Origin: a virus
IMG/VR virus record: IMGVR_UViG_3300032180_000001
Coordinates: 96,001-160,000 of that record
Strand: one strand, 5' to 3'
DNA length: 64,000 nucleotides
The translations under genes were made by a program, and so were the position numbers. Of this stretch, positions 1-64,000 are shown piece after piece; within the stretch, counting starts at the first letter, position 1, and the number at the start of each line of letters is the position of its first letter. The notes beneath the pieces were generated by a model. The model did not search any database and was not told the origin of the DNA. It saw only the letters and a program-made list of their open reading frames with translations.

Positions 1-3000
1 CAGCCCGCTGAGCCCGCTGATCGCCTCGTCCCAGAGATGGGCACCTTCATGACGCATCCCGTCGAAGATGACCGCGCCTTCCTGGATAGCCCTGTTCACG
101 AGGCCGTTGAGCCCGCTGATCGCGTCGTCCCAGAGATGTGCGCCCTCGTGCCGCGCTCCGTCGAAGACCACGGCCATCTCGTGCGGGAAAGAGTCACCGA
201 TCGCGTGCACGAACCGGTTATGGAACCCCTGGGCGATGATGCTCCAGAAACCGTCGAACAGCTTCAGCGTGTTGGACAGGAATCCCTTCAGGTCGCTGCC
301 CTTGCTCCCGACGAAGAAATCGTAGATCTTGTCGGCGACGTCGTGCTGGAATCCAGTGAAGACCCCAGCCCACGCCGTATGGAACACTCCGCCGATCGTT
401 TTGCTTGAACTGCCCAGGGCTCCGACGACCGAGTTCGGGTCACGCGGACCGCCCTGCCCGGAATCTGACGTCCGGTGACCGGTAAAGAACCCTGTCACGG
501 CATTGGCACCGCCAACAGAGATATTCGCCGCGCCCTGCCTAGTGAACAGCAGGTTGGCGATCGGCTGGAACCAGCCGGGGACCGTTTTGTTGTACGTTGC
601 CAAGTTAGACGCCTGCGTTGGCTTGCCCACCACAGCATTGCTGACGCGACCGAGCACCTGACCGATGATCGCGGCGATAAGTGCAGTCCCGCCCGCGCCC
701 CGCAGCAGCCCTTCCCCGCCCGCTCCTTCAGCTCCCCCGCCTGCCTTGCCGAACAAGCCCTTGAACCAGGTGCCAAACCGGGAGAAGAAGCCACCGGCCG
801 CCAGCTCGCCGCCCTGCACGACATCGGATGTGCCGCGGGCACCGGGGATGCCAGTGGGCGGGCCGAACTTGCCCCCAGTCGCTGCTCCGGCTGTTTCTTC
901 AGTCGCAACAGTCGCTCCGCCCGAAACCAGCGCTTCCCTGATCATAGCTGCGGCACTAGTGCCTCCTTCCTCGAACGCCGTTCTCATCAGGGCAGCTGCG
1001 TTTGAACCATCAACTTTCCCGCCGAGAAGACCACCGGTAAGCCTACCCAGAAGACTGCTACCGCTGAGAGCTTTGAAAAGGCTAGTAACACCAGTGAATT
1101 TCAGCAGTGCAATACCAGCAAGCGTGACCGCGATGCTCTCCAGAAATAGTTTGCCAGCCGTGTTCTTACTGATGTCCTTGACCCAGCCAGCGAAAAGGTT
1201 CAGCCCGTGCATAAGCGGAATGCCAACAACATCGATGATCTGCTTCAGGTTAAGCCGCAGGCTCTGGATCGTATCCGAAAAGCTGCTGGTGCCTGGTTTG
1301 GCGGCAGTCGTTGCCTTTCCCAGGTTCAGCGTGTAATTTGCCAGGTCATTAACGTACTTCGCGGCGTCCGGCCCGTAGATGCCTACTGATTTCAGGTCGG
1401 CGAGAAGCTGTACGCGATCCTTGCTGGCTGCGGCCTTATTGCCTTTTCCAAGGTCCGTAGTAAACTTAGCAAGAGCTGTCTGCACCTTACCGGTACTGCC
1501 AACGAGGGCCTGCTGCGCCGGAGTCAGGTCGGATTGCAAGGTATGCGCGAGCGCGGCGGCCTTGCCCGTCAGGTTGCTGTTGCCGATGGTGACCGCGTTC
1601 TGATTCCCCTGAAGTTTAGTCAGGCTGCCACCCATCTGGCTGATCCAGTTCGTCGCCTGCTGGAAGGTAGTTACGTACGGAGCGGCCCGTTGCACCCAGG
1701 AAACTACCTCAGCTTGCCAGGTCTTGTTGTTTCCGGCGGCCGTAACCATCGCCGCACCCGTATCAGCGATAGAACTCGTCAACTGTGGACCGGAGGCTCC
1801 TGCCTTCATGTTGGCGTCGACGAGAGAGTTAGCGTTGGTCAACAGCGACTGAAAATCAGTGTTCACTGTGTCGTAGGTGCTCGTGCCAGACGCAATGTCC
1901 GTGTTGAAAGTCTTCATGCTCTGGCCGAAGGTAGCCATCGACGTCTGGGTGCCAGTAACGATGCCGTACCAAGTGTCCCAGGCGCTCGTCAAGTTGTTAA
2001 TCGCTGTCACCTGGTCGTTGGCAGTTACCGACAGCACGTTCATGTCGCTGCCGACCATGCCCATCGTCTGGCCCATGTTCAGGTAACCGGTTACCAGGGA
2101 CGCGATCATTTGCATGGAGGTAGCCCACGCTTTGTTGTCCGCATTGGTGAAATCAGATACCTTGACTCCGGCTGTCTGTGCCAACTGCATTGCTGCGGGC
2201 AGACTGATTCCGTAGAGCTTCGAAATCTGAACAAGGCGCTCGGATTCAAGGGTGAAGTCCCCGAGGAGTTGCTGACGCGACTGGCCGAGCGTTCTCGCAT
2301 CAGCGCTGCCCGACGCTACTGCCTGCCGCCATGCGGCGGTAACATTCTTCAGCGAATTTTCTGTCGTGCTGAGCATAGTAATGGGTGTCGAATTAGCAAC
2401 GGCTGCAATTTGCGCGGATGCGTACTTCTGCATGGCATCCTGTGCCTTGACAGCCCAGACAACTACGGCAGCCAGTGCTGCTGCGATAAAGATGGCACCG
2501 CTTACCGCAGCCGGACCGAGTCCTTTCAGGACTTCACCAAATCTGGCGATCCGGCCACCCAGTGCTTCAAACATCGGTCCAACGACAGCCCAGCCTTTAG
2601 CCGCTGCGAGCCCGATGCCAAGACGTTCAACCAAATTCAAAAGGGCAGTAGCAGCAAGTCCGCTCCAGGCGTAGAGGGCATGCAGCCCGATTGCCCAGGC
2701 TGCCAGGGCGCCGCCAAACGGCGTATGGATAAAGTCAGCGACTACTCGAAACAGCTTGGTGACAGCGACGCCGATTCCTAGCATAATCTCAGCAATATGC
2801 GTTCGCTGGGTGATCCCGGCCAGAGCCCCCAGGAGCGCTCCAAGGTTAGCAAACGCTGTTGCCAGACCGGCGATGTCGCGCTGTCCCATCTTGATAAAGT
2901 TTGACAGGCCGGTACCAGAGCTGGCTTTATTCATGTCCACGGCAATGCGGGCGGCTGTCCTGTCTAGTGCCGTTCCGGTGTCCGTGATCAGCTTTTGCAT

Positions 3001-6000
3001 CACACCGCCACTCTTGCTGGCCATTGCGGTGAGCGCACTTCCGTATAGTTCGAATACCTGCGGGCGAACTTGATCCTGCAGCGCACTGAAAGAATTACCT
3101 AGTGAACTTACCTTTGTCGTAACGCCACCTGCTTGAGCGCCTAGCTTCTGAAGACTACCGCCTGCCGACACCACCATGAAATTCATCTGCGTGCCCATAG
3201 CCGTCGTCACAGTACCCAGATTTTTCACATATGTGGTAACCTGCGTAACCGCATCTTTGGCAGCAAGAGCAAATCCGCCGAGACCGAGCGCCAGCGTAGC
3301 CAGCGCCGGAATCCAGACGGCAAAAATTTCAACAGCCAGTTCCATGGCGATATGCCAGAGCTTGACGCTTTTCGCCGCACCATTAAATGCCTGAACCTGC
3401 TGCTGCATCCAGCCGAACCAGCCACCCGCACCCTTTGTGAGGAACGGGGTAATACCACCTCCGCCGGCTGCACCTGCCGCACCTGCTGCAGCGGCTGCAA
3501 GAACTCCACCCCCTCCACCGCCCTTGCCCCCGCCTGCACTCCCAGCCATAGTAGTGGCCATGACGGAACGCAATCTCCCGTACGCAGAGGCGAGATCTTT
3601 CACCCGGGCGATGTCTCCGGCGGTAGCCTTACTGAGGTCTATACTAGCTATATCTTTCAGTTCATCCTGAAGTCTTATCGCTTCGACAGCAATATCAGCT
3701 AGTACCCTCTTGGCGGAATCGCTGTCAACATGAGTTGCAAGGCTTATCAGGGTTTCCTTTATCTTCTTCGACTCAGCATCAAGCATAAATAGCTTATTCA
3801 TCGCCTCCGTAATGTCAATATTAGCGGCTGCGGTCTGCGGTGCAAGAAACTTCTGATATTCTTTAAGTGCAGCTTCCTGAAGTTTGCCGAGATCATTCCA
3901 GTCTTTCGTCATTTTCCGGGCTAGGTCATCCCAGGCTTTCCGCTGGTCCGCGTCAAACTTAAGATTATCCTTATTAGCGGACGCTTGCAGCTTACTGAGA
4001 TCATTCCAGTCTTTTGTCATTTTCCGGGCTAGGTCATCCCAGGTCTTCTGCTGATCCGCACCACCAGCAGCGCCACTCGCCGTATGCGCGGCTTTGACCC
4101 GCTTCAGTTCCTTTTCTGCCTGACTTAGCAGGGTTACCATCCGGATAACAGTGTCCGCCGCTGCCGCCTGGCTCATGAGGTCGACAGTCGACTGCTTCAT
4201 CTCATTCGATAGCTTGCTCTGCTCAATCCGGAGAATCATGGCCTGAGCAGCAGAATAACCGGCCTTCTCACCGAGATCAGACGTTGCAGCGTCAAGTTCC
4301 TTTAGTTTTGCTATCATATCAGCAGGAATAATAGTATTAAGCGGTTCGAATGCCTTTGCTGACTTTGCTGCCTGCGCTGCTGTTGCCGCCATAGTCGCGC
4401 CCAGTCCGCCGGTACTATCGGCTGCGGCATCTGCTGCCTTTTCCTGTACTTTTTCCGCAGCAGCAGCCAGGTACTCAGCCGCAGCCATCCCGCCTATCGC
4501 AGCGGTGGTGACAGTATATCCCTTATCAGCATAACCCCTAACGCCACCCTGACTTGACTCCCCGTATCCCTTGGCGTAAATAGCCCGGACGCGCTCAACC
4601 TCAGCAGCAGTCGTTTCAACTGTGTTCTTGAGCTTACCCCACTTACTAATTTGCAAGGTGATCGAAGTGTCCGCTGCTGCCGTTACCCGCTGATACTCCT
4701 GAAGGAAGCCTTTGCCCGTACCTACTTTCTCCGTCCAAGTGACTAGCTCCGCTGTTGCTTTCTCCATCGCCGGTGCCAGATTAACTTCCGGGGTGATCTT
4801 TGGCTTTTCCGTTGCGATTTTTTCGTCGAGCGCTGCTGCTTCCGCTAGTGCCGGTTTTTCATCAAGCTTCGGAGTAACAACCGGCGTATCAGCTTGATTG
4901 AAAGCAGCTTTCGCAGCCGTAGCAGCCTCTTTACTGCCATTCTCTATCGCCGTCCTGAACTCCCGGGTCGCGGCTTCCTTATTTACAGTTAGCGGCACCG
5001 CGACGGGCTTCATGACCTCCCCTACCCGGGCCTTAGCCGCCGTCATCATCATGTCCTGATACAGCTTATCGCGTGCTGCTTCCGACATCTTCGGCTCAAC
5101 AGGCACCTCGACTGGCTTACTGATCTTCGCGTCAAGCGCTGCCACCTCCGCCGTCGCCGGTCCCAGATCAACCTTCGGCTGAATGAATTCTTGCGACGAT
5201 ACTCGGTGCTTGTATTCCCCGCCGACAAACATGGCCTGCTGCCGCTGAAGATCTGTCAATGTCTGCTGGTTATGCTGCGGGACAAGGTTAACTTTCTGAT
5301 CCCGGTAAAGCTGGACTAGTGCTGCATCTAGATTCTTAACACCACTGAGCGCCGCCCGCAGATCCGTCAGGTTGATGTATCCTCCGGGCCTGTCCCCGCC
5401 TGCGGTTGCCATACTGCGGATCGTGGTCATAATCAGCTTGTCGAGCGCCATAACTTCCGTCATGGCCGGAGCCGTGTCCGCAGTAATCGACACCTCGGGC
5501 TTCTCTGCTTCTATAGCTTTGTCAAGCGCTGTGCATTCTGCCATGGCAGGAGCTGTGTTCAGTTCGGGGGTAACGACGGGCTTAGCTGCGGTAAGAGCAG
5601 CCTGAAATTTTTCCTGAACCTTGCGCATAAGAGCGGATGACTCGAAAGCTGCAAGGAACTCATTTATATCCGGAACAGCTTCGACAGGAACGGTTAGCTT
5701 AGTACTACTCCATTGTGCGCCAAGTGCCTGTGCGGCGGCAAGATTAGCATCCTCAACTTCTGTTCTATAGGTATCAAAAAATTTCTTCTGTGCCTTCGTC
5801 AGCGGAACCGTGATCGCCTCAGCAGTTGCGTCACCCGCACCCTTCATCGTTGTCCGGACCTTGTCGGCAAACCCGGTTAGCGCTGTCTCCGACTCTTCTA
5901 TGCTCGGCCCGAGATCAACCGGTATCTCAACAGGATTGGCCTTCACCTCCGCAACAGCCGCGGTAACAGCCGTTGCGACCTCCGGCATGACCTTCGACGT

Positions 6001-9000
6001 GTCCGCAGTGAACGGAACGCTTGCCGCCGCCGCCGCTGCCGCCTCTTGCGCGGCCTTCTTCAGCCTGGCTTTCATCACCATGTCGGCCTGCTTCTCCGAC
6101 AGCCCGGCCGCGATCAGCTCCGGTATCCCTCCCGCGACGGGCTTGTACTCTTCCCGCCCGACCGACATCTGCACGCTCTTCATAAAGTCGGCCATATTGG
6201 CTTTAACCGGGATTGTCCGGCTCTGAGTTATCCGCGCCATCTCCGCCTGGATCTCGGCTTCGCTGAACTTAGCCTTCATTTCGACTGGATGAGCTGCAAT
6301 CTCGGCATCCGCCACCGCGACTACCTTAGCTACCTCCGGGGTAATCACCGTTGTGTCTGTCTTGATTTGTTCCACAATCGGATTAGCCGCTGCCCAGGCG
6401 CTTGCTGCTTTTTTCGCTTTATCTAGATCATCATCCAGGTCTTCCAGGTAGTCAGCCGCAGGCCGAACAGATACCGTAGCAATAATCTTATAACCGGTTT
6501 TTGATGCATAGCTACCAGAACTTGGGTAGGCTGACGCATGAGGGGCATTATCTGCCGGATTTACGGGGGCGACCTGGTACGTATATCGACCAAGCAGGTT
6601 AGCCGCATTTGGTTTCTCATTAGCCCACGCCAGTCCGCTCCTACCGGGGTTAATGATATCTCCGACATCTAGCTTCGCATTAGTTGCGTGAAACAGGTCC
6701 TTTACCTCAGTGACGGCAGCAGTGGCCTCTGAGATAATTTTTTCTGTGTCAAGTTCTACCGGAATTTTAGTGTTCCTGTACTTAGCCTTTATGGCGGCTA
6801 GCTGCGCCTCAATCGGATCTTTATTTATATCTGGCGTGAACTCCATCTTCATCGACTTCATAATCTCGGCGACCGACTTGTCCGGCACCGGTACTGCGTT
6901 CTCCGGCTTATACAGGACCTGAGTAGCGCCCTTAAATACATCCTTCGAAGGGACGTCGAACGACCGGACAACGAAACCAAGCTCTTTCAGCTTAGGCAGC
7001 CATTCATCAAACCAGGTGTTCAACTGCTTCATGTCCTCGAATGCGCTGCGAGCACCTTCGCTGAAAAGCTTTATTGCCTTGTCTTCACTGACGATGTTTC
7101 CAAGAAGCGAGTCTTCCCAGACAGGAGGGTGCTCCCAATCTCGGGCGTTGTGCGTTGATGGTGCCGTCTCGGACACGCCAGGACTGCCCGCGTACGGCCC
7201 CCTGCCGGTCTCTGCATGCTCAACGCGGAAGATGCGAGTCATCTCCTGCTTTACTGCGGCTTCAGCAGCTTTGTCCATAACAGGCTCAACCGTAACCGGC
7301 AGGGCTTCAAGGTGAATATTCCGAACGCCCTCAATAATTTGATCTTTAAGTACCTTAAACGGCTGATTTCTCGGGAAGGTAAATTCATGTGCGTCGTCCG
7401 GGAGATCCCCCAGGGCTATACTCTGCCTATTCAGGGCCTTGACTCCCGGTCCTGCAGTAATTTTCATCAAGGTGGTGCCGAATGTTTTTGCTACATCCTC
7501 CGACACTGCGGCGCTAGTGTAGCCCTTATCCTGGATTATCTGACCGGTCTTACTCCCAACACTACCGAGAATCTCATCAGGCTTATTAACACCCCGAAAC
7601 AAAGTAACCTGCTGAGTAAAATCTGATACTTTATTAATCAGGGAGTCAATATCTGAGACAATACTAGCAACACCATTATCCTGAGTACTTCCAGCACCCC
7701 CGACTGATAGACCCCTTAGTTGATCCTGTATTGTCTTGAAAGACCACTCGTAATACCTTTTCATAGCAAACAGGTCGTCTTCAGTCGTGCTGCTAGGAGT
7801 CCCTTCGCTGGACTTAGCTAGTTTCATTCCTGACAAAGCCTGCTTCATCTCCCGGGAGGCATCCCTGAACTCCCCAGCAGACATCTGCACGCTTCGCATA
7901 AAGTCGGCCATTGACGATCCAGCGCTCGCGGTCGGGCCAGGCCCTGCAACCCCCGCTCCCGCAACCCCCGCTCCCTCAAGCCCAGAAGAATCAACCCGGA
8001 TCTTGACCGTCCGGTCCCGGGTGACGATCTTCAGCATCTCTTCGGCCACATCGATCGAACGGTCATCCAGGTCGGCCCGTATCCTCACCATGCGCTCGGC
8101 GGTCAGCGCGTCCAGTGCCGCCTGCGCCGCAGCCGAGTCCAGGACGACGTCGATCTCAAGGTCCTGTCCCGGCGGGAGTACGAGCTTTCCAACGTCAAAC
8201 GTCACCGGAATCTGGGTAGTAAGGCTGCGAAGCTCCGCCAGCTTCCGGTCCAGATCAGCCGTGTTGATATCGATGCTCAGGTAGTCGGACAGACCGGTTT
8301 GCGCGATCAGCTTCTTGATCAGCATGAGCTGGCTGCGGATCTTCGACTGAGGCACGTTAACATCAGCGAAGTCCGCCAGGCCAGACTGGGCTGCCAAAGT
8401 CTTCAGCTTCGCGAACGCCGCAGGAGCGCCCTCAACATTGACGCCGACATCAACCGTCCGGTCCGCCGTCAGGGCATTCAGCTCCGTTTTCGCCGCCGTC
8501 ACAGAACCAGGCTTCAGGTAAAACTCGACCGGAATATCCGCCACGACATCCTGAGTAACGGCGGCAACCTTAACCTGCAAGCCAATTGCGGTACCCAGAT
8601 TGAACTCAGCCGGAATATCCGCCTTAACGCCTTCGGTAACCGCATCAACCTGAGCCTGCAGTCCGCCCGAGCCACCGCGGACACCAAGATCGACAGGAAC
8701 GAGTGCGCTGGCGCCTTCCGCCATGGCATCAATCTTTACCTGAAACTCGGCCCGAGATGGCATGTTAAGGTCAACCGGTATCTTGGCTCCGATACCCGCA
8801 GTCAGCGTCTCAACCTGAGCCTTCATTCCTGTTTTAGTTCCAGTCAGGTCAACAGGTACCTTCGCCTTGATTCCTGCAGTCAGCGTCTCAACCTGAGTCT
8901 TTACGGCTGCCTTTGAAGGAAGCTTAAATTCGACTGGTATCTTTGCCTGAATCCCCGCGGTCAGCGTCTTAACCTGGCCTTGCAATTTAGTCTTAGTCCC

Positions 9001-9159
9001 AGTCAGCTCAATTGGAACCTTTACCTGCAAGTCATGATCAGTAAGAGCCAGCTTGTTAACTTCCCCCACCGCAGTTTTTACCTGCTTGGTAAGATCAGCA
9101 AAAAAACCGTCATCATTTGGTTTAATGTTAACGTAGGCCTCTCCCAAAAGACGGGCCAC
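1..9159 (-). CDS. Tape measure protein, >3053 aa, 3' end outside the window; contains an internal ADP-ribosyltransferase block
   Basis: GTG at 9159 opens MARLLGEAYVNIKPNDDGFFADL..., next to the stop of the neck gene. The same frame is still open at position 1 (...IQEGAVIFDGMRHEGAHLWDEAISGLSGL). The ORF track reports no stop-bounded ORF from this start, consistent with an open 3' end. Ala/Gly-rich amphipathic repeats and position after the tail chaperones fit a TMP. Confidence 0.92.
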   Translation of the reverse strand, partial: MARLLGEAYVNIKPNDDGFFADLTKQVKTAVGEVNKLALTDHDLQVKVPIELTGTKTKLQGQVKTLTAGIQAKIPVEFKLPSKAAVKTQVETLTAGIKAKVPVDLTGTKTGMKAQVETLTAGIGAKIPVDLNMPSRAEFQVKIDAMAEGASALVPVDLGVRGGSGGLQAQVDAVTEGVKADIPAEFNLGTAIGLQVKVAAVTQDVVADIPVEFYLKPGSVTAAKTELNALTADRTVDVGVNVEGAPAAFAKLKTLAAQSGLADFADVNVPQSKIRSQLMLIKKLIAQTGLSDYLSIDINTADLDRKLAELRSLTTQIPVTFDVGKLVLPPGQDLEIDVVLDSAAAQAALDALTAERMVRIRADLDDRSIDVAEEMLKIVTRDRTVKIRVDSSGLEGAGVAGAGVAGPGPTASAGSSMADFMRSVQMSAGEFRDASREMKQALSGMKLAKSSEGTPSSTTEDDLFAMKRYYEWSFKTIQDQLRGLSVGGAGSTQDNGVASIVSDIDSLINKVSDFTQQVTLFRGVNKPDEILGSVGSKTGQIIQDKGYTSAAVSEDVAKTFGTTLMKITAGPGVKALNRQSIALGDLPDDAHEFTFPRNQPFKVLKDQIIEGVRNIHLEALPVTVEPVMDKAAEAAVKQEMTRIFRVEHAETGRGPYAGSPGVSETAPSTHNARDWEHPPVWEDSLLGNIVSEDKAIKLFSEGARSAFEDMKQLNTWFDEWLPKLKELGFVVRSFDVPSKDVFKGATQVLYKPENAVPVPDKSVAEIMKSMKMEFTPDINKDPIEAQLAAIKAKYRNTKIPVELDTEKIISEATAAVTEVKDLFHATNAKLDVGDIINPGRSGLAWANEKPNAANLLGRYTYQVAPVNPADNAPHASAYPSSGSYASKTGYKIIATVSVRPAADYLEDLDDDLDKAKKAASAWAAANPIVEQIKTDTTVITPEVAKVVAVADAEIAAHPVEMKAKFSEAEIQAEMARITQSRTIPVKANMADFMKSVQMSVGREEYKPVAGGIPELIAAGLSEKQADMVMKARLKKAAQEAAAAAAASVPFTADTSKVMPEVATAVTAAVAEVKANPVEIPVDLGPSIEESETALTGFADKVRTTMKGAGDATAEAITVPLTKAQKKFFDTYRTEVEDANLAAAQALGAQWSSTKLTVPVEAVPDINEFLAAFESSALMRKVQEKFQAALTAAKPVVTPELNTAPAMAECTALDKAIEAEKPEVSITADTAPAMTEVMALDKLIMTTIRSMATAGGDRPGGYINLTDLRAALSGVKNLDAALVQLYRDQKVNLVPQHNQQTLTDLQRQQAMFVGGEYKHRVSSQEFIQPKVDLGPATAEVAALDAKISKPVEVPVEPKMSEAARDKLYQDMMMTAAKARVGEVMKPVAVPLTVNKEAATREFRTAIENGSKEAATAAKAAFNQADTPVVTPKLDEKPALAEAAALDEKIATEKPKITPEVNLAPAMEKATAELVTWTEKVGTGKGFLQEYQRVTAAADTSITLQISKWGKLKNTVETTAAEVERVRAIYAKGYGESSQGGVRGYADKGYTVTTAAIGGMAAAEYLAAAAEKVQEKAADAAADSTGGLGATMAATAAQAAKSAKAFEPLNTIIPADMIAKLKELDAATSDLGEKAGYSAAQAMILRIEQSKLSNEMKQSTVDLMSQAAAADTVIRMVTLLSQAEKELKRVKAAHTASGAAGGADQQKTWDDLARKMTKDWNDLSKLQASANKDNLKFDADQRKAWDDLARKMTKDWNDLGKLQEAALKEYQKFLAPQTAAANIDITEAMNKLFMLDAESKKIKETLISLATHVDSDSAKRVLADIAVEAIRLQDELKDIASIDLSKATAGDIARVKDLASAYGRLRSVMATTMAGSAGGGKGGGGGGVLAAAAAGAAGAAGGGGITPFLTKGAGGWFGWMQQQVQAFNGAAKSVKLWHIAMELAVEIFAVWIPALATLALGLGGFALAAKDAVTQVTTYVKNLGTVTTAMGTQMNFMVVSAGGSLQKLGAQAGGVTTKVSSLGNSFSALQDQVRPQVFELYGSALTAMASKSGGVMQKLITDTGTALDRTAARIAVDMNKASSGTGLSNFIKMGQRDIAGLATAFANLGALLGALAGITQRTHIAEIMLGIGVAVTKLFRVVADFIHTPFGGALAAWAIGLHALYAWSGLAATALLNLVERLGIGLAAAKGWAVVGPMFEALGGRIARFGEVLKGLGPAAVSGAIFIAAALAAVVVWAVKAQDAMQKYASAQIAAVANSTPITMLSTTENSLKNVTAAWRQAVASGSADARTLGQSRQQLLGDFTLESERLVQISKLYGISLPAAMQLAQTAGVKVSDFTNADNKAWATSMQMIASLVTGYLNMGQTMGMVGSDMNVLSVTANDQVTAINNLTSAWDTWYGIVTGTQTSMATFGQSMKTFNTDIASGTSTYDTVNTDFQSLLTNANSLVDANMKAGASGPQLTSSIADTGAAMVTAAGNNKTWQAEVVSWVQRAAPYVTTFQQATNWISQMGGSLTKLQGNQNAVTIGNSNLTGKAAALAHTLQSDLTPAQQALVGSTGKVQTALAKFTTDLGKGNKAAASKDRVQLLADLKSVGIYGPDAAKYVNDLANYTLNLGKATTAAKPGTSSFSDTIQSLRLNLKQIIDVVGIPLMHGLNLFAGWVKDISKNTAGKLFLESIAVTLAGIALLKFTGVTSLFKALSGSSLLGRLTGGLLGGKVDGSNAAALMRTAFEEGGTSAAAMIREALVSGGATVATEETAGAATGGKFGPPTGIPGARGTSDVVQGGELAAGGFFSRFGTWFKGLFGKAGGGAEGAGGEGLLRGAGGTALIAAIIGQVLGRVSNAVVGKPTQASNLATYNKTVPGWFQPIANLLFTRQGAANISVGGANAVTGFFTGHRTSDSGQGGPRDPNSVVGALGSSSKTIGGVFHTAWAGVFTGFQHDVADKIYDFFVGSKGSDLKGFLSNTLKLFDGFWSIIAQGFHNRFVHAIGDSFPHEMAVVFDGARHEGAHLWDDAISGLNGLVNRAIQEGAVIFDGMRHEGAHLWDEAISGLSGL
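3890..4045 (-). repeat. 108-bp-period tandem repeat within the TMP (WDDLARKMTKDWNDL x2)
   Basis: gagatcattccagtcttt(c/t)gtcattttccgggctaggtcatcccagg occurs near 3890 and 3998. Confidence 0.85.
6472..6696 (-). other. Arr-like (H-type) ADP-ribosyltransferase domain inside the TMP
   Basis: Hand translation: LFHATNAKLDVGDIINPGRSGLAWANEKPNAANLLGRYTYQVAPVN...SYASKTGYKIIATV. This follows the rifampin-ART Arr pattern FxHGTxAxLxxGDxL...YxVxP...SY. Confidence 0.65.
6901..7236 (-). other. Phage 'YRVE..GPY..HP..WF..GF..G..QV' globular domain inside the TMP (possible ART-like fold)
   Basis: Hand translation: RIFRVEHAETGRGPYAG...EHPPVWEDSLL...SAFEDMKQLNTWFDEWLPKLKELGFVVRSFDVPSKDVFKGATQVLY. The pattern resembles small free-standing phage proteins; the fold assignment is inference. 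Confidence 0.5.
7310..7790 (-). other. VIP2/C3/Alt-like (R-S-E clade) ADP-ribosyltransferase domain inside the TMP
   Basis: Hand translation: ...MKRYYEWSFKTIQDQLRG...SDIDSLI...TLFRG (R at 7594-7596)...IIQDKGYTSAA (S-T at 7513-7518)...AKTFG..LMKI..GPGVKAL...AHEFTFPRNQPFKV (E at 7384-7386). Confidence 0.85.
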
Positions 9160-9160
9160 A

Positions 9161-9556
9161 TCACACCGTCCCTTCTAGATCGAACAAGCCGGTGGTAAGG
9201 AACGGATAAGAGTTAGCCTCGGAACCTGGGCCGCCCGGCCCGTGCATCTGGATAGCAGGATGTTCCAGGAACACGGTGGGATTCGTCGGTGCTGCCGCGC
9301 TGCCGTAAATATGGCCGGTGTCATCCCAGCCGACGTACGGGTGCGTGAGTTCCTTGGTAAATCCCGGAGGCCTAGCGTTACTGCCCCGTCCAGTCCGGGC
9401 CGAAGCAGGCGTCCCTGGGCGAACATGCACCACAGCGATCGCGACTGCCGCAGCCCGGTCCGCGAGATCGAGCATCAAAGGTGCGACGAGACCCGTAGGA
9501 GAATTCAACATCTCAAATACCGCCTCTTCTGAGATATGAACGTCATCCACGTCCAA
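9161..9556 (-). CDS. Putative neck/tail-completion (HK97 gp10-like) protein
   Basis: 131 aa with a strong RBS (aaggagg). Lies between the tail chaperones and the TMP. Confidence 0.5.
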   Translation of the reverse strand: MDVDDVHISEEAVFEMLNSPTGLVAPLMLDLADRAAAVAIAVVHVRPGTPASARTGRGSNARPPGFTKELTHPYVGWDDTGHIYGSAAAPTNPTVFLEHPAIQMHGPGGPGSEANSYPFLTTGLFDLEGTV

Positions 9557-9565
9557 GCGCCTCCT

Positions 9566-9950
9566 TTACATCCCCATAAAAGACCCGGGGATCTCCTCGT
9601 CCTTGCCTTCTGCTTCCCAGGGCACAAGATTGCCGTCGGCTCCCTTGCGGAACCCACTGACAGGGGCGTCCGGGTTCTCGACCACCATTCCCGCTGCCTC
9701 CTGGAAGGCTTTCAGTGCCTTCAGCGCCTCCTTCTCCGGATCGACGCGCTGGCCGATCGTTTCCTCGAACGCTTCCAGCTGGTCGGCGTCCATGCCGTCC
9801 GTGCAGATCGCGTACACCATGTTGAGCAGCTGGCGCGGGGTTAGCGCCTCGATGCCTTTTTCCGTGTGCCGGAGCCGTTCCCCGTCGAGACGCGCTGAGT
9901 GGTGGGCGGCGTAACTGAGGAGCCATCGCGCGGCTTGGTAGGGCGCCCGG
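9566..9950 (-). CDS. Tail assembly chaperone, frameshifted C-terminal extension (G-T type)
   Basis: The -1 frame is open from about 9950 (APYQAARWLLSYAAHHSARLDGERLRHTEKGIEALTPRQLLNMVYAI...) to 9566 and overlaps the 3' end of the upstream chaperone ORF. Confidence 0.7.
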
Positions 9951-10608
9951 AGACGATCTCCATCACCTGCGAGATCACCGGCAGAAGCTCTTCCGCGTCA
10001 GCCTTGGTCTCGATGGCATGATTCTCGAAGGCCTGCCAGTCGCCCGTGTCGAACGACTTGCACATGGCCTCCCGGCCGGCCTTGCAGTGCTCGCAGTTGC
10101 CGCATGCCTTCGAGCCCGCATAAATGCAGTCTCGCAACATCATGTAGACCGCTCCCAGGGCGCGCGGGTCGTCGGATGACATATCCGCCGCGGACGCGTA
10201 CTTGAGCAGGGGCATCAGGCCGATCTTCTCCGCGATGCGGAACTTCTTCCCGAGCAGCTCGATCGTGTCGTGGTTCTCGATGACCGCACCCTCGGTGATC
10301 ATCGGCGCCCCCTCGGCCTTCGCGGCCCTGGCGTGCACGACGGCGAGATCCCGGTCGTCCTCGTTCGAGATGCCGTTCGCGGCTGCCGTAGCGGCTGCCT
10401 GAGGGGGCGTCACCGGTGCGGGCACAGAGGCGGGTGCGGAAGACTCCTCTTCCTCATCATCATCATCGTCGTAGTCGTCGACCGGAGTCGGCGTAGGGGT
10501 AGCGCGTGCGGCTGGGCTCCGGTACGCAGGAGGCGGTGTCGGGGTAGGCACATTGTCGGCTTCATTCCAGTCGATCTCGATATCGTAATCGGCTTCCTGA
10601 GCAGGCAT
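9841..10608 (-). CDS. Tail assembly chaperone
   Basis: Follows the major tail protein. Acidic/Pro-rich N-terminus; ends ...VSGRPTKPRDGSS..., typical of actinophage chaperones. Confidence 0.75.
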   Translation of the reverse strand: MPAQEADYDIEIDWNEADNVPTPTPPPAYRSPAARATPTPTPVDDYDDDDDEEEESSAPASVPAPVTPPQAAATAAANGISNEDDRDLAVVHARAAKAEGAPMITEGAVIENHDTIELLGKKFRIAEKIGLMPLLKYASAADMSSDDPRALGAVYMMLRDCIYAGSKACGNCEHCKAGREAMCKSFDTGDWQAFENHAIETKADAEELLPVISQVMEIVSGRPTKPRDGSSVTPPTTQRVSTGNGSGTRKKASRR

Positions 10609-10710
10609 TTTAACTTCTCTCTATTGTCTGATAGTGTCTGAAAGCGGTCCGGTCCACTTAGGGAACGTGAGCCATAGATGCAACGGCCGGATCGCATTTT
10701 CTTTGAGGAA

Positions 10711-10745
10711 CTCCCCCGGCCAGGACCCTTTCGCAGCCGGGGGAG
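10711..10745 (-). terminator. GC-rich hairpin after the major tail gene (terminator or processing site)
   Basis: 10-bp inverted repeat ctcccccggc...gccgggggag about 40 nt after the major tail stop. Confidence 0.45.
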
Positions 10746-10785
10746 CTTCTTTCTTGTTTTGTTACGGATGGTGCTAGCGATACGG

Positions 10786-11534
10786 TTACGTACCGGAGAT
10801 GCCCGTGGTGGGATAGCGCATTATCGCGCTTGCTGCGCTGAACGTGCTCTTCATGGAGACCGCTGCCGCAACGCCGCCGGCGACGGCGTAGTCGGGAAGG
10901 ATCTTGCCGAAGAAGTACTGGCCTGGCCCGGCTCCCTGCACGCCGACCGTGGACGGGTAGAGGTAAAAGTTCCGGGGCTGGCCGTCGGTCGCCGCGACGT
11001 AGGTCTGCGCAGTGGCAGTGTCGTAGAAGCCGGTAAAGTCACCGGATGCGTCCGGCAGGCCGGCCACCCAGATCAAGTTAGAGTCTCCCATGGTGGTGAC
11101 GTCTACCTTGGCGACGGTGAAGTTGAGGCTCCAGTCTGACAGAAACGCCATCGGGCTTGCTGAGTCGGTCGGGTTTACGCCAATGTAAGCGATCGTTCTG
11201 TTACCTCTCGTCCTTTTTACAGGGCGAGCGGGCTGGTCATTTCTGCCAGCCTCTGCATGTCTCCATGCAGTCCGGACTATACCTTCACCCACAAGGGGTG
11301 CCACGTACCTAGTCTCTGAACCATCCCGTCGAGACCTTTCAGTTCAGGCGGGCTCGGCTGCTGATTACCCCTGCTAATCTCTTTTTGAACCATCGCGCTC
11401 GCGTTTTCACGCCACGCTGTGGTGCGATCAGGTGACTCGGGCGTCCCAGCAATTCTCGCAGTTTGCACTGAGTGATTGCTCTCTCAGGCGGCCAGTCGAC
11501 CGTTGCGTCCATGAATTCTCGAGATGGTACTCAT
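10786..11534 (-). CDS. Major tail protein, spliced: exon 1 11534-11499 + exon 2 11193-10786 (147 aa)
   Basis: RBS AAGGAG then ATG gives MSTISRIHGRNG, which joins in frame to IAYIGVNPTDSASPMAFLSDWSLNFTVAKVDVT... once the intron is removed. Confidence 0.88.
11194..11498 (-). ncRNA. Group I self-splicing intron, 305 nt, no internal homing ORF
   Basis: P AAUUGCUGGGA (11444-11454), Q AAUCAGCAGC (11357-11366), R GUUCAGAGACUA (11310-11321), S AAGGUAUAGUCC (11274-11285). The 5' exon ends in U, which can pair in P1 (CGGU/GCCG). The intron ends in G. Splicing restores the reading frame. Confidence 0.92.
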
Positions 11535-11570
11535 CTCCTTCTGTATCGGCGCCTTGACGCCATACGGGAG

Positions 11571-11609
11571 AGACCGGCTCCAAGCGCATCGTGCCCGTGG
11601 CCGCGATCT
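11571..11609 (-). promoter_or_regulatory. Conserved late-leader hairpin (copy upstream of major tail gene), with -10 TACTAT at 11625-11630
   Basis: AGAUCG-CGG-CC-loop-GG-AGC-CGGUCU. Confidence 0.7.
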
Positions 11610-11825
11610 AGTGCTGCTCCTGCCATAGTAACTGTCTCGGAGGCGGATTGAAAGCTGCGCCGGATGCACTTACCAATCTGGCGGGAGATTACTTCTCGGA
11701 GGACTTCCAATCTCCTTTACAGAAGGGACCGAGTGGATGGCTAGATGACACTCTCCCTGTTGTGATAGGATTTTCTTATCTACAATCGCGCCAAAAGCTA
11801 GTCAACCCCAAAGAGGTGCCTGATT

Positions 11826-12941
11826 ATGAAAGAGAAAATCTGCATCGATTGTGGCAGAACTTACACACACGGCGGACGGGGGCTGTGCCCGAACGACTAC
11901 GCAAAAAGGAAGCGCTACGGAACACTTCCGCCCCTGAAAACAAGAGGCCCCGACGCTCAGTGCAAAGCTCCCGAAGGATGCACGAACATGGTAGGGCGCT
12001 CCGGCGCCAGAGGGCTGTGCCCTAAGCACTACCAGCGACTTGTCAAGTCAGCTGGAGGGCTGGAGCAACCGGTGCGAACGGCTCCACTAGCGGCGAGGTT
12101 TCGCGCGAAAATAAGTACCGAGCCATGCCCGTGCGGTTGCGATTGCGAACTGTGGACGGGAGGGATTCAGCCTAAAACCGGGTACGGTAATTTCTCGATC
12201 AAGAACAAGACTTATCTAGCACATCGCGTCGCGTGGGAGCTGGAGAAAGGCGAGATACCGGACGATTTCGATATCGATCACGTCCAGGAGCGCGGCTGCC
12301 GTCATAGGCATTGTGTTAAGATTACGCACCTGGAACCTGTTCCGACGGTGCTGAACAATCGGCGTATACCAATGACGGAGCAGCGAAGAGACGGACTTTC
12401 GGAAGCAGGAAAGAGGGGATCTGCCATCCGCTGGGCAAGAGTCCGGGCCGGTGAGGCTGAAGTCGATCAGGCAATCTGCTCCCGGGTTCTCGCTTTCGTT
12501 CTTGCCCATCCCGATGGTAGTCGTGCGCGGCAGATAGCAGAGGCGCTGGATATGTCTATCCACAACGCAAGGCAAGGTCTTACCCGTCTCGCTAAACGCA
12601 AGATGATTCTCGGTAATGGTTCCGGGCTTTACCAGCCGCTACCTGCTGAAGAATGCTGGCGTCCTGTGCGAGGCTATGCCGCGTTTTATGAAATCTCTGA
12701 CCGGGGGAACGTCTCTGCCCTGGCCCGGCCGCGAACGCACGGCGGACTGCTGATTCCCCAGCTCAACTCCGCAGGCTTCCGGGTTGTTCGGCTGTCTAAG
12801 TACGGTCAAGTGACAACATGGACTGTAGGACGACTCGTGCTCGAAACGTTCTGCTGGCCACCTCCGCATCCGAAGGCGAGAGCGAAGCATGGCCTAAACG
12901 GTAAGCTAGATGACGCACTGTCAAATCTTCACTGGAGTTAA
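11826..12941 (+). CDS. HNH homing-type endonuclease fusion (Zn motifs, HNH, HTH, truncated NUMOD4-HNH)
   Basis: LAHRVAWEL...DIDHV...HLEPVPTVLNNR; then ECWRPVRGYAAFYEISDRG...HGLNGKLDDALSNLHW. Confidence 0.85.
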   Translation: MKEKICIDCGRTYTHGGRGLCPNDYAKRKRYGTLPPLKTRGPDAQCKAPEGCTNMVGRSGARGLCPKHYQRLVKSAGGLEQPVRTAPLAARFRAKISTEPCPCGCDCELWTGGIQPKTGYGNFSIKNKTYLAHRVAWELEKGEIPDDFDIDHVQERGCRHRHCVKITHLEPVPTVLNNRRIPMTEQRRDGLSEAGKRGSAIRWARVRAGEAEVDQAICSRVLAFVLAHPDGSRARQIAEALDMSIHNARQGLTRLAKRKMILGNGSGLYQPLPAEECWRPVRGYAAFYEISDRGNVSALARPRTHGGLLIPQLNSAGFRVVRLSKYGQVTTWTVGRLVLETFCWPPPHPKARAKHGLNGKLDDALSNLHWS

Positions 12942-12949
12942 ATAAAACC

Positions 12950-13186
12950 ATGACTGACTACAGGGATGCTCACCGCGACGCGATGGCCGCCGTGCAATGC
13001 GAGGTCAACGACGACACCGAGGGCGTAATGGCGGTGCTGAACAACGCGAGCAACCTGGCTGCCACGGCACAGATCCTCGCCATCTGGCAGGCAGGCTTCC
13101 TCCGGTACATAGCCTCAGAAAGCGGTGCCCCCGTGCAGGAAGTGCTCGCCGCCTGGCGAAGGAACGAGGAGACGAGGAGCACCTGA
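12950..13186 (+). CDS. Hypothetical protein
   Basis: 78 aa, phage-like codon usage, directly after the HNH gene. Confidence 0.55.
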   Translation: MTDYRDAHRDAMAAVQCEVNDDTEGVMAVLNNASNLAATAQILAIWQAGFLRYIASESGAPVQEVLAAWRRNEETRST

Positions 13187-13517
13187 TCCTGGCCGGAAAG
13201 CGATGGCGCAACGAACCGGTGCCTGGTAAATTTCTTGCGTCGAGCCCCCGCACCTCCGGTTCCCGAAGCCTCGCTAGGCAGTGGAACGGGAGGAATCATG
13301 GTTCAGGCGGTACCAGAAGGTCGTGAAAGCGGGTACGGATCGCACGTCAGAGAAGCCGCGGAGACAAGGGCAGGGCGGCCCTGCCGGCTAGGGATGAGGC
13401 CGGCACCTTCCTGATCGGGATCCCTGGTTGCGTGCCCTCCTACTCTGTTATACTCTAAGCGTAGATAGAAACGAAGGAAGCAGAGTCACGGCCGACCGCT
13501 ACACGGGGAGTAACCAG

Positions 13518-14162
13518 ATGAGCGCAAATGTCGACGGAGGTGGTAAAAAATTTACCTGCTCGCGCTGCCATCGAGACGATCTAACGGAAGACGACTTCCC
13601 GATCGACTTGCGTCGAACATCAGGTCGATACCCCTGGTGCAAGCCTTGCAAGGCTGCATACATGCGAGAGAAATATCCTGAACGATACTCTGATGAGCAT
13701 CCAGGCCCACCTCTGTCTCCTGTCTGCACAGGATGCGGTGGACCACGGGGGGCTAAGCGTGCCCGTTGCAATGAATGTGAAGCAAAATACCAACGAGAAT
13801 ACCGCCATGGTGTAGTAATTAAGGAGTCGCCACTGACACTTGAACAACGAACTGAAAGACGTAAACAGAGTCAACGAGAGTCAAAAAGGCGCACAGAACT
13901 TCGACGCTACGGAACAACCCCAGAAGAATGGGATCGAGTACTTGTAGCTCAAGGAAATTGTTGCGCTATCTGTCGTACGAATACGCCTACAGGCGCTGGA
14001 GCTAAATACGGGCACTGGCATACAGATCACGACCACGCAACAGGAAAACTGCGCGGACTACTATGTTCATCATGCAATCTTCTCCTTGGACATGCTGAAG
14101 ATAATCCCGCACGACTGCGAGCAGCAGCAAATTACCTAGAAAAATACCTAGAAAAGGATTAA
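13518..14162 (+). CDS. Endonuclease VII-family protein with N-terminal Zn fingers
   Basis: QGNCCAIC...HTDHDHATGKLRGLLCSSCNLLLGHAEDNPARLRAAANYLE. Confidence 0.88.
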   Translation: MSANVDGGGKKFTCSRCHRDDLTEDDFPIDLRRTSGRYPWCKPCKAAYMREKYPERYSDEHPGPPLSPVCTGCGGPRGAKRARCNECEAKYQREYRHGVVIKESPLTLEQRTERRKQSQRESKRRTELRRYGTTPEEWDRVLVAQGNCCAICRTNTPTGAGAKYGHWHTDHDHATGKLRGLLCSSCNLLLGHAEDNPARLRAAANYLEKYLEKD

Positions 14163-14165
14163 ATT

Positions 14166-15236
14166 ATGCCTGCTGGTGAAATTCAAGAAATGTTCAGTGT
14201 CCGAGAGACGCCGTGGCACCGTCAGGGTCATGTTCTCGACGACTACCCGCAGACCTTCGAGGAGGCCCGCAAGCTTGCCGGGCTCGACTGGGATCCGATT
14301 GCTGTCCCCGTCTACCAGGGGCTGGACAAGGACAGGCTTCGTGAACGGATCGTTGAGGCCCTTAGAGAGGAGAGGCCGCTTGAGCAAGTCGATGCCCTTC
14401 TCGCAGCCTGCGATCAGTCACTCATCACCGACAAGGAGTTCCGACGCATCGCCCGCAGCGACGACGTGCCCAAGTCGCTCTCCTATCAGCGCGACAGTTA
14501 CAACATCATCCCGAACAGCGTCTTCGGCGAGATCATCGACTCGATCACCGGCGCCGCGCCAGGCAAGATCCGGCTGGAAACAGGTGGCTGCCTGTCCGGG
14601 GGCCGCCAGGTCTGGATACTCGCCCGCCTCGACGAGCCCATCGAGTTCAAGGGCGACAAGTCGCTGACCTTCCCGCACCTGGGTATCACCAGTCGTAACG
14701 ACGGCAAGGCATCCTGCGCCGCCCGACTCACTACCGTCAGAATCGTCTGCTGGAACACCTTCAGCGCTGCGGAAGCCGAGGGTGAGCGCACCGGCGCGGT
14801 GTACAGCTTCAGCCATCGCGGTAACTGGCGTGACCGGATCGGCGAGGCTCGCGAGGCACTGATGTTCGCCCGGCGTGAAGCTGCCGAATACGTCGAGACG
14901 ATGACCGAACTGCTCGGCATCAAGGTCACCTCGGTCCAGGAGCAGCTGTTCCTGCAGGCGTTCATCCCGTCACCGCCCGAAGGCGTCATCTCCGACCGGG
15001 TAGCAAAGAACATCGACGAGGCACGGGCAGCCGTTGCGGGCTTCCTGAACAGCCCGACGGTGGAAGGTGCCGGCGTCCGCGGTACTGCCTACGGTCTGGT
15101 GCAGGCGGCAGGTGAGTACCTCGATCACGCACGCCGGGCGAACAGTTGGGAAACGAAGATGGGGAGGTCGATTTTGCGGCAAGAACCCTTGAAAGCAAAG
15201 GCTGCTCAGCTGGCCCGGCAGGCGGCGCTGGCGTGA
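14166..15236 (+). CDS. DUF932 (TIGR03299-like) phage/plasmid protein
   Basis: MFSVRETPWHRQG...ARKLAGLDW...ETGGCLSGGRQVWILAR...RIVCWNT...GTAYGLVQAAGEYLDH. Confidence 0.85.
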   Translation: MPAGEIQEMFSVRETPWHRQGHVLDDYPQTFEEARKLAGLDWDPIAVPVYQGLDKDRLRERIVEALREERPLEQVDALLAACDQSLITDKEFRRIARSDDVPKSLSYQRDSYNIIPNSVFGEIIDSITGAAPGKIRLETGGCLSGGRQVWILARLDEPIEFKGDKSLTFPHLGITSRNDGKASCAARLTTVRIVCWNTFSAAEAEGERTGAVYSFSHRGNWRDRIGEAREALMFARREAAEYVETMTELLGIKVTSVQEQLFLQAFIPSPPEGVISDRVAKNIDEARAAVAGFLNSPTVEGAGVRGTAYGLVQAAGEYLDHARRANSWETKMGRSILRQEPLKAKAAQLARQAALA

Positions 15237-15430
15237 CGAACACACCCGGTCCGATCCTGCTCGAAACCTCTTCCGCTGACGTTAGCCTCAGTCCGGTCAC
15301 CCCAGAATCGTGCGATCGCTGCGGCCCAGCCGTCCGGGCGCTCTGGCAGGTCTCGGCCGGAACAGGAGTGCTGACCTTCTGCGGGTCGTGCTACCGGAGG
15401 TTCCGGAAGATAGCAGCGAGCCGGGAATGA
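15233..15430 (+). CDS. Small CxxC Zn-binding hypothetical protein
   Basis: CDRCG...FCGSC; GTGA and ATGA overlaps with its neighbours. Confidence 0.55.
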   Translation: MTNTPGPILLETSSADVSLSPVTPESCDRCGPAVRALWQVSAGTGVLTFCGSCYRRFRKIAASRE

Positions 15431-15521
15431 TCTGTTTCGTCCCTCGGTTACACCACCTCGTACCTCAGCACACCCCAGGCGAGACTCATCAGGAGTCGCC
15501 GAGAGAGCCGAGGAGAACAAG

Positions 15522-15995
15522 GTGCTATCAGCACTCGCAGCAATTTTCATCACAGTCCAGCCCGGAGACACGCTGTCCGGCATCGCCGTCAGTCACGGTG
15601 TGTCACTTGCCGCGGTGGAGGCGGCCAACCCCCAGATCGAGAACTTCAACCTGATCTACGCGGGCAACCGGGTCGCCATTCCGAAAGGGGGCAGCTACCA
15701 GGCGCAGCCTCAGCCGACCTACCGCCAGCCATCGCAGGCCCCGTCAAACAGTTACGGCGTTGCGGGCACAGGCGGCGGTTCCCTGTCGGATGTCCCGGGC
15801 GTCCCGTCGTCGTTCGCAGCATGCGTGGCCCTGCGAGAGTCGGGTGACGGGTCGGGCAGCTCGAACATCTACGGGATCATCCCTGGGAGCGGATACAGCG
15901 TCGCAGGTGACTCGCTAGCGCAGCAGAAGGCGGTGTTCGCCCAGATCTATCAGAGGTATGGAGTGACAGCCTGGCAGCCCTGGGACGGATGTTAG
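15522..15995 (+). CDS. LysM plus minimal lysozyme-like (Rpf/transglycosylase-like) protein
   Basis: LysM: TVQPGDTLSGIAVSHGVSLAAVEAANPQIENFNLIYAGNRVAIP. C-terminal CVALRESG...NIYG...QQKAVF...YGVTAWQPWDGC with catalytic Glu and a flanking Cys pair. Confidence 0.8.
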   Translation: MLSALAAIFITVQPGDTLSGIAVSHGVSLAAVEAANPQIENFNLIYAGNRVAIPKGGSYQAQPQPTYRQPSQAPSNSYGVAGTGGGSLSDVPGVPSSFAACVALRESGDGSGSSNIYGIIPGSGYSVAGDSLAQQKAVFAQIYQRYGVTAWQPWDGC

Positions 15996-16059
15996 AGTGG
16001 CCGAAAAGGCACTCCATCCGTTAACCTGTACCTGATGGGTCGTGGCTGACCCTGGGCAG

Positions 16060-16098
16060 AAGAACCACCGCTCCCCGTGTCAGGAGCGGTGGTTCTTT
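16060..16098 (+). terminator. Rho-independent terminator
   Basis: aagaaccaccgctcc-ccgtgtca-ggagcggtggttctt followed by t. Confidence 0.75.
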
Positions 16099-16183
16099 CA
16101 CGCTCGGCCCTCCGGATGGGGTATTATATGTGTAGCGGGTTTAGAGTGAACAACTAGTAAAGAGAAGGGGACGGGAAAGTAGC

Positions 16184-16432
16184 GTGCTGATAAAGCAGAA
16201 ATCTCATCCGATGCCCGATGAGGTCCTGCTGGTCGCCCGGATGGAAGCGGAAGACCGTCGCAAGACCCGGGAAGAGTACTATCACTGGCAGGAGCGGGAT
16301 CTCAGGATCCGGCTGGCGATCTACACCGACATCGTGACCGGAAAGCGCTTTCCTGCCGAAGGTCGCACCTACTACAAGGTCCGCATCGCGATGATCCGCA
16401 ACGAGCTGAAGGCGCGGAAGGCGGGGCCATGA
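16184..16432 (+). CDS. Hypothetical protein
   Basis: 82 aa ORF with purine-rich RBS; meets the minus-strand operon tail to tail. Confidence 0.55.
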   Translation: MLIKQKSHPMPDEVLLVARMEAEDRRKTREEYYHWQERDLRIRLAIYTDIVTGKRFPAEGRTYYKVRIAMIRNELKARKAGP

Positions 16433-16819
16433 CTAGTGCGGATACAGAGCCTTGCAGTCCCGCGGAGCGTCCTTGGCGTTCACGATCGCGCGCAGCTCGG
16501 TTACCTCCGCTATTATCTTCGGCGTCAGCTTTGCTCCCTTCGGCGTCGCATCAGAGAAAAATGCGCCCCAGAGAAGTTTATCTTGCGCTCGTGCACTATT
16601 ATTTTCCACGCACTGACTGTACTGAACGACCGCTTCACCGCTGTTCCCGTGAATCTGCCCGATCGTCAGGAAAACAACGATGATCGACAGTGCTACATCC
16701 AGGCAGATGGAAACAGCCAGCATCAGCGCGGTCTTCTTGCTGGCTTTGCCTCGCTGCAACTGCCCGATCAGCCTCATCGCCGTGCTGATCAGGGCCTCAT
16801 CATCCTCTTCCGGCTTCAT
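16433..16819 (-). CDS. Single-TM membrane protein with external Cys pair (paralog A)
   Basis: TAMRLIGQLQRGKASKKTALMLAVSICLDVALSIIVVFL...QC...DC. Confidence 0.7.
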   Translation of the reverse strand: MKPEEDDEALISTAMRLIGQLQRGKASKKTALMLAVSICLDVALSIIVVFLTIGQIHGNSGEAVVQYSQCVENNSARAQDKLLWGAFFSDATPKGAKLTPKIIAEVTELRAIVNAKDAPRDCKALYPH

Positions 16820-17214
16820 CTCGTCCCCTGTCCGTATACTTGCTGGCAGTCCACAGGAATATAAAGAGCTTCAACTACTTTCAGGAAAGATTTACCGAGC
16901 GCGTTACTATGAAAATCCTCAGTATTCAGTATCCACAGACTAACAAACTCCTGCTGAGTAGCATTGCTCTCATTGCAAATGGTCAGCTCCTGTGAGCGAA
17001 GTCGGTTTTCCTGATCAACAAGTCCGGAATTACTGTGCGACAACCCGACCCCGAGAAGTATCACCACAATGGAAAGCGTGACATCCAGAAAAATAGAAAT
17101 AGCGAGCAACAGCACAGTTTTCTTGCTGGCCTTCGTCCGCTGAAGTTTCTTTATCAACTCCATCGCAGTGCCGATCAGAACATCATCGGCGGGTTCCTCA
17201 GTTCTGTCCGGCAT
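16816..17214 (-). CDS. Single-TM membrane protein with external Cys pair (paralog B)
   Basis: TAMELIKKLQRTKASKKTVLLLAISIFLDVTLSIVVILL...IC...DC; RBS aggag before ATG 17214. Confidence 0.7.
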   Translation of the reverse strand: MPDRTEEPADDVLIGTAMELIKKLQRTKASKKTVLLLAISIFLDVTLSIVVILLGVGLSHSNSGLVDQENRLRSQELTICNESNATQQEFVSLWILNTEDFHSNALGKSFLKVVEALYIPVDCQQVYGQGTR

Positions 17215-17419
17215 CCGATCGCTCCTGCTCGATAACGCGCAGCATAATAGCCGCTGCCATCTTATCCCGATTCGGTTTCTTCGCATCCTCGCGAATCGAG
17301 ACCAGCAAGCTAATAAGCCGCAGCATATCTCCGTTCGTCAGTCGTCCTTCCTGATACCCTTCGAGCAGGCGATCAAGATCAGCCTTATCCGAATTAAGCT
17401 CGTCCACGATCACCGCCAT
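17198..17419 (-). CDS. Small helical protein, LDxLLE..AAAIMLR family, copy 3
   Basis: KADLDRLLEGYQEG...DKMAAAIMLRVIEQE; TAATG overlap with the upstream gene. Confidence 0.65.
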   Translation of the reverse strand: MAVIVDELNSDKADLDRLLEGYQEGRLTNGDMLRLISLLVSIREDAKKPNRDKMAAAIMLRVIEQERSDAGQN

Positions 17420-18264
17420 TATTTCCGCCCCAGCCGCAGGTACCACATCCGTGCGGACATCTCCCTCTCCGGAGCGAGAAAGGCTAGCGCCCAGGTGCCG
17501 AACCAGATAAACCAGCCCGCATCCCCAACGGACGGCTGACTCCAGCTCCAGTGCAGGATGGCATACGCGAACAGCGAATCAGAGGCCAGTAGCCCCAGTG
17601 CGCCGATGCTAATCAGCCAGAAGGAATTCGACACCCTCGTTCCGTGACGAAAATGCCGCATGGCCAGAACGATGGTGACCAGCGCGCAGATCTGCAGCAG
17701 CAGTAGAATGTCCGCCGTCGGATAGGCGATGGATACTACCTTGGCGATGGTCGAGGCGCCACTGGCATGCGCGTTAGGACTGATGAGGAGAGGCCAGGAG
17801 AACAGCCCGAAAGTAAGACCTGTTACCGCCACTGCCACCGCTGCGGCACGCCGGTTCACGTGGATGTTGCCGCCGCTGGCCAGCATCACCAGTCCGGCCA
17901 CGAAAAATACGTAGCTGCTCAGTTCCAGCGCGTCGGACAGCCCTGGATAAGGCACGCTGTCCGTGATCTTCGTGTAAGCGAGAGCCGTTCCAGCGCCCAG
18001 CAAGTTCAACGCCATCCCGACGAGCAGTAGCAGCCAGGCGAACTTCCGCCGACTGGGATTAAGCACGACGCCGAGGATCATCCCCGCTACGGCCAGTCCC
18101 AGAACCGGCATGAACCCCACCGTGATCCAGCCAGGCACTTTCGGCTGAATGTAGTAGGCGACGATGACCGCGATGTAGCCGAGAAGGAACAGCGCCTGCG
18201 CCTGGCTCAGGAAACCGGGCCAGGGCGCAGCTGGCTTTCCGGTGTCCGATGCTGAAATAGCCAT
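17419..18264 (-). CDS. Multi-pass membrane sensor-like protein with no cytoplasmic output domain
   Basis: About 8 hydrophobic helices with PYPGLSDALEL, SIAYPTADILLL, LLASDSLFAY and DAGWFIWF motifs, resembling the N-terminal TM input region of actinobacterial GGDEF/EAL proteins. Confidence 0.7.
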   Translation of the reverse strand: MAISASDTGKPAAPWPGFLSQAQALFLLGYIAVIVAYYIQPKVPGWITVGFMPVLGLAVAGMILGVVLNPSRRKFAWLLLLVGMALNLLGAGTALAYTKITDSVPYPGLSDALELSSYVFFVAGLVMLASGGNIHVNRRAAAVAVAVTGLTFGLFSWPLLISPNAHASGASTIAKVVSIAYPTADILLLLQICALVTIVLAMRHFRHGTRVSNSFWLISIGALGLLASDSLFAYAILHWSWSQPSVGDAGWFIWFGTWALAFLAPEREMSARMWYLRLGRK

Positions 18265-18530
18265 TACGATTCTCCATTCGCTTCCGGAACTACTCTTCTG
18301 GTGATCTGAACAACACGGCAGGGTGCCCCGCGGCAGGCTCTGGCGAGCTGTTTCGCCTCATCAAGCGTCAGCGGCCCCGTCAGTGAGAACCCGAGAAACG
18401 ATCTCACCTCGAACCCGGCTCCTCGCCACGCACCGAGAAGAAACCACTCGACATCATATTCTTCAGCCCAGCCAGCATCCGGCTCGATCTCGCGATCATC
18501 TGAACTGTCGTCTTCTCTCCATGCCTCCAT
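18264..18530 (-). CDS. Hypothetical protein
   Basis: 88 aa, translationally coupled within the operon. Confidence 0.5.
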   Translation of the reverse strand: MEAWREDDSSDDREIEPDAGWAEEYDVEWFLLGAWRGAGFEVRSFLGFSLTGPLTLDEAKQLARACRGAPCRVVQITRRVVPEANGES

Positions 18531-18555
18531 TGCGCACCTCCCCGCAGTTCTCTGC

Positions 18556-18771
18556 CTAGCTCAGCCATTTTTCCGTCTTCGCCTGCTCGATGAAACGTAG
18601 CATGATCGCCGCCGCAACCCTGTCCCCAGCGATAAAATCTTCTGCCACGCCGTTCATGATCCGCAGGAGCAGTCCTTTCAGCTCTTCCGTCTCCACAGGT
18701 ATCAGCTCGTCCCGGCCGAATTTCTCTAGCAAAGTATCCAGGCGCAGACGACTCGACGGGATAGCTGTCAC
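18556..18771 (-). CDS. Small helical protein, LDxLLE..AAAIMLR family, copy 2
   Basis: RLRLDTLLEKFG...DRVAAAIMLRFIEQ. Confidence 0.65.
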   Translation of the reverse strand: MTAIPSSRLRLDTLLEKFGRDELIPVETEELKGLLLRIMNGVAEDFIAGDRVAAAIMLRFIEQAKTEKWLS

Positions 18772-19268
18772 GACGAACCTGACTCGTCCTGGAAAAACTC
18801 TCTGCGCCTGACGGCAGCAATAACATACAACCCTCGCTCTGTCGGAATAGGGGCCAGTGTTATATCGACAGGAAGTTCCTGACCGCTCTTCGTCAGTAGC
18901 GAAAGAGCGAGGCCCGTGCCCATCGGGCGAATTACCGGGTTAGTCAGGTAAGCTTTCCGATGCGCCGCGTGCCCAGACCTCAGAACACTAGGTACCAGCA
19001 TATCTATCGACTCTCCGCGCAGTTGTGATCGGTAATAACCAGTCAGCAGCTCCATCTGACGGTTAACCAGGAAAATTTTTCCGGTCTCTCCCTCGACAAT
19101 GGTAATAGCATCCGGAAAATCATCGAATATCTTGATAGTCAGATCAGCGACGAAAACTATGTCAGTGCGAGGAATCTCCGGACGCAGCAGGAGATGCAGT
19201 ACAGGCACAACATACGTTTCAACCGAATTATCCGCCAATTCACTGCCTCCCTGTTCACTATTTGTCAT
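18768..19268 (-). CDS. Stand-alone PAS domain protein
   Basis: IFDDFPDAITIVEGETGKIFLVNRQMELLTGYYRSQLRGESIDMLVP...MG.GL.L..TKSGQELPVDITLAP. Confidence 0.9.
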   Translation of the reverse strand: MTNSEQGGSELADNSVETYVVPVLHLLLRPEIPRTDIVFVADLTIKIFDDFPDAITIVEGETGKIFLVNRQMELLTGYYRSQLRGESIDMLVPSVLRSGHAAHRKAYLTNPVIRPMGTGLALSLLTKSGQELPVDITLAPIPTERGLYVIAAVRRREFFQDESGSS

Positions 19269-19720
19269 GGCGAACCTGGCTTACCTGACGGACCATTTCG
19301 AGGCTCCCTGCGCCGAAGCGTAGCGATGACGAACAGGCCGTGCATTGTTGAAACGGGAGCGAGCATGATGTCCACCGGAACCTCCCGCCCGCTCTTCGTC
19401 TGAATCGAAAGATTGAGGTTGGCGCCCATCTGCCGGACCTTAGGATCAACCATGTACCCGGTTCGGTGCTCGAGATGCCGCGGACGGCGCTCTTGCGGCA
19501 CGAGCATGTCCACCGTCTGGTTGCGCAACTCGCTACGGTGATAGCCGGTCAGGAACTCAGCCTGGTCATTGACGAGCCGGATCCGGCCGGTTTCCCCGTG
19601 CACGATGATGATCGCATCCGGTGACTGCTGGAAAATCTGAACAGCCAGGTCGGCGGTGAAGCGGATATCTTCGGCGATCTGACCGATTCCGCGCTCGTCC
19701 TGGTAACTCTCTGTGCTCAC
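19265..19720 (-). CDS. Stand-alone PAS domain protein (paralog)
   Basis: IFQQSPDAIIIVHGETGRIRLVNDQAEFLTGYHRSELRNQTVDMLVP...TKSGREVPVDIMLAP. Confidence 0.9.
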   Translation of the reverse strand: MSTESYQDERGIGQIAEDIRFTADLAVQIFQQSPDAIIIVHGETGRIRLVNDQAEFLTGYHRSELRNQTVDMLVPQERRPRHLEHRTGYMVDPKVRQMGANLNLSIQTKSGREVPVDIMLAPVSTMHGLFVIATLRRREPRNGPSGKPGSP

Positions 19721-20395
19721 TTAAGTCTCGCCTTCTAGTACCCGGAGAATAATAACTGCTGCGATCCGGTTCCCCGTCGGTGCCTCCCGACTGTCCAGAA
19801 TCTCCCGGAGCATATCGGCTAGCGCCGCTTTCTCATTCGACGTAATGATCTGCGCCTGGTACCTTTCTAGCAAATTGTCCAGCTCCGGCGTATGCGGGCT
19901 GTGCAGAATGCGCGCGGCGTCATAGGCGACGTTCTTCCAGAACACGTCGATCTTGGTTTCCAGCACGCCAGTCCGGTCAGCAACCGTGCTCAGCCGGTCA
20001 GTAACTGACTGAAGCGAGGGCACGACCCGCCGGTTGATCTCGTCGACCTTGCCTTCCAGCGCTCCGGTTCGGTCAGAAACGAGATTGAGCTTGTCTGTTG
20101 CCGCAAGGAGTGCCGGAGCGACCCGGCTATTAATGTCGGCGATGTCCCGCTCGTTCTTCTCGATTTTGCTGATAAAGCCCTCTACCGAACTAGCCACTAC
20201 ATCCTTTGCGATGCCCTGTATCTGGGCAACACGATCCTTAGAGCTATCCCTTCTCCGAGAGTACAGAAAAGAGATAACAGCGACAAGAACAGCAGCTATC
20301 GCAGAAAGTATCGTGAGGATCTCGTAAAAAGCTACACCGCCGGACGAAGAAGATGCTGCCGCATCAGCCACCGTCAGTATCAGACCGCCTGCCAC
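19721..20395 (-). CDS. TM plus coiled-coil protein ending in LDxLLE..AAxIxLR domain (copy 1)
   Basis: One TM helix, heptad repeats, then HSPHTPELDNLLERY...NRIAAVIILRVLE. The start at GTG 20395 follows an RBS and the leader hairpin. Confidence 0.7.
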   Translation of the reverse strand: MAGGLILTVADAAASSSSGGVAFYEILTILSAIAAVLVAVISFLYSRRRDSSKDRVAQIQGIAKDVVASSVEGFISKIEKNERDIADINSRVAPALLAATDKLNLVSDRTGALEGKVDEINRRVVPSLQSVTDRLSTVADRTGVLETKIDVFWKNVAYDAARILHSPHTPELDNLLERYQAQIITSNEKAALADMLREILDSREAPTGNRIAAVIILRVLEGET

Positions 20396-20420
20396 GCCCA
20401 GATTCCCTTCGCTCGCAAGG

Positions 20421-20444
20421 GACCGGCTCCAGCAGGCCGCGGTC
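20421..20444 (-). promoter_or_regulatory. Conserved late-leader hairpin copy
   Basis: GACCG-CGG-CC-ugcu-GG-AGC-CGGUC downstream of TACGCT. Confidence 0.7.
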
Positions 20445-20631
20445 ATATACGCTTAGCGTAGCGTACCTGTCTAGTACAGTCTAAGCCTCGCTCGCGGGGG
20501 ATGATCCTTCCGGCGGAACGGTGAAATCGCGGTCACGTACCCAGCCCTGCCGTTCGAGGAGGACGGCCATCTCCTCGCTTACCACCGGCTTCGCGTGCAC
20601 CGGCCCGTCCCGGAAGTCCATGCCTGGCAGT

Positions 20632-21712
20632 TTACAGGTCGTCTAGCGCCCGCAGCAGCTTCCTGGCGTTCGCTTCGAAAGTTCTGTCGGCAACAGCTTC
20701 CCGCGCCTGCTCCGCTATCTTGCCCCGTTCTGCCTCGTGCGTGATATACCAGTGCAGGATTTCGCTGGCATCTTCCGGGTCGGTGAACCGCGGCAGCATG
20801 TGCAGCACTTCGTCTCCTTCCGGGCGCGCGTCCCGAAGGAAGGGCAATCCGATGGCCGCCATCTCTACCTCGCGCGGCCCCATGGCCCAGCCCTGGCCAG
20901 CGTAGGCGTCTTCGGACTCACGCCGGTACAGATTGATCCCCATCTTTGCGTGCCGGTACAGCTCCGCCGTTTCCGTGTTGTCCACACAGGTATCGCGACC
21001 GTGCCCGATATACTTCCGCAGCCTGCTGTCCGGTGCCAGCTCCTCGTCCCAGTAATTGCCGCCAAGCAGCACGTCGAGGTTCCCCAGATCGAGGCGCTCG
21101 AAAAACTCGGCACGGCTCTTGAAGCAGGTTCCGATGAAGGTCAGATCGGCAGCCAGCTCCGGGTTCACCGGCCCGCGCCGAGGGTAGTGCACGTCCGGGC
21201 GGTACGCGTGCGGCATGTACAGCGCCGGGCCAAGTTCCCGGTACGCAGCGATATTAACTGGATCGTTGAGGAGGTTCAGGTCAGCATGCTGAGCCCGGTC
21301 CAGTTGCTCTCCGTCCTGATAAGTAAGGCGATTCTGTATGAAGGATCACTTGCTTCATTTTCCGTAGCTTGAAAAGCTGGAACATGCCCCCGGTAATAAA
21401 GAACCCGGACACGTACAGAATAACGTCAGGCCAGAAAGTCATCGCCGCGTGGGTCAGCCCCTGCATCGACATGACGATGGCGTCCTTTTGACTCTTCACG
21501 GCCTGCTCGACGACAGGAAGCCCCTGTTCGTCCGTCACAATGTTGCCATGCTCATCTGTTTTCGGAAGAAGAGCCTTGGAATAAAACACGAGCCGATCGT
21601 TCAGGTTATACATAAGGACCTCATTGCCCAGCTCGCGCAATGCATCAGCCCATCCGTAGTAAACATCAGCAACCGAGAAGTCCGGGCCGGGGTGACATAT
21701 CAGAATACGCAC
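20632..21712 (-). CDS. CgeB/GT-B-like glycosyltransferase split by a +4 nt discontinuity at a UUA codon (21325-21319)
   Basis: The N-part (MRILICHPGPDFSVADVY...HTESPY) and C-part (QDGEQLDRAQHADLNLLND...DLTFIGTCFKSR...MGPREVEMAAIGLPF) are in different frames, joined at CCT TAC T TAT CAG. Confidence 0.8.
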
Positions 21713-21821
21713 AAAACCACCTCCTCCCGATGACACACTCGAAATTTTATGGTACGATTTATTCGGCTCGGTAGCACCGGTCAGGGGTACTTCCGAGCCT
21801 GATCGCATCGGAGGTGCGACT

Positions 21822-22355
21822 ATGCCTGATCATACACAGGCGGAGCGCTGGCTGCCAGTGCCGGGGTACGAAGGATTCTACGAGATCAGTAATCGCGGTC
21901 AGGTCCGCAGCATCCGCCACATGACGCAGGCCGGATGGCGCGGTGGCAAGCTGCTCTCACCGTTCCTCGATGCCGATGGGTACTTGCGTGTCAACCTCAG
22001 TCGTTATGGTGCTACTCGAAGTGTTACCATCCACACTCTCGTGCTGACAGCATTCGACCGTCCCCCTGCAAGCGGGGAGCAAGGCAGGCACGGACTCGGC
22101 GGGAAAACTGACAACCATCTAGAGAACCTGGAATGGGGAACGCCACAGGAAAACAGTGACGATAAATACAGAGACGGCACGATGGCCTGTGGCGAGAAGC
22201 AGGGAAATTCAAAACTTACCGCTACTGATATAAAATCAATCAGAACTCGTCGTGCTGCCGGGGAGGAAGCAAGTTCACTAGCTCTTAACTTTAAAATAAG
22301 TGAGACACATGTAAACCGAATCGTAAAGCGTGAATCGTGGCGTCACATACCGTAG
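21822..22355 (+). CDS. NUMOD4-HNH endonuclease with C-terminal HTH
   Basis: ERWLPVPGYEGFYEISNRGQVRS...HTLVLTAF...HGLGGKTDNHLENLEWGTPQENSDD. Confidence 0.9.
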   Translation: MPDHTQAERWLPVPGYEGFYEISNRGQVRSIRHMTQAGWRGGKLLSPFLDADGYLRVNLSRYGATRSVTIHTLVLTAFDRPPASGEQGRHGLGGKTDNHLENLEWGTPQENSDDKYRDGTMACGEKQGNSKLTATDIKSIRTRRAAGEEASSLALNFKISETHVNRIVKRESWRHIP

Positions 22356-22365
22356 CTCAGTACAT

Positions 22366-22788
22366 TTAAATCACGCCGCACTGCACACCAATCCTGGCTC
22401 CAAAGAAAGTCACTCCATTAAAAAGCAATCGCCCGTAGCTCTCAATTGCGATAGGCTCAGCGAAATGACAGGCTCCGCCCAAGGTTGGATCAACCATAAT
22501 GGCTTCTGGAATACTACTCGATGTTATATTTTCTCCTATACCGAGAAAACTATCCAGGGCGCGTTGGACAGCCTCGCTAGGCGCTGCATCACTGATCGCA
22601 ATAAGCACCCTTAGATTACAGGTGAACGCCCCGTCCATCGTAGCACCATAGGTAACGTATGGTTGGCCTGGCAAAATCACCGCGACAGGAGGCTGGATCG
22701 AGTCTTTCGCCTCGGCCATAACCCGCAGACCCGTCTTCGCGGCGATCTGATTCGCCAGGGCTGCCCGAACCGCACCAAGATCAGCCAC
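22366..22788 (-). CDS. Tail terminator / tail-completion protein
   Basis: MADLGAVRAALANQI...IQPPVAVILPG...DPTLGG; GTG overlaps the upstream TAG. Confidence 0.65.
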   Translation of the reverse strand: MADLGAVRAALANQIAAKTGLRVMAEAKDSIQPPVAVILPGQPYVTYGATMDGAFTCNLRVLIAISDAAPSEAVQRALDSFLGIGENITSSSIPEAIMVDPTLGGACHFAEPIAIESYGRLLFNGVTFFGARIGVQCGVI

Positions 22789-23246
22789 TAGTTCTCTCCT
22801 CCGCTTGCTTGCTCTCCCGAATGGTGCCGCAGGCGCTCCTCGACGTGCGCGAGATGCCGGGCATGAACGTCCGCAACAAACGCGGCCGTTATCGATCGGG
22901 TACCGGGGTGATCTGGATGATGACGGCGGCACAGGTTATAGGTCATTCCGGTAATGGGATCAGTCAGGGCATGATGTCCTAGCCGCCAGCACCAGCGCTG
23001 ATGACAATTGTGTTTCTTATAGATGGCAATTAGACCACCGATAATTGTCACTTCCGCCAGATCGCTGCCGAAACCCGAGAAAAACCCATAGTAGGGACCT
23101 GGCTCGTTAATGGTACCGGTATGAAACTGAAGCCAGTAGCCCAGGCCGAAATGAGTCACGTTCCACTGCCAGATTCCGTACGCTAGTACGCCTAGCAAGG
23201 CAACCGGAACAAGATACCAGAAAGTTTTCACACAAGTATGTCCCAT
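22788..23246 (-). CDS. Membrane protein with His/Cys-rich C-terminus
   Basis: Two hydrophobic segments; HNCHQRWCWRLGHH...LCRRHHP. Confidence 0.6.
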   Translation of the reverse strand: MGHTCVKTFWYLVPVALLGVLAYGIWQWNVTHFGLGYWLQFHTGTINEPGPYYGFFSGFGSDLAEVTIIGGLIAIYKKHNCHQRWCWRLGHHALTDPITGMTYNLCRRHHPDHPGTRSITAAFVADVHARHLAHVEERLRHHSGEQASGGEN

Positions 23247-23851
23247 TCCAGCGCCCAGGCTTCTTCCCGCTGGCCTGTGAACGGCATTAGCCTGCCCCAG
23301 GACACCATCCCCGCCGGATGTGTCAGGACCGCATGCCCGTCGTGCGGCAGGGAAATACCCATAACCAGGCCGGGTACCGGAGCATCCTCCGCAACCCGGA
23401 AGAAATCTCGCAGTCGCACCCGGCAGCCGCCACTCCTTGCCGCTTCCAGCGCGGCCTCGATCGACGTACCGCTGTCTACGGTCCCGCCGGCTAGGCGGTG
23501 CAAGGCCAGGATCTCATCGTCGGCTAGGACAATGCCGGTCACGGTCGCGAGATGGTAGGCGATCGCCAGGGCAGAGCAGGTTGGATAGACGTCGTTGAAG
23601 CCAGGCACTTTCGACATCACATCGGATGCCATGGCAGCTCGCTTAGCCGCCGTGTTCGCGGTAACCAGCGGGGAGACACTCGCCTTGTACAACGCCGCCT
23701 GGTGCTTCTGCTGCGCGGTCTGCTTCGCCTGTAGTGCGGCAAACTGCTTCTGTCCCGTCGGCAGCAGCGTGCGGGTTACCCACGACCGGGATCTCCGCGG
23801 GGTGTAGACCCGCTGCCACGGCCCGCCGCCCCACCCTTTTCCCCGGGCCAT
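23228..23851 (-). CDS. Basic N-terminus plus papain/C39-like peptidase-like domain; possibly extended upstream by a UUA hop
   Basis: YPTCSALA...DGHAVL...VSWG has Cys/His spacing typical of papain-like folds (inference). Confidence 0.5.
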   Translation of the reverse strand: MARGKGWGGGPWQRVYTPRRSRSWVTRTLLPTGQKQFAALQAKQTAQQKHQAALYKASVSPLVTANTAAKRAAMASDVMSKVPGFNDVYPTCSALAIAYHLATVTGIVLADDEILALHRLAGGTVDSGTSIEAALEAARSGGCRVRLRDFFRVAEDAPVPGLVMGISLPHDGHAVLTHPAGMVSWGRLMPFTGQREEAWALEWDILV

Positions 23852-24001
23852 AACCGGCCCTTACCGCTGGTGCGAGGACCCGCTACCCGGAGCATGACCA
23901 CTGTGCCCGACGGAGTGAGGATCTGCGGGACAATACCCCAGCAGTTGGTCGTCGTCAGCACAGGTCTCGTCCTGTCCACACCAGAGCCTCCTGTTCGAAG
24001 T

Positions 24002-24033
24002 CCCGGCTCCGGCTGTGACAAGCTGGCCGCAGG
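24002..24033 (-). promoter_or_regulatory. Conserved late-leader hairpin copy
   Basis: CCUG-CGG-CC-loop-GG-AGC-CGGG downstream of TACACT. Confidence 0.7.
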
Positions 24034-24041
24034 CTACAGTA

Positions 24042-24854
24042 TCAGTGTAGACGTTCGAGCAGCTCGTCGCGGTAGTTCGTCACCACAAAGTCAAGCAGAG
24101 CCCCTCGGTAGTTCGCCACCACAAAGCTCAGCAGATCATCGACGCGCTGCCCCTTCCAGGACACCCATAGTTCTAGATTGTCAGGCCGATTATCAGTCTT
24201 GATGCCATTCTTGTGATGAACCTCCTCTTCTCGAAGTAGCGGACGCCCTAGCTGTTCCTCCATGACTAGACGGTGTTCGAATCGATCCCTGCCATTAACC
24301 TTAATTTTTCGATAACCATTTTCTGTAACCCAGCCGCGATCATCGTGATAGTAGGCCGGGCCATCCATCGGGCTGCCTGCCTTGCGTCGTCGCTCATGCC
24401 GAGGGCAGAGACCGCTTGCCGAACTTATCTTGGGCTGGTCGCATCCTTCCCAGACGCACTCCGGAACGGGTTCGTCTTTCCGGCGATGCGGTCGGATTGG
24501 CGCGTTCATATCTGAATGCAGAATGTACTTTCGATGATAATGCACCGAGCAGTATCCACGTGAGCTATGCGGACGATCACAGCCAGGGTGACTACACAGC
24601 TTCTTTTCAGCAAACGGTACGTCCATGTTCCGGCCATTACGAACCCGCTGATAGTGTGCCGAACAGTATCCGCCCGCATGATGTGGCCGATCACAACCAG
24701 GATGATTGCAGTTTCGTTGACTGCCCCTGAACGGTATGTTCATGTCCCGACCCGTGAGCTGACGCTGGTAGTGCGCGTTGCACAGACCTGTTTTCTTATA
24801 AGAACGAGGCCGGTCGCAGCCAGGCCACGTGCAGGTAGACTGATCTTGTGTCAT
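24042..24854 (-). CDS. HNH endonuclease with four CxxxGCxRP..GYC..HY repeats; probably leaderless
   Basis: FEHRLVMEEQLGRPLLREEEVHHKNGIKTDNRPDNLELW; TGtTAAAAT 6 nt before the ATG. Confidence 0.9.
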   Translation of the reverse strand: MTQDQSTCTWPGCDRPRSYKKTGLCNAHYQRQLTGRDMNIPFRGSQRNCNHPGCDRPHHAGGYCSAHYQRVRNGRNMDVPFAEKKLCSHPGCDRPHSSRGYCSVHYHRKYILHSDMNAPIRPHRRKDEPVPECVWEGCDQPKISSASGLCPRHERRRKAGSPMDGPAYYHDDRGWVTENGYRKIKVNGRDRFEHRLVMEEQLGRPLLREEEVHHKNGIKTDNRPDNLELWVSWKGQRVDDLLSFVVANYRGALLDFVVTNYRDELLERLH

Positions 24855-24903
24855 ACCCTTATTTTAACACACCGACCAGAATTTCAAAAACCAACAAATT
24901 CGA

Positions 24904-25845
24904 TCACACGCCGACTTTCAGGCGCTGATCGGTATACGGGCGAAGCATTTCGATGATCCACGGATTGGCCTGAATTCTCACGACACCAAGGTCTCCTGCC
25001 CCAGCAATGCCAAAAGGCGCATCCTTGCGCTTAAACCATTCGGTGGCCAGCTCCAGGCAGGCCTGCGATACTGTCGGCGGAACAGATGGCCATCCCCAGG
25101 TGCCGGTAATCTGCACTCGGTCCATGTGCGCGAACGGGTAAATATACGGGAACCACTTACCGTTCTGCAGTACCTGTACCTTCTTGAACGGGCGCTGGAC
25201 TCCGAGAGCGTTCAGGTTGTAGCGATCTTTGCCAAACTTGAGCTGGTAGTCCACGTTCTGCGTCCACGCCTCAGCGAACACGCCATTCCCGGTCTGATCG
25301 ACGTTAAGAGAGGTGATGCTGACCAGAGGGTCAATCGTCAGTTCCCGGATGTCGTAGGGTACGAACGTCCGCGTCTCGGTAATCCGGTAAAAATGGGTGG
25401 CGCAATGCTCATTGATCCACGTACTCGCCGCCTGGATGGCCTGCTGCATGGCGAAATCGTCGGAACCGTCTTCAACGCTGATCCGGTCTCGCAGCTCCTC
25501 CAGTCCGCAGTACCAGTTGCCGAGTTGGGGCGGGAACACGCGCCAGGTGCCTGGTTGAACGTCGGAAACAGCTCCGGTACCGATCCAGATGTAGCTCCAC
25601 AGCCCGTCGATTCCGGTGATGGCCGGGGAACAGGGCACGATAAGCTCATAATGCCCAACCAGTGGCTTGGTGATGTCTGCGGGAGAGGCACCGTTGTACG
25701 TATGAACAACCTGATTTCCTGATGGATCAGTGACAACACAGGAAACAGTTGTCGGATCGGTGTCGACGAGTGGGTCGCCCGCCTGAAACTCGTTGCTGAG
25801 CAGGGCTATCTCGTTCTGGTTGTCATAGTAGATAGTGCTGGTCAT
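24904..25845 (-). CDS. Head-to-tail adaptor (gp6-like) with an extra N-terminal Ig-like domain
   Basis: YCGLEELRDRI...AIQAASTWINEHCATHF...TGTWGWPSVPPTVSQACLELATEWFKRKDAPFG. Confidence 0.8.
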   Translation of the reverse strand: MTSTIYYDNQNEIALLSNEFQAGDPLVDTDPTTVSCVVTDPSGNQVVHTYNGASPADITKPLVGHYELIVPCSPAITGIDGLWSYIWIGTGAVSDVQPGTWRVFPPQLGNWYCGLEELRDRISVEDGSDDFAMQQAIQAASTWINEHCATHFYRITETRTFVPYDIRELTIDPLVSITSLNVDQTGNGVFAEAWTQNVDYQLKFGKDRYNLNALGVQRPFKKVQVLQNGKWFPYIYPFAHMDRVQITGTWGWPSVPPTVSQACLELATEWFKRKDAPFGIAGAGDLGVVRIQANPWIIEMLRPYTDQRLKVGV

Positions 25846-25865
25846 CAGGGCCTCCTGCGCGAGAA

Positions 25866-25890
25866 CCCTGGCTCCATGACGGCCGCAGCG
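25866..25890 (-). promoter_or_regulatory. Conserved late-leader hairpin copy
   Basis: CUG-CGG-CC-gucau-GG-AGC-CAG downstream of TATCAT. Confidence 0.7.
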
Positions 25891-25900
25891 GTACGTACCC

Positions 25901-28351
25901 TCATGATACTCCGCTTAGGCTTCGTGCCGGGGAGGTGACAGTACTCGCGCCTGGCGCACCACCCGACACCGCCCCGTTCCGGCTCGACGCGGACTGGTTA
26001 ACCGCACTCTGCGCAGGTACCAGAGCCAGTATGCTGTCCTGGCTTACCATCGGCTGTCCGATCGACGTCGCCGTGCTGTGCCCCTTAATGGTGCTGATCT
26101 CTAGGGTTCCCGGACGCAGTACGACAGACAGTGCCTCGGCAGCCTGCGCATGTGCCGCCAGCAGTAGCGAAGCAGCGGTTATCCCTGTTCCTGTCGCTAC
26201 GCCGGCAGTTAGGGCAACCTCGGTTGAAGGTGACAGCACCGATCCGGTCCCGCTGGCAAGAGAAGGAGTCACCGCAGGAGCCGCAGGCAAGACGGTTCCG
26301 GTTCCAGTTGCAAGACCAGCAACGGTAACGAAGTCGGCCGAAGCGTCCGGAGCAGTACTCACCCCGTTGGCCACTCCGGCAGTGATAGCTGTCGCGATCC
26401 CCGCATCCAGAGCGAGTCCAGACCCGAGAGCCCCCGGATCACCGCAGAATCCCGCTTCAGATGCCAATGCAACCCCGATGCCGACAGCGAGTACGGCGTC
26501 AGTAGCGATCGCGGCAGCTACAGGCAATACGGTTCCGGTTCCTACAGCGACCCCGAGCGTGGTCTGACTATCAATCGCAGAAGCCGGGGTGGCACCTGTC
26601 CCGCTGGCAAGTCCCGCACCCGCCTGATTATCAGCATCCGACGCTAGGCTAGTTCCGCTTCCGGTTGCGGTATCAGCTACAAGCGCGAAAGAAACAACAG
26701 AAGCCTGACCCGTACCGGTAACAAGTCCAGCGGCAGTAAGCGCAGCAGTTACAGACGATACAGTCCCGATTCCGGTAGCGGTCCCCGCTGTAATCGCAAT
26801 CACGGCTGGAGTCGTAACAATACTTGTTCCTGGCGCAAAACCAGCATTCCCAACGTTATCGGCATCAGGTGCCTGGCTCGCACCCGTTCCAGTCGCGAAT
26901 CCAGGGGCTAGGCCAATTCCGGTAATACCAAGGCCGTAGAAACCTTCGCCGTAAGAACCTCCACCGTAAATGATCTCCGTCAGGGCGCTCGCAAGATCGG
27001 CAAAACCTTGACTGCCCGCACTAGCTGACGGGACACCCCCGGTTCCGCTGGCAGATCCCGCTGCAAGGCCGATTCCTGGTGCTTGCACAGTGACGAGGCC
27101 GTCAGCAAGCCCCGTGCCTGCAGCTACCGCGGATCCGGATGGCTGCGCAATGGCGAGACCGGTCGCAGATCCTGCCGCTAGGCTGATTCCCGGTGCTAGT
27201 GCTAGGCCCGTGCCCGATGCGAGTCCTACGAAGCCCTGATTATCGGCATCCGGTGCCTGCGCAGCTCCGGTTCCAATGGCAAGCCCCGCAGCTACGAATA
27301 CCGGAATCTGAGCTGTTGGTGCCTGTGCCGTACCGGTGGCGGATGCGAAGCCGGGGGTCAGTTCTGCTCCAGGGGCTCCTGCCGTGCCCGTGCCTGAAAC
27401 GAGTCCTGCGCCCCCCTGGTTGTCGGCATCAGAGGTCTGCGCTATTCCGGTTCCGGTGGCGAGACCTGGTGTCAGTCCGACCGCAAGCCCGTCAACAACG
27501 GGAGCCCCCGTACCGATCCAGGTTTGATCTGAAGCAGCAAGGTTATCCATCCAAAACGTGTTCGTGCTGTTCGATACGCTGGAGCCGATAAGGGCGAAGT
27601 TAAGTGCGGAAACGTTGTTGTTAGCTGCGTTGTTGACTGAATCCTGCAGAGTACCAGAAGCGTCGTAAAGTCGAGCGAAAGTCTGCGCATTTCCTGCCCC
27701 GGAAACAAACATGCCTTCAATTCGGTACCAGGTGTTCAGTGACATGGCGGTACCGGTACCGTTAACATTGCCGCCAGGTCCTATGGCAGAAATATGCCCG
27801 GTGCCTGTGATACCCAGCCCTAGTGCACCGGCTCCTGCACGGAATACGTACCCGATTGAATAGTTTGTCAGGTAGATATAAGCCCGCAGATAGAGGATAG
27901 CCGAGTTATACGGAAGCGGGTTCCAGCCGGTATAGCTGAGGCTCGCGGACGTGACAAACTTATAAGCCAGGGAGCCAGCGAAAACCTGAGAGTTGTCAAA
28001 GGTAATTGTTCCCACGCCACCTTGGGTAAGCGCATCACCTGACACTCCGCCGGAGTTCCCCGCTGTTACGGCCGTAGTGTTCGAGCCGCCTTCAGCTGTG
28101 TTTTTCAGCGCTAGAAAGCGAGCGCAGGCTACTCCGGTGCCTGTGGCGAGTCCGGCAGCCAGTCCTATTCCGGAAGACTGTACAGCACCGGTTCCGTGGG
28201 CGAGTCCTGCAGTGACGAATAGAGATGCCTCGCTATACAAAACAGGTGAGGCAACCGTCGTGCAGGCCGGCCATGGGAACTGCGGGACGACAATCTTACT
28301 AGTGCCGGGAACAAGTGCGACACCGCCGTCGAGCTGGATGACTACTGCCAT
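25901..28351 (-). CDS. Large Gly/Ala/Thr-repeat virion protein with a lectin-like globular domain
   Basis: GLATGTG and DADNQ repeats; shares a block of about 780 bp with 31650-35072. Confidence 0.75.
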   Translation of the reverse strand: MAVVIQLDGGVALVPGTSKIVVPQFPWPACTTVASPVLYSEASLFVTAGLAHGTGAVQSSGIGLAAGLATGTGVACARFLALKNTAEGGSNTTAVTAGNSGGVSGDALTQGGVGTITFDNSQVFAGSLAYKFVTSASLSYTGWNPLPYNSAILYLRAYIYLTNYSIGYVFRAGAGALGLGITGTGHISAIGPGGNVNGTGTAMSLNTWYRIEGMFVSGAGNAQTFARLYDASGTLQDSVNNAANNNVSALNFALIGSSVSNSTNTFWMDNLAASDQTWIGTGAPVVDGLAVGLTPGLATGTGIAQTSDADNQGGAGLVSGTGTAGAPGAELTPGFASATGTAQAPTAQIPVFVAAGLAIGTGAAQAPDADNQGFVGLASGTGLALAPGISLAAGSATGLAIAQPSGSAVAAGTGLADGLVTVQAPGIGLAAGSASGTGGVPSASAGSQGFADLASALTEIIYGGGSYGEGFYGLGITGIGLAPGFATGTGASQAPDADNVGNAGFAPGTSIVTTPAVIAITAGTATGIGTVSSVTAALTAAGLVTGTGQASVVSFALVADTATGSGTSLASDADNQAGAGLASGTGATPASAIDSQTTLGVAVGTGTVLPVAAAIATDAVLAVGIGVALASEAGFCGDPGALGSGLALDAGIATAITAGVANGVSTAPDASADFVTVAGLATGTGTVLPAAPAVTPSLASGTGSVLSPSTEVALTAGVATGTGITAASLLLAAHAQAAEALSVVLRPGTLEISTIKGHSTATSIGQPMVSQDSILALVPAQSAVNQSASSRNGAVSGGAPGASTVTSPARSLSGVS

Positions 28352-28391
28352 AACACTACCAGCATGTGATCACGCACTTATAATCACAACC

Positions 28392-28859
28392 CTACTTTCT
28401 AGGTGTACCGTTATAAACTCTCCCCTTATGCAAACCACATGTGCAGCCTGGAAGACAAGGTTGCTTCCTTGGAGCATTATGCTTTCCACAATCACAGCCA
28501 GGAAGACAAGGAGGGGACCCAGGAAGACCATGTTTTGCGCATTCGCAGCCCGGAAAACATGGTGGAGATGGTCTAAGATTTCCAACTGTTCCATCATAAA
28601 CTCCGTGACAGCTATAGCACAACGGCCTGTAGTGCCAAACATCTGAACCATCTAGTCCGTGAATTTGAGACCATTGCTTAGCAAAGTCGTTACAAAACGT
28701 GCATCCATAACCAGTAGCTTTGCCTCTTACTTTCTTAACAAGAGAATGGAGGTTAAAGTAGTCTAGTTCACCATCGTATGCCCTACCTTTGTGTCTACCG
28801 CACTCGCACCCTGGAAGGCATTTTTTACCGGGGTGATTACTTCGATTTCCTTTAGTCAT
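28392..28859 (-). CDS. HNH-like (His-Me finger) protein with CxPGCxCxxH repeats and its own leaderless promoter
   Basis: CTFC...AKQWS...YRPLCYSCHGVYD; TTGAAT-17-TATAAT (28894-28866) 6 nt before ATG 28859. Confidence 0.7.
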   Translation of the reverse strand: MTKGNRSNHPGKKCLPGCECGRHKGRAYDGELDYFNLHSLVKKVRGKATGYGCTFCNDFAKQWSQIHGLDGSDVWHYRPLCYSCHGVYDGTVGNLRPSPPCFPGCECAKHGLPGSPPCLPGCDCGKHNAPRKQPCLPGCTCGLHKGRVYNGTPRK

Positions 28860-28865
28860 AGTAGT

Positions 28866-28894
28866 ATTATACAACATTCCTTGAATAAATTCAA
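28866..28894 (-). promoter_or_regulatory. Near-consensus housekeeping-sigma promoter (leaderless)
   Basis: TTGAAT-N17-TATAAT-N6-ATG. Confidence 0.75.
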
Positions 28895-28907
28895 CCATTG
28901 AAATTCC

Positions 28908-29867
28908 TAACCAGCATGTTATACAGACGAGTCCATTACCACCGTTCCCGCCTGCACCGCCTGTAACTCCACCGCCTCCGCCTCCGCCGCCACAGCCGAT
29001 AGCACCATCGCCACCACGGCCACCGATACCAGCGCTAGCCGATCCGCCACCCGTTCCCCCGAAGAATACCCAGGTTAGATTGGTATAACTAGCTCCGGAC
29101 ACTCCGGCACCTCCCCCGCCTGCGACCCCGGTACCCCCAGGAAAATTAGCCGGAAAAAAATTAGGCCCTACACCTGAATATGTATTCGAATACGGTGTTA
29201 TACTACCGCCATTTGTATCGCCATTTGCAGCTGATGCGCCCCCTCCGCCGCTGCCTCCGGTTGTCATTATTCCGCCTGCAGCAAGAGTCACACCTGTAGC
29301 ATTTCCTGTTCCATTCCCGCCAGCGGAGGCGGAGGCGATAATGGAACTAGCTGATACCATCCCGACCATACCATAACCAGCATAAGACTGACTTCCATTT
29401 TCACTAGCCCCAGCTGCACCGCCCACACTAGCTGTCCCGGCTGATCCGAAAGCTGCCGACTGGTTTGAATTAGTTACAGCAAGAGCAGGGGCCTGACCGC
29501 CTATATTACTGCCGCGCATGATGTCACCAAATAGTCCTACGGCAGTAACATCGCCCGAAGAGCCGTTTGAACCAGCCGCACCGCCCGCACCGCCAGTCCC
29601 TGCATAAACATATAGAGAGGCAGGCAAGAGAAATGCCGGGACCAGGTACCGTACAGATGCCCCGGCGCCGCCACCGCCTCCGCCGCCACGTAGTGTAGAA
29701 GTGGCTCCAGAATAGCCTCCTCCGCCACCAGCCCCGGGTCCGATCAGCATCATCCAGACCATGGTAATCCCTTTTGGTTTTGTCCATATCTGACAGGAGT
29801 TTAGACCGATATTGTAAAACACCTGCTGCCGGTCACCTGTATCTGGCCAGCCAAAAAAATCAGGCAT
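28908..29867 (-). CDS. Glycine-rich virion protein; stop lost, so it reads through a TTA into the HNH ORF
   Basis: WTKPKGITMVWMMLIGPGAGGGGG...GGNGGNGLVCITCW, then TTA GGA instead of a stop. Confidence 0.75.
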
Positions 29868-29868
29868 G

Positions 29869-30309
29869 TCAGTAATCACCGCCGACGACTGATACCCGCA
29901 CTCCGGCTGCTACAGCAGTTCCTAGCGTACAGTTAATGACATATCCAGCGGGGATGGCAAAATTAAAGGCGATCTCGCTTGTCTGAAGAGCTGCTGCCGC
30001 ATTCGCGGTAGATGCAGGAATAGTCAGCTCTGAGATCAAGACGTTGTTCGCTTGCGTCGCGTTAGTAGACCCATTATTAAGAAAAACACGGAGAACAGTA
30101 GTAACATTCGTACCGACCGGACGGCAGACTAGCTTCTGAATGTACGAGCCATTCGCCCCGGCGGTGAAGACCGAAGTTACATAACCTGTACCATCCATCG
30201 CTGTGTTAGCAGACAGTATCGGTCCTGCGGTTGCCGCCGCATTGTCGTCGACTGAACCCCAGCTGATATGCGGCGTGAGGGTAAACAGGGGGGCGGTGTT
30301 AGCAGGCAT
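29869..30309 (-). CDS. Putative virion structural protein
   Basis: MPANTAPLFTLTP...; beta-rich; ends in GGDY. Confidence 0.65.
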   Translation of the reverse strand: MPANTAPLFTLTPHISWGSVDDNAAATAGPILSANTAMDGTGYVTSVFTAGANGSYIQKLVCRPVGTNVTTVLRVFLNNGSTNATQANNVLISELTIPASTANAAAALQTSEIAFNFAIPAGYVINCTLGTAVAAGVRVSVVGGDY

Positions 30310-30317
30310 CTCGGCTC

Positions 30318-30530
30318 CTACTCGTGATCCCGGTCGTCACCCTGGGCGGTAACGCCTGGCTGGCTGCTCGCTGGGTAGACGCGGGTTAGCTCGGAGCCGT
30401 CCGGGTAGACGCGAGCCGAGTCGGGGTTGCCGTCAGCGGCGAAGTACGAGCCGGTGACCGTCAGGTCGGTGAGGTTCAGGGCGGCAGCAACCGCAGACGC
30501 GAGTCCCGAGGGGAGACTGAGGTTTGCCAT
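30318..30530 (-). CDS. 70-aa protein consisting largely of the shared C-terminal 'SARVY..PGVTAxGDDRDH' tag
   Basis: RBS aggag, leader hairpin upstream; tail matches that of 52233-53150. Confidence 0.65.
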   Translation of the reverse strand: MANLSLPSGLASAVAAALNLTDLTVTGSYFAADGNPDSARVYPDGSELTRVYPASSQPGVTAQGDDRDHE

Positions 30531-30554
30531 GTCGTCTCCTGCAGGTCGAGGGAA

Positions 30555-30584
30555 CCTGGCTCCAGGATGGCGCTGGCCGCAGAT
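30555..30584 (-). promoter_or_regulatory. Conserved late-leader hairpin copy
   Basis: CUG-CGG-CC-loop-GG-AGC-CAG downstream of TACGAT. Confidence 0.7.
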
Positions 30585-30660
30585 GGCACTTCTCGTCCAT
30601 CGTACCGTCAACCGGCCCGATCGTACCTCCGCGCTCCCGAAGACTTGCCGAGCTGCACCG

Positions 30661-31128
30661 CTATGCCGCCATCTGAATCGTAAGAATCCCGAGCACATTC
30701 CATGAAATGGCGAATGTTCCGGCTACCGTCGAATACCCGGTGCCGCCGAAATAAATGCCGCAGATTTTAGCCTTCGGACTAAGACCATTAGCATATATAT
30801 AGCAGCCATAGGCAGGGGCGGTTGTAGTGGTGCTCCCGACGCTAACATTATTCATTGACCACATAAGTGTTTTACTTGGTGATTGCGTCAGGGTCGGGGC
30901 ATAGGAACCAGTGCTCAGGTTGATGCCGCCCGTCGGCCAATTCGAACCCGCAGTCACCTCATTCCCATTAGTCCAGGTAGACGGATCAGTAGCTGAAATA
31001 TAGTCAGGTGTCTCCGAGTTTGTAGATAGCGACAAATTATTGTTTGTATCGAGAAGACTCATCGCGATGACTTGCTTAAGGGTATCTCTAAAAGTGGCGT
31101 AAAAGATACCACTCTCCGTCCAGGCCAT
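30661..31128 (-). CDS. Virion structural protein, intein-free paralog of 36967-37917
   Basis: MAWTESGIF...NEVTAGSNWPTGGINL...YGCYIY...FGGTGYSTVAGTFAISW. Confidence 0.7.
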   Translation of the reverse strand: MAWTESGIFYATFRDTLKQVIAMSLLDTNNNLSLSTNSETPDYISATDPSTWTNGNEVTAGSNWPTGGINLSTGSYAPTLTQSPSKTLMWSMNNVSVGSTTTTAPAYGCYIYANGLSPKAKICGIYFGGTGYSTVAGTFAISWNVLGILTIQMAA

Positions 31129-31129
31129 A

Positions 31130-31384
31130 TCACCCTCCGTTACTCGGTAGCACGCCCGCTGCCACGCCCTGCGCGGCCCGGACCGGTGCCAGCTCGTCAG
31201 CGAGAGCCTGCGCAGCGGTGTGATCTCCGTCTGCCATCGCCTCCGCGTACAGAGCGACCAGCTCATTCAGCGGACGGGATGCGCCCAGGTGCCCGACTGC
31301 GGCCTTGCGCAGCACGGCAGGGTCAGCGTCTGGCTGATGCTCGCGCAGCGCCTTATCAAAAATCGCCTGGCTCTGCCAGCTCAT
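31130..31384 (-). CDS. Hypothetical protein
   Basis: 84 aa, coupled to both neighbours. Confidence 0.55.
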   Translation of the reverse strand: MSWQSQAIFDKALREHQPDADPAVLRKAAVGHLGASRPLNELVALYAEAMADGDHTAAQALADELAPVRAAQGVAAGVLPSNGG

Positions 31385-31626
31385 ATCAGCCCCGTCTTCG
31401 TCTCGATAGTCTGGGGATGGATGTTCACATCTTGCCGACAGGAAACTCCTGAGCCGGGATTACTATGTTCGGTTACCATGTTTCCAAGCGTGTCAGTAGT
31501 TTCCTTGAAAGGCAGGTGCGACTCGGGGTGCTCACGGCCTGATTTTTCTGTTACCCGTGTTCGTCCATGGGACAGATGACCGATTGACTTCATCCGGTCC
31601 AGCTGCTTACGCCACTCATCCGTCAT
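31381..31626 (-). CDS. Hypothetical protein
   Basis: RBS ggagagg; ATGA overlap downstream. Confidence 0.55.
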   Translation of the reverse strand: MTDEWRKQLDRMKSIGHLSHGRTRVTEKSGREHPESHLPFKETTDTLGNMVTEHSNPGSGVSCRQDVNIHPQTIETKTGLI

Positions 31627-31649
31627 CGCGATGTCCTCTCCAACTGCTC

Positions 31650-34600
31650 TCAGGGTACCGTCCACACAGCGTTAGAATTATCCGGTACGCCAATTACGCC
31701 AGGTGCGTTCGTCCAGGCTCCCTCCCCCGCAGTCACCGGCAGGTCTTCAGCCGTGGCCCAGCTGAGCGATGTCACGTCGGTGATGACTGGGAACGCCGGC
31801 ACGACGGCAAGAGTAGCCGGGTGCACGGTGGCGTTCGCATCGGCCACGACCGCCGGTACCGGGATCACCGCAGAGACGCTCAGCGCACTCGCGAAGATAT
31901 GCGCGGCCTCGAACCCGGCAGTAGCGGCCGGTAGCGCTGAGGCAACGGCAAGCGTACTCGGAGCGACCGACGCGTTCACGATCCCGCTAGCCGATGGTGC
32001 CTGAATTGCGGTGAGCACGTTGAACGTCTCCGGGAAAACAATCGCGCTGTGGCCTGGCAGCCAGACGACAGACAGGCTTACAGCGTCAACGTTCACCGTT
32101 GCGCCGTGATTGCCCAGAAGAGTGCCGGCGATCACCCGCAGCCGGAGCGTGGCAAGCTGGCTGTAGGCTACCCCACTGAATTCAACGACATCGGCGTGGC
32201 CGGGAACGGTAGACACGGTGCCCATCTGGGGAGAGCCGATCCGTGCAGAGGTTCCGTCCCACAGTTCGTACGAGGGCGCAACGATACTCGCGTTGGAACC
32301 GTATTGCACGATAGTGGCGATTACGGACTGGATGAGAGAACCGGCCGGTACCTGCGGGAATGAGCTGAACCCGTAGCCTTCTAGCGCTGGAGACATAGTC
32401 GCCACGCTTGGCGGCAGTGCCGTGCCCGCTCCGGCGACGGATCCCGCGATTACCCTGCTCGCGGGCGCGGGAGCCTGTGCAGCAGCAATGCCCGAAACCA
32501 ATCCAGGAGCCAATCCCATCCCGGTAATTCCGAGACCGTAGAAACCTCCTCCGTAAGAACCTCCGCCATAGGTAATTTCCGTCAAAGCGCTTGCAAGCCC
32601 GGTACTAGCGGCCTGGTTATCAGCATCGGGCGCCTGGCTTACGCCCGTCCCGGTAACAAGACCGACGGTAAGCCCGATACCGATAAGACTGAAACCATAC
32701 ACTCCCGCGCCGTACACGCCACCGCTGTACACAGGTCCTGTCAACCCAGCGGCGAATCCGGCAGCGACCTGATTATCAGCATCTGGCGACAGAACCGTAC
32801 CCGTACCGCCCGCAGTCCCTGAGCTAATCCCTCGACCGACTACCTGCGCCGTGCCCGTGCCTGAAACGAGTCCTGCGCCCCCCTGGTTATCGGCATCCGG
32901 TGCCTGCGCAGCTCCGGTTCCGGTGGCAAGACCTGGTGTCAGTCCGACCGCGAGCCCGGCAACGAGAGGAGCCCCTGTACCGATCCAGGCCTGATCAGAG
33001 GCGGCCAGGTTATCCAGCCAGAGCGTGGTCGTGCTGTTCGAGATGCTGGAACCAATAAGAGCGAAGCCAAATGTTGAAACATTATTGTTAGCCGCGTTGT
33101 TTACCGAGTCCAGCAAGGTGCCAGAGGTATCGTACATGCGGACAAATGCCTGCGCATTACCAGCTCCGGCTACGAACATACCTTCAATTCGGTACCAGGT
33201 ATTCAAAGAGGCCGCCGTACCGGTACCAGTAACGTTACCGCCAGGGCCTGCTGCGAGCAAATGCCCCGAGCTATTAATGAGCAACCCCAGTGCCCCGGTT
33301 CCAGCCCGGAATATATACCCGACAGAGTAGTTCGTCAGGTAAATATACGCCCGCATGTAAAGAATCGCCGGGTTGTATGGACATGGGTTCCAGCCGGTAT
33401 AGCTGAGGCTCGCAGCAGTGACGAACTTATAAGCCAGAGAGCCGGCGAAAACCTGAGAGTTGTCAAAGGTAACTGTTCCCACGCCACCTTGGGTAAGCGC
33501 ATCACCTGACACTCCGCCGGAGTTCCCTGCTGTTACGGCAGTTGTGTTCGAGCCGCCCTCGGCCGTGTTTTTCAGCGCCAGGAAGCGAGCGCAGGCGATT
33601 CCGGTACCTGTGGCGAGTCCGGCGGTGATCTGAACGTTCGAAGAAGGTGACTGCGATACCCCTGTTCCGGTAGTCAGTCCCGGTGTCAGCTCCGTACTCG
33701 GTACCTGAGCGGTTCCGGTGCCTGTCGCGAGTCCCGGAGTTAGCTCGATGCCCGATGCCGAAACGGATCCAGTACCTGTTGCCAAACCGGGCGTCAGCTC
33801 GATGCCCTGTCCTGGCGGGGTAAGGACAGAAGCGTCGTCAATATACAGCTGGATGGTCGAGTCTGGCGTCCCGTTAAATCCTACGCTGGCATGAACCTTG
33901 TAAGTGCCTGCGGGTATAGTAAACGCGCCTGACGTGTAGAATCCAGCCGTCGCGGCGGGAAGGTTAAAAGAGGCAGGATAGTATCCGCCCAGGTAGTTGC
34001 TCCCGGAATAATCAAAGTAGTCCATGGTAAATCGGGTAAGAGAGTAACCTTGCGGGCTGTAAAGATAAGCCTGAACCTGAAGAACCTGACCAGGGACAAC
34101 GTTTATTGTCTCAATGGTGACGATGCCTGACGATACCCCAGTTGTTGTCATCAACCAGGACTGGGTGCCGTCGTTCGACCACCCAGAAGAAAGCGCTCCG
34201 GTCACGCCAGTTTGGAATACATTCCACAGCCCGGTACTGCCCTCGAAATTGTCGAAGGTGATGACCGTGGTTCCGGTGCCGGTAGCGAAAGAGGTTGCCT
34301 GTGGTGGTGTCAGCCCAATGCTCGTTGCCCGAGCTGTACCTGTACCGGTGGCTAGCCCCGCGGTCACCGTGAAAGTTTCCTTTGCCAGCAAAAGATAAGA
34401 GTTGCTGGAAACGGCTTCGTTGAACGTCTGACCACCGGGCGTGACCGTTCCCGTAGACGACAAGGTCTCCGTGTAAGCTGACACCGAGTTCGCGAAGGCC
34501 CCGCCCGCCCCCGCATATCCGCCCAGGGCGACAACTGAGAAACCACTGGACGGCGTGGTCATCGAGATAGCGGAAGAACCGCTTGTCTGGTAGCGCGCCG

Positions 34601-35072
34601 CGTTGAGAATGATCGCCATATCGGCTGCATACGTAGCAACAGCGGTATTAGGCGTATTCACCGTGCCTGGCGATGTGATGACATGGACGCTGCTCTCAGC
34701 ATCAAAAACAGCAGTAGCCGGAGCGTTCGCAGCCGTAGAGCGCAAGGCGAGCATCATATAGGCATAGGCAGCGCTGGTACCCCAGCTAAAGGTCGGAGCG
34801 GTATCTCCGGTAGCGTATGTTTTATACGCAAGCATGGACGTAAACGGGGCGTTCGTCGCAGCATTGCTGTCGCTGCTCGTGATCGTCCAGGTACCTGTGC
34901 CTGCACTCTGGGTGAAGGTCAGGCCGGAGGCAGTGACCAGGAAGATGACGAGAACGAGGTCGCCGTTGCTGGCTCCAGCTGTCGTCCAGCCCGTATACTG
35001 GGTTGCCTGCGAGGTGACACCGGCCGTTCCGCTGTTACTCGGCGCTAGGTACCCGCGTAGTGCTACGGCCAC
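31650..35072 (-). CDS. Large multi-domain virion adhesin/decoration protein (1140 aa; carbohydrate-binding-like domains plus GLATGTG/DADNQ repeats)
   Basis: Long ORF, Ser/Thr/Gly-rich; CBM-like segment (ETINVVPGQVLQVQAYLYSP); block shared with 25901-28351. Confidence 0.8.
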   Translation of the reverse strand: MAVALRGYLAPSNSGTAGVTSQATQYTGWTTAGASNGDLVLVIFLVTASGLTFTQSAGTGTWTITSSDSNAATNAPFTSMLAYKTYATGDTAPTFSWGTSAAYAYMMLALRSTAANAPATAVFDAESSVHVITSPGTVNTPNTAVATYAADMAIILNAARYQTSGSSAISMTTPSSGFSVVALGGYAGAGGAFANSVSAYTETLSSTGTVTPGGQTFNEAVSSNSYLLLAKETFTVTAGLATGTGTARATSIGLTPPQATSFATGTGTTVITFDNFEGSTGLWNVFQTGVTGALSSGWSNDGTQSWLMTTTGVSSGIVTIETINVVPGQVLQVQAYLYSPQGYSLTRFTMDYFDYSGSNYLGGYYPASFNLPAATAGFYTSGAFTIPAGTYKVHASVGFNGTPDSTIQLYIDDASVLTPPGQGIELTPGLATGTGSVSASGIELTPGLATGTGTAQVPSTELTPGLTTGTGVSQSPSSNVQITAGLATGTGIACARFLALKNTAEGGSNTTAVTAGNSGGVSGDALTQGGVGTVTFDNSQVFAGSLAYKFVTAASLSYTGWNPCPYNPAILYMRAYIYLTNYSVGYIFRAGTGALGLLINSSGHLLAAGPGGNVTGTGTAASLNTWYRIEGMFVAGAGNAQAFVRMYDTSGTLLDSVNNAANNNVSTFGFALIGSSISNSTTTLWLDNLAASDQAWIGTGAPLVAGLAVGLTPGLATGTGAAQAPDADNQGGAGLVSGTGTAQVVGRGISSGTAGGTGTVLSPDADNQVAAGFAAGLTGPVYSGGVYGAGVYGFSLIGIGLTVGLVTGTGVSQAPDADNQAASTGLASALTEITYGGGSYGGGFYGLGITGMGLAPGLVSGIAAAQAPAPASRVIAGSVAGAGTALPPSVATMSPALEGYGFSSFPQVPAGSLIQSVIATIVQYGSNASIVAPSYELWDGTSARIGSPQMGTVSTVPGHADVVEFSGVAYSQLATLRLRVIAGTLLGNHGATVNVDAVSLSVVWLPGHSAIVFPETFNVLTAIQAPSASGIVNASVAPSTLAVASALPAATAGFEAAHIFASALSVSAVIPVPAVVADANATVHPATLAVVPAFPVITDVTSLSWATAEDLPVTAGEGAWTNAPGVIGVPDNSNAVWTVP

Positions 35073-35125
35073 GGCTGGTCACCTCCTCGGTGCGCTGCTA
35101 CCGTCTATTATGCGGCTTGACGCTT

Positions 35126-36514
35126 CTAGTGATAATTGAGACCACGAACCGAAGCGTAGGTACTCACTCCATCCGGTGTCCACACATCGCAGACGTCCTC
35201 GTACCCGTTCGTCGATGACAGCGTGACCACTCCTGACCCGACGGTGGTAGCCGCCCCCGTTATCGTCAGTGTCCCTGCGGCTCCTGAAGCTGGCTGCTTG
35301 ACGTGAAGAACAATCTTCTGGGCATACCCGGCGATGATATTCTTGAAAGAGATGGTATTCGCTCCGTTAGCAAGAGTAATCTTGAACGTATTTCCTTCGG
35401 CGTTGTAGATACCGTCACCGACCGCTGCGTAAACAGTCTGGGATCCTGCCTCCAGTACTCCGCCCATAAGTATAGCAGAAAACCCCAGGCCTCTCGTATT
35501 CGCCAGGAAATCTCCGGAGGTATTGCAGTCCATTATCCCGTTGAAGCTAAACTGGTACGTAAACTCCAGGCCGCTTGTCTGCTTGTATGCGGCAGGCGAG
35601 CTGCTGTAGATCCTGATGACTCCTATGTTTCCGTAGAAGTTAAAGCTACCCCCGGCGTTAATCGGGACCGGCCCGACGTTTCCGGCTCCGGCATCCGCTT
35701 CCATGTTGATGTTGATGATGGACTCAAGGATTCCTGCTCCGGTATTCCCGAAGTCAATTCCCTTGCCCGTGTCCGAGGTCCCGCACTTGTTGTTCAGCGA
35801 GAAGTTAAATACGGGACAGGCAAAGAATCTCGATCCGCCCTGGAAGGCCAGTCCTGTCTGATTCGGGTTACAGAGGGTCTTAATGTTGACTGAAGCTCCA
35901 CCGATAACATTCAGACCGGAAGTGTTCCTAGCTAGAACGCCTGTTGTGCAATTACTAGTGTTGAAATCAAAAACACCCCAGTTAGTCCACCCGACCAGGC
36001 TGTCTACCACGATTCCAAGCTGGCCTGCGGCCGAATAATTCTGTGCGCTCACCGATGACTTAGGGCTGTTGATATCTCCGCACACGAACCCTATCGCGTT
36101 AGCCCCGGCATTAGTCCCGTCAACGATAAAACCTGATACATAACCGCCGAGAGAAACAGTCGGGCTGGTAGAACCAATGTTGAACGCTGAGTCGTACTGA
36201 TGAAGCCAGGTATTGTTTCCGGTATGGTTGATTGTCGCGCCGGGAGAGATAAAGTTCTGCTGAACACCAAGAACGTGACCACCGCTGTCCTTATACGTTC
36301 CCGGAGGCAGGAAGATGGTGCCTGGCGACGTCCCAAGTGAAGTGAAAGCGGCAGCGATGGCAGTGCTGCTGTCATTGACTCCGGTAGAATCAGCACCCTG
36401 AACGGTAATCTGCCCAGCTGTCGACCCGTCAGCATTGTGACCAACCAGCAGCCAATTGTTGAGCTGCGTCCCCCAGATATTAGTGCTGCCGCTAACCGTC
36501 GGCAGGGATGCCAT
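35126..36514 (-). CDS. Pectin-lyase-fold (beta-helix) tailspike-like protein
   Basis: VQGADSTGVNDSSTAIAAA...TIFLPPGTYK, the typical beta-helix N-terminal signature; N-terminal anchor shared with 38865-41234. Confidence 0.75.
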   Translation of the reverse strand: MASLPTVSGSTNIWGTQLNNWLLVGHNADGSTAGQITVQGADSTGVNDSSTAIAAAFTSLGTSPGTIFLPPGTYKDSGGHVLGVQQNFISPGATINHTGNNTWLHQYDSAFNIGSTSPTVSLGGYVSGFIVDGTNAGANAIGFVCGDINSPKSSVSAQNYSAAGQLGIVVDSLVGWTNWGVFDFNTSNCTTGVLARNTSGLNVIGGASVNIKTLCNPNQTGLAFQGGSRFFACPVFNFSLNNKCGTSDTGKGIDFGNTGAGILESIININMEADAGAGNVGPVPINAGGSFNFYGNIGVIRIYSSSPAAYKQTSGLEFTYQFSFNGIMDCNTSGDFLANTRGLGFSAILMGGVLEAGSQTVYAAVGDGIYNAEGNTFKITLANGANTISFKNIIAGYAQKIVLHVKQPASGAAGTLTITGAATTVGSGVVTLSSTNGYEDVCDVWTPDGVSTYASVRGLNYH

Positions 36515-36540
36515 GCCACCTCCGCGAGCAACGAGAACCG

Positions 36541-36567
36541 GCTGGCTCCACGCTTACGGCCGCAGCA
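36541..36567 (-). promoter_or_regulatory. Conserved late-leader hairpin copy
   Basis: GCUG-CGG-CC-loop-GG-AGC-CAGC downstream of TGgTACGCT. Confidence 0.7.
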
Positions 36568-36668
36568 TCTTGCTCTTCAGCGTACCAGTCCTGGCTGTCT
36601 CTCGACTGTCTCTGCCAGAAATCTGCCTCAAAACGCTGAGCACCATTGTCACAGCAGCCCCTCCTGGT

Positions 36669-36905
36669 CTACTCCGCCCCAGGCTCTGCTCTGCGAGATG
36701 CTTCTTCCAGGTACACAGCTGCTGCACGCAACCGGATCGGATCATGACCGGCATGACCAATGAAAAGGTTGCAGTTTCCGCAAAGAAGACCCCTGATTAC
36801 ACCGGTTCCATGATCATGGTCGACATGCGGACTTTTACCCTTACCCGTACTGCGGAGAACTCCCTGGAAGCCCCAGCACGTATTTAAGCGGTGTACTGCC
36901 CGCAT
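36669..36905 (-). pseudogene. Truncated endonuclease VII remnant
   Basis: HVDHDHGTGVIRGLLCGNCNLFIGHAGHDPIRLRAAAVYLE without the N-terminal CxxC. Confidence 0.65.
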
Positions 36906-36966
36906 CTAGTTCGCCTGACCCGTATTGCTGCTGCGTCCATACTCTCAGCATTTTCTGTCCTGCCCT

Positions 36967-37917
36967 CTAAACGGCGATGTTAAAGACTGCGGTAACGAGT
37001 GCTCCACCAGGTGTCGCCCAAAGGATCGTATTCCCGGTGAAGTACTGAGTCCCGTTGAGGCGAGCATACCAGGTGCGATTCGGCGTTTGCACGCACCACA
37101 CCAGATCAGCCGTCTCGGCAGTAGCGGTCAGGTCGGCTACCTTGTCCGTTCGCTCCGTTTCACTAATGCAGAGCTGCGCATCCGACGGAAGAGTCTGGGT
37201 CGTGTACCACTCGATTCCGTCTGCGCCCGGGGTTGTAGCCGGCCAGCGATGACCTGGAGTAGTAACCGACGAGTGCGAGGGGCCGTCCATCCGGATGACA
37301 TCGTAAGGACCGTCGTGGAAAACGTGCACCGATGTAACGGGCTGCCATTCCGCTTGCCCGGTAACCGTGTTCAGAGTCAGGCAGATATCGCCAGGGATTA
37401 CCTCGTCGTAACGAAGCCAGCCGCGCTCCGTCATAATTTCAGTATCCGGGCTAACGCAGAACGTTCCGGCCGTGACCGTTTGCGATCCGCCGAAGTAGTT
37501 GAAGCAGAGGCCCTGTTGTGCCGTGCCCGCCCCAGTAATGGTATTATCGTATACCAAACATCCGTAAAAACCGGTCAGCGTTACCGTTCCGCCGCCTGGG
37601 GTGTTTGCCGCCGTAAAGCAGATAGAACTAGAACCGGTGTCGATGGCGAATGCCTTGCCGGTGAGCGCGATACCACCGGCCGCCCAGTTTGTGCTAGTGA
37701 CCTCATTACCAGTGACCCACTGGGCGACAGCGTAGGCTGAGTTGGCAACCGAGACTGTCTTGTCCGGCGCCGTGGTGTTGTTGAATAGCGCGACTTTAAT
37801 CGAGTCGGCGGACAGGCTGCCATAAGTAGGCGGGGCTGCGGTAGTCCAGCACCTGCCCAGAATTGGGTTAAGCGCGGCCTGCTGGAAAATAGCCGATCCT
37901 GCGGTGGCCCAGCTCAT
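36967..37917 (-). CDS. Virion structural protein containing a mini-intein
   Basis: The extein is a paralog of 30661-31128; a Hint domain interrupts ...AGTF|TILW. Confidence 0.8.
   Translation of the reverse strand: MSWATAGSAIFQQAALNPILGRCWTTAAPPTYGSLSADSIKVALFNNTTAPDKTVSVANSAYAVAQWVTGNEVTSTNWAAGGIALTGKAFAIDTGSSSICFTAANTPGGGTVTLTGFYGCLVYDNTITGAGTAQQGLCFNYFGGSQTVTAGTFCVSPDTEIMTERGWLRYDEVIPGDICLTLNTVTGQAEWQPVTSVHVFHDGPYDVIRMDGPSHSSVTTPGHRWPATTPGADGIEWYTTQTLPSDAQLCISETERTDKVADLTATAETADLVWCVQTPNRTWYARLNGTQYFTGNTILWATPGGALVTAVFNIAV
37030..37458 (-). mobile_element. Mini-intein (143 aa, no endonuclease)
   Basis: Starts CVSPDTEIMTERGW; block B TTPGHRW; ends DLVWCVQTPNRTWYARLNGTQYFTGN followed by Thr. 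Confidence 0.9.
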
Positions 37918-37924
37918 AATCGCA

Positions 37925-38110
37925 TCATTCCTTCATTTTCTTCTCGTTGCTGTTTTCTGGCTTGACCGCACCTTGGGCGGCTGCCAAGCCTGCCTGAACG
38001 GTAAAGGCTGGAGGTTCCGGAGACGCCGTCATTGAAGCAGACGCGACTCCACCCAGGGCGAGTGCCTGCTCTCGTTCGGTTTTCAGCCGACGTCGCTGAC
38101 GCTTTCCCAT
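37925..38110 (-). CDS. Small basic hypothetical protein
   Basis: 61 aa in operon context. Confidence 0.45.
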   Translation of the reverse strand: MGKRQRRRLKTEREQALALGGVASASMTASPEPPAFTVQAGLAAAQGAVKPENSNEKKMKE

Positions 38111-38112
38111 GT

Positions 38113-38433
38113 TCAGTCTCCCCGCTTGCCGCTAGCCACTGACAGCCCCTGATCGCGCAAGATGCACGCAGCCGCGTCGAGGGAAACCCAGCCGTACTGA
38201 TAGCCGGCAACCGCAACACTGCCGATGTGGACCTTCTCGCGCTCCTGACGTACATTAGCCAGCTCCGCGCGCAGCGCCCGGACGGTCTTCCGGCGGAAAC
38301 CGAGGTGCTCGGCAATCAGCGGGATATAGTCAACTGATACCCAGCCGGGATTTTCGCGCTCGATCAGGCCCATTCGCTGCAGCTCGCGCACCGCTCGGAT
38401 CGTCGTGTCCATGTCAACGTCGGCAGGATTCAT
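38113..38433 (-). CDS. Hypothetical protein with duplicated GWVSxD motif
   Basis: 106 aa in operon context. Confidence 0.5.
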   Translation of the reverse strand: MNPADVDMDTTIRAVRELQRMGLIERENPGWVSVDYIPLIAEHLGFRRKTVRALRAELANVRQEREKVHIGSVAVAGYQYGWVSLDAAACILRDQGLSVASGKRGD

Positions 38434-38439
38434 GAGCCG

Positions 38440-38769
38440 TCAGTCCCCGAGCCTGAGCTGCGCGAGCCCGGCGTTAGCGGCTAGATCGGTACCCTCGTCG
38501 CGAGTTGTCCTGATCGACATGTACGGCCGGCCATCGTCTCCGGTCGCCTGGATCTCACCGTTCAGGTAATCCTCGCGCTCGACAGCCTCCACCTTGCAGG
38601 CAGTCCCGGCGCGAACGAGAGGCGCGGTGAGGTAATGCAGCCGCGGGCAGGTATGGAACCGTGAAGAGCCGGGGGGTAGCGCGGGGACTCGCTCTGACAG
38701 CCCGCAGTTGGGACATGACCAGTCTTCAAACGGCGTTCGCAGCAGCGGTACGTTCCGCGGCACGTCCAT
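38440..38769 (-). CDS. Zn-ribbon hypothetical protein
   Basis: WSCPNCG...HTCPRL; start MDVPRN lies just after a leader hairpin. Confidence 0.65.
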   Translation of the reverse strand: MDVPRNVPLLRTPFEDWSCPNCGLSERVPALPPGSSRFHTCPRLHYLTAPLVRAGTACKVEAVEREDYLNGEIQATGDDGRPYMSIRTTRDEGTDLAANAGLAQLRLGD

Positions 38770-38794
38770 GCGGCAGCTCCCGGGTTCGGAATCC

Positions 38795-38818
38795 GCCGGC
38801 TCCTGGGTGGCCGCAGCG
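38795..38818 (-). promoter_or_regulatory. Conserved late-leader hairpin copy
   Basis: GCUG-CGG-CC-accca-GG-AGC-CGGC downstream of TGcTATGCT. Confidence 0.7.
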
Positions 38819-38864
38819 CTACTGACCTTCAGCATAGCAGCCTGGACAACACTCGTTCCGCTGG

Positions 38865-41234
38865 CTACTGGAAATAGGTAATCACGAGCGCGTACCCGGC
38901 GGCGCCCTGAGCGCCCGCACCTGAAGACGTGCCGCCTGAGCATGCTCCTCCGCCTCCGCCACCGCCGCCAGTGTTCGCCTGAGGAGATGCCCCCGCCTGT
39001 GCCGCTCCGGTGATCGCCGCCGCCCCGCCACCGCCACCAGGCCCAGTTCCGCCTTGAAAGGCCGGAGCCGTACCGCTAGTCGGAGATGCCCCGCCGACAA
39101 TACCGCCAGCAGAAGTATTGGCACTTGATCCCAGGAATGTATAATAACCGACTCCGCCATTGGCAGCCGTCGGCCCGGAAGCGATCACCCCGCCACCTCC
39201 GCCGCCGCCGCTTGTCGCACCTTGGACTGCGGCATCACTGGTTCCGCCGGTTCCTGTCGTTCCGGTACCACCCGCTCCACCGGTTGTCAGCCCGGATCCG
39301 CCTCCACCGCCGGCTGCCGTTCCCGACGCACCCGGCCCAGCCGCGCCTGCTGCTCCACCGTGCGCCCACAGATAAGAACCGAAAAACGTTCCTGATCCGG
39401 CAACGCCTGGGTTACCCGCGCCAGCCCCCGTAACGGCCGCTCCGCCCGCTCCCCCGGTGCCGAGGGTGACCGCGACCGTGCCGGATAGCTGTGACGCCTG
39501 AAACATGGCCGTCGAATAGCCGCCTCCTCCGCCGCCACTACCGCCGACTGCGGCTCCGCTTGCCTCGAATGCCCCGGATCCGCCGCCACCGCCGTCCGCG
39601 ACGAGGGCGACATAAACAGTCTGCGCTCCAGCTGGCTTCGTCCATGTTGCCGTGGAGGTATAAAAATTGACTTGCGGAGTGACAATTGAAGATCCGGGGG
39701 TGTCTAGATTAGTCCACGAGCCACCCGAACCGGTACCGGTAAAAATAGATTCGAGGTCTCCGGAAGCGACAGCGGTATAAACCCCGGTAGCAGGAGCGTA
39801 GTTAGCGTAGTTCCGGACCGAAATGCTCACCGGGCTGGCGCCGGCTGGAACGATGCAGGTAGCTTTCGGGCCATTCAGCGTCACCAGGTCCAGGTTGACT
39901 CTGCACGGCCGTGTGCTCGCCGATCCGCTGATCGATATAATCGGAGCCTGATAAGCACCTGAGGAATACATCAGAGCTGATATACTATTAAAACTCCACT
40001 GACCGCCGATGACAGTAATAAGCGGATTACCAGCCTGCGGATAAACAGTTGTAAAGGCAATATCCTCAAATGATACCGGAGTCGGACTGAAACTATTGGT
40101 ACCAAGGATAAATTGTGAACTGTTCTGCGACTGAATATTTTTAATTGTCGTCTGACCAGCACTATTATCAGTGAAATAAAAATCACACCAGTTCTGCGCT
40201 GGCTGGGCTCCGAGCAGAGCGAAACTAGAGCAATTTATCTTGTATCCGTAGTAGCACAGGTTAGCATCAACTCCGAGACCCCGGTGATCATAGTTGTTCC
40301 CGTTGCCGCCGCAGCCGAAGGCAAAAGCCACCAACCAGTTCCCGGTGCTGCTCCAGGATCCACCTGCCTGTCCTCCGGTTACGATAACATTTTCTAGCGT
40401 CGTGCCGTCGACCTGTCGGGCACCGTTTCCTTCTAGCGAGAGCCCAGTAATGAATTTAAGAGTACGAATACGAATATCCCGGAAGCAGTTTCCCGAAGTC
40501 GACCGAGCTGCGACATTAGCCGATACAACAGCGACCGTTACGGTAACGGTTCCGGTGGCCGTGCAGTTCTGCGACAGCGTCCACCCGACACCGGAAGTGG
40601 AGGTGAGAACAGTCGTCCCGCCGGGGATGCCGGTACCCGTTACCGTCGCGCCGACGTCGTAGGCCTGAGCCAGAGTGTTAGTTACGACCGCCGACCCGGA
40701 AATAGTTCCGCAGCCCGCGTCGGTCCGGCTGGCCGTCACCCAGTCGAGCCGGATGCCGTCAATGACCTGCTCGGTTCCGTCACCCGTGACCTCGAAGCCC
40801 TCGAACACCCCGTCCGCAGATCCGTTAACGAACAGCACCGCCTGGGTGAACCCGGTTCCGGACGCGCGGATGTTGGTCATCGCCGGGCCGTCGCCGATCA
40901 GCTTGAAGTTCTGCACCGACTGGATAATCAGGTCCGACGTTACTTTGTACGTACCGCGTGGGAGGTAGACCGGTGCGAGCGCTCCCCGGGTATGTGTGGC
41001 TGGAGCAGCATTGCCGGTGGCGGCGTTAATGGCCGCCTGAATCGCAGCGGTGTCATCGGTGGTGCCGTTGCCGGTCGCCCCGTACTGCGGGTCCTGCACG
41101 TTGATGACACCGCTGACACCGTTGACGCTGGCCAGGGATCCGTCAGCCTTGTGCGCGACCCGCAGCCAGGTATTGAGCTGCGTGCCCCATGAGTTCTGGC
41201 TAGCGCCCTGGCTGGGAAGGCTCGGCGTTGTCAT
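38865..41234 (-). CDS. Pectin-lyase-fold tailspike-like protein with C-terminal glycine-rich domain
   Basis: INVQDPQYGATGNGTTDDTAAIQAAINAA...VYLPRGTYKVT; WTKPAGAQTVYVALVADGGGGG. Confidence 0.82.
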   Translation of the reverse strand: MTTPSLPSQGASQNSWGTQLNTWLRVAHKADGSLASVNGVSGVINVQDPQYGATGNGTTDDTAAIQAAINAATGNAAPATHTRGALAPVYLPRGTYKVTSDLIIQSVQNFKLIGDGPAMTNIRASGTGFTQAVLFVNGSADGVFEGFEVTGDGTEQVIDGIRLDWVTASRTDAGCGTISGSAVVTNTLAQAYDVGATVTGTGIPGGTTVLTSTSGVGWTLSQNCTATGTVTVTVAVVSANVAARSTSGNCFRDIRIRTLKFITGLSLEGNGARQVDGTTLENVIVTGGQAGGSWSSTGNWLVAFAFGCGGNGNNYDHRGLGVDANLCYYGYKINCSSFALLGAQPAQNWCDFYFTDNSAGQTTIKNIQSQNSSQFILGTNSFSPTPVSFEDIAFTTVYPQAGNPLITVIGGQWSFNSISALMYSSGAYQAPIISISGSASTRPCRVNLDLVTLNGPKATCIVPAGASPVSISVRNYANYAPATGVYTAVASGDLESIFTGTGSGGSWTNLDTPGSSIVTPQVNFYTSTATWTKPAGAQTVYVALVADGGGGGSGAFEASGAAVGGSGGGGGGYSTAMFQASQLSGTVAVTLGTGGAGGAAVTGAGAGNPGVAGSGTFFGSYLWAHGGAAGAAGPGASGTAAGGGGGSGLTTGGAGGTGTTGTGGTSDAAVQGATSGGGGGGGVIASGPTAANGGVGYYTFLGSSANTSAGGIVGGASPTSGTAPAFQGGTGPGGGGGAAAITGAAQAGASPQANTGGGGGGGGACSGGTSSGAGAQGAAGYALVITYFQ

Positions 41235-41264
41235 GCGGCTGCTCCCGGATCGCGAGTGTCCCCG

Positions 41265-41288
41265 CCGGCTCCGTCTCAGGCCGCAGCG
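41265..41288 (-). promoter_or_regulatory. Conserved late-leader hairpin copy
   Basis: CUG-CGG-CC-ugagac-GG-AGC-CGG downstream of TGaTACGCT. Confidence 0.7.
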
Positions 41289-41306
41289 CTACTGGCCTCT
41301 AGCGTA

Positions 41307-41594
41307 TCAGCCTTGGTTCCGCCCGTTTCGCTGGCTGAGCGCCGCCACATCGAAAACCGTGGCCGGAACCACCTTGCTGCCGCCTCCGGCCATAGAATCA
41401 CGGAGACCCGTCAGGACATCCAGCCAGTTGCCTAGATCTTCAGCGCTGAGCAACGCGGTGAACGTAGTCGAGGCAGACCGCAGCGTGATCACGGCGAAAG
41501 TACCGGCAGGCGCATCGATGGTACCGGTCTCCAGGCGGACGGGCACCTGAGTGAGCAGCTGGTTCGCAGAATCGACGAACGACGGAGTTGTCAC
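41307..41594 (-). CDS. Hypothetical protein
   Basis: 95 aa; GTGA overlap with the upstream gene. Confidence 0.55.
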   Translation of the reverse strand: MTTPSFVDSANQLLTQVPVRLETGTIDAPAGTFAVITLRSASTTFTALLSAEDLGNWLDVLTGLRDSMAGGGSKVVPATVFDVAALSQRNGRNQG

Positions 41595-43081
41595 GGCTTC
41601 TGCCAGATGCCTCGAATGACGTCTACATCATCGAGCACGACCCACCAGCTGTCCGGCGGCCTGGCAAGCAAGTTAACGCCGATGAGCACCGCTCCCCGCT
41701 TCATGTCCTCCTGCACCTTCCGCTCAAGCTGCGCCTGAAGCTCCCGGTCATGGAACGTCAGGTTGAGGAAGATGATGTCCTGATCCCCGTACCCTTCGTA
41801 GCTAAGGGCATCACGACGGCGTACCCCGTCGAGGCCGAGCTTCCGCGCTTGATCGAGATACTCGGGTACTCGCTCGATGCCGGCTACCTCGAGACCAAAA
41901 ATCTCCTGCGCGAGCAGCATCTTAGTACCGATCCCGCAGTTCCCGGTCATCACTACGTTCCCGCCGCGACGCATAACCCAGAAGCCTGTCGGCACGGTAA
42001 AGCAGTAGGCCTTCCCGTCTTCGCTCGGCACCTTCAGGATATCCGTTTTCGGACGGCCTGCCATACCAACCATAGTGTTAGTATTGGCAAACACAGTGTA
42101 GTCAGTAGCATCCCCACGTCGATCTTCACGAAGTACCGCTCGGTACCCGCTGGCGGTCATCGCATACTGAATGAAGTCCGCTGATTCTCGGATACGCGTG
42201 CTAAATCGCCCGGCCCGTGATTCAGTTACACTGCCATCCCAGTGCAGGCATTCCTCTGAGATTACGCGAAGCTGCTCGGTCGAAGCAGGCCAGAACCCTT
42301 CATATGACTTCGTAGACCACGGCGGGATGAAACTGAAACGCACTGTTCGCGTATTGTCGAGTGATTCATGATAAGAAATTCCTGCTGCCGCAAGCAGTTC
42401 ACGTGCACGTTCGATTTTTCGTGGCTTGCGAAACTTCAGAACCGCATTTTCAGGTCGCCGCAGATACCCGTCTGCGTTCACCATAACCTGAACCCTGATC
42501 TGTTCATCGGACAGCTCTACCTTGGTGCTGATCTGCGGGATAAACGTCGTCTGAAACTCGCCACTAACGCCTAGCGCTAGACGACCGTGCTCTGCTGCGA
42601 ACTTTTCCGCCGTCCACACCGTAGGAACGCGACGCCTCTCTGCACCGGTGATCTTCCAGAACAGTACTCGGTGCTCTGCGGACAGACGCTGATTGATACC
42701 GTATTTGGTATGCAGGTCATAAAACTCATCGCATGACTTGACGATATAGCGCTCCGGCTGTACTAGCGCGCCCTCTCCAGTGTCCGGATCGTACTGCATC
42801 ACCGGGCCGCCATCGTAGTCGACGATCCTGCACCAACCTGTCGGCGACAGGTACTCGCTGTCCGCATCAACGCAACCGACCTCGAAGAAAACATCACCAG
42901 AAGCTTCCGGCAGTGCCTCAGCGAGCAAGGAGATGAACTCAGGTACCGAGAACGGCATCCACGGCAGGCTGTCCGGCTTCTCACGTCCGGCCGGATTGGT
43001 CATCCACTCGCGGTCCAGCTTTGCGACCGTGCGAAGCGTGTCAGCGATGTTCTTTGCGATGTGCTTACTGTTCGCGCTCAC
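41591..43081 (-). CDS. Class I SAM-dependent methyltransferase with a LAGLIDADG intein in motif I
   Basis: Spliced product reads FFEVG|CGIGTKMLLA...AGIERVPEY...DIIFLN (184 aa). Confidence 0.82.
   Translation of the reverse strand: MSANSKHIAKNIADTLRTVAKLDREWMTNPAGREKPDSLPWMPFSVPEFISLLAEALPEASGDVFFEVGCVDADSEYLSPTGWCRIVDYDGGPVMQYDPDTGEGALVQPERYIVKSCDEFYDLHTKYGINQRLSAEHRVLFWKITGAERRRVPTVWTAEKFAAEHGRLALGVSGEFQTTFIPQISTKVELSDEQIRVQVMVNADGYLRRPENAVLKFRKPRKIERARELLAAAGISYHESLDNTRTVRFSFIPPWSTKSYEGFWPASTEQLRVISEECLHWDGSVTESRAGRFSTRIRESADFIQYAMTASGYRAVLREDRRGDATDYTVFANTNTMVGMAGRPKTDILKVPSEDGKAYCFTVPTGFWVMRRGGNVVMTGNCGIGTKMLLAQEIFGLEVAGIERVPEYLDQARKLGLDGVRRRDALSYEGYGDQDIIFLNLTFHDRELQAQLERKVQEDMKRGAVLIGVNLLARPPDSWWVVLDDVDVIRGIWQKP
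41939..42874 (-). mobile_element. Intein with LAGLIDADG endonuclease (312 aa)
   Basis: CVDADSEYLSPTGW...LSAEHRV...MVNADGY...LHWDGS...YCFTVPTGFWVMRRGGNVVMTGN followed by Cys. Confidence 0.9.
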
Positions 43082-43248
43082 GCGCTGTCCTCCGGCTCGT
43101 AGTCGTTGTCGATCTTCAGCGGCAAGACCGCGTCCGGGAGTTCCGGCAGCTCCTCGCCTGGCCTAGCGTTGCTCCAGTCGGGCTTGTCACCACCGCGGTG
43201 CTCCTCGGGCGGCAGCTTCGGCTTCTTGACTTCCCTTGTCTCTTCCAC
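43078..43248 (-). CDS. Small acidic/Pro-rich protein
   Basis: RBS ggagg; GTG start; GTGA overlap with the methyltransferase. Confidence 0.45.
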   Translation of the reverse strand: MEETREVKKPKLPPEEHRGGDKPDWSNARPGEELPELPDAVLPLKIDNDYEPEDSA

Positions 43249-43323
43249 GGTTTCCTCCGCTCCTGCTGGTGCCGGTCCGCTGCAGCGGCAACCTACGCTG
43301 CAGCGGACCGAACTGCTGCCACC

Positions 43324-44397
43324 CTACGTCAGACCCCGTACCTGCGGAAAGAGGTTCTGATACGCATCGCGCCATCGGGTCCAGTTTTTCTCGATCGTCC
43401 AGCTTCGAGCATCATCGCGGGCAGCCTCACCCAGCTTCAGGCGAAGGTTTTCGTCAGAAGCCAAAATGCTGAGATACTTGAGCCACTCATGTTCATAGCG
43501 AACGAGGAATCCGTTCTCACCATGCCGGATAAAACCACTGTAAACCGGACAGTCAGTAGCGATCGACGGAATGCCGCGAGCTGCCGCCTCCAAAACCTTA
43601 ATATTGCTCTTAGACAGATCGAATTCGGTAACGGCGAGCGGTGCGAGATTGATGTCGAAGTCAAGCGTCGCGTAATAGCCTTCAGGGTCCTCGTACACCG
43701 GAACCCAGGGGCGGAACTTTGCCCGGTTCCCGACCTTGAAGGTTGGCCGGTAGTCAGTACCGCCGAGATGGAAATCCCAGCCTGAAAATCGCTTCAGGAA
43801 CCTGCGGACTGAACTGGTGATCAGGCTGACATCGATACCGTGACTGGCGCCTCCCTGCCAGCCGATGGACGGGCGCGACCTGACTCGGGGCGTTTCCGCT
43901 GAGCCTGTAACCTGACTGGGCGGTACCGTATCCAGCAGCCAAGCGGGGATGCAATTTGGCAGCACGGCGATGTTCTCGTTCCCGGTATGCTCATGGATAA
44001 CCCGAGCCAGCTGATCGGTGGTCACGGTAACCAGGTCGGAAACTTCGGCCATGTGCGTCACAGCATCCTGGACATCTCCCCGCTGGTAGAGGCTGTAAGC
44101 CTGGAAGTTGATCGGCGAGATGCTGAACACGTCGTCGTCGGTCTCATAGACGAGCCGTGATTGCGGGGTCCGAGCGCGACGCCAGGTTTCCAGCCCACGG
44201 TGCGTATTAAAACGCTGTCCGATGATGATGTCAAAGCCCTGCATGTCCCGGAGCGTGACCGGCGTCCTGTTGCCCTTGTCGTCGCTGGCCGACCGGAAGG
44301 TTACCTCATGACCGTGCTTTTCGAGCTGACGCAAAGGCAATTCAATCCGGTACCAGCAACATCCGCTTCCACCGTCATGACCTGCGAAGATCCTCAC
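43324..44397 (-). CDS. GT-B (GT4-like) glycosyltransferase
   Basis: GCCWYRIELPL...VYETDDDVF...SIGWQGGASH...KSNIKVLEAAARGIPSIATD. Confidence 0.85.
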   Translation of the reverse strand: MRIFAGHDGGSGCCWYRIELPLRQLEKHGHEVTFRSASDDKGNRTPVTLRDMQGFDIIIGQRFNTHRGLETWRRARTPQSRLVYETDDDVFSISPINFQAYSLYQRGDVQDAVTHMAEVSDLVTVTTDQLARVIHEHTGNENIAVLPNCIPAWLLDTVPPSQVTGSAETPRVRSRPSIGWQGGASHGIDVSLITSSVRRFLKRFSGWDFHLGGTDYRPTFKVGNRAKFRPWVPVYEDPEGYYATLDFDINLAPLAVTEFDLSKSNIKVLEAAARGIPSIATDCPVYSGFIRHGENGFLVRYEHEWLKYLSILASDENLRLKLGEAARDDARSWTIEKNWTRWRDAYQNLFPQVRGLT

Positions 44398-44409
44398 TGT
44401 GCTCCCTCC

Positions 44410-44628
44410 TTACCGCTGTACTGACCCTGTTGACCAGATGCCCTGCTCGTAGTGCGTTTTCATCCGGTGGTAGAGAGCGTCCAGCTCAGCGCGGGTCATC
44501 ACGAGAAGCTGACAGCGCAGTTCCTCGTCCGGCTCATCCTCTCGTTCGATGAAGATGCTCGCCTCTACCCAGTCGGTCTCCGCTTCGTTCAGCTCGCTTG
44601 CCTCAAGAGAAATCCGGGACTTACTCAC
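44410..44628 (-). CDS. Acidic hypothetical protein
   Basis: 72 aa; GTGA overlap. Confidence 0.5.
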   Translation of the reverse strand: MSKSRISLEASELNEAETDWVEASIFIEREDEPDEELRCQLLVMTRAELDALYHRMKTHYEQGIWSTGSVQR

Positions 44629-44757
44629 AGCTTTCCCTCCGCCTGCAGTCTCCGGGTCAGGCCAATTCTGTGCTCGACATCAAGCCGGACTCCGAACCTG
44701 GCGATGAACACCGGATTGGCAGTTATCACCGTCATGACCTGCGAAGATCTTCACCGC
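44625..44757 (-). pseudogene. Chimeric scar: glycosyltransferase 5' end joined to a PLD-gene 3' end
   Basis: GTG AAG ATC TTC GCA GGT CAT GAC GGT copies the start of the GT at 44397; the following ITANPVFIARFGVRLDVEHRIGL copies the end of 45048-45671. Confidence 0.65.
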
Positions 44758-44856
44758 GCTGTCTCCTAACATACGTAAGGCCGATACCATCGGGGTGATA
44801 CCAGTCGCCAAACCACGCCGGAGCGCCAAGAAACCGAAGAAAGCACCAGAGATCCT

Positions 44857-45051
44857 TCACCTGAACACCCCTCTCCGCTTTGCCGTCATCCGTTCAGCCT
44901 GCGTTCCGAACAGGGTAACTCGCTGCGCGTGCGGGTGCTCACGGGAGACAGTTCCGGTCCTAGTCGTGCATTTAGTTCCAGCTCGGGCATGGCAATACGG
45001 GCAGGCTACTCCGCTTTCCACCAGGCGCCGTGCGTCCCTGAGCGTGCTCAC
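44857..45051 (-). CDS. Small zinc-finger protein
   Basis: VACPYCHARAGTKC...HPHAQR. Confidence 0.6.
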   Translation of the reverse strand: MSTLRDARRLVESGVACPYCHARAGTKCTTRTGTVSREHPHAQRVTLFGTQAERMTAKRRGVFR

Positions 45052-45671
45052 TTCTTCGCTGCCCTCGCCTGCTTTTTAGCCTGCCGTGATAGTCCGGTGC
45101 GGTGCTCCGTATCAAGCCGCGCGCCAAACCTGGCCAGGAACACCGGATTAGCGCTCACCAGCAATGTATTGTTTTGAGCCTTGTAGCCAGGAGCGGGCTT
45201 TACCGTCGGATCGAGACTGATGCCGGTTCCCTCACCGGACGCCGACCAGTTCGTTGAGCCCTCCCAGCCGAGACCCTGCCCGACCAGTACCCCGCCCTTG
45301 GTATGGCTGATCTGACCCGTCGCGGACTCTGTGACTACGAACGAATTATAAAAACCCGGATCCGCTACCTCATCGGCTGCGAGGATAACCCTCTCATAAC
45401 GACCCTGCGCCTGATAGCTGTCCAGAGTACCCTGAACGGACACGTTCGGATTCTTCAGCAAAGCCATGATGGCATCGTTCAGCTCCCTGTCGTCATAGCC
45501 GAACATATCGATTTTCAGGCCCATTCTTTCATTAACAAGCAAATCGAGAAGAATGCCATGAACATCATCGCGGCCGACGAGAAACAGGTAATGATCACCG
45601 TAGCCGAGAGTCAAGACGCCTTCCGATGTATAACGGCCGAAACGAGCGAGTCGTGGGTCATCGTAAGTCAT
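45048..45671 (-). CDS. Phospholipase D/nuclease-superfamily protein with a single HxK motif
   Basis: ISHTKGGVL...EGSTNWS...QNNTL. Confidence 0.75.
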   Translation of the reverse strand: MTYDDPRLARFGRYTSEGVLTLGYGDHYLFLVGRDDVHGILLDLLVNERMGLKIDMFGYDDRELNDAIMALLKNPNVSVQGTLDSYQAQGRYERVILAADEVADPGFYNSFVVTESATGQISHTKGGVLVGQGLGWEGSTNWSASGEGTGISLDPTVKPAPGYKAQNNTLLVSANPVFLARFGARLDTEHRTGLSRQAKKQARAAKK

Positions 45672-46228
45672 GGCAAGAACCCCCAGGCTAGATGCCCGAC
45701 CTGCCCCTGAACGCCTGTCACGTCGTCAGCTGCCTCCGTCACACCGAACCCCGGATGCCCAGTGGCGGCGCAGCGCCCGTAATCGTGATAAGCAATAAAT
45801 CCGCCAGGCCGGATCAGCGGCAGTGTGAATGAAAGATCGGCTCGCACCGATTCCTCGCTATGATGAGCATCGAGGAACACGCCATCGAAAATAGGCGGAT
45901 CGTGCCGCATTCTGGGCAGGGCATCCTCGAACCGCTCTTTCACCGGCGTAACGCGATCTGCTACCCCGTACCGGTGGATGGTGTTCCAGAAGATGTCCCA
46001 GGTGTCACCGCGGCCGGCCATGTCGTCACCCTGATGCCAGTCGACGGACACCACGTGATCCGCAACCGAAGCAATCACCACCGTCGAGTAGCCATGGTAG
46101 GCACCCAGCTCCAGCACATACTTGTCCCGGCACAGTGCCGCCAGCGCGGTTGCCTCGGCCGGGGTAACAGCGGAGCTGACGTCGTACGGAAAAATGATCT
46201 GACGCTCGGGGCTATCTGTTTCGCTCAC
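45668..46228 (-). CDS. Class I SAM methyltransferase (Methyltransf_24-like)
   Basis: VLELGAYHGYSTVVIA...FDGVFLDAHHSEESVRADL...IRPGGFIAYHDY. Confidence 0.85.
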   Translation of the reverse strand: MSETDSPERQIIFPYDVSSAVTPAEATALAALCRDKYVLELGAYHGYSTVVIASVADHVVSVDWHQGDDMAGRGDTWDIFWNTIHRYGVADRVTPVKERFEDALPRMRHDPPIFDGVFLDAHHSEESVRADLSFTLPLIRPGGFIAYHDYGRCAATGHPGFGVTEAADDVTGVQGQVGHLAWGFLP

Positions 46229-46237
46229 TAGCTCATC

Positions 46238-46903
46238 CTAATCATTCCAGGCGCTCTTCCCTCTCGGTGCCCAGTGGCTGAGACCTCGCTCGGCGTGGTC
46301 ATAGTACCAGCGCTGCTCATCGGTCGGATTTTCCAGATCCTCATACCAGGCAAGATGCTCGCCAATATAGGGAGGCCCGGTACGCAGCGCGCCATCCAGG
46401 TCGAACCCAGATCCTTCCCGGTACAGGGCGAGCGTGGTATCGATATCTGCCCGGTAGGCACCATCACCCAGTGGATACTGCCAGAACTGAGTTTCGTGCC
46501 CGACGACCTGCTGCTTACGGGAGTAGTGATCTGGGAGGTTGTCGATGCGCAGCCCGAGTCCGGCCTTCGTTCGATCCGGGTACTTATCCAGCAGGGAACC
46601 GAGATGCTGCGGCCAGTCCGGTGGGCAGTCGAGCGCAGGCACGACATCCGGATCAGTGACGATATATCGTTCGCTGCCGCGTGCCACGTTGAACGGCTCC
46701 CAGCCCCAGAGACCTCGCGGGTGGCCGCCGCCCCGGCGCAGAACCGTGATACCTCGTGCTTCCCAGGACCTAAGCAAGCTGAGCGCAGCAGGCCAGGTGC
46801 TGCCGTGATCAACGATGACAACTTCCAGCTGCGCGTCCATTAGTGCCTTCAGGCAGTACCGGGCATACGTTACCCGATCTCGGAAGATTACGAAGGCCTT
46901 CAA
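46238..46903 (-). CDS. GT-A (GT2-like) glycosyltransferase
   Basis: VVIVDHGST...YIVTDPDVV...ADIDTT. Confidence 0.72.
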   Translation of the reverse strand: MKAFVIFRDRVTYARYCLKALMDAQLEVVIVDHGSTWPAALSLLRSWEARGITVLRRGGGHPRGLWGWEPFNVARGSERYIVTDPDVVPALDCPPDWPQHLGSLLDKYPDRTKAGLGLRIDNLPDHYSRKQQVVGHETQFWQYPLGDGAYRADIDTTLALYREGSGFDLDGALRTGPPYIGEHLAWYEDLENPTDEQRWYYDHAERGLSHWAPRGKSAWND

Positions 46904-47250
46904 CCGCTCACGACTCCTGCTTCCGGCGCCCGGCGTCGGCGCCTCTTACGCGAAACTTCCGGCTCAACGACCAACGCGACTTCTGGTTCCCGCGCAGCTT
47001 CCGGCACCTGCTCCGGCACCTCCATAACCGGCACAACTGCGGGCGTCTTATACCGCTGGCCGTCCAGGTAATACGACTCGCTATAGCCGATGTGCTCCCG
47101 GGCAAGGATGGCCACCGGAGTCCAGGTACGCCCGCCGATCACTACTTCGGATGACTCACATCGATAACCGTCCTGACGGTGCACGATCGCAGCCGTAGCA
47201 TCGATTAGCTGAACGCGCCGGTGATGCAGCTTGCAAGTGAGTCTCGTCAT
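46900..47250 (-). CDS. Hypothetical protein
   Basis: 116 aa, coupled in the operon. Confidence 0.5.
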   Translation of the reverse strand: MTRLTCKLHHRRVQLIDATAAIVHRQDGYRCESSEVVIGGRTWTPVAILAREHIGYSESYYLDGQRYKTPAVVPVMEVPEQVPEAAREPEVALVVEPEVSRKRRRRRAPEAGVVSG

Positions 47251-47906
47251 TGTTTACACAGCTTCCTTGATGGCCAGCCTGGCAGCAAGTCGAACGCTTT
47301 CGGCTTATTCTGGCCAACCCATTCCTCCGCCTGGTGACGGTACTCATTCTCCGGCGGCGGTAGTTCCCGAAGGTATTGCGTTCTAGCCCACCAGTAATTA
47401 CCACCGTACATCGGTACCGTGACCGGATAATCTGGCGGGTTGTGATGCTCTTCCGGGGTCAGCCAGTGGCAGCCGACAGTGTCATAATCGTGCAGCAGAG
47501 CCGCGCACGCCCGCCAGTTGCTGACGACATGCCTAGTCATCGACCGGCGCCAGATCGCGTTCCACTCCGAATCGTCATGAGCGCCCTTAGTGTGCGCGTA
47601 CAGCACAGGGAAATTACCCGGAATATTATGGATATCGCAGTGAAGCTTCGAGAGGGTAAGCTGCTCAAATCCCTCATCTGCTTCAACCCACACCTCCGGA
47701 ATTGGCACGCCGTTGCTCCCGAACCGCATCACGATATGGTTTTTAGCCCGCTCCCGGTCTTCCGGATACCCGACCAGGCCGACAACCGTTTCACCCTCGA
47801 ATCCGGATTTCCCGAGAGCCTCGGCATGCTCGCGAACCGGAGTCGACCAGGCTCCAGAAGCGTAAACATGGTAGAAGTGGCGAATGTAAGAACTGATGTA
47901 ACTCAC
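47247..47906 (-). CDS. Putative glycan-modifying/GT-like protein
   Basis: FEQLTL...VLYAHTKGA...WRRSM...YGGNYWWAR...RHQAEEWVG; family typical of viral glycosylation clusters (inference). Confidence 0.55.
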   Translation of the reverse strand: MSYISSYIRHFYHVYASGAWSTPVREHAEALGKSGFEGETVVGLVGYPEDRERAKNHIVMRFGSNGVPIPEVWVEADEGFEQLTLSKLHCDIHNIPGNFPVLYAHTKGAHDDSEWNAIWRRSMTRHVVSNWRACAALLHDYDTVGCHWLTPEEHHNPPDYPVTVPMYGGNYWWARTQYLRELPPPENEYRHQAEEWVGQNKPKAFDLLPGWPSRKLCKQ

Positions 47907-48553
47907 GTTTGTTCCTTCTCCCGCCAGCGGTAAGCACTCGGCCAGGAATCGCAGGTGATCTCGCTGACCCGTACGTACGGCACTTCTTCGTTCAGCCAGA
48001 GCAGCACCATGTCCCAGTCTTCCCAGCAGCTGCCTGGCTCGCTCCATGTCCCCCGCTCCAGAGTCTCCCGACGGTGCATGATCATCGGCGTACCGACATT
48101 TCCGGCGGAAATCTGACCATGACCGACCTCGTGCACACCATGCGGAGCGTGACTGGCTAGCAGGGACACCGCGAATCCGGCCTTCGGGTTCTCGTCCAGC
48201 GCGCGAGCCAGCACCTCGCAGTGCTGCGGCCGGAGCGTGTCGTCGTCGTCACAGTAGGCGATGTACTCGCCGCTGGCGTATTCTAGGCCGTGCAGCCTAG
48301 CCGGGGCGCCCCAGTGCTTATCCTCGGTATGCTCCGGCAGCTCAAAATACCAAAGCTGCTGCCCCCGACGGAAACGAAGTGCCAACGGGGTGTTTTCTAT
48401 GCGCTTCCGCAACTCCGGATCCGGGCCATCGCTGATGATGATATGCTCGACTGCTGGATATGTCTGTGCCTGTACACTCGGAATACACCTGCTCACCAGT
48501 AGCTCGTGCCGTTTCCAGGTTGGGGTGATCACCGAAATCAGGGGCGTGCTCAT
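47903..48553 (-). CDS. GT2 glycosyltransferase
   Basis: LISVITPTWKR...EHIIISDG...GEYIAYCDDDD...WEDWDM. Confidence 0.9.
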   Translation of the reverse strand: MSTPLISVITPTWKRHELLVSRCIPSVQAQTYPAVEHIIISDGPDPELRKRIENTPLALRFRRGQQLWYFELPEHTEDKHWGAPARLHGLEYASGEYIAYCDDDDTLRPQHCEVLARALDENPKAGFAVSLLASHAPHGVHEVGHGQISAGNVGTPMIMHRRETLERGTWSEPGSCWEDWDMVLLWLNEEVPYVRVSEITCDSWPSAYRWREKEQT

Positions 48554-48708
48554 TGTCTCCTCGCTGGTGGGTAGAGGGCGATCCAGATCAGAACAAGCAT
48601 GACAACCGTCCAGCCCCAGTAGCCCGGTATGCCAAGGATGCCCAACGCAATAATCACCGCTATCCCAGCTAGCAGTCCGGTAATGTGAACGGCTGTTCTC
48701 CGGGTCAT
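48550..48708 (-). CDS. Small two-TM membrane protein
   Basis: 52 aa, hydrophobic, ATGA overlaps. Confidence 0.45.
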   Translation of the reverse strand: MTRRTAVHITGLLAGIAVIIALGILGIPGYWGWTVVMLVLIWIALYPPARRQ

Positions 48709-48796
48709 CGCAGTAGCACCTGGGCAGCCACGAGAATCAGCGCCAAGGTGCAGGCCCATGCACCAAAAGCATAATAAAAAGCACGTAGGGCAAGCC

Positions 48797-49426
48797 TCAT
48801 GACGGCCACGGTTCCGTCCATTCCCCTCTCGTAACCTTTCGCAGCGCCTCATAATACAGCGCCCGATCGTAATTGGTCCGTGCTTCCTCCGACCCCATGC
48901 CCGCCCCGCGTTTATGCATCGCCCAGTGATGGTTAAATGAGTACTTGTTGCACATCTTCGGCGGAAATCCAGCCTGCCGTCCCCTATCGCTGAAAAAATC
49001 ATCAGAGTAATAATGCGACAAAAGCAGCGGACTTATTTTCTCCCACTGCTGACGGCTGCAGAACGGAATAACAGTAATACCAGTATCGATGCCGTCCGGG
49101 AACTCGGAACTGGCATATGGCCGCGACTGAAGTATTCCCAGGTGAACGTTCAGTACCCGCGGAGCCGGCAGGAATCCACGGTCAGTCAGCTCGATTGCCG
49201 CGAGATCCCAGCCGTCCATGGGCTCCAAATCATCACATGTCAGGTGAATGTAGTCGCCTTTCGCCTTATCCGCACCGGCCTGCCAGGCCTTACCGCATGT
49301 CGAATGATCATACTCGGTAATGATCTCGTTCGGAGTGCTGGTGCGATCGCGGTAGGCGTTCAGGCAGCGCTCATAGTGATCTTCGCGGCCGGGAATCGTC
49401 GGAATGATGATCGAGAGCAGGGTCAC
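48797..49426 (-). CDS. GT2-like glycosyltransferase
   Basis: LLSIIIPTIPGR...GDYIHLTCDDLEP...HYYSDD. Confidence 0.8.
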   Translation of the reverse strand: MTLLSIIIPTIPGREDHYERCLNAYRDRTSTPNEIITEYDHSTCGKAWQAGADKAKGDYIHLTCDDLEPMDGWDLAAIELTDRGFLPAPRVLNVHLGILQSRPYASSEFPDGIDTGITVIPFCSRQQWEKISPLLLSHYYSDDFFSDRGRQAGFPPKMCNKYSFNHHWAMHKRGAGMGSEEARTNYDRALYYEALRKVTRGEWTEPWPS

Positions 49427-49596
49427 GGGAACTCCGATTTCATTGTCCGCAACGCCTCAATCAAAGCATCGAGATCTTCACGATCTATGCTTATAGCTTC
49501 ATAACCCTCATCGCGGATAACTATATCAACATCCCGGCCTTCGACATAGATACGCTCTGAGCCATCTTCCGCTACTCCGATCCGCTTAACGGTCAC
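49423..49596 (-). CDS. Small hypothetical protein
   Basis: RBS ggagg; GTG start; GTGA overlap. Confidence 0.45.
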   Translation of the reverse strand: MTVKRIGVAEDGSERIYVEGRDVDIVIRDEGYEAISIDREDLDALIEALRTMKSEFP

Positions 49597-49614
49597 CCCT
49601 CCACCTCCACGAAG

Positions 49615-49917
49615 CTAGACCGCCGTCAGTAGTATGTAAAGATTCAAAGCACCAGAATACGTATTCTTCACGTATACAGGGTCGCGATCTGTAATGAATG
49701 AATACGAATTAGTGCCGACAGGCGTTCCTTCTGCATTCGGAATAGCGAACGACAGCGACGTTCCTGTGGAATCTTGCGACAGAACATTTTCTCCAGTAAT
49801 ACCTCCCGTGTCCCCGCTGTGCAGGCTCACCGTGCAGCGTATTGGGCTGATACCGAGAGCCGTGAACACCTCGACAACAGCTCCTCCTGCGACAGTTACT
49901 GTAGCTGCATAAATCAT
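49615..49917 (-). CDS. Hypothetical (beta-rich) protein
   Basis: RBS aggagggg; 100 aa. Confidence 0.55.
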   Translation of the reverse strand: MIYAATVTVAGGAVVEVFTALGISPIRCTVSLHSGDTGGITGENVLSQDSTGTSLSFAIPNAEGTPVGTNSYSFITDRDPVYVKNTYSGALNLYILLTAV

Positions 49918-49943
49918 GACTACCCCTCCTGCGATTTTCTTGA

Positions 49944-50789
49944 TTAACTAATCCTACCCTCAAATGACTGTTCTGTCATTGAGAGCCTTTCATCGAGAAG
50001 CGACATAGCATAAATATCATACTCGTCTAGATCAAAATCAAAGATACTAATATTCTCCTGAAGCCGTTCAAATGTACCTGTCTTCGGAATCACCGAATTA
50101 CCAAGCTGCAAACTCCAACGCAGTACTATTTGTGCTGGGGACCGCCCATACTTGCTCGCAATAGAAACTAGTATCGGCGAATCAAGATTCTTTCTTCCCC
50201 GACCAAGCGGACCCCATGCCTGGGTAATAATATCAAACCTATTATGAAAAGTTCGTTGCGCAGCCTGGGGACACCAAGGATTTAGCTGTATCTGATTCAC
50301 GGAAGGCGGAGTAGAAGCATAACTAAGAAGACAGGTAAGATCATCAAACTTAAAGTTAGAAACACCGATACTCCGGCATCTGCCATCATTCAGAAGCCGT
50401 TCAAACGCCCGCCACGCTCCCTTGGTCAACGCTACCTCCATCCTGGGCCAGTGCATCAAGTAGAGATCAATCACGTCAAAGCCAAGACGTATCATACTGG
50501 CATCGAATGCCCGAAGCGTAGAATCGTACCCGTCCGCAGCCCATACCTTACTCGTAACAAATAGCTCATCACGAGGAAGTCCCGATTCAGCAACAGCCCG
50601 ACCTATTCCCGCCTCATTGCGATACTGATCGCTCGTGTCGAACATTCGGTATCCGATATTTATAGCCTCGCCAACTATAAGTTGAGCCTGATCATCGGAC
50701 AATTTCCACGTACCTAGTCCAAAATTTGGCATAGCCCTACCAGAGTTAAGTTGGACTGTCGGAACCACCGTTACTGTCATCCCAGCCAC
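49944..50789 (-). CDS. Aldo/keto reductase (AKR5/DkgA-like)
   Basis: GLGTW...GYRMFDTSDQYRNE...LFVTSKVW...DLYLMHWP...IGVSNF...NQIQ...QIVLRW...VIPK. Confidence 0.95.
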   Translation of the reverse strand: MAGMTVTVVPTVQLNSGRAMPNFGLGTWKLSDDQAQLIVGEAINIGYRMFDTSDQYRNEAGIGRAVAESGLPRDELFVTSKVWAADGYDSTLRAFDASMIRLGFDVIDLYLMHWPRMEVALTKGAWRAFERLLNDGRCRSIGVSNFKFDDLTCLLSYASTPPSVNQIQLNPWCPQAAQRTFHNRFDIITQAWGPLGRGRKNLDSPILVSIASKYGRSPAQIVLRWSLQLGNSVIPKTGTFERLQENISIFDFDLDEYDIYAMSLLDERLSMTEQSFEGRIS

Positions 50790-51721
50790 GTGCCTTCACT
50801 ATCAAATCTTGACACGTAACCTAGCGTCTCCTTCATTCCATCGTCCAGGCTTTTCTCCGGTCGCCATCCCATCTTCCACAGCCGGTCACTATCAAGCATC
50901 TTACGCAGCGTAATCTGACTATCCGGGAGAATCTCAGTCAGCGACGATCTACAGCCTGGAACGAGGGCCATGCACCGACTGGCCAGCTCCCCCGTAGTGA
51001 TATGCTGGTCATTCCGGTTAACGTTCCATACCCCAGATAGTCCTGATTCTACAATCAAGGCCAGTCCTCGGCAAGTATCACCCACATACGTAAAACAGCG
51101 CATACAACCCTTATGAACGATAATTGGCAGACCATGATGCGCCTGCCAGAGCATAGTATGCAAAGCGTTGTACCCGATAACCCCCGTGCGCCCGGAAAAA
51201 CGCGGCACCGTACCAGGCAGCGGCAGAACAGCGGCTGGACCGTAGGGCATGTTCAATCGAGTAATCATCAGCCCATCGGGGGCATACAACCGACACGCTT
51301 CTTCTCCCCACTTCTTGGACAACCCATACATATTCAGCGGCTCTAGCGGCATGGACGTCAGAATATCTCCCCGCTGATCAGTGGTTTTACCATACACCTC
51401 AGACGATGACATAAACATGAGCCTAGCCCCCGTCTCCGCAGTATCCCGAGCTAGCTCAGCAGTCAGTCCAACATTAGCCTTCACCGTAAGCTGCAGATTC
51501 TTTTCACCCCACACACGCCCGTACAAAGCAGCAAGATGAATCACAACATCTGGACGCGCGTAAGCCAGCCAGCTTCGCCGAGCATCATCATCATGCAAAT
51601 CAAACAGCATATCCGCCCCCGCTTGAATATCCTGCCCGAACACCTCGTGACCGCGTTCAGCAAAAGTTTTCACTAGCCAGCCACCGATATATCCAGCCGC
51701 ACCAGTTATCGCGATCCTCAT
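50777..51721 (-). CDS. NAD-dependent epimerase/dehydratase (extended SDR)
   Basis: IAITGAAGYIG...SSSEVYG...YGLSK...NMPYGP...RCFTYVGD. Confidence 0.92.
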   Translation of the reverse strand: MRIAITGAAGYIGGWLVKTFAERGHEVFGQDIQAGADMLFDLHDDDARRSWLAYARPDVVIHLAALYGRVWGEKNLQLTVKANVGLTAELARDTAETGARLMFMSSSEVYGKTTDQRGDILTSMPLEPLNMYGLSKKWGEEACRLYAPDGLMITRLNMPYGPAAVLPLPGTVPRFSGRTGVIGYNALHTMLWQAHHGLPIIVHKGCMRCFTYVGDTCRGLALIVESGLSGVWNVNRNDQHITTGELASRCMALVPGCRSSLTEILPDSQITLRKMLDSDRLWKMGWRPEKSLDDGMKETLGYVSRFDSEGTWLG

Positions 51722-52035
51722 TGCCCGACCTCCCGCCAGCGCGCCTCGACCAGCCGCTCAGCCAGCACCGTAGCATCATAATCCCAGATCTGCTCATTGC
51801 GGTACAGCGGGTGTCCCAGCGGAAGCGTCTTCGCGCGGAAGTTCTCCAGGTACCGGATGTTCTCCCAAATCTGGATCCAGCGCCCGCCCCGGGACTTAAC
51901 CAGCACCTCGACCCGCTCATTGGCGCTGCCCGGATTCGGTCGCGTCACATAGGCCCGCGCCCCGACCGCCGCAACGTTCCTCGGGACGGTGAAGTTGCAC
52001 TGCACGACGATCCGGTCTCCTGGCTCAGGCATCAT
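51718..52035 (-). CDS. Hypothetical protein
   Basis: 105 aa; ATGA overlap. Confidence 0.55.
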   Translation of the reverse strand: MMPEPGDRIVVQCNFTVPRNVAAVGARAYVTRPNPGSANERVEVLVKSRGGRWIQIWENIRYLENFRAKTLPLGHPLYRNEQIWDYDATVLAERLVEARWREVGQ

Positions 52036-52232
52036 CCGGAACCTTCCGCAGCCGGGGCAGCCGTGACCGCACCAGGTCATCCCAGCGGTAGTGAGCACCC
52101 AGGAAGTGCCGGGTCATCCCCGTGGGCGTGAAGAACATCCTCCGGCAGGACACGCACCGGATACTGCGGCTGCTTCCTCGCATGGAGAGACTGTATCAGA
52201 CGGGAAGCTCGCTAGAAACTAGCCTGACAGGG

Positions 52233-53150
52233 TCACATGTGATCACGGTCATCACCCCTGGCAGTGACCCCGGGTTCCATTCCCCGCGAGTACACGCGTG
52301 CACTTTCGGGACGCCCGTCGGCACTGAACCCGGTTGGCAGAACGGCAACTGTCGGGACTGAAGACGGAGAGTATGGCACCAGAGAACCACCTGTGTCCGT
52401 CACAGCAAAACCAACGTTAAACTGCTCGAACGGAAAATTCGCCTGCATGTCATCGTTATATCCCGGAGTCAGGACACCAGCGGACGAATTAACCGTGTAA
52501 AGCCATGATCCCCCAAATCCAGCCGGCCCGGTAACCCAGATGTTAAAGCCGAACGAATAGTGCGCCGAGTCATCTGCCGCCGGGGAATCCTGGAACGCAC
52601 TGCTAAATTCCCAGGCAGCAAAGCACCCGGCACCAGGCGCAAGAGCTGGCATGGGAACTGGATAGCTGTTTGCAATACTAGTGTTTGAAACAAAGAAGGT
52701 GTCTACAGCAGGATACCCCCATTGCGGACTACCCCGAGTGGATCGTAGGATAAAGCCAGACGGCTCTACTGCATAGTCAGAATTCGCTGGAACAGTAACA
52801 GAGCAACTGATCCCGGTGACCGTACCAGTAACAATCCCGAACCATACCTCGGTGCTAACAGGAATATCCGAACCAAGCGGCGGCGGAGATGTCAAAACTC
52901 GATGCCATGTGACATTAGCACTGCTGACGGTACTCGATCCCGGAACGTATCCGGTCGTCAATACATGCAAGAACACCAGGATGCAGTCACCCGAATGAAC
53001 TAGGGTAAAATCGCAAGGCCAGCTGTCAGCTGTCACAACCAGGTCTCCTGAACCATTGCTAAGAGGCTGCCCCACCCCTGTTCCGGATCCCCAGAAGGGA
53101 TTCTGGTTATTACCGCCTGGACCATCATTACTAATGAGGCTAATAGTCAT
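52233..53150 (-). CDS. Beta-rich virion protein ending in the 'SARVY..PGVTARGDDRDH' tag
   Basis: 305 aa, Ser/Thr/Gly-rich; tail shared with 30318-30530. Confidence 0.7.
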   Translation of the reverse strand: MTISLISNDGPGGNNQNPFWGSGTGVGQPLSNGSGDLVVTADSWPCDFTLVHSGDCILVFLHVLTTGYVPGSSTVSSANVTWHRVLTSPPPLGSDIPVSTEVWFGIVTGTVTGISCSVTVPANSDYAVEPSGFILRSTRGSPQWGYPAVDTFFVSNTSIANSYPVPMPALAPGAGCFAAWEFSSAFQDSPAADDSAHYSFGFNIWVTGPAGFGGSWLYTVNSSAGVLTPGYNDDMQANFPFEQFNVGFAVTDTGGSLVPYSPSSVPTVAVLPTGFSADGRPESARVYSRGMEPGVTARGDDRDHM

Positions 53151-53336
53151 GACGGACCGCCTCTCTCACGCCCCCACTGACGTACCTTACCAGTAACTAC
53201 ACCGTGATGTCAGTTACCTTATCGCTGTGGGCACCCTTGTTCGTCGCCTTCTCACTGCCGTTCTTCTCCGGCAGGCCACCAGTCTGGCCACCGAGAGCCT
53301 TCTCGCTCCCGTTCGGATAGACTCGGGAAAGATCGC

Positions 53337-53528
53337 TCACGTCTGCTCCCAGTCCCCGCCACTGGAAGCGCCGTTGTCCGACCAGCCGCCTGCGATGTTC
53401 CCGGCGCGATCAGCGGCGCCGCCATCCGGAATCTTCTCCCACTTGCCGATCGAGCCCTCGCCCGTAGCGTCGTACGGCTGCCCTGGAACGTTCGGCGGGC
53501 TGGTGATCGGGTTCGGTGCGTCTGCCAT
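53337..53528 (-). CDS. Small disordered protein (paralog, ends WEQT)
   Basis: PYDATGEGSIGKWEKIPDG...GNI...DWEQT. Confidence 0.6.
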   Translation of the reverse strand: MADAPNPITSPPNVPGQPYDATGEGSIGKWEKIPDGGAADRAGNIAGGWSDNGASSGGDWEQT

Positions 53529-53545
53529 GTCAGTCTCCTTGCTCG

Positions 53546-53761
53546 TTATGTCTGCTTCCATCGTCCGACATCCGGAAACGCTGCGGTAACGTTCCCGCTC
53601 AGGTCTATCTCCCCGCTGTCACCGTCGACGGCCTTCCACCGACCAGCGGGAGTCTTGTCGGTGGCATCCCAGTCGCGGGGTGTCGCGCCATTCGTTCCCG
53701 TCGCCGTAACAACGTGCGGAGAATCAGTAGCCGGTCCGTTCGTCGCTGGATTGCCTGCCAT
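53546..53761 (-). CDS. Small disordered protein (paralog, ends WKQT)
   Basis: WDATDKTPAGRWKAVDG...GNV...RWKQT. Confidence 0.6.
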   Translation of the reverse strand: MAGNPATNGPATDSPHVVTATGTNGATPRDWDATDKTPAGRWKAVDGDSGEIDLSGNVTAAFPDVGRWKQT

Positions 53762-53775
53762 CTAGGTCTCCCGGA

Positions 53776-54027
53776 CTACTTCCAGGCGGGCGGGCTCGGA
53801 CTCCACCCTTGCTGCCCGCTCGCCTGCGGCTTCCCGTCCGTTCCCGGCTTAATCGGAGCGCTGTTGCTCGGCCCCTCGCGAACAGACTGGATATCGTCCG
53901 AGGTAACCGATTCTGAGTCCGTGCCCGGCGCCCCAAAATCCGGCTGTTCCGAGATAGTGTTCGTAGCCGCCATCGACCCAGCCTTAACACCAAGACTGTC
54001 CTTTGCCAAGCTACTGAGATCCTGCAT
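53776..54027 (-). CDS. Small disordered protein
   Basis: MQDLSSLA...GAPGTDSESV...PAWK. Confidence 0.55.
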   Translation of the reverse strand: MQDLSSLAKDSLGVKAGSMAATNTISEQPDFGAPGTDSESVTSDDIQSVREGPSNSAPIKPGTDGKPQASGQQGWSPSPPAWK

Positions 54028-54031
54028 GTCC

Positions 54032-54562
54032 TCAGCCCCGAACCGCCCGGCCACCGCGGAGAACCCTGCCGCCGGCACCCGGCTGGAAGCGTCCCGAGCC
54101 GGCCTCAGGCTCGTTGCCCCTGATGCCTTCAAGCTGCGGACCGCCGGTCGCGTAACCCTGGTCGTTGGCGTCCGTCGAGTCCCGCGGGCCGGAAACGTCA
54201 TCGCTCACAGTCGTCGTGGTGTACGGGCCGATGCCGTCATTGGGAGTCGTGTAAGTGATCGAGTCCGCACCGCCCGTGCTGTCAGTTGCGCCCTGCGTAC
54301 CGGGAGCGCCCGTGCTAGTGATGTCCGCATCGCTGACGCCGGTCACGCTGTCGCTAACCTGACCGATTTCGTTGGTCGGGTCGAGTCCTGCCGTCCTGCC
54401 GCCCTGCGTGCCAGGCGCACCTGTGCCGGTAGGAAGAGGACCGCCGAAGATCGCGGTGCTCCAGTCGCCGGGCGGGTAGCCTTCGTTTCCGGTGGGGTCG
54501 CCTGCCTTGCTGGTACCCGAGTACGGCCTGCCGCTCGTCGGGGTCTTTCCTGAGTCAGCCAT
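54032..54562 (-). CDS. Gly/Thr/Asp-rich disordered protein
   Basis: Repeated TGAPGTQG; 176 aa. Confidence 0.65.
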   Translation of the reverse strand: MADSGKTPTSGRPYSGTSKAGDPTGNEGYPPGDWSTAIFGGPLPTGTGAPGTQGGRTAGLDPTNEIGQVSDSVTGVSDADITSTGAPGTQGATDSTGGADSITYTTPNDGIGPYTTTTVSDDVSGPRDSTDANDQGYATGGPQLEGIRGNEPEAGSGRFQPGAGGRVLRGGRAVRG

Positions 54563-54598
54563 TTCGGGCTCCTATCGTCATGTCCTGCCATGTCTATC

Positions 54599-55042
54599 TT
54601 ACAGCCGGCCGCCGAACGCCGACTGAAGCTGGGCCTTGGTCAGCGCCCCGGCCTCATCAAGGCTGGTGCCCTGACTGACCGCGTACGCTACCCAGGCTGA
54701 TTTCGGATCCGCCGGGGCCGGACGCGGAACCTCGGGAGAAGGGGCCGGCGGCGGAGGCTCGTGATGCGGAACAGGCGGTGCGGCTTCCGCTGCCTTCACC
54801 GCTGCGGGCGTCTGGGTAACTTCCGTCACCGAAACCGGAGTCTCCCATGACTGAGCGGCTGGCGGCGCTGACGGCGGTGGAGCAGGACGTGCCCAGTCCG
54901 GTGCCGCTACCTGCCTGGCCAGCTGACCGCGGACAAGCGCAATGCCTTCATCATCATCGACCTCGAACACCGCGTACTTCGGCGGCCACGCGTCCCCGCC
55001 CGGACGGCCCCCGGAGATCCCCTCGAGCATCTGAACCCACAT
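54599..55042 (-). CDS. Post-capsid protein with Pro-rich linker and C-terminal helical (HeH-like) motif
   Basis: KSAWVAYAVSQG...ALTKAQL. Confidence 0.6.
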   Translation of the reverse strand: MWVQMLEGISGGRPGGDAWPPKYAVFEVDDDEGIALVRGQLARQVAAPDWARPAPPPSAPPAAQSWETPVSVTEVTQTPAAVKAAEAAPPVPHHEPPPPAPSPEVPRPAPADPKSAWVAYAVSQGTSLDEAGALTKAQLQSAFGGRL

Positions 55043-55044
55043 GC

Positions 55045-55353
55045 CTATGCTTCCCTCCGGAAGTCGTTAATATCGACAAGCTGCCTCGTGCCCGATGACG
55101 AGCAGTCGGTACACACGAATGTCTTCCCATCGCCATTCTCGCTGATGATCCGGGCGCCGGGAAGAGCGAAATGACCGCAGGCCAGCCGCTGCAGGCCACC
55201 CGTCTCCCGGCACTTAGCGCACGCGAGCTGACCTGTCTTCAGCCGGAGTGCCCGCCGCACCGAACCCGACCCAAGCGACCGCCCGCAGAACGCGCACCGT
55301 TCCCGAGGAGCCGACGGTGCCTGCCGGATCCTGGCTCGACGCGTATTACTCAT
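55045..55353 (-). CDS. Multi-CxxC zinc-binding protein
   Basis: CAFC, CAKC, CGH, CTDC. Confidence 0.55.
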   Translation of the reverse strand: MSNTRRARIRQAPSAPRERCAFCGRSLGSGSVRRALRLKTGQLACAKCRETGGLQRLACGHFALPGARIISENGDGKTFVCTDCSSSGTRQLVDINDFRREA

Positions 55354-56170
55354 GTCGGGTCACCGTCTCCAAAGCCTCGCGCACCTCATCAGGATAATTC
55401 TCGACAACGAACGCGATAAGGTCTGAAACCCGCTGCCCCCGCGGCTGGCGCTGGTTCGTCCACAGTTCCAGGTTCTCCGGCCGGTTGTCGCTGCGGATAC
55501 CGTTCTTGTGATGCGGTTCCTCGAACGTGCGCAGCTCGCGCCCGAGCATCTGCTCCATCACTAGCCGATGCTCCAGGATCGGGCGACCGTTCCGACGCTC
55601 GGGTGACATCCTGTAGCCATCGGTAGTGGTATATCCCTGGCTCTTGCGAGGCTGCGCGCCCCACTTGCCTTCCGGATCGCCGGTAAGCTTCCACCGACTA
55701 TAGTGCATCCGACACCAACCGCGTGACGTAGCCTGCCTGGGACACTCTTCAATAGAGCAAGACTTACCCTTGTACTTAGACTTACGTTCCTGCTGAGGAG
55801 TAACTAGCTCCGGTCCCCCAGGATCTCCGGTTCGCCGTACGCGGGCGTAATGCCCCTGACAGTAACCGCGCGCTTTAGCAGGATTATCACAGCCTCCTAC
55901 CGAGCACTCCGCACCTGGATTCCAGATCCGAGTAGGTTCTGGCGTCCCCCGTCGCTGCACTCTCATATAATGCGCTTTGCAGTAACCCTTGGCGTAGGGC
56001 TTTTCATCGCAATCATCAGCCTGGCATTCGGAAGCCTGCCGTACATACTCCCGCAACGGATGCAGTGGCTTACCACTCATGAACTGCTTATAGTGCTGCG
56101 TACAGTAACTACGACTGTAGTACGGCCTGCCGCAATCCTCGTAGTCACAGATTCGATCTGAGGCTGGCAT
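55346..56170 (-). CDS. HNH endonuclease with four CxxxxC..A(K/R)GYC..HY repeats
   Basis: ILEHRLVMEQMLGRELRTFEEPHHKNGIRSDNRPENLELW. Confidence 0.9.
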   Translation of the reverse strand: MPASDRICDYEDCGRPYYSRSYCTQHYKQFMSGKPLHPLREYVRQASECQADDCDEKPYAKGYCKAHYMRVQRRGTPEPTRIWNPGAECSVGGCDNPAKARGYCQGHYARVRRTGDPGGPELVTPQQERKSKYKGKSCSIEECPRQATSRGWCRMHYSRWKLTGDPEGKWGAQPRKSQGYTTTDGYRMSPERRNGRPILEHRLVMEQMLGRELRTFEEPHHKNGIRSDNRPENLELWTNQRQPRGQRVSDLIAFVVENYPDEVREALETVTRHE

Positions 56171-56328
56171 CTCCTGGTGTGTCCTTCCGTGAGATGGTAC
56201 GAAGGCAAACGGCATCTGCACCGTGCGCCTCCTAAACTGTACCATCTCACGGACTGACATGTAAATCCCGACTTTCCCCTGTCCGACCTAATCGAACGAG
56301 TTCTCGAAAAAACTCTTTGAACTGCTGA

Positions 56329-57582
56329 TCAGGTAGAAGCTCCCTTAAAGAGCTTCACGGCGCCGGTGCGATCGACCATAGTCCCATCACCACGGAGGAT
56401 GGCCCTAAATGTCACGAGATCAGTGGAAAATGCGAAATCATCGCTACGCTCGAAGCGGACCCCGCCGACGAGCCGGACGAAATACTGGCTGAAGTCACCG
56501 AACGCGATGGGGGTCGCGCCGGTGGCGAGAGCGGGCATGAACGGGTCCGCGACGAGGGGCTTGCCGAGTAGCAGGTCGGGCGATCCGAGCACCGCGGAGG
56601 GCTCCCAGATCGGCCTGCCTACGGTGTCCGTGATCTTGCGGAATCCGCCGATGGTCTTGTCCGCCGCGAGCCAGTAGCAGCTGCGTGACTGACGATACGG
56701 TGCGATGACCGAGTACTCCAGGTCCACCAGGTTGGCGTAGCTGGGGGCACCCGCAACGCCGGTCGTAGCGCCGGTGACGCCGACCGAGTTGTTGATGATC
56801 CCGTAAGGCTGACCGGAACCGGTGCCGTTCACCAGGTCGGTGCCGAATGCGTTGCCCAGCGCGCGGCCGGCCTGCATGGCGAGATAGCCGAGCAGGTCGA
56901 CGGCAGTGTCATCGATCAGCTCGCGAGCCACCTGCAGCATGATGCCGTACTTGTAAGCCGACAGCTGCTGCATGCTGAACGCCGGGTCGGAGGTAGCGAG
57001 GGCACCCGCCTGGGCCGCCGACGCCGCCGTGGAGTGCGCGGTCGTCTTCGGCACCTGCAGCGTCTCGCCGCCCCCGGTGTTGAGCACCGTAGGACCGCAC
57101 TGCATGACCCCGGACACCTCGATGAGGTGCGCGATGAGCATGTCGTAGAAGTCTGTAGGCACAATGCTCGACGCGTTGGTGCCCTGTGTGCCTGTGGTCA
57201 GGACACGATAGTTGACCGGACCGCGGGCACTGGTGTCGTGCCGGAATTCCATCGCCCGGGGTGCGCCATCCTCGCCACGCGCCCACTTGCGGAATTCGCC
57301 TTCCAGGCCCTGCATCGCTGCCGGGACCGGGCGCTGATCGGCTGGCTTGCCGGAAAGCGCATCATAAGCAGCGTCCGCATCCTTGGCCCTCTTCTCGGTG
57401 TCGAGAACGGCCTTGATGCGAGTATCGAGGGTACCCATCTCCTCCTGCATGGCGTCCCAGCGGCCCTGCTCTTCGGGAGTGAAGGCCCTGTTCTCCTCGG
57501 CCGCGGTCTCGGCGATCTTCCTTGCCTCGTTCCAGACGCCGAGACGCCGGTCACGAAGCTTCTTCGCAACTTCACTAGCCAT
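56329..57582 (-). CDS. HK97-fold major capsid protein (with delta domain)
   Basis: Coiled-coil N-terminus, then IVPTDFYDMLIAHL...LSAYKYG...LLGKP...FGDFS...F.TDLVTFRAILRGDG. Confidence 0.95.
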   Translation of the reverse strand: MASEVAKKLRDRRLGVWNEARKIAETAAEENRAFTPEEQGRWDAMQEEMGTLDTRIKAVLDTEKRAKDADAAYDALSGKPADQRPVPAAMQGLEGEFRKWARGEDGAPRAMEFRHDTSARGPVNYRVLTTGTQGTNASSIVPTDFYDMLIAHLIEVSGVMQCGPTVLNTGGGETLQVPKTTAHSTAASAAQAGALATSDPAFSMQQLSAYKYGIMLQVARELIDDTAVDLLGYLAMQAGRALGNAFGTDLVNGTGSGQPYGIINNSVGVTGATTGVAGAPSYANLVDLEYSVIAPYRQSRSCYWLAADKTIGGFRKITDTVGRPIWEPSAVLGSPDLLLGKPLVADPFMPALATGATPIAFGDFSQYFVRLVGGVRFERSDDFAFSTDLVTFRAILRGDGTMVDRTGAVKLFKGAST

Positions 57583-57638
57583 AGCTAGCCCCTCCTTCTA
57601 CGGGGGATCGGTTGAAACACCCACATCGGATGTCTCGG

Positions 57639-57682
57639 TACCGGCTCCGTCCGCACCCTGGAAGGGCAGCTACGGCCTCGGA
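57639..57682 (-). promoter_or_regulatory. Variant late-leader hairpin upstream of the major capsid gene
   Basis: CCG-AGG-CC-long inner stem-GG-AGC-CGG (AGG in place of CGG). Confidence 0.55.
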
Positions 57683-57712
57683 AATTTTGTTGTCAGCTAC
57701 CTGCGCGGACTG

Positions 57713-58726
57713 CTAGATCTCGTCTGCGTAGGGGTCTTCCTGGTTGGCCTGCAGCGCGAGCATGGCCTGCGCCCCGGACAGCACCGGCTTGGGCGGCGGC
57801 TTCGGAGCCGGGATGTTCCGCTTGTCCGGGCCGATATTGTCGGTACGCTTGAAGAATTCGAGTACACGCCCGTCGTTCACCCTGGAACGAACTTCCTCGA
57901 CGTCGGCCTGCACCCAATTGGCGAGGGATTCGACCGCACCGTTCATGGCCCTGGCTGCGGCCGTCGCGTCGGGGTAGGCCGGGTCGAGCACCGGCGCCAC
58001 GTCGACGAGCTGCACGGACACGAGGGTCCGCATCGGGAAGTTGAAGTCCGTGACGCCCCATTCGTCACCGCCGGGGAAGACCCGGAATGCAAAGCTGGAA
58101 TGCCGGACGTCTCCGCGATCGACGTATTCGAGAATGTCAGCCCGGGACTGCGGCGGCAGGACGTCGTAGAGAAGGCCCTGCTGATCGACTCGAAGCGAGA
58201 GCGTGTTGGCGTGCGTGGTGCCAAGTAGCAGGTCATCCTTGTGGTTGAATCGGCACACGACATCCGGCCAGTTCTCAGTGCGCGACTGGTCGAAGGCGGT
58301 AGTGTCGACCTGCTCCACGAAGCCGCTCATCCGTCGGGACAGCTTGTTGAAGCACGCGGCGTAGCCGTAGATACGCTTCGGACCACCGGAATGCTCTTCC
58401 CTGGTCTCCAGCGGGAACTTGGTGAACCGGCGCTCCGGCCACGCATCACCCGAGGTGGTTGCCCCGAGAGCGTCACGCTGCGCTCCCGACACCTTGATGC
58501 CGAAACGCCTCGCGGCCGTCATGATCTTCGGCATTGCCTGCTTGCCGAACGGAGACTGCGGTGCCCGCGCGAGAGCATTACGAGCATGTGCCTCATCATG
58601 CACCGGGAAATGCCGCTTGCTTCGCGGCGATGTCCGACCTGACGGGTCCTTTATGCCACCCGGCTCGATAAATGCGAATGCGCTGTCTTCGAGGTCGTTG
58701 ATTGCTTGAGATGATAGTGTGCTCAC
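57713..58726 (-). CDS. HK97 prohead protease with an N-terminal small extra domain
   Basis: IYGYAACFN...FVEQVDTTAF...CRFNHKDDLLLGTT...RGDVRHSSFAF...LVDVAPVLDPAYPD. Confidence 0.92.
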   Translation of the reverse strand: MSTLSSQAINDLEDSAFAFIEPGGIKDPSGRTSPRSKRHFPVHDEAHARNALARAPQSPFGKQAMPKIMTAARRFGIKVSGAQRDALGATTSGDAWPERRFTKFPLETREEHSGGPKRIYGYAACFNKLSRRMSGFVEQVDTTAFDQSRTENWPDVVCRFNHKDDLLLGTTHANTLSLRVDQQGLLYDVLPPQSRADILEYVDRGDVRHSSFAFRVFPGGDEWGVTDFNFPMRTLVSVQLVDVAPVLDPAYPDATAAARAMNGAVESLANWVQADVEEVRSRVNDGRVLEFFKRTDNIGPDKRNIPAPKPPPKPVLSGAQAMLALQANQEDPYADEI

Positions 58727-58755
58727 AGATCTTCCTTCCATGTTATACTTAGGTC

Positions 58756-59448
58756 ATGACCAGTGGACGTAACCCTGACTACATCCCGGGCAAGACCTGC
58801 GAGAACTGCGGGAAGCCTATTCCGTGGCGTCCCGGGATAGAGGTGCGAGCGAGAGCCCGCTGGTGCAGCAAAGACTGCTTCCAAACCGCTGGACGCGATG
58901 CTGCACCTAAGCCGTGTGAAAACTGCGGCAAGCCAATCCCGTGGCGGGAAGGCCGCGCAGCCCGTACTAAGGCTCGCTTCTGCTGCGACGCCTGTAAATT
59001 CGCTTGGCAGAAGCTCCACCCGCCGAATCCACGACAACCTCGGGAAACGAAGCCATGCGACACATGCGGCAAGCCTGTCGAGTACCTTCCATCCCAGAAG
59101 CTGGCAAGTAAGTACCCGAACGGAAACATCTACTGCTCCCGAGAATGCTTCGGTATCGGGCATTCTAAAACCATGACGGGACGCCGTCCCAGCGGAGGCA
59201 TCTATACCTCGCCCAGCACCTTCCGACTGATGATCCGACGCGAATTCTTCGACCGCTGCGCCATCTGCGGCTGGGACACAACCCCGTGCGACGTCGCGCA
59301 CATCATCGATCGGAAAGACGGCGGACCCGACTCGCTGGAGAACGTTGTGATGCTGTGCCCGAACCACCACCGGGCCTTCGACATGAAGTTGATCCCCGTC
59401 GAGACAATCCGGCTGGCACGAGAAACGATCCTGCGTAATCATCAGTGA
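58756..59448 (+). CDS. HNH endonuclease with CxxC..CS Zn-finger repeats; probably leaderless
   Basis: CAICGW...DVAHII...GGPDSLENVVMLCPNHHRAFD; TGtTATACT 6 nt before the ATG. Confidence 0.88.
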   Translation: MTSGRNPDYIPGKTCENCGKPIPWRPGIEVRARARWCSKDCFQTAGRDAAPKPCENCGKPIPWREGRAARTKARFCCDACKFAWQKLHPPNPRQPRETKPCDTCGKPVEYLPSQKLASKYPNGNIYCSRECFGIGHSKTMTGRRPSGGIYTSPSTFRLMIRREFFDRCAICGWDTTPCDVAHIIDRKDGGPDSLENVVMLCPNHHRAFDMKLIPVETIRLARETILRNHQ

Positions 59449-62133
59449 TCACCGTGCCCGTTTCCGTTACCATTCATTGATCCGGCCAGGACTGACCGCT
59501 CCGCATCGGACGGTATCCACGCCCCAACGTATTCAGGCTCGACCTTTTCCGCACGAGCCCGTCCTTCACGCGCCAGCGCCCGCAGGACAGCTATCAGACC
59601 ATCCGTGGACAGATCTCCGGCATCTCGCGTCTTCGTCAGAACGGCTGCAAGCAATGATGCGGGAGATTTCGCAGACGGCTCAATATTAGGCTGCGCGATA
59701 CCTTCCTGCTGAAGCTTTTCCAGCCGGTCTGCGGCTAGGTCCATCTCCAGCGTAATCTGGGGAAGCATGGAGTTCGGAATGCCGCGAATAGAGTGAGCCA
59801 TCGCGACCATGACATCCGCCGGGATAACCTCATTGCCTGCCCCGCCTGGAAGTGGCCCCATGTCTTCCTTCTCGCGAATCTCGTCGATGGTCAGGATCCC
59901 CGTGTCCCGCTGAGACTCGTAGATCTCCGTCCGGGTCTTCAGATCAGTCTTCAGCAGCGCGTCAGAATTAAAGCGAACGTACCGGTTAGCGGGAATAATA
60001 TCGAAGAACGCGGTCTCTAGCCTAACCATCCACGGACGCAAGGATTCAATGACCTGAAGGGTACTCATCTCTACCGTGTTGCCAGTAAAATAGCAGGTGC
60101 CGTTCCGACGCGCATACCAAGACTTACTTGGCGTACTTACACACCATACAAGATCTGTAACCTCGTCGGTCACGTACTCCGGATGACCCTTCGGCTTACG
60201 CCACGGTGAAATCTGAATCGGCATAACATACATACCATGCTTATTCGGTCCCCGTACCACGCCCGAGCGTCCAGACAGTGCGCAGGCAACCTGGAACGCA
60301 TCAAGCCGCGCTTTATCCTTCTGTGCCATCGTCCAACTTGCGGCATGCCGAGAGCCATCAGCATCGAGGGACGTTTGAATGAAAAGCTCAAGCTGTGCCC
60401 TGGTAAGCTGGCTCAGAAATTCCGTAGAAACTACCTTAGCAGGAGCATGCTTTGTCAGCACCTGCCCAGCTTGCGCGTTCAACCTGAAATGCACGTGCCC
60501 CCGCTCGTCCAGGTCTTCCTGCCATGCCGGACCGCCATCGTGCTGTCCCGTAAGACCATTTCGCAGATTTCGCACCACACTCGCGTGTGAACCGCACTTC
60601 CGAGCTATTCCCCGATTCGTCCCACTCGGATCACGAAGTAGCTCAACCCGGATAAGATCCCGCTTCTTCCGCCCACGCCCGCCTAGCAACGAAACGCCAC
60701 GCTCTACAGCACTTGGCCCAAACATCTCCGTCAGCGCTGCCCTAATCCGCATTACGTTCAGCGGGTTCACTCGCTCCGACTGAGCAATTGTCACGGCACC
60801 TGATTCCCCGATCCATCCCTCTGTCCAGAACCAAGCCACCAACTCAGCTAGTGCGTCCGACCACTTCGGCTCTACCGGAGTCACAACCGGAGCCGCCGCG
60901 CAGACCCGCGAATTAATCGGCATAGTTTCTGTAGTTCGCCACTGGTAACCTTCGTTTCTGCGCCTTTCCCCAGACAACATCACAGGCCAACGATGATTTG
61001 GCGTGGTTACCGACGAATGTGACAGGTTCTCCAGGCGGATAACCGGATAAGACGCGTCATCAAAAACATGTACCTTTTGAACTGGCTGCCATTCAGCCAT
61101 ACCCGTTTCAGTATTCAGTCCAAGACAAGTGTCCCCGGCAAGCACCTGATCGTGCCTCAGCCAACCGCGCAAGGTTAGGATTTCCGTCTCAGCATCAGCG
61201 CAGTTGTAGGTTAGACTGTCAGCCCTTTTCCCGCCAACGCGATCCGGAGGAAGCCCATAAATGGCAGCAAGCTGGGTAGCGCTAAACTGCTGACTCTCGA
61301 TGAATTGAGCTTCAGACGGCGGAACTGTTATCGGCTTGTATTCCCAGTCTCGACCGTAGACGAGTGGCGTATGGTTCCGGATCGCATCGACTAGCTGCTC
61401 CTTGATCTGGTCAGACGCATCCTTATCCACTTCCAGCTGATTATTCTGAAAGGTGCCTGGTGGAAAACCACCGGAAGCGAACCAGTCGTTGCCAAACCGC
61501 TGGGCTTCCGTTCCCGACGAGATCGTCAGCATGAAATGCCGTAGCGGAGAAATACCCTCCGTACGGCCGGGGAGCGTAAATGCCCGGATATGAAAAAGCT
61601 CGTCACGCCAGTTTTCAATCAACCGTCCGTAGACGTACACCCGGGTACGAAGGGGATTCCATGGCTGCTGCGGGTCATCAATGACGTTAACCATGTCCGG
61701 CGGAATCCAATCGATTCCAGTCGGGTAACTAAAGCCATCGCGACCGGTGACGAAACCCCAGGCGTTTCCGTGCAGGAGCAGTGATGTCATGCACTGGTAC
61801 ACCCAGTCAAAGGTGTTCGCGCTGACTGATGGCCGATCAAAAATAGACGGTCCCCAGTACCTGGCCGCAACGCCACCGCCGGGGGCTCGTGTGTAAAGCT
61901 TGATTGGCAGGCTGGCGAGAGATTCGGCTAGCAACCGGACGCAGGAATAGAGTGCCGGAAGACCGAGTGCCTGATCCTGGCCGTAGAACGCCCGGGACGG
62001 ATGAATCGGCCCACCTTGCGAAAATTTGAAGTAAATAGGGTGAATCCCATGGACGAATTAATCGCCATGGAACTCCGCCGATAACGCGCTGCTCAACACT
62101 TCTGTCAGCCAAGATGCGATCAAGGAAACCCAT
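59442..62133 (-). CDS. HK97-type portal protein, needing a +4 nt recoding event at 62037-62031 and intein excision
   Basis: N-part MGFLDRILADRSVEQRVIGGVPWR(LIR)PWDSPY joins FKFSQGGP...ALGLPALYSCVRLLAESLASLP...LLHGNAW...GISPL...QLAAIYGLPP...|intein|...TIDEIREKED. Confidence 0.88.
60078..61202 (-). mobile_element. Intein with LAGLIDADG endonuclease and an HTH-like insert (375 aa)
   Basis: CADAETEILTLRGW...TTPNHRW...AWFWTEGW...SLDADGS...DLVWCVSTPSKSWYARRNGTCYFTGN followed by Thr. Confidence 0.92.
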
Positions 62134-62174
62134 AACCCCTACCACCTCCCTCCGCCTACTGCTAGAATGGAACT

Positions 62175-62867
62175 ATGGGTAGAGGGACGCCGGACCTGGC
62201 AGATCAAAAATTCGGGCGCCTGCGGGTGCTGACGCGAGACTGGGACGCTCCTGGTCCACATGCTCAATGGCTGTGCTGGTGCGACTGTGGCACGATGACT
62301 TCGGTAGCTAGCAGCGCTCTGCGCTCGGGTGCAACACAAAGCTGCGGCTGCCTGCACAGTGAACGAACGGCAACATCGAACGCAGCTCGCGCAGGCTATA
62401 GCGCGCCTATCCGCAGGAACACAAAGCCCCGACCTAGCTTGGCTGACCCAACAGTATGGCGCAGTAGCTCCCGATCCTACGGAAGCTGGATTAACATGAT
62501 TCGCCGTTGCACGCACATGAACGATCCGCGATACCCCGAATGGGGTGGACGAGGTATCACTGTCTGCGAACGCTGGTTGTCCTTCGACAATTTTCTGGCC
62601 GATATGGGAGAACGTCCGCCTAAAATGTCCCTGAACAGAATCGATAACAACGGGAACTACGAACCCGAAAACTGCAACTGGGCTACATCTCATGAGCAAC
62701 AGATGAACACCAGGAGCTTTAAACTGATACCCGAAGTGGTAGCCGAGATCAAACGTCTCCGCACAACTGGACTGACACTGGACGCGATTGGAACGAAGCT
62801 CAACCTGCATCGCAATACTGTGTCGCGAGCCCTGAGCGGGAAGACGCGGCAGCGTAGCGGTAAGTAG
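62175..62867 (+). CDS. HNH-type homing endonuclease with C-terminal HTH; probably leaderless
   Basis: WLCWCDCG...SCGC...SWINMIRRC...[43 protein letters not shown]; TGcTAGAAT 6 nt before the ATG. Confidence 0.88.
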
Positions 62868-62933
62868 CTTTGACCTACCGTTCACCTGCTCGACTTGCCT
62901 CACCTGACAACAGACCCTTCGCTGGAACGAGGG

Positions 62934-62957
62934 CCTGGCTCCGACGCTGGCCGCAGG
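62934..62957 (-). promoter_or_regulatory. Conserved late-leader hairpin copy for the portal transcript (separated from portal by the inserted HNH gene)
   Basis: CCUG-CGG-CC-agcguc-GG-AGC-CAGG downstream of TACTCT. Confidence 0.7.
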
Positions 62958-63055
62958 CACTATTGGCTACAGAGTACGTCATGGACGCCGTTCCGCAAAC
63001 CATTCTAGGCACTTATCTCGGATCAGCGACGCTTACAGACTTTACGATACAGTCT

Positions 63056-63358
63056 TTAAACTTTGCTGTTGTCCTGAGATCGCGACCCGGCTGCCGCCTG
63101 CCGAACTGACTTTTCGGTCTGCCGAACGTCCCACCCGGTACCATCCCGCCAGCCACGGCGTACCGCTATCGCAAAAATAACCAGGCCGTTATGCCACACC
63201 CATAGCGCACCGATGACAAGCACAAGCCACACGCGCCCCAATACAAAACCTGGAACCCAGCAAAGCCAGAGAACCACGGCAAGAACTATCTGCGAAAACC
63301 TGACCTTCTTAGCGCGGACCGTAATCTCGCTCAGCGGCAGAAACTTCAGCGTTGTCAT
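63056..63358 (-). CDS. Small membrane protein between terminase and portal
   Basis: Two hydrophobic segments; ATGA overlap with TerL. Confidence 0.6.
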   Translation of the reverse strand: MTTLKFLPLSEITVRAKKVRFSQIVLAVVLWLCWVPGFVLGRVWLVLVIGALWVWHNGLVIFAIAVRRGWRDGTGWDVRQTEKSVRQAAAGSRSQDNSKV

Positions 63359-64000
63359 ACCGGCATCCTAAGGCAGATGTTCTCCGCTAAGCGCACAGAG
63401 CTGAGAAGGTCGTAGCCGCGCCTCTTCTTCCCGAGCGCCCAGCTAGCCAGGGTAACGGCAACGATCGGCGTAATATCAGCCTCGCTGTCGCGTCGTGACC
63501 AGCCGCGCCCGCCATCTCCGATCTGCCGGGTTTCGGCACTGCCGATCGCAGACCACAGCACAGGTGCCTGCTCCCTGCCGAGATGAATGACCTGGCGATC
63601 ACGGATGCCGGTGACAATCTGAGCAAATGCAGCAGCCTCATCAGCACTGCCGGCCGCCAGCACTTCAATCCCTGCCTGCTCTGCCGCGTCAATCAGCCCG
63701 GCCGCCGGTCCGTTCTTCGGAATGCAGACAGCAGCAGGATGGTACTCGCGGTTCAGCTCGACAAGCCGGGGGATGACCCAGTCCGTACCCTCGCGAGAGC
63801 AGCCGCGGGGGATCTCCAGCACCGTTCGATACCTCGTCCTCGGTGGTGACAGAGGAAATTTTTCCTCGAGCTTCGGCTCTGGCCGTTCCCAGGCCGCTCC
63901 GATAGTAGTGACAGTCATCTCCGGGTTGACATCAACCGCGAAGGCCAACGGTCGGACCGCACCACCGGGATCTCCCAGGGCACACTGACTCCAGGCTTCT
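63355..64000 (-). CDS. terL: Terminase large subunit, C-terminal nuclease domain (5' part outside the window)
   Basis: FAVDVNPE...IGAA...DWVIPRLVEL...GPAAGLI...HLG..Q..L..A...A..R.IGDGG.GW.RR.S..DITPIVAVTLA.W; lies upstream of the portal. Confidence 0.85.
   Translation of the reverse strand, partial: EAWSQCALGDPGGAVRPLAFAVDVNPEMTVTTIGAAWERPEPKLEEKFPLSPPRTRYRTVLEIPRGCSREGTDWVIPRLVELNREYHPAAVCIPKNGPAAGLIDAAEQAGIEVLAAGSADEAAAFAQIVTGIRDRQVIHLGREQAPVLWSAIGSAETRQIGDGGRGWSRRDSEADITPIVAVTLASWALGKKRRGYDLLSSVRLAENICLRMPV

Follow-up and report, generated by a model that had tools for sequence, protein, structure and literature searches.

What a virus might do with sensory input domains that come without an output enzyme is the question raised by a block of minus-strand genes in the window analyzed here, a 64,000-nucleotide stretch of the IMG/VR record of an uncultured soil phage (IMGVR_UViG_3300032180_000001, positions 96,001 to 160,000). 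An earlier note, made from the letters alone, had placed at 17419-19720 a sensory system of two PAS proteins and a multi-TM protein with no kinase or cyclase.

Organization of the cassette

The block is wider than that: nine genes are packed at 16433-20446 on the minus strand, all nine with intact reading frames. They and their flanking features are:

46-aa ORF, 20481..20621, minus strand: uncertain gene from the ORF list, within the 185-nt gap upstream of g241
g241, 19721..20446, minus strand: first cassette gene, conserved; TM helix, coiled coil and X domain
PAS1, 19265..19720, minus strand: 151 aa, stand-alone haem-type PAS protein; candidate proximal His82, and Met98 in the FG loop
PAS2, 18768..19268, minus strand: 166 aa, PAS1 paralog; candidate proximal His100, and Met116
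g71, 18556..18771, minus strand: small protein consisting of the last part of the X domain only
g88, 18264..18530, minus strand: 88-aa acidic/basic orphan with a strong GGGAGG ribosome-binding site
TM281, 17419..18264, minus strand: 281 aa, stand-alone 8-TM input-domain protein
g82, 17198..17446, minus strand: second X-domain-only protein; start probably Met10 at 17419
g156, 16816..17214, minus strand: single-pass g128 paralog; start probably Met25 at 17214
g128, 16433..16819, minus strand: g156 paralog and final cassette gene
LysM protein, 15522..15995, plus strand: convergent neighbor of the cassette (Pfam LysM, E 4e-10)

Cassette genes meet in overlapping or abutting stop and start codons (TAA-GTG, ATGA, GTGA and TAATG, the last where the TM281 stop overlaps the presumed g82 start), which makes translational coupling plausible; the note's coupled operon was right about the junctions and too small in extent. 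The PAS1/PAS2 and PAS2/g71 junctions have CAGGTTCGyCrTGA in common, which fits a tandem duplication. For g88 we found no family match in Pfam, PHROGs, NCBIfam or PADLOC and no homolog in related phage loci. The proposed leader hairpin did not stand out, as the structure upstream of 20446 (-21 kcal/mol, z = -1.2) was matched by 21 of 200 shuffles; no sigma-70-like promoter was found upstream of g241. The note also held that the system would complement a UUA switch. Nothing tested connected the cassette with the UUA/TTA recoding of this phage, nor was a c-di-GMP link found; two TTA codons in the g156 ORF sit upstream of its presumed start.

Two stand-alone PAS proteins with haem-sensor relatives

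Both PAS proteins exceed the cut-offs of Pfam and NCBIfam. PAS1 matches Pfam PAS (PF00989; E 1.8e-10, 41.2 bits against a cut-off of 22.6) and NCBIfam TIGR00229 (E 6.5e-15, 55.4 bits against 22.9), and PAS2 matches Pfam PAS_9 (PF13426; E 1e-7, 32.5 bits against 27) and TIGR00229 (45.5 bits against 22.9). They are paralogs, as the note had said, with 56% identity (E 2e-43). After the generic PAS model, the NCBIfam models for DosP and FixL rank next, and in a sequence search of the PDB all 14 matches for PAS1 and 13 for PAS2 were FG214, DosP/YddU or FixL. FG214 of Fimbriimonas ginsengisoli (PDB 10JX/10JY), E. coli DosP (EcDOS) and rhizobial FixL are thus the only solved-structure relatives of the pair (E 3e-15 to 3e-5; for PAS1, 2.9e-15 to FG214/10JX, 1e-8 to DosP and 3.5e-5 to FixL).

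In FG214, H156 is the proximal haem ligand and H175 the distal one, with M172 nearby (FG214 paper, PDB 10JX/10JY). FG214 H156 and DosP His77 have their aligned counterparts in PAS1 His82 and PAS2 His100, and all 35 PAS family members compared carry this proximal-type histidine of the F-alpha helix. The conserved Met of RQMG in PAS1 and RPMG in PAS2 aligns with FG214 M172 and lies two residues off DosP Met95. Unlike in FG214, the position of the distal H175 is taken by Asn in PAS1 and by Gly in PAS2; the alignment offers no clear counterpart of FixL Arg220. Judged by sequence, PAS1 and PAS2 belong to the haem-PAS type (FixL/DosP/FG214 lineage) and retain its proximal histidine, and we infer that they bind haem. 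Unlike the known haem-PAS sensors, they are virus-encoded and stand alone, without an HTH, kinase, GGDEF or EAL domain, and their haem binding is a prediction.

TM281 is a stand-alone 8-TM input domain

The predicted TM281 model has eight TM helices (pLDDT 81, pTM 0.80). The likeness that the note had seen to the input region of actinobacterial GGDEF/EAL proteins was borne out: long signaling proteins begin with a domain homologous to TM281 in 1,579 representative clusters (E<=1e-3), of which 218 reach E<=1e-10 with alignments covering residues ~25-268. Among 50 long homologs, 30 carry GGDEF, 26 EAL, 14 HATPase_c and 29 PAS. The domain, for which neither Pfam nor NCBIfam has a model, occurs in genomes almost entirely among Actinomycetota MAGs (Thermoleophilia, Acidimicrobiia and others). 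Like the actinobacterial 8-TM GGDEF-EAL and kinase sensors, with which it aligns over the whole domain, TM281 retains the family's invariant W, PxP..D, AYPxxD and D (W77, P107, D111, Y181-P182, D185, D229 and G250 are common to the cellular sensors); unlike theirs, its chain ends just past helix 8, and neither a cytoplasmic PAS nor an enzyme domain follows.

Members of the stand-alone subfamily (254–302 aa) came here only from phage-like contigs and unplaced metagenome proteins, and the pattern used found none in GTDB genomes. A metagenome scan returned only the related contigs L003 and L101; IMG/VR scans with TM281, with the stand-alone 8-TM alignment and with the phage PAS alignment added no contigs. 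TM281 is 62% identical to its ortholog in the related contig L004 and 46% to that in L012, compared with about 35% (30–37%) for the cellular domains sampled. The loci of these cellular homologs, which the note had asked for, hold nothing closely related to the phage PAS proteins, whose nearest relatives accompany kinases and sigma-54 activators of several phyla rather than the 8-TM domain. Given the ~35% identity and the lack of a close phage-PAS relative at cellular 8-TM loci, we rejected a recently disassembled host gene as the origin.

We also considered a 7TM receptor-like fold. Foldseek found no PDB match to the TM281 model at E<=0.001; helices 2-8 superpose on GPCR-type 7TM bundles with Z 9-10.7 and rmsd 4-5 Å (VIA-align), below the ~13 advised for helical bundles. 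We read these GPCR-like matches (Z about 10) as a common helical arrangement.

No output domain in the record

The absence of an output enzyme held up. Six-frame searches of the 184,980-bp record, with working positive controls for the kinase and receiver domains, gave no match at E<=10 to HisKA (PF00512), HATPase_c (PF02518) or Response_reg (PF00072), and GGDEF (PF00990) and EAL (PF00563) had none in the record at the same threshold. A missed ORF within the cassette, which the note had named as a possible source of such a domain, was not found either, and the largest gap of 25 nt leaves no room for one. CheckV puts the record at 99% completeness, although the cassette proteins are placed on a 222,744-bp contig, so that ~38 kb may lie outside what was searched. 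The record contains no tyrosine integrase, tRNA or terminal repeat.

The g241/g128 membrane pair and the X domain

The AlphaFold model of g241 (pLDDT 82) has a helix at 39-181 followed by helices at 187-197, 203-218 and 224-240, a build of one N-terminal TM helix, a long coiled coil and a small C-terminal helical bundle, here called the X domain (VLETKIDVFWKNVAxDAAxILHSPH...ELDxLLE...AAxIxLRVIE). The X domain occurs three times in the whole genome, always inside the cassette: at the g241 C terminus, in g71 (HMM E 1e-31) and in g82 (E 8e-38). Its only likenesses in the ESM Atlas are to generic four-helix bundles (the NuoF C terminus, for example), and it has no Cys; the whole g241 model has no significant fold match in the PDB. 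Besides g241 itself the family has 20 homologs, with no Pfam domain except the PAS part of one of them, P0197, a natural fusion of TM, X domain and haem-type PAS. FG214 likewise has a partner helical domain N-terminal to its PAS.

By the positive-inside rule, g241 is predicted to be N-out/C-in, which would put the X domain and the PAS proteins in the cytoplasm. This topology does not fit an i-spanin, and the PHROG matches are weak (Rz-like spanin, E 0.006; holin, E 0.075). A weak PADLOC match of the TM/coiled-coil part to LeoB was read as compositional and dropped.

The paralogs g156 and g128 (E 2e-18) are predicted by the same rule to be N-in/C-out; g156 would have an N-in helix, one TM and an outside domain of ~75 aa. 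With two invariant Cys, the predicted outside domain of both is of the disulfide type. Neither protein matched a PHROG holin or spanin family. A weak likeness of the outer part of g128 to a kinase DHp hairpin (TM<=0.54, ESM Atlas) was rejected because of its two invariant Cys and predicted position outside the cell.

g241-like genes occur in L003/L101, in L012 and in seven more distant IMG/VR phage contigs (8–151 kb). The seven hold only the g241-like/g128-like pair and no sensors, with the g128-like gene directly after the g241-like one, 4 nt apart in most. In five of the seven the pair comes right after a phrog_19005 gene, whose homolog in our phage sits directly before the real holin (genome positions 79119-79490; phrog_9752, E 2.4e-12). 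That holin is sited elsewhere than the cassette, which both here and in L101 is located in the tail-gene region. The LysM neighbor has PHROG transglycosylase/endolysin matches, and in L094, L095 and L097 a homolog that combines LysM with a transglycosylase-like domain is found two genes upstream of the g241-like gene. What remains of the note's coupling to lysis timing is position relative to phrog_19005 and the holin; as read from gene order, the link between cassette and lysis is positional.

Related phages carry the same modules with a kinase

The cassette is also present in contigs of related phages from soil, and the phrase "disassembled sensory system" proved apt in two of these relatives, L004 and L101, which are 99.8% identical to each other. 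In the same cassette frame they encode PAS, 8-TM, PAS-PAS, HisKA-HATPase and receiver as five separate coupled genes. The order in L101 is g241-like, PAS, 8-TM, PAS-PAS, HisKA-HATPase, receiver-only regulator and then g82-g156-g128-like, so that kinase and regulator lie between the 8-TM/PAS-PAS genes and g82; in our phage, PAS2, g71 and g88 stand between PAS1 and TM281. The L004 kinase is a separate, sensor-less protein of 333 aa, and in L101 a deletion of 127 nt relative to L004 breaks the frame within HisKA. The g82 and g156 orthologs of L101 are 60% (at the same position) and 63% identical to ours. L003, L004 and L101 have several genes in common with this genome, one at 73% amino-acid identity, and L012 has at least seven others; the cassette genes are still open in three lineages, with orthologs 46–62% identical.

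A search of 50,697 GenBank phage records gave no hit to the cassette at the DNA level, nor to PAS1, TM281 or g241 at the protein level, and our literature searches turned up no account of a phage PAS/8-TM cassette. Histidine-kinase matches in GenBank phages came mainly from likely mislabeled bacterial contigs or unannotated records.

A proposed modular phage sensor and its alternatives

Our best reading, to which we give about an even chance, is that the cassette encodes a modular phage sensor whose effect runs through protein contacts, made either with the g241/g128 membrane pair or with host enzymes. The close relative that adds a kinase and response regulator of its own to this set argues for a real phage-borne sensing device, and O2 or redox state is probably what is sensed. 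The sensor would be membrane-associated and assembled from the separate small polypeptides of the nine-gene coupled cassette. Its conserved working core would be the g241/g128 pair, between whose genes one phage lineage may have inserted sensory modules. Haem-loaded PAS proteins would report O2, redox state or a gas and dock onto X domains, to which a PAS is joined in the natural TM-X-PAS fusion, and TM281 would contribute a membrane-derived signal. As the cassette has no kinase, the signal would reach the membrane pair by direct protein-protein contacts; less likely, it would be handed to a host kinase or cyclase. The pair itself probably has its role late in infection, in a step at the envelope close to lysis.

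A bolder form of this, possible and held only tentatively, would make the cassette the first virus-encoded gas/redox sensor, in which haem-PAS proteins on an X-adaptor coiled coil, together with a 7/8-TM receptor, gate a late membrane event without a kinase. Such a sensor would read the O2/redox and membrane state of the infected actinobacterium with no second messenger, the late event being lysis timing or a related envelope step, and in the sister phages this input would pass to a split kinase and receiver of their own.

The note had offered a choice between dominant-negative decoys and a phage sensor, and we favor a sensor owned by the phage. As decoys, the PAS and 8-TM proteins would mimic the inputs of host GGDEF/EAL proteins or kinases and blunt c-di-GMP or two-component signaling through dead heterodimers. 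PAS domains dimerize, hundreds of actinobacterial GGDEF/EAL/HK proteins use the 8-TM domain as their input, and the record lacks an output domain. FG214 also forms a PAS-PAS dimer (FG214 paper), and a precedent exists in PIT4 of a Pseudomonas phage, which interferes with host two-component systems (PMC10714779). We nevertheless consider decoys unlikely: TM281 is only ~35% identical to any cellular domain sampled, the cellular loci have no close PAS relative and the nearest PAS relatives keep other company, phage-specific partners (X domain, g128 family) are never missing, and the kinase and regulator of the sister phage, inside the same cassette, point to signaling rather than blocking.

The cassette could instead be part of a complete split two-component system, its kinase and regulator encoded in the ~38 kb between the 184,980-bp record and the 222,744 bp recorded for these proteins, or a host kinase serving as dedicated partner. 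The L004 kinase, being separate and sensor-less, must take its input from other polypeptides, so a kinase in trans is already this family's way; yet the slot that holds kinase and regulator in L101 is empty of such genes here and the record is rated nearly complete, which makes this quite improbable. Least credible, in our view very unlikely, is a decaying remnant whose leftover genes drift without function after loss of the kinase and regulator. These two are present in L004 and absent here, and the HisKA deletion of L101, if real, shows that a kinase can be lost; against decay stand nine intact frames with coupled junctions, a duplicated PAS gene with the invariant His and family motifs in both copies, every family-invariant residue in TM281 and open orthologs at 46–62% identity in three lineages.

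Relation to known sensory systems

A modular phage sensor of this kind would be close to two-component systems, split and accessory-sensor types included, as L004/L101 encode HisKA-HATPase_c and a receiver in line with PAS and 8-TM genes. It differs in that our phage lacks both transmitter and receiver, and in that the L004/L101 domains are all separate polypeptides and their regulator has no output domain. Known phage sensing systems detect peptides or autoinducers via one-component receptors. As with the quorum-sensing receptors of temperate phages and arbitrium (quorum sensing across bacteria and viruses is reviewed in PMC7790227), the virus would bring its own sensor of the cell or surroundings; unlike those soluble one-component receptors and transcription factors, the cassette combines haem-type PAS proteins with a polytopic membrane sensor and has no DNA-binding or enzymatic output.

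If the reading as a modular phage sensor is true, viruses can read host oxygen, redox or membrane state directly. The cassette includes a kinase and regulator in L004 and lacks both in our phage, a natural comparison that lets enzyme-free signaling by input modules be tested directly. Three uncharacterized protein families emerge from it as well, namely the X helical domain, single-pass proteins of the g128 type and the stand-alone 8-TM sensor, and it offers a first functional handle on the unnamed input domain of ~1,500 signaling clusters, in genomes mostly of Actinomycetota.

A probable translationally coupled cassette without an output domain

Nine open reading frames, PAS and membrane protein genes among them, run in tandem along the minus strand of the window, from 20446 down to 16433.

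Genes of the cassette (window coordinates)
19721-20446, minus strand, g241, 241 aa, membrane anchor, coiled coil and C-terminal helical X domain
19265-19720, minus strand, PAS1, 151 aa, PAS protein
18768-19268, minus strand, PAS2, 166 aa, PAS protein
18556-18771, minus strand, g71, 71 aa, X domain only
18264-18530, minus strand, g88, 88 aa
17419-18264, minus strand, TM281, 281 aa, 8-TM protein
17198-17446, minus strand, g82, 82 aa, X domain only
16816-17286, minus strand, g156, 156 aa, single-pass membrane protein
16433-16819, minus strand, g128, 128 aa, paralog of g156

The gene junctions (TAA-GTG, ATGA, GTGA, TAATG and a 25-nt gap that contains a GGGAGG site) are compatible with translational coupling, as the earlier note had proposed; the leader hairpin that it described is unsupported (z = -1.2), and a search for a promoter-like site upstream of the cassette found none. 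Translation of g82 probably starts at Met10, where TAATG overlaps the TM281 stop, and that of g156 probably at Met25, downstream of both TTA codons in its frame. The claim that the cassette lacks a kinase or cyclase output was borne out by six-frame searches of the entire 184,980-bp record, which gave no hit for HATPase_c, HisKA, GGDEF, EAL or receiver domains while positive controls worked.

The window covers positions 96001-160000 of this IMG/VR virus record, which is rated 99% complete. GC content is ~57–60%, and searches of the record gave no terminal repeats, tRNA genes or tyrosine integrase. The window opens with a very long minus-strand ORF and carries structural and homing-endonuclease genes (head-tail adaptor, HNH, endonuclease VII, DUF932 and a LysM protein), the LysM protein gene adjoining the cassette. 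Among 50,697 GenBank phages we found neither a DNA-level match to the region nor homologs of PAS1, TM281 or g241. Just upstream of the cassette, a glycosyltransferase is split over two minus-strand ORFs (20632-21216 and 21281-21808), with a Glyco_trans_1_2 match in the downstream half only.

PAS1 and PAS2 resemble haem-PAS sensors

PAS1 and PAS2 are 56% identical, both exceed curated PAS cut-offs, and theirs are the only PAS domains found in the whole record, confirming two paralogous stand-alone PAS proteins. The sequence CAGGTTCGyCrTGA recurs at the junctions downstream of both genes, pointing to tandem duplication. Their solved-structure relatives are exclusively haem-PAS proteins: FG214 (PDB 10JX; E 3e-15 for PAS1, 2e-14 for PAS2), E. 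coli DosP/YddU (E 1e-8 and 1e-6) and FixL; among NCBIfam models, a generic PAS model ranks first, directly followed by those of DosP and FixL. FG214 is a haem-b redox switch with proximal ligand H156, distal ligand H175 and M172 nearby (the numbering of the chain is offset by 69). In HMMER alignments, H156 corresponds to His82 of PAS1 and His100 of PAS2, and M172 to the Met of their RQMG/RPMG motifs, whereas Asn or Gly stands in place of the distal H175. The candidate proximal His is kept in 35/35 collected relatives, and, judged from sequence, PAS1 and PAS2 may bind haem through His, possibly His/Met, ligation. At ~49% identity, their closest multidomain relatives are kinases of PAS-HisKA-HATPase and PAS-GAF type and sigma-54 activators, indicating that this PAS type is specific neither to c-di-GMP enzymes nor to actinobacteria.

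TM281 resembles an actinobacterial input domain

No family in Pfam or NCBIfam covers TM281, whose structure model shows eight TM helices (pLDDT 81, pTM 0.80). It matches 1,579 representative protein clusters; among 50 long matches, 30 carry GGDEF, 26 EAL, 14 HATPase_c and 29 PAS domains, in every case C-terminal to the aligned region. The family occupies at least 515 loci in GTDB genomes, and nearly all of the 80 listed are in Actinomycetota MAGs, with Solirubrobacterales and Gaiellales accounting for many. The likeness to the input region of actinobacterial GGDEF/EAL proteins thus holds.

The X domain and the g241/g128 membrane pair

In the g241 model, the TM helix runs into a single long helix (39-181), after which come three short ones. 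The X-domain family shares the motif VLETKIDVFWKNVAxDAAxILHSPH..ELDxLLE...AAxIxLRVIE, and the genome has three copies only, in g241, g71 and g82, the latter two being free copies of the final two or three helices. We found no fold relative of g241 or its X domain. A weak match of g241 residues 13-120 to the C-terminal part of LeoB in the PADLOC defence library (E 1e-6) falls on its TM and coiled-coil stretch and probably reflects composition. A 293-aa metagenome protein, P0197, joins a TM helix, an X domain and a PAS of haem type in a single chain, and by this Rosetta-stone argument X and PAS would function together; both are predicted to be cytoplasmic, since basic residues succeed the TM helix. 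For g128 and g156, the predicted topology begins with a helix at the N-terminus and continues with basic residues, a single TM helix and a ~75-aa outside domain, the last with two invariant Cys.

A sister phage shares the frame and differs in the interior

Two soil contigs, L003 and L004, encode g241-like, PAS (58% identical to PAS1), 8-TM (62% to TM281), PAS-PAS, kinase and receiver proteins in separate overlapping genes, the kinase being a sensor-less HisKA-HATPase_c protein of 333 aa. In L101, a 21-kb contig 99.8% identical to these, the receiver protein, which has no output domain, is followed by g82-like (60%), g156-like (63%) and g128-like (56%) genes, and then by a gene with 73% identity to window 50777-51721. 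This gene order shows that a g241 ... g82-g156-g128 frame is common to both phages and that the interior alone differs. Another contig, L012, has at least seven further genes in common with this phage and carries its cassette in another genomic neighbourhood, ~4 kb from a holin homolog, in the order X-only protein, 8-TM (46%), g241-like, X-only protein, PAS. Seven distant IMG/VR contigs (GC 66–70%, up to 151 kb) have a g241-like then a g128-like gene, spaced by 4 nt in most, without the rest of the cassette. No additional IMG/VR contig with the PAS/8-TM insert was found; the insert is rare.

In five contigs (L094-L098), a phrog_19005 gene lies directly upstream of this pair; L094 runs LysM-transglycosylase, HNH, phrog_19005, g241-like, g128-like, HNH, phrog_36442, tail assembly chaperone, endonuclease VII and tape measure. 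The phrog_19005 homolog of this phage (record positions 79493-80386) encodes a 297-aa protein with GCC...GGHC motifs, for which no PDB sequence relative was found and a peptidase identity was not confirmed, and directly precedes a holin gene (phrog_9752, E 2.4e-12); this block (79119-80386; L102:1119-2386) lies ~16 kb before the window. Such positions hint, at most, that the pair has a role connected with the envelope or with lysis.

A proposed phage-owned modular sensor

We judge the chances evenly balanced that the cassette is a phage-owned modular sensor. In this model the haem-PAS proteins would take O2, redox or gas as input and the 8-TM protein a membrane-derived signal; both would signal to the g241/g128 membrane pair by way of X-domain contacts, with the kinase and receiver of the sister lineage as an optional relay. 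Of the earlier proposal of a phage sensor coupled to lysis timing, the sensor keeps this even standing, and a lysis link is hinted at by the positions of the phrog_19005/holin and LysM neighbours. The other proposal, that the PAS and 8-TM proteins are dominant-negative decoys of host signalling enzymes, is weakened and now seems unlikely: the phage 8-TM protein shows low identity to cellular domains, cellular 8-TM loci lack the phage-type PAS, and the sister phage encodes its own kinase. Slightly less probable still is a transmitter lying outside the record, although the longest contig recorded for the exact PAS1 and g241 proteins (222,744 bp) exceeds it by ~38 kb. A decaying remnant is the least probable reading, given that the genes are intact, duplicated and conserved.

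A literature search found no published description of such a phage cassette. Every domain type here was already known, the exceptions being the X domain and the family of g128. What is new in the cassette is the combination: virus-encoded, with a separate coupled polypeptide per domain, it joins haem-type PAS to a polytopic sensor, has no enzymatic or DNA-binding output, and centres on a conserved phage membrane pair.

Variation in the related contigs

Relative to L004:3171-3297, contig L101 (9120-9185) is missing 127 nt of the kinase gene, losing HisKA helix 2 (DYLFRIRRAAVHMAELIDGLLSLSR...) and shifting the frame; a second difference, of 124 nt, lies at L003:4700-4823. Both may be either true variants or assembly artefacts. 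At L101:6978-6982, the PAS reading frame contains a TTA that shares bases with the start ATG of the 8-TM gene (TTATG), and at L101:11256-11258 a TTA lies just past the point where the g128-like gene would be expected to end, its frame continuing for ~60 more codons. Just upstream of the L012 cassette is a 221-aa protein (6230-6895) with no Pfam match on record, which by eye resembles a secreted glycoside hydrolase. The sensor-less L004 kinase starts with two tandem copies of a ~45-aa motif (QSAIINILDDA...EAEQ.F.ASLNILED; L004:2719-3050) ahead of HisKA; this repeat may be a docking site for the separate input proteins.

Follow-up and report, generated by a model that had tools for sequence, protein, structure and literature searches.

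The stretch of DNA analysed here (the window, 64,000 nucleotides) comprises bases 96001–160000 of a 184,980-bp viral genome from soil, recorded in IMG/VR and rated as 99% complete. The genome has a GC content of 59%, and no tRNA genes were found in it. On the minus strand of the window lies a glycosyltransferase (GT) gene that is divided between two reading frames, with the following parts.

21323–21712, minus strand: upstream part of the GT gene, residues 1–130 (...KQVILHTESPY), from the GTG start at 21712–21710 to the proposed take-off Tyr codon TAC at 21325–21323
21320–21322, minus strand: TTA (UUA) in frame, proposed as the slow codon in the A site with which the gap opens
21319–21321, minus strand: proposed landing Tyr codon TAT, which overlaps the TTA, the gap being T21322 alone
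20632–21318, minus strand: downstream part of the GT gene in the +1 frame, from the resume codon CAG at 21318–21316 to the stop TAA at 20634–20632, containing the PF13524 Glyco_trans_1_2 domain
21281–21283, minus strand: frame-0 stop TGA, met if the TTA is decoded as Leu, giving a truncated product of 143 aa that ends in ESPYLSGRRATGPGSAC

The GTG start codon is preceded by a strong ribosome-binding site (GGGAGGAGG, at about 21719–21727). In frame 0 the site reads GAA TCG CCT TAC TTA TCA GGA ... TGA, and reading past the UUA in this frame leads to termination 13 codons later. In the +1 frame, T21322 is followed by TAT and then by CAG GAC GGA GAG..., which continues into the ORF at 20632–21216. 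A sequence-only reading of the window had reported the gene as split at TAC-TTA-T, with the in-frame TTA at 21322–21320 and readthrough ending at 21281, and this layout was borne out on the minus strand. Skipping TTAT yields a joined protein of 358 aa with the junction ...HTESPYQDGEQL..., and reading T followed by TAT yields one of 359 aa with two adjacent tyrosines (ESPYYQ). The predicted junction peptides are QVILHTESPYQDGEQLDR for the hop, QVILHTESPYYQDGEQLDR for a +1 shift and QVILHTESPYLSGR without recoding. That the two halves might be made as separate proteins of a split enzyme was rejected, since the downstream frame has its first ATG (21216) 35 conserved residues past the break and without a ribosome-binding site.

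The joined protein matched Pfam PF13524 (Glyco_trans_1_2, CgeB-like; 7e-14, 52 bits against a cut-off of 25). Its homologs number 2,754, with lengths of about 350 aa, and identity to the best of them is 79% over 100% of the length. On the basis of this domain and the full-length homology, the protein is assigned to the CgeB-like glycosyltransferase family. No PHROGs family matched the GT, and searches among isolated phages with the DNA of the gene and with its protein gave no match. The GT is an accessory gene, the loss of which could be tolerated.

Alignment with 27 full-length homologs (57–79% identity) placed the break within a highly conserved motif. E127, S128, P129 and Y130 are invariant across the 27 sequences and Q131 is nearly so, none of them has an extra residue between Y and Q, and an ungapped [TS]ESPY[QE] is present in 111 of the 120 homologs listed. 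The +4 move from UAC to UAU that had been put forward, with decoding resumed at CAG (21318) in the frame of ORF 20632–21216, restores ESPYQ with zero extra residues relative to the homologs; the homolog alignment, suggested earlier as a check, gave a gap-free junction. Where the nearest DNA relatives carry TCGCCGTACCAG and TCGCCCTATCAG, the window carries TCGCCTTACTTATCAG, so the extra bases in the GT number exactly four. As had also been pointed out, these bases can be described as a perfect CTTA-CTTA tandem duplication. The heptamer TACTTAT occurs 5 times in the window against 2.5 expected; alone it is not rare, and the weight therefore rests on its position and frame within the GT.

The usage of TTA was examined in a rough gene set of the genome (53,216 codons), in which no other sense codon is nearly as rare. 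Counted from the first possible start codons onwards, TTA occurs 19 times in frame, compared with 697 and 358 times in the two alternative frames. No comparable codon showed a frame bias of this kind, which indicates selection acting on decoding. When the whole genome was scanned by coding potential for further frame switches at TTA, 9 candidates emerged against 8–24 for control codons; with the new ones also lying inside longer ORFs, the scan was uninformative and was set aside.

Selection on the GT was assessed over the 228 codons 3′ of the break. The dN/dS of this part was 0.16 against L083 and 0.15 against L084, compared with 0.29 between L083 and L084, both of which are intact; the terminal branch of the GT was 0.081 against a median of 0.13. 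These values indicate purifying selection on the downstream part and, with dS near saturation, are also compatible with a very recent break. Screening for RNA signals found no stem-loop at the GT site, which folds no better than its shuffles (z = +0.96 and +0.15), and no Shine-Dalgarno-like stimulator in the form of GGAGG within 15 nt upstream.

The portal gene of the same genome, assigned by Pfam PF04860, contains two TTA-led features.

62028–62037, minus strand: portal sister element, with proposed take-off TAT at 62037–62035, in-frame TTA at 62034–62032, proposed landing codon TAC at 62033–62031 and resume codon TTC at 62030–62028
62053–62064, minus strand: second portal element, in frame, CGA TTA ATT CGT, adding the residues RLI, with synonymous Arg codons flanking the TTA-led insert

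The portal site reads CCC TAT TTA C TTC. The leader ORF, which starts at ATG 62133 with a good ribosome-binding site, represents frame 0, encodes MGFLDRILADRSVEQRVIGGVPWRLIRPWDSPY and then reaches the TTA, and the body of the portal lies in the +1 frame. The first start codon in the portal's own frame is TTG 61934, within the conserved ALYSCVRLLAESLASLP block. Portal homologs have the N-terminal consensus MGLIERIQADR.EQRVIGGVPWRPWDSPY[WFM]KFSQGGPVHP, and a skip from TAT to TAC yields ...RPWDSPYFKFSQGGP, exactly the length of the consensus. The description of the portal as the mirror image of the GT site was upheld, and it appears that this essential gene depends on the same kind of hop, TAT-T-TAC. 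The second, in-frame element lies in the loop of a CCATGG/CCATGG hairpin (fold z-score −2.24); at portal site B, RNA structure was no better than in shuffles.

Both Tyr sites of the genome are preceded by [D/E]-S-P-Y. This context may, we infer, point to some involvement of the nascent peptide or of the E-site codon.

The portal was also searched for relatives outside metagenomic collections. Among isolated phages its DNA had no match and its protein matched at 30% identity or less, the nearest being Mycobacterium cluster J phages (30% identity); prokaryote genomes gave a single distant, prophage-like match, in Rarobacter (31%). The links to actinobacteria are distant, and an actinobacterial host for the phage is plausible.

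Related GT genes were searched for breaks by tblastn across 80 loci, and breaks were found in L016–019, L060 and L080. L016–019 represent one phage in four samples and carry CGA[TTATC]CGG together with a +1 break in a T run, while L060 carries CTT[TT]AAC and L080 carries AAT[TTAC]GAC. In-frame TTAs numbered 9 in the 21,041 codons of 60 distinct GT coding sequences, and most of them head inserts; the TTA-led inserts include CCT[TTA]CCC, CTT[TTACGA]CTT and GAT[TTAAAGGGC]CGC.

A direct search for the window's own GT site elsewhere, using the pattern GAR TCN CCN TAY TTAY CAR GA, matched 5 IMG/VR loci and 11 metagenome contigs (about 9 distinct). ESPY[TTAC]QD is present in no fewer than 12 other diverged GT genes, in the DNA form GAA TCG CCT TAT TTA C CAG, and all bearers of the site read ...[LM].T ESPY [TTAC] QD.EQL within flanking protein sequence that has diverged. 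Four bearers (L172, L183, L205 and L224) are otherwise intact, and others hold extra elements at further GT hot spots (AAT[TT]AAT, CGT[TTAAAAA]CGG). The six bearers placed in a maximum-likelihood GT tree fall in scattered positions, and its well-supported branches require a minimum of five gains or losses. Only the window's allele has the orientation TAC to TAT, all 12 of the 12 other bearers having TAT to TAC; from this lone orientation, the window's allele may be young and inefficient. The Pro codon ahead of the Tyr is CCT in 12 of the 13 bearers against 7 of 56 intact alleles, a bias compatible with an origin by duplication of 4 nt in alleles with CCT-TAY as well as with the lateral transfer of a short segment.

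Recurrence was likewise evident in the portal. Readthrough of the first 60 codons was tested, without searching for TTA, in 80 related portal loci from IMG/VR; 67 read through, 13 are broken, and breaks are also present in L163 and, as a compensating pair, in L158. All of the breaks fall in codons 20–36, and almost all follow one grammar, consisting of the last conserved codon X, an in-frame TTA, a short gap, a synonymous codon X′ and then the conserved sequence again. The elements comprise CGA[TTAT]CGC, CGA[TTAA]CGC, CGA[TTAAAAT]CGT and CGA[TTAATTT]CGA, and further TCT[TTAG]TCC, TCT[TTAGGTAA]TCC, AAT[TT]AAT, CCT[TTACG]CCT, GTT[TTAGA]GTT and TTT[TT]TTT. The TAT[T]TAC of the window's portal site is present at that site in L156 (64% portal identity) and L158 as well. 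A skip that takes X to X′ recovers GGVPWRPWDSPY.KF exactly in each broken portal. TAA or TAG stands in the +1 frame of many gaps, so that a plain +1 shift is excluded for those elements. The in-frame TTAs of the 67 readthrough portals occur only in inserts, mostly between synonymous codons, as in CGA[TTA]CGC, GTT[TTA]GTC, CGA[TTATCT]CGC and the window's own CGA[TTAATT]CGT at 62064–62053.

The portal and GT elements, tallied by hand, number about 31 distinct forms, of which about 22 close with a synonym of the take-off codon (for example CGA/CGC, TCT/TCC, CCT/CCT, AAT/AAT and GTT/GTC) and 5 more match it at two of three bases. The tallied breaks were detected by tblastn or by frame logic, without selecting for TTA, and nearly all of them begin with an in-frame TTA directly after the last conserved codon. 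As a class, the elements are TTA-led inserts of 2 to 11 nt, located at a few hot spots in the GT, the portal and other genes of this clade of uncultured soil phages, frequently beside free-standing HNH endonuclease genes. Many pairs combine a take-off codon ending in T or A with a landing codon ending in C or G. A looser landing statistic, accepting any synonymous codon within 9 nt of a TTA, had a background of 40% and was dropped.

The idea of a UUA-triggered hop is already published, for the phiHau3 terminase (PMC10732093); what is new here is the GT and portal genes, and the shortest hop. Bypass triggered by UUA was proposed for the phiHau3 terminase, which has a pair of 10-nt gaps, and for the terminases of two prophages, whose gaps measure 7 nt (Smith et al., 2013; PMC10732093). 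Such elements were later reported in 3 of 100 terminase genes, with the junction peptide detected by mass spectrometry in E. coli, UUA being replaced by UAA, and with the protein made at full length in S. coelicolor (Antonov et al., 2023; PMC10732093). Two stimulators, a 5′ stem-loop and an internal Shine-Dalgarno-like sequence, are proposed for phiHau3 but not proven.

The GT resembles the terminases of phiHau3, StrepC.1 and the S. catenulae prophage in having UUA right after the last conserved codon, followed by a short non-coding block that shifts the frame. At the GT, the homolog alignment stops at Y130 and the in-frame UUA comes next, the frame-shifting block leaves no space for added residues at the junction, and the landing codon is cognate to the take-off tRNA and stands just before the resume codon (TAC, TAT, then CAG). 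The phiHau3-type terminases likewise have a landing codon, homologs with no space for extra residues and a genome in which UUA is very rare; an actinophage-like genome is common to both. The two cases differ in the genes concerned (terminase there, a CgeB-like GT and a portal here) and in distance, which is +10 or +7 there and +4 here with the landing codon overlapping the UUA. Moreover, neither the 5′ stem-loop nor the internal Shine-Dalgarno sequence proposed there was found at the GT, and 3 of 100 terminases stand against one site that recurs in many lineages.

The four extra bases of the GT are probably a minimal UUA-triggered translational bypass, or hop, element. The ribosome would reach ...E-S-P-Y with peptidyl-tRNA-Tyr on UAC in the P site and UUA in the A site, a codon that is avoided by the phage and presumably slow in the host, perhaps a high-GC actinobacterium. 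During the resulting stall the peptidyl-tRNA would leave UAC and re-pair with the synonymous UAU four bases on, and decoding would resume at CAG to produce the full 358-aa enzyme with its invariant ESPYQ. Where UUA was read as Leu, the ribosome would meet the stop 13 codons on and release the 143-aa fragment, so that the yield of enzyme would drop as the supply of Leu-tRNA(UAA) rises. The sequence-only reading had favoured programmed recoding over a plain duplication, and this preference gains comparative support from the restored motif, the recurrence in relatives, the portal and the TTA grammar; the mechanism itself, from the stall to the hop with its efficiency and possible regulatory role, is what we infer from these patterns.

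The main rival to the hop is that the gene is dead, a recent CTTA tandem duplication having inactivated an accessory GT that now yields no useful full-length protein. We consider this unlikely. No mutation is simpler than a tandem duplication such as the perfect CTTA-CTTA repeat, the TTA element is absent from the most closely related GTs (79% and 74% identity), and the TAC-to-TAT orientation is unique among the 13 bearers; in addition, the GT of L174 has a non-TTA deletion with loss of invariant residues, showing that a damaging deletion is possible in the GT of this clade. However, a random frameshift would seldom yield an in-frame TTA and a synonymous landing codon together, at a site common to at least 12 other lineages. 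Nor was a second lesion found in the GT gene, the downstream dN/dS of 0.15–0.16 and the short branch also speaking against a dead gene, as does the same structure in the essential portal of the same genome.

A +1 frameshift without a hop, in which the stalled ribosome would accept Tyr-tRNA on the +1-frame UAU and make ESPYYQDGEQ with one extra Tyr, is in our estimate distinctly improbable. The codon after the skipped T is a sense codon with a common tRNA, the sequence does not separate this outcome from the +4 hop, and the L080 element (AAT TTAC GAC), which has no matched landing codon, would fit such a shift. Against it, an extra residue in ESPYQ is tolerated by no homolog, and most sister elements have either a +1-frame stop or gaps of 2, 5, 7, 8, 10 or 11 nt that a +1 shift could not bridge; for phiHau3, moreover, it is bypass that was seen by mass spectrometry. 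Two related mechanisms were rejected. In a classical programmed +1 frameshift of the prfB or Ty1 type, UAC shifted by +1 becomes ACU, which is unable to pair with tRNA-Tyr, and quadruplet decoding could not read the sister gaps of 2 to 11 nt.

Phase variation at the level of DNA, with CTTA units slipping in replication and part of the phage population carrying an intact GT, would suit the tandem repeat structure. It is nevertheless very improbable: two repeat units seldom slip, tandem repeats are missing both at the portal site and in the 12 further bearers (TAT TTAC), and a single allele is seen across three assemblies. Identical GT fragments, of 143 aa (N-terminal) and 194 aa (C-terminal), are recorded from the JGI, ENA (222,744-bp contig) and Logan assemblies; these may share one sample, so that an artefact of the assembler is excluded and a sample-specific allele is compatible with the agreement. 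The exact product of the portal leader ORF had no record in other assemblies. In a comparison of one sequencing run, probably of the source sample, with window positions 12000–31999, the roughly 40% of its contigs that were covered included none over 20671–26673. A sequencing or assembly artefact, conceivable in a genome assembled from a metagenome, is the least probable of these explanations in view of the identical frameshifted products in the three assemblies, the rarity of a 4-nt insertion as a short-read error and the presence of the same element in many samples and studies.

An endonuclease gene stands next to each of the two split genes.

21822–22355, plus strand: free-standing NUMOD4/HNH homing-endonuclease gene, divergent from and directly upstream of the GT (Pfam NUMOD4, 5e-17; phrog_1492 HNH endonuclease, 8e-41)
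62175–62867, plus strand: free-standing HNH endonuclease gene, divergent from and directly upstream of the portal (phrog_374 HNH endonuclease, 7e-61)

In the nearest relatives (L084, L001 and L174) the upstream gene directly abuts the GT, so the HNH gene is here an insertion. An HNH gene lies directly upstream of the GT in the window, L006, L041 and L060, and TTA elements are present in all four. Among portal loci, 7 of the 8 with a homolog of the portal HNH gene upstream have TTA elements, against 19 of the 72 others (Fisher p ~0.001, for loci that are not independent). Many bearers of TTA elements have no HNH gene nearby, and Pfam and PHROGs searches of the ORFs upstream of the portal in TTA-bearing relatives found no further endonucleases. 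We offer as a tentative and rather doubtful idea that the TTA-led hop elements are mobile marks of free-standing HNH endonucleases. An insert in the target site would protect its carrier, spread by co-conversion and be tolerated by way of the UUA hop, with the side effect that synthesis of portal, GT, terminase and tail proteins would be tied to host tRNA-Leu(UAA), as a sensor of host physiology. Spread by co-conversion would explain the patchy tree and the common TCG CCT TAT TTAC context.

Translational bypassing is among the rarest of recoding events, and gene 60 of T4 is its textbook case. The gene 60 bypass is said to have been described by Bonocora and co-workers in 2011 together with a mobA homing-endonuclease cassette. 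Gene 60 and mobA share with the present loci the matched take-off and landing codons, a slow A-site codon after take-off, a free-standing homing-endonuclease gene adjoining the interrupted gene and a patchy distribution. In gene 60 the gap is 50 nt long and the trigger is a UAG stop, with a hairpin at take-off and a signal in the nascent peptide, whereas the GT site has a 1-nt gap, the sense codon UUA as trigger and no structure found, and so departs from the T4 type in gap, stop and hairpin. The parallel with mobA and gene 60 is best treated as a lead rather than a result.

Shorter events offer a further comparison. Frameshifts and short hops at hungry codons in E. coli were reportedly described by Weiss in 1987 and by Gallant and Lindsley. 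Like Ty3-type +1 frameshifting, they are akin to the hop proposed here in that a scarce A-site aminoacyl-tRNA lets the P-site tRNA re-pair nearby or an out-of-frame tRNA enter; they are, however, laboratory or low-level events, or involve slippery P-site codons, and the elements here lie in natural genes of many lineages. The Byp elements in the mitochondria of Magnusiomyces capitatus, reportedly described by Lang and colleagues in 2014, are likewise numerous short inserts distributed among several genes; their take-off and landing codons are matched, and they show signs of mobility. The Byps, however, measure 27–55 nt and are GC-rich, structured and mitochondrial, whereas the elements here measure 2–11 nt and are defined by their leading TTA.

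UUA-triggered bypass has so far rested on three terminase genes and partial experiments. The present analysis extends the UUA logic to another two gene families, in a 185-kb phage from soil that is uncultured, with dozens of recurrences and about 30 builds in relatives, and the minimal +4 version lends itself readily to a reporter test. Should the hop prove true, gene callers would systematically mis-annotate such phage genes as split or as pseudogenes, the rules of take-off and landing would be readable from natural variation, and the links to homing endonucleases and to the tRNA supply of the host would become testable.

Two unrelated genes, those for the CgeB-like glycosyltransferase (related loci L060 and L206) and the portal protein (related loci L101 and L102), share an in-frame insert of the hexamer TTAGGC (Leu-Gly) that follows a GAT codon. 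All four loci lack a matched landing codon, the synonymous codon on which a hopping ribosome would land. The gaps of L091 and L092 begin with TTAGG, and the gap of L105 is TTAGGTAA.

Some relatives of the glycosyltransferase gene carry frame breaks with TTA absent, namely +1 or -1 changes within the T stretch of GAT TTT (C) TCC (L016-L019, at about 3030-3040, and L211 and L247, at codons 11-13). The break of L016-L019 is present in four samples, and breaks of this kind are due to homopolymer errors or else to slippage along runs of U. At about 3995-4005 of L174, a locus bearing ESPY-TTAC, a deletion takes out the invariant Pro-Asp after TFW and changes the frame; the near-identical L183 is without it, and the deletion is a lesion specific to that contig or an error.

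Four further features were observed within the window:

18768-19720, minus strand: two adjoining PAS-domain proteins of 166 and 151 aa, just downstream of the glycosyltransferase block
60078-61202, minus strand: intein-like insert of 375 aa within the portal protein (residues 310-684 of P0123, the portal of this phage)
62045-62075, minus strand: hairpin with the in-frame portal element CGA TTA ATT CGT in its loop
63388-63390, minus strand: TTA at the C-terminus of the terminase large subunit, where SSVR is followed by TTA GCG... and the frame continues for 11 further codons

It is unusual for the structural region of a phage to encode sensor domains such as the PAS pair. The portal insert, with boundaries DSLTYN|C...FTGN|TVEMSTLQ, gave no Pfam match across its 375 residues, and portal homologs read an uninterrupted DSLTYSTVEQSTLQ. 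The stem of the hairpin is formed by two CCATGG palindromes, within codons for VPW and RPW (fold z-score -2.24), and its position is the main insertion hot spot of related portals. In every terminase homolog a stop directly follows the residue aligned with the Arg of SSVR; removal of the first T from TTA GCG yields TAG at that place.

TTA is also the last codon before the stop in four genes (genome positions 15723, 85522, 162040 and 174708, outside the window or at its edge), and these make up a sizeable part of the small number of TTAs that are in frame in the genome. Three of these genes end in TTA TGA and one in TTA TAG. Each TTA TGA end contains an ATG, at which the following gene could begin in overlap.

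What the first reader, a model, noticed from the sequence alone, without database searches (positions are those of the whole stretch)
62028..62040. Portal gene is frame-split at TAT-TTA-C: a matched Tyr hop is needed to make an essential protein
Seen: CCC [TAT] T [TAC] TTC. Codon 33 is TAT (62037-62035) and the A-site codon is TTA (62034-62032). Reading on terminates at 61837. Re-pairing on TAC (62033-62031) resumes at TTC (62030) in the portal frame, giving ...DSPY|FKFSQGGP...ALGLPALYSCVRLLAESLASLP, the canonical HK97 portal N-terminus. Established: portal is essential. Inference: since the protease, capsid and tail genes are intact, this is programmed bypassing rather than decay.
Basis: partly seen in the sequence, partly recalled or inferred. 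Interest (0 to 1): 0.93.

Follow-up and report, generated by a model that had tools for sequence, protein, structure and literature searches.

The report
Ribosome hop in phage portal gene
The essential portal gene of this uncultured 185-kb soil phage is interrupted after codon 33 by four untranslated bases that begin with the very rare codon TTA. About 40 related phages carry differently built versions of the same interruption, so ribosomes most likely stall on TTA and hop over it, a decoding trick so far proposed only for a few Streptomyces phage terminase genes.

Summary
On the minus strand, ATG 62133 opens 33 codons that end in TAT (62037-62035). TTA follows, this frame dies at TGA 61837, and the portal frame resumes at TTC 62030.

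Joining TAT directly to TTC gives ...PWDSPY|FKFSQGGP..., with no residue added or lost against in-frame homologues.

- **Family-wide pattern.** Of 93 related portal 5' ends, 41 carry 50 TTA-led gaps of 2-13 nt. 39 of these are not multiples of 3. All lie within 13 codons, and almost all end in a codon cognate or near-cognate to the one before TTA.
- **TTA avoidance.** The same genes have no TTA in 46,314 downstream codons.
- **Second gap in this phage.** A glycosyltransferase gene carries TAC[TTAT]CAG. All 26 aligned homologues read straight across it.

The best reading is UUA-triggered translational bypassing of the phiHau3 terminase kind (Smith 2013; Antonov 2023). That makes this a new member of a known kind, in new genes and with a very short gap.

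Three things are unproven. There are no expression data. The host and its tRNA-Leu(UAA) are unknown. At this one site a +4 hop cannot be separated from a +1 shift that adds a second Tyr.

The portal also carries a LAGLIDADG intein. This scan has found the same phenomenon before on other DNA (e1-5692636, e1-5354816, e1-5706998, e1-5347797).

The parts
62142..62150 (-). Shine-Dalgarno-like GGGAGGTGG upstream of the portal start
   Evidence: Read directly. Relatives have GGAGGTG 9-12 nt before their ATG.
62035..62133 (-). Portal codons 1-33 (MGFLDR...GGVPWRLIRPWDSPY), in the frame of ATG 62133
   Evidence: Translation. The same N-terminus is fused in frame to the portal in homologues P0011, P0016, P0058, P0045 and P0002 and in many loci.
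62053..62064 (-). Site A. Take-off CGA (62064-62062), TTA (62061-62059), ATT, landing CGT (62055-62053). This 9-nt gap is frame-neutral: it reads RLIR if translated and R if hopped.
   Evidence: It is the commonest gap site in relatives (21 carriers, 6-12 nt, mostly out of frame). The take-off codon is always CGA in Arg carriers, 18/18 against 5/55 in gap-free genes.
62035..62037 (-). Site B take-off codon TAT (Tyr, codon 33)
   Evidence: Gap carriers at this position use TAT 4/4. Gap-free genes with Tyr here use TAC 31 and TAT 2.
62031..62034 (-). Site B coding gap TTAC. The hungry codon TTA is 62034-62032; the overlapping landing codon TAC is 62033-62031.
   Evidence: The same TAT[ttac] occurs in L083 and L103, and TAT[ttat] in L102. 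A near-identical relative (run X2) reads CCT TAC TTC AAA with no gap.
61203..62030 (-). Portal N-extein, resuming at TTC 62030 (FKFSQGGPIHP...DSLTYN)
   Evidence: Pfam PF04860, E 1e-52. 246 homologues, the best 72-74% identical.
61837..62034 (-). Dead-end continuation of the ATG frame if TTA is decoded as Leu (LLQIFARW... to TGA 61839-61837). It would give a 98-residue product from ATG 62133.
   Evidence: It has no family hit.
60078..61202 (-). 375-residue intein with a LAGLIDADG homing endonuclease inserted in the portal (LTYN|C...FTGN|T)
   Evidence: It is absent from intein-less homologues (consensus DSLTYSTVEQ). 3,568 relatives sit inside unrelated proteins. The AlphaFold model has pLDDT 92.4 and matches the TliVMA intein 7qsu (E 5e-15), PI-SceI and PI-PfuI.
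59442..60077 (-). Portal C-extein and stop codon (59444-59442)
   Evidence: The second Phage_portal stretch lies here.
62042..62075 (-). Predicted hairpin whose loop UUAAU holds the site-A UUA. Its 3' arm ends about 5 nt before the site-B take-off codon.
   Evidence: It is not significant as a whole (z -1.6 for 96 nt) and is listed as a possible signal only.
21316..21325 (-). Second hop site of the same phage, in a CgeB-like glycosyltransferase gene. Take-off TAC (21325-21323), gap TTAT (21322-21319), resume CAG (21318-21316).
   Evidence: The downstream half holds Pfam Glyco_trans_1_2, E 2.6e-14. 26 of 26 aligned homologues read ESPYQD or ESPYED (one ECPYQD) straight across the junction.

Best explanation
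The four bases TTAC (62034-62031) are an untranslated coding gap inside the portal gene.

**Proposed mechanism (inferred)**
1. A ribosome that started at ATG 62133 reaches codon 33, with peptidyl-tRNA-Tyr on UAU in the P site and UUA in the A site.
2. UUA is almost unused by this phage and is presumably decoded very slowly in its host.
3. During the stall the peptidyl-tRNA lets go of UAU, which is a weak wobble pair.
4. The mRNA slides 4 nt and the same tRNA re-pairs with UAC.
5. Decoding resumes at UUC, giving ...PWDSPY-FKFSQGGP... and the full-length portal precursor. Its LAGLIDADG intein must then be spliced out.
6. Nine codons upstream, CGA-UUA-AUU-CGU is a second gap of the same design that happens to be frame-neutral.
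7. If UUA is decoded as Leu at site B, the ribosome runs into a dead-end frame and makes a 98-residue peptide. Portal output therefore depends inversely on UUA-decoding capacity. This could act as a throttle, or as a sensor of host state.

**What is shown:** the anatomy, the exact fit of the hop product to homologues, the family-wide design rules, and a second site in the same genome.

**What is inferred:** stalling, take-off and re-pairing, efficiency, and any regulatory role.
For: **1. Exact fit.** The hop product aligns to in-frame homologues with no indel. A near-identical relative in run X2 reads ...GAC TCT CCT TAC TTC AAA... with no gap at this site, while carrying a 10-nt gap (CGC TTAATAC CGC) at site A.

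**2. Design recurs.**
- 41 of 93 unique related portal 5' ends carry 50 TTA-led insertions at 9 positions within 13 codons.
- Lengths are 2-13 nt, and 39 are not multiples of 3.
- The last triplet is identical or synonymous to the codon before TTA in 36, matches 2 of 3 bases in 11 (mostly Trp and Met, which have no synonym), and is otherwise in 3.
- Several gaps hold stops in other frames (L002 TAA, L209 TAG), so a +1 slip cannot resolve them.

**3. Translated between the gaps.** Seven genes have two out-of-frame gaps around PWDSP[YF]W. Codon differences there are 41 synonymous against 13 non-synonymous, including AGY/TCN serine switches.

**4. TTA is otherwise avoided.**
- There are 0 TTA in 46,314 portal codons (4,360 Leu) downstream, and none of those frames is cut short by a stop.
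- This phage has 1 TTA in 18,757 core codons of its 25 longest ORFs, against 4.25 per 1000 expected from positional base composition.

**5. Take-off codons are weak-wobble codons.** 35 of 49 end in A or T, against 148 of 788 at the same positions in gap-free genes (Fisher 2e-14). Arg is always CGA (18/18) and Tyr always TAT (4/4).

**6. A second gene has the mirror site.** The glycosyltransferase carries TAC[TTAT]CAG, verified against 26 homologues.

**7. Precedent.** UUA-mediated bypassing of 10-nt and 7-nt gaps in phiHau3, StrepC.1 and S. catenulae terminase genes, with full-length product seen in Streptomyces and a junction peptide by mass spectrometry in E. coli (PMC10732093).
Against: - There is no protein, ribosome-profiling or RNA evidence.
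- Read-level confirmation failed: nothing from the probable source run X1 was laid.
- The host is unidentified, so scarcity of tRNA-Leu(UAA) is inferred only from the phage's codon usage. The record carries no tRNA genes.
- At this 4-nt gap the landing codon overlaps TTA, and a Tyr match has about 50% prior probability.
- A +1 event that reads UAC in the A site would give one extra Tyr, which might be tolerated.
- No significant RNA structure was found, and enrichment of Shine-Dalgarno-like codons upstream is weak (8/20 against 10/73).
- Even for phiHau3 the experimental support is partial. The E. coli assay needed UAA in place of UUA.
Confidence: 0.8

Rival explanations
1. This is a +1 ribosomal frameshift rather than a hop. 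While UUA is vacant, Tyr-tRNA reads the overlapping UAC in the A site (Ty3-like), giving ...SPYYFKF.... Alternatively, peptidyl-tRNA-Pro slips from CCC to CCU one codon earlier, giving ...SPIYFKF....
For: The gap needs only a net +1. UAC lies exactly in the +1 A-site position. Hungry-codon +1 shifts are established (Ty1, Ty3, prfB; my own knowledge).
Against: Either product has one residue more than every in-frame homologue. Spacing between SP[YF] and KF is invariant, and ESPY-QD is invariant in 26 glycosyltransferase homologues. UAU cannot re-pair at +1, where the codon is AUU. Sister gaps of 5-13 nt, some with stops in the +1 frame, need true bypassing. For the CCC slip, the A-site codon UAU is not a rare codon.
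Confidence: 0.1
2. The portal is translated from a downstream start such as TTG 61934, and the 33-codon upstream ORF is a separate leader peptide or uORF.
For: The portal frame has an in-frame TTG at 61934. Gene callers on relatives often chose such internal starts, for example MASLP... in P0003, P0004 and P0007.
Against: The segment GGVPWRPWDSPYWKFSQGGPxHP spans the break and is one continuous, conserved coding sequence in 50 of 93 relatives. TTG 61934 has no Shine-Dalgarno motif and would delete 32 conserved residues and the first 8 Pfam model positions. The truncated calls in relatives are explained by their own TTA gaps.
Confidence: 0.04
3. This is a broken gene or an artefact: a decaying phage, or an assembly or sequencing indel.
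For: It is a single metagenomic contig.
Against: The same design appears in 41 independent assemblies, always starting with TTA. A second site of identical design sits in another gene of the same contig. Everything else in the portal is open and conserved, the terminase is intact, and the record is 99% complete by CheckV. A 4-nt indel in a non-homopolymer is not a typical short-read error.
Confidence: 0.03
4. The gap is removed or neutralised before or outside translation. Examples are RNA editing or splicing of a few bases, or quadruplet decoding by a special tRNA.
For: None directly. It would also restore the frame.
Against: No such system is known for 2-13 nt blocks in bacteria or phages. 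Gap lengths vary too much for quadruplet decoding. The take-off and landing codon rule is a translational signature. The record has no tRNA gene.
Confidence: 0.02

Closest known systems
UUA-mediated translational bypassing in the large terminase genes of Streptomyces phage phiHau3 and of the StrepC.1 and S. catenulae prophages (Smith et al. 2013; Antonov et al. 2023, PMC10732093)
   Same: A very rare in-frame UUA sits directly after the last conserved codon. It is followed by a short non-coding block that breaks the frame of an essential morphogenesis gene. Take-off and landing codons match. Homologue alignments leave no room for extra residues. Two gaps can occur in one gene. The phage genome otherwise avoids UUA.
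   Different: The gene here is the portal (plus a glycosyltransferase), not the terminase. The gap is 4 nt with the landing codon overlapping UUA, against 10 and 7 nt. The phage is an uncultured 185-kb record of 59% G+C with an unknown host. The design is frequent in the family (41 of 93, against 3 of 100 ter genes) and clustered in a 13-codon hot spot. There is no experimental test here.
Phage T4 gene 60 bypass (50-nt gap)
   Same: Peptidyl-tRNA take-off and re-pairing occur at matched codons (GGA...GGA in T4). The gap lies early in the gene, after codon 46 in T4 and after codons 24 and 33 here.
   Different: T4 uses a stop codon after take-off, a take-off stem-loop, a nascent-peptide signal and a 50-nt gap. 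Here the trigger is a rare sense codon, the gap is 4 nt, and no specific RNA or peptide signal has been shown.
Hungry-codon bypassing and short hops in E. coli reporters (Weiss et al. 1987; Gallant and Lindsley 1998; Gallant et al. 2003; cited in PMC10732093)
   Same: A starved or slow A-site codon lets peptidyl-tRNA slide to a cognate codon a few bases downstream. Hops of +2, +5 and +6 are documented.
   Different: Those are low-level laboratory events in artificial constructs. Here the event is required for an essential gene and is conserved in nature.
Byps, the mobile bypass elements in Magnusiomyces capitatus mitochondria (Lang et al. 2014; Nosek et al. 2015)
   Same: Many gaps with matched take-off and landing codons are scattered in coding genes and patchily distributed among relatives.
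   Different: Byps are 27-55 nt, GC-rich and structured, mitochondrial, and triggered by an unassigned or stop codon. The gaps here are 2-13 nt with no conserved spacer.
Mycobacteriophage Bxb1 gp50/gp51 primase overlap with a rare UUA (PMC12646305)
   Same: An actinophage gene is split over two frames with a rare UUA at the overlap. The authors suggest a frameshift or a bypass.
   Different: The mechanism is unresolved there. It is a different gene, and no matched-codon analysis is reported.

Membership tests
UUA-triggered translational bypassing (phiHau3 type) | An in-frame UUA lies immediately 3' of the last codon that aligns with homologues | tested here: met
   TAT(33)-TTA. Alignment to 93 relatives.
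UUA-triggered translational bypassing (phiHau3 type) | A short block, not a multiple of 3, interrupts a conserved essential gene that is otherwise intact | tested here: met
   The block is 4 nt. The portal frame is open for 862 codons after it. Pfam PF04860.
UUA-triggered translational bypassing (phiHau3 type) | Take-off and landing codons are read by the same tRNA | tested here: met
   TAT and TAC here. Across the family, 36 of 50 are identical or synonymous and 11 match 2 of 3 bases. At this single site the match has about 50% prior probability.
UUA-triggered translational bypassing (phiHau3 type) | The junction leaves no room for extra residues in homologues | tested here: met
   X2 relative reads SPYFKF; glycosyltransferase site.
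UUA-triggered translational bypassing (phiHau3 type) | UUA is exceptionally rare in the phage, and its tRNA is limiting in the host | tested here: inconclusive
   Rarity in the phage is met: 1 in 18,757 core codons and 0 in 46,314 portal codons. The host and its tRNA-Leu(UAA) are unknown.
UUA-triggered translational bypassing (phiHau3 type) | A full-length product and a junction peptide are observed | not testable with these tools
   No RNA or proteome data. No RNA run is listed.
UUA-triggered translational bypassing (phiHau3 type) | Stimulatory signals are present (stem-loop, internal Shine-Dalgarno) | tested here: inconclusive
   A hairpin forms around site A, but z is -1.6. Shine-Dalgarno-like GG codons occur upstream in 8/20 against 10/73.
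T4 gene 60-type bypass | A roughly 50-nt gap, a stop codon after take-off, a take-off stem-loop and a nascent-peptide signal | tested here: not met
   The gap is 4 nt, the A-site codon is a sense codon, and no such signals were shown. It works like this system but is not a member.
Classical +1 programmed frameshift (prfB or Ty1 type) | The P-site tRNA can re-pair in the +1 frame on a slippery codon | tested here: not met
   UAU would have to re-pair with AUU, which gives no pairing.
HK97-family phage portal (Pfam PF04860) | Match to the family model above the curated cut-off | tested here: met
   179.8 bits against a cut-off of 39.1.
Class 1 intein with LAGLIDADG homing endonuclease | Hint fold plus endonuclease fold; Cys1; C-terminal Asn followed by Thr/Ser/Cys; block B TxxH; absent from homologues at the same site | tested here: met
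   The model has pLDDT 92.4. The best structural matches are inteins: 7qsu at 5e-15, then PI-SceI and PI-PfuI. Boundaries are C...TPNH...FTGN|T. Intein-less homologues lack the insert. No Pfam, NCBIfam or PDB sequence hit was found. The penultimate residue is Gly, not His.

The most novel reading that the evidence does not exclude
The portal 5' end of a large clade of uncultured soil phages, with records up to about 235 kb and actinophage-like packaging genes, may be a natural hot spot where UUA-led coding gaps are repeatedly gained, reshaped and lost. On the tree, 21 carriers at one site need at least 19 changes. The gaps would be kept because they tie virion assembly to the host's capacity to decode UUA, acting as a throttle or as a sensor of host physiological state. 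The 50 gaps would then be a ready-made natural library of bypass rules: weak-wobble take-off codons (CGA, NNU), cognate or G.U-tolerant landing codons, and spacers of 0-10 nt with no constraint. The W/P-rich nascent peptide GGVPWRPWDSPYW might act as the local stalling signal.
Probability: 0.35. Interest if true: 0.85.

Novelty: new member of a known kind. Interest (0 to 1): 0.7.

Why it matters
Natural translational bypassing is known from very few systems: T4 gene 60, Magnusiomyces mitochondria, and three Streptomyces phage or prophage terminase genes with partial experimental support.

This case puts the phiHau3-type mechanism into new genes, the portal and a glycosyltransferase. It also shows a near-minimal 4-nt gap.

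Through the relatives it gives about 50 independent natural variants. From these, testable rules can be read off: which codons allow take-off, how exact landing must be, and that the spacer is free.

It has a practical side too. Gene callers systematically truncate or split these essential genes, as in the MASLP... and MEVFSQGGP... calls. Phage annotation and completeness tools should therefore look for TTA-led gaps in high-GC phages.

If the gaps sense tRNA-Leu(UAA) availability, they would be a simple translational switch between making and not making virions.

Tried and rejected
- **Relatives of a virus record.** These are not drawn by the tool.
- **Host search.** 400 sampled Actinomycetota genomes held no close portal relative, so the host is not identified.
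- **Reads.** Run X1, the probable source, holds all sampled words, but nothing was laid. No RNA holder is listed. There is therefore no pile-up evidence either way.
- **Whole-genome ORF-based scans for TTA hop sites.** These were not discriminating. On the related loci, control codons gave the same candidate rate as TTA.
- **False candidates.** Window 8627 and 56956 are false, because the real frame runs straight through.
- **Candidates not resolved.** Window 28910 (TGG TTA GG, at an HNH cassette) and 23856 (CGG TTA TGGCC CGG).
- **RNA structure around the site.** Not significant.
- **Shine-Dalgarno-like enrichment upstream of site A.** Weak.
- **Sequence searches for the 375-residue portal insert.** Pfam, NCBIfam and PDB sequence searches found nothing. 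Only the fold comparison identified it as an intein.
- **Cultured phages.** None is closer than 32% identity in the portal, so no laboratory phage with this site is at hand.
Full report
**Observation**

On the minus strand a Shine-Dalgarno-like GGGAGGTGG (62150-62142) precedes ATG 62133. The ATG opens MGFLDRILADRSVEQRVIGGVPWRLIRPWDSPY, with codon 33 = TAT at 62037-62035. The next codon is TTA (62034-62032). Reading on gives unrelated sequence up to TGA 61839-61837.

The +1 frame is closed upstream by TAA 62060-62058. From TTC 62030 it reads FKFSQGGPIHPSRAFYGQDQALGLPALYSCVRLL..., an HK97-family portal (Pfam PF04860, E 1e-52). The first possible start codon in that frame is TTG 61934. It has no ribosome-binding motif and would delete conserved sequence.

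**What homologues show**

Full-length in-frame homologues read ...GGVPWRPWDSP[YF]-x-[KR]F..GGP.HP as one continuous sequence (P0002, P0011, P0016, P0058, P0045). The window has PWDSPY in the ATG frame and FKFSQGGP in the +1 frame. Leaving out exactly TTAC gives PWDSPYFKFSQGGP, with no residue gained or lost.

Many metagenomic homologues had odd N-termini, such as MEVFSQGGP, LGFAFLEVFSQGGP and MASLP. Their DNA showed why. The closest relatives are broken at the same place, some at two places, and always in the same way.

**Survey of relatives**

I fetched 160 related loci from viral and metagenome collections. I aligned 99 unique 5' ends to the conserved peptide with a frameshift-tolerant dynamic programme. 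93 aligned well.

- 41 of the 93 carry at least one TTA-led insertion. There are 50 such insertions, at nine positions within 13 codons.
- Lengths run from 2 to 13 nt, and 39 are not multiples of three.
- The insertion almost always ends in a codon identical or synonymous to the codon before TTA (36 cases). Examples:
  - CGA[ttaatttcga]
  - CGA[ttaacgc]
  - TCT[ttaggtaatcc]
  - AAT[ttaat]
  - GTT[ttagagtt]
  - TAT[ttac]
- 11 more match two of three bases. These are mostly Trp and Met, which have no synonym.
- Spacers share no sequence.
- Several gaps contain stop codons in the other frames, so a simple +1 slip cannot resolve them.
- Seven genes have two out-of-frame gaps around PWDSP[YF]W. That short segment lies in a third frame and still evolves mostly by synonymous change: 41 synonymous against 13 non-synonymous differences, including AGY/TCN serine switches. 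It is therefore translated in its own frame.

**TTA is otherwise avoided**

Downstream of the hot spot, the same 93 portal genes contain no TTA in 46,314 codons (4,360 of them Leu), and none of those frames is cut short by a stop. In this phage, TTA occurs once in 18,757 core codons of the 25 longest ORFs. Positional base composition predicts 4.25 per 1000. The record is only 59% G+C, and other A/T-rich codons are used normally. The record has no tRNA genes.

**Take-off codons are special**

At the positions that carry gaps, the codon before TTA ends in A or T in 35 of 49 cases. In gap-free genes the figure is 148 of 788 (Fisher 2e-14). Arg is always CGA (18/18 against 5/55). Tyr is always TAT (4/4, against TAT 2 and TAC 31). 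Val is always GTT.

These are the codons with the weakest wobble pairing, and landing codons are often the stronger NNC partners. This fits peptidyl-tRNA dissociation and re-pairing. It does not fit a DNA-level target-site duplication, which would give exact repeats.

**Direct support for the predicted product**

A 151-nt contig from an unrelated aquatic run (X2) matches 61970-62034 and continues upstream as ...TGG CGC TTA ATA C CGC CCT TGG GAC TCT CC|T TAC TTC AAA. This close relative has a 10-nt gap at site A and no gap at site B, where it reads SPYFKF in frame. That is the product predicted for the window. The evidence is thin: one contig at depth 3.

**A second gap in the same phage**

A CgeB-like glycosyltransferase gene is split at CCT TAC [TTAT] CAG, with TTA at 21322-21320. 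The downstream half holds Glyco_trans_1_2. Read without the four bases, it matches about 350-residue homologues at 60-81% identity across the junction. All 26 aligned homologues read ESPYQD or ESPYED (one ECPYQD) straight across it. Two genes with the same Tyr-TTA-Tyr design in one genome argue strongly against random damage or assembly error.

**Site A in the window**

Nine codons before the break, CGA TTA ATT CGT (62064-62053) has the same design at the commonest gap position of the family. Here its length of 9 nt is frame-neutral. It gives RLIR if read and R if hopped. Most homologues have only R.

**Mechanism**

The best-supported reading is UUA-triggered translational bypassing.
1. The ribosome stalls with UUA in the A site.
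2. Peptidyl-tRNA-Tyr unpairs from UAU.
3. The mRNA moves 4 nt and the tRNA re-pairs on UAC.
4. Decoding resumes at UUC.

If UUA is decoded instead, a 98-residue dead-end peptide results. The anatomy and its evolutionary conservation are shown. The stall, the re-pairing, the efficiency and any regulatory meaning are inferred.

For this particular 4-nt gap, a +1 event that reads UAC in the A site and adds a second Tyr cannot be excluded from sequence alone. It is disfavoured by the invariant spacing in homologues and by the sister gaps that need true bypassing. A hairpin with the site-A UUA in its loop is predicted but is not significant. Enrichment of Shine-Dalgarno-like codons upstream is weak.

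**Distribution**

On a maximum-likelihood tree of the portal N-exteins, gap presence is almost unstructured. Site 9 has 21 carriers and at least 19 changes. Site 16 has 10 carriers and 9 changes. The Tyr site has 4 carriers and 4 changes. This means frequent gain and loss, or recombination of the 5' end. The direction cannot be told. Once a gap exists, its spacer is free to change length, so many variants at one site may descend from one insertion.

**Comparison with what is known**

UUA-mediated bypassing was proposed in 2013 for the terminase of Streptomyces phage phiHau3 (two 10-nt gaps) and a prophage. It was extended in 2023 to a third case with a 7-nt gap, making 3 of 100 terminase genes. 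Full-length product was seen in Streptomyces, and a junction peptide was found by mass spectrometry in E. coli after UUA was replaced by UAA (PMC10732093). A rare UUA at the Bxb1 gp50/51 overlap has been noted as a possible bypass (PMC12646305).

I found no paper that describes such gaps in portal genes, or a family-wide survey.

The window is therefore a new member of a known kind. What is new:
- the genes involved;
- the 4-nt gap with its landing codon overlapping UUA;
- the high frequency and clustering of gaps in this clade;
- the codon rules that the natural variants reveal.

This scan has already met the same phenomenon on other DNA. One earlier report appears to concern a relative in my own alignment (CGA-TTA-A-CGC in a 164-kb phage, my L071).

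**Context**

The window lies in an IMG/VR virus record of 184,980 b that is 99% complete by CheckV. The terminase large subunit (window 63355 to beyond the edge) is intact (phrog_9, E 7e-60). Its cultured relatives are almost all actinophages, and the closest cultured portals are 32% identical. An actinobacterial host is likely, but this is an inference.

The portal also carries a 375-residue insertion (61202-60078). The fold identifies it as a LAGLIDADG intein: pLDDT 92.4, with best matches TliVMA intein, PI-SceI and PI-PfuI. It has 3,568 relatives embedded in unrelated proteins. Making a working portal therefore needs at least one ribosomal hop plus protein splicing.

**Verdict**

- Confidence that a programmed recoding event at TTA makes the portal: about 0.9.
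- Confidence that the event is the +4 Tyr hop: about 0.8.
- Interest: 0.7.

Noticed in passing
window 60078-61202 (-): The portal gene carries a 375-residue intein with a LAGLIDADG homing endonuclease (LTYN|C...FTGN|T, penultimate Gly instead of His). Pfam, NCBIfam and PDB sequence searches do not detect it. The predicted fold matches TliVMA, PI-SceI and PI-PfuI inteins. 3,568 relatives are embedded in unrelated proteins, sometimes several per protein.
   Followed up: yes
window 21316-21325 (-); gene about 20632-21712 (-): A CgeB-like glycosyltransferase gene is split by a second 4-nt TTA gap, TAC[TTAT]CAG. All 26 aligned homologues read ESPYQD or ESPYED (one ECPYQD) straight across it. Both 4-nt gaps of this phage follow the peptide SPY (codons CCN-TAY).
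   Followed up: yes
whole record G000 (184,980 b): TTA is nearly absent from credible genes: 1 in 18,757 core codons of the 25 longest ORFs, against about 80 expected. The record is only 59% G+C, CTA, ATA and AGA are used normally, and it encodes no tRNA.
   Followed up: partly
L196 (Ga0302324_100223788), portal 5' end: One relative has CGA[aaaccgc]CCC at the usual Arg site. It has the same take-off and landing design, but with AAA instead of TTA as the first gap codon. This may mean a second slow codon can trigger the event.
   Followed up: no
window 63388-63390 (-), near the end of the terminase large subunit gene (63355 to beyond the window edge): The intact 582-residue terminase has a single TTA at codon 571 (CGC TTA GCG), in its non-conserved tail, with TAG in the +1 frame. 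Its meaning is unknown.
   Followed up: no
window 28908-28910 (-): TGG TTA GG AAT lies at the junction between a glycine-rich ORF and an HNH-like ORF (CECGRHKG), which together form one 495-codon open frame. The design resembles the TGG[ttagg] gaps of related portals, but a hop here would leave the frame. Unresolved.
   Followed up: partly
window 1-9174 (-), running off the window start: A giant open reading frame of about 5,181 codons (record 89632-105174) contains no in-frame TTA.
   Followed up: no
L003 1-1171 (IMGVR_UViG_3300044814_000069): In a close relative, the gene upstream of the portal, presumably the terminase, is 886 residues long and carries a LAGLIDADG_3 domain. Inteins or homing endonucleases seem common in the packaging genes of this clade.
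   Followed up: no
run X2 contig on window 61970-62034: A near-identical relative from an aquatic metagenome has a 10-nt gap at site A and none at site B. Close relatives therefore differ in which gaps they carry.
   Followed up: partly

Follow-up and report, generated by a model that had tools for sequence, protein, structure and literature searches.

A putative in-frame UUA-triggered bypass cassette in the portal gene of an uncultured soil phage

The nine nucleotides TTA ATT CGT that follow Arg24 in the portal gene of an uncultured soil phage are probably a short non-coding bypass cassette triggered by UUA, and it is likely that a substantial share of the ribosomes hops over them. The window analysed here is a stretch of 64,000 nucleotides, bases 96001-160000 of a viral record of 184,980 bp (IMGVR_UViG_3300032180_000001), which has 59% GC and an estimated completeness of 99%. 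This kind of recoding is rare, and it is known. Bypassing mediated by UUA has been proposed in Streptomyces phage phiHau3 and in the StrepC.1 and S. catenulae prophages, in each case for the large terminase gene (Smith et al., as cited in PMC10732093). The window cassette would be a new, in-frame form of it. A 2016 review of recoding states that in-frame bypassing had been shown only with synthetic constructs and that natural cases were not known (PMC5009743); the window copy would most likely be a natural in-frame hop site.

The portal gene is divided over two reading frames (Table 1). Counted from the ATG at 62133, the first 33 codons of the N-terminal frame read MGFLDRIL...GGVPWRLIRPWDSPY, and the body of the portal follows in a second frame, so that a frame change at TAT T TAC is needed to join the two. 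This second, decisive TTA site had been placed nine codons downstream by the original prediction, and it is indeed there, with 27 nt (nine codons) from the first TTA to the second. The same TAT[T TAC] cassette is also present in the relative L112. The sequence given for the first site was exact as well: minus strand 62070..62047 reads CCA TGG CGA TTA ATT CGT CCA TGG, in the portal N-terminal frame. Translation through this site gives ..GGVPWRLIRPWDSPY.., and leaving out TTA ATT CGT gives ..GGVPWRPWDSPY... An intein-like insert lies within the portal body at about 61202..60078 (minus strand). Public sequencing runs containing the stretch comprise one DNA run, which is probably from the source sample, with no RNA runs listed.

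Table 1. Features at and around the two TTA sites of the portal gene; positions are counted from the first base of the window.
Feature	Position	Strand	Basis or remark
Portal start codon ATG (MGFLDRIL...)	62131..62133	minus	GGAGGTGG before the ATG; N-terminus aligns with homologs starting MGFLDRI or MGLIERI
SD-like GGAG within the Gly-Gly-Val codons	62073..62076	minus	8 nt upstream of the putative take-off CGA
Predicted RNA hairpin	62044..62073	minus	stem CCAUGG/CCAUGG plus CGA/UCG, loop UUAAU; CGA tops the 5' arm, UUA lies in the loop
Putative take-off codon CGA (Arg24)	62062..62064	minus	CGA bias among sequences with an insert here
TTA (UUA), presumed slow-to-decode A-site codon, first of the insert	62059..62061	minus	codon statistics
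9-nt insert, TTAATT plus CGT (6-nt gap plus putative landing codon)	62053..62061	minus	alignments; missing in uninterrupted homologs
TAA in the +1 frame, right after the take-off codon	62058..62060	minus	this stop likewise opens the long frame of the portal
Putative landing codon CGT (Arg)	62053..62055	minus	all Arg-site cassettes end in CGN; the resume codon would be CCA 62052..62050
Second putative cassette TAT [T TAC], frame-breaking	62031..62037	minus	take-off TAT 62037..62035, TTA 62034..62032, landing TAC 62033..62031
Portal body, second frame, 871 codons	59442..62030	minus	Pfam Phage_portal, E=1e-52

Relatives of the portal were collected by protein-based retrieval from viral contigs together with two pattern searches, which yielded the 20-codon stretch GGVPW..GGP in 68 distinct versions. 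An unbiased sample of 52 distinct portal N-termini contains 27 interrupted and 25 uninterrupted sequences. The patch TTA ATT CGT had been suspected of being inserted, and the alignments bear this out, as it is extra in comparison with all 25 uninterrupted N-terminal homologs. These had been expected to read PWRPW, and in all 25 the segment is PW[R/Q/K/V]PW, with LIR in none. Conservation of LIR by way of ordinary leucine codons, the outcome that the original prediction had set against itself, is not seen among them, and an in-frame TTA is likewise absent from the 25 uninterrupted versions of GGVPW..GGP. The motif GGVPW-x-PW is otherwise invariant and is split by the window insert.

At the same Arg codon, inserts in the relatives are 6 to 12 bases long, with TTA first and CGN last, and in most of them the frame is broken. 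The commonest form (gap in brackets) is CGA[TTAC/TTAA/TTAT]CGN, where 7 bases are skipped and the frame is broken. The frame is also broken by CGA[TTACC]CGA, with 8 bases skipped, and by CGA[TTAAAAT]CGT and CGA[TTAATTT]CGA, with 10 each. In-frame forms are CGA[TTA]CGC (6 bases), CGA[TTATCT]CGC and CGA[TTATTA]CGT (9 bases each, the latter with two TTAs) and CGA TTAACCAAC CGC (12 bases). An essential gene loses its frame in the 7-, 8- and 10-nt forms, which are therefore not translatable. The closest relatives of the window sequence on the tree, L001 and L003, have 10-nt forms at this codon, and in the nucleotide alignment the window gap TTAATT is the gap TTAATTT of L003 and L152 less one T. By these alignments, the window cassette and the 10-nt, frame-breaking cassettes of L001 and L003 are homologous. 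With gap lengths so variable among relatives and the window gap a single T short of theirs, the in-frame state looks like neutral drift.

The window cassette has 9 nt and no in-frame stop, so translation as Leu-Ile-Arg is physically possible. It could therefore be a plain insertion of three codons, translated every time, in a portal that tolerates three extra residues and with no recoding at this place. Besides the insert being in frame and stop-free, the few in-frame TTA codons elsewhere in the genome are in keeping with such a reading. It would nevertheless split the invariant motif, and it would do so with a leucine codon that occurs 0 times in 71 distinct bodies of related portals, where 18,256 codons include 1,616 for Leu. 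It also has to contend with the second Arg codon that closes the insert, as in all frame-breaking cassettes at this site, and with the 10-nt version of the gap in the closest relatives, which is untranslatable. An always-translated insertion is, for these reasons, quite unlikely.

A bypass cassette is also what the wider family suggests. Within the 20-codon stretch, a frame-aware parse found 10 codon positions that have 39 distinct cassettes between them; these counts refer to distinct sequences and not to phylogenetically independent events. The first codon of the cassette is an in-frame TTA in 38 of the 39 and TGA in one. Landing and take-off codons match in their first two bases in 35 of 39 cassettes (10 of 12 in the in-frame subset). 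The skipped lengths range from 2 to 13 nt, and 12 of the 39 (31%) are divisible by three, the share expected if the process is blind to the frame (p=0.87 in a binomial test against 1/3). Two of the in-frame cassettes contain in-frame stops, CGA TTAATTTAA CGT in L025 and CCT[TGA]CCT in L012, which means that at least some in-frame cassettes must be skipped. Most interrupted portals have a single cassette. Outside the portal, a glycosyltransferase gene of the same phage is split by TAC[T TAT], and seven homologs read straight through this position.

Simple +1 frameshifting was considered as a common mechanism and rejected, because the lengths fall in all three residue classes, many gaps begin with TTAA or TTAG, and the landing codon matches the take-off codon. 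Several of the Arg-site gaps have such a beginning, so a simple +1 shift would meet a stop there; at the window site, the TAA in the +1 frame means that a plain +1 slip would terminate. The combination of all length residue classes, matched codons and a rare A-site codon makes peptidyl-tRNA hopping at UUA the simplest single mechanism. If ribosomes hop, insertions and deletions inside the gap would be neutral, which would account both for the varied lengths at one site and for an in-frame copy that arose by drift and not by design. As the codon rather than the distance would direct landing, the in-frame length of the window cassette is most likely an accident of such drift. A different explanation is that the ribosome does not see the extra bases, since they are already missing from the nucleic acid or taken out of it, through assembly error, population heterogeneity or RNA-level excision. 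Nothing positive speaks for this view. The same cassette architecture in dozens of independent metagenome assemblies speaks against this, as does the rare A-site codon with a matched landing codon, which is a translational signature, and we regard it as highly improbable.

The codon usage of the phage fits a trigger at UUA. In the 30 longest open frames of the genome, TTA accounts for 6 of 21,794 codons (0.28 per 1000), compared with 6.7 for CTA and 6.1 for TTG. Set against such frequencies, the site goes well beyond what chance would give. The distant relatives of the portal in genomes, at 27-35% identity, all come from Actinomycetota, including Streptomyces, Actinomadura, Nocardioidaceae and others, which fits the avoidance of TTA, and the host is presumably actinobacterial. 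We infer, from codon avoidance only, that the supply of tRNA-Leu(UAA) in this host is limited. UUA is probably decodable to some degree, given the few other in-frame TTA codons in the long open frames of the genome. In the 184,980-bp phage record no tRNA genes were found.

The codon on which the ribosome would take off is equally unusual. CGA makes up 19 of the 1,217 CGN codons in the 71 portal bodies, and in the unbiased sample the Arg codon at the site is CGA in 10 of 10 sequences with an insert, against 1 of 23 CGN codons without one (Fisher p=1.2e-7). Across the cassettes, take-off codons are rare, weakly pairing synonyms (GTT, GAT, AAT, TAT, TCT, TTT, CCT, CAA, CGA), none of them ending in C, and landing codons are frequently the common, C-ending synonyms. 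By wobble pairing, an inosine-adenine pair would serve to read CGA, and G-U pairs to read NNU codons. We infer that the hop would go from weak to stronger pairing in the P site.

The proposed sequence of events at the window site is as follows. With peptidyl-tRNA-Arg paired to CGA in its P site, the ribosome would come upon UUA in the A site, a codon whose tRNA would be scarce in the presumed actinobacterial host. The ribosome would stall, and the weak CGA pairing would be released, one tRNA presumably being poor on CGA and good on CGU and CGC. The mRNA would then slide by 9 nt and the same tRNA re-pair on CGU, after which decoding would restart at CCA and give the conserved ..GGVPWRPWDSPY.., with the junction peptide ..VPWRPWDSPYFK.. 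expected in the hop product. To reach the main portal frame, a second hop of the same kind would be required at TAT-T-TAC, nine codons on. Where UUA is decoded at the first site instead, the chain would have LIR inside the otherwise invariant motif, and a cell that decodes UUA here would mostly decode it at the second site also, in which case the chain would end after 102 residues. The original prediction had ribosomes passing at the first site when the tRNA for UUA is scarce; on the mechanism proposed here, the site would be no free passage but a further obstacle that needs a hop.

Two elements near the site may assist. The predicted hairpin spans 30 nt and has a folding energy of -15.5 kcal/mol (z = -4.49), and 0 of 200 shuffled sequences folded equally well. 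Other cassettes at the Arg/Gln site also have predicted hairpins with the UUA in the loop (median z -2.4, n=26). The potential to form a stem comes partly from coding, in that Trp-Arg...Arg-Pro gives GGCG...CGCC and CCATGG is palindromic. GGAG or GAGG is found at the position of the SD-like element in 16 of 27 sequences interrupted at the Arg/Gln site and in 7 of 38 others (Fisher p=0.0013, with no correction for phylogeny or GC). Hairpin and GGAG are candidate stimulators, of the same two kinds as proposed for phiHau3 (PMC10732093).

The original prediction went further and saw in the two sites a tandem sensor, in which the in-frame cassette may add a pause that tunes the decisive second site; as an adaptive device, it would be retained for this tuning. 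The structural part of the prediction is strongly supported, with a CGA take-off codon, a CGT landing codon and a 9-nt insert that agree with a hop site in the comparison with homologs. The adaptive part, a function for the in-frame state, is a different matter, as that state looks like length drift, and we hold an adaptive tandem device to be doubtful. Two routes can be pictured for it, which we take together as one rather improbable reading: a trailing ribosome stalled one footprint behind the ribosome at the second site could push it by collision, or the hairpin of the first site could refold at the mRNA exit and drive the forward slide at the second. The spacing of the cassettes is a hint of some interplay. 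All 12 adjacent cassette pairs are 27-35 nt apart, TTA to TTA, or about one ribosome footprint; random pairing of the observed positions gives at least 27 nt half the time, and the resulting p of about 2e-4 is uncorrected, belongs to a pattern noticed post hoc and takes no account of shared ancestry. The spacing in the window, 27 nt, is the family minimum, the hairpin of the first site is strong, and for T4 gene 60 it has been discussed that mRNA refolding on exit drives forward bypassing (bioRxiv 10.1101/2024.12.09.627546). On the other hand, most interrupted portals make do with one cassette alone, the gap length at the Arg site drifts freely from 6 to 12 nt, and the same spacing occurs with frame-breaking first cassettes, so that the in-frame state is not singled out as selected. 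The combined proposal, that natural in-frame bypassing exists and is also cooperative, with TTA-led cassettes 27-35 nt apart and an upstream stall or refolding hairpin driving the downstream hop, is correspondingly speculative and would hold with low probability. In such a device, run by two ribosomes or by the hairpin, the window cassette would form the upstream half, and portal output would be set by the supply of tRNA-Leu(UAA) in the host; this belongs to the same joint reading and shares its slim prospects.

The closest known parallel to the proposed bypass cassette is found in phiHau3. For its terminase cassette, Antonov et al. (2023, PMC10732093) obtained the junction peptide by mass spectrometry in E. 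coli, with UAA replacing UUA, and a stem-loop and an upstream SD have been proposed as stimulators (PMC10732093). The window site resembles this type in many ways. A rare UUA lies directly 3' of the take-off codon (CGA TTA, 62064..62059), the non-coding block is missing in homologs (7 or 10 nt in the terminase genes, 9 nt here), and the landing codon is cognate to the take-off tRNA and adjoins the resume codon (here CGA to CGT). The gene is essential for virion assembly, and the relatives of the window phage point to Actinomycetota. An SD-like element upstream and a stem-loop are proposed in both, and both sequence features are present in the window. A Trp stands one or two residues before take-off (KGWG in the terminase, PMC5009743; GGVPWR here). 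The differences are that the gene encodes a portal and not a terminase, in an uncultured 185-kb soil phage of 59% GC, and that the window cassette is in frame and stop-free, so that bypass is not obligatory. Obligatory bypass, a feature of the phiHau3 type, is found in the 7-, 8- and 10-nt cassettes of the relatives and at the second site in the window. Cassettes are also far more frequent, in about half of 52 distinct portal N-termini versus 3 of 100 terminase genes (PMC10732093), and the portals show many positions and gap lengths, with a take-off bias to weak synonyms (CGA, NNU). The window site would work like the phiHau3 cassettes, whose sequence-level features it has except for the obligatory disruption of the frame.

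Shorter hops have been described in E. coli, as reviewed in PMC5009743, and include stop-hops with matched codons flanking a stop and bypassing at hungry codons. An in-frame two-codon hop occurs there in over-expressed bovine placental lactogen, according to the same review and to reference 50 of PMC10732093. The elementary event is the one proposed for the window, in which the peptidyl-tRNA lets go while the A site is empty and pairs again with a cognate codon close by. The outcome can be in frame, and CCT TGA CCT of L012 has the exact stop-hop layout. The E. coli hops are synthetic or artefacts of over-expression and have low efficiency, whereas the portal layout is natural, recurrent and located in an essential gene. 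The 50-nt bypass of T4 gene 60 is likewise found in a phage gene, with a take-off codon in a stem-loop followed by a codon that is not decoded. There, however, the gap is 47 nt (6 nt in the window), the trigger is UAG and not a rare sense codon, and the insert is linked to a mobile element. At the window site there is no evidence of a long nascent-peptide signal of the gene 60 kind. Judged by its sequence, the window site would function in a manner similar to T4 gene 60 but is not a member of that type. The mitochondria of Magnusiomyces capitatus, in the account given in PMC5009743, share with the portals short inserts in large number, A sites with an unused codon and landing codons that in some cases are matched in only two of three positions. 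That system is mitochondrial, and 12 of its 15 protein genes have inserts, whereas the cassettes described here are concentrated within 20 codons of a single gene, with one more in a glycosyltransferase gene.

Some further searches delimit these results. A genome scan for frame switches at TTA lacked specificity, with 6 hits compared with 7-19 for control codons, because gene junctions produce the same signal. TAC TTA TAC at genome position 168737 was rejected as an in-frame cassette, since in the real gene it does not lie in frame. CGG TTA GAG TGG CGG at genome position 174406 is in frame in an open frame of 170 aa, for which relatives were not found. In the cultured-phage collection there are no close relatives of the portal N-terminus or of the glycosyltransferase. 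Rapid turnover of cassettes, as the pair L128 and L129 might suggest, was dismissed because the pair is recombinant, with 99.7% identity downstream and 63% upstream. For the N-terminal 300 residues of L005, the closest uninterrupted homolog (22-sequence alignment), AlphaFold2 gave a low-confidence model with a mean pLDDT of 48 and residues 1-81 below 50.

Up to now, the case for UUA-triggered bypassing has come from three terminase genes together with reporter work. The soil-phage clade adds a comparative data set, with frame-blind lengths, codon-directed landing and a take-off bias to weak synonyms. The in-frame cassettes of the portal family are candidates for natural in-frame bypassing, and the in-frame copies, including that of the window, provide a natural control, since all features of the frame-breaking cassettes are kept in them although the frame would not demand it. 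In practice, portal genes of this kind will be wrongly annotated by gene callers, as split or as truncated. If the bypass is true, the family would yield rules for short hops, and it would offer a natural case in which one gene gives two protein forms according to the supply of a single tRNA.

The portal genes of related viral contigs differ in their cassettes, the short TTA-led inserts over which ribosomes are proposed to hop from a take-off codon to a landing codon. Among the relatives in which the PWRPW motif is uninterrupted, only L005, a contig of the window's own clade, encodes the Arg of this motif (1158-1260) with CGA, the take-off codon in the window. This looks like a precise loss of the cassette, in which the gap and the landing codon were removed and the take-off codon was left behind. 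In another contig, L012, the cassettes are GTT[TTAT]GTC, AAT[TT]AAC and CCT[TGA]CCT, and the last of these has the classic stop-hop layout, with a stop between matched codons, here within a natural gene. Two further contigs, L128 and L129, share 99.7% identity across 780 nt on the downstream side of the GGP motif, which ends the 20-codon cassette stretch, but only 63% upstream of it, and the cassettes in their portal N-termini differ; a recombination breakpoint is therefore placed at the cassette zone.

Features in the window and in contig L012
Feature	Position	Strand	Remarks
Glycosyltransferase gene	20632-21829	minus	Pfam Glyco_trans_1_2 in C-terminal part
Cassette CCT TAC [T TAT] CAG, 4 nt	junction 21325-21316	minus	splits glycosyltransferase gene; TTA in A site
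NUMOD4 open frame	21696-22355	plus	homing-endonuclease type motif, E=8e-17
Intein-like insert in portal	about 60078-61202	minus	~375 residues; matches to phage inserts
230-aa open frame	62175-62867	plus	adjoins portal start, divergent
Portal N-terminus of L012 (IMGVR_UViG_3300036828_000686, 108.7 kb)	L012:3001-3100		three cassettes

The intein-like insert in the window's portal begins with Cys, after ..SLTYN, and ends in ..FTGN, with Thr as the next residue. Its matches are inserts in Gordonia and Mycobacterium phages, where they lie in the genes for the large terminase (TerL) and the portal; Pfam returned no intein hit at E<=0.01. At the C-terminus of the open frame beside the portal start, helix-turn-helix matches are weak (HTH_38, E=0.002) and fall below the Pfam cut-off.

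The NUMOD4 frame runs on the strand opposite to the split glycosyltransferase gene and overlaps its 5' end. In the homolog comparison, the region that the cassette divides is unbroken in seven viral homologs, reading ..HTESPYQDGEQL.. in one frame. Together, the cassette and these one-frame homologs argue that the TTA hopping predicted for the window's phage reaches beyond the portal.
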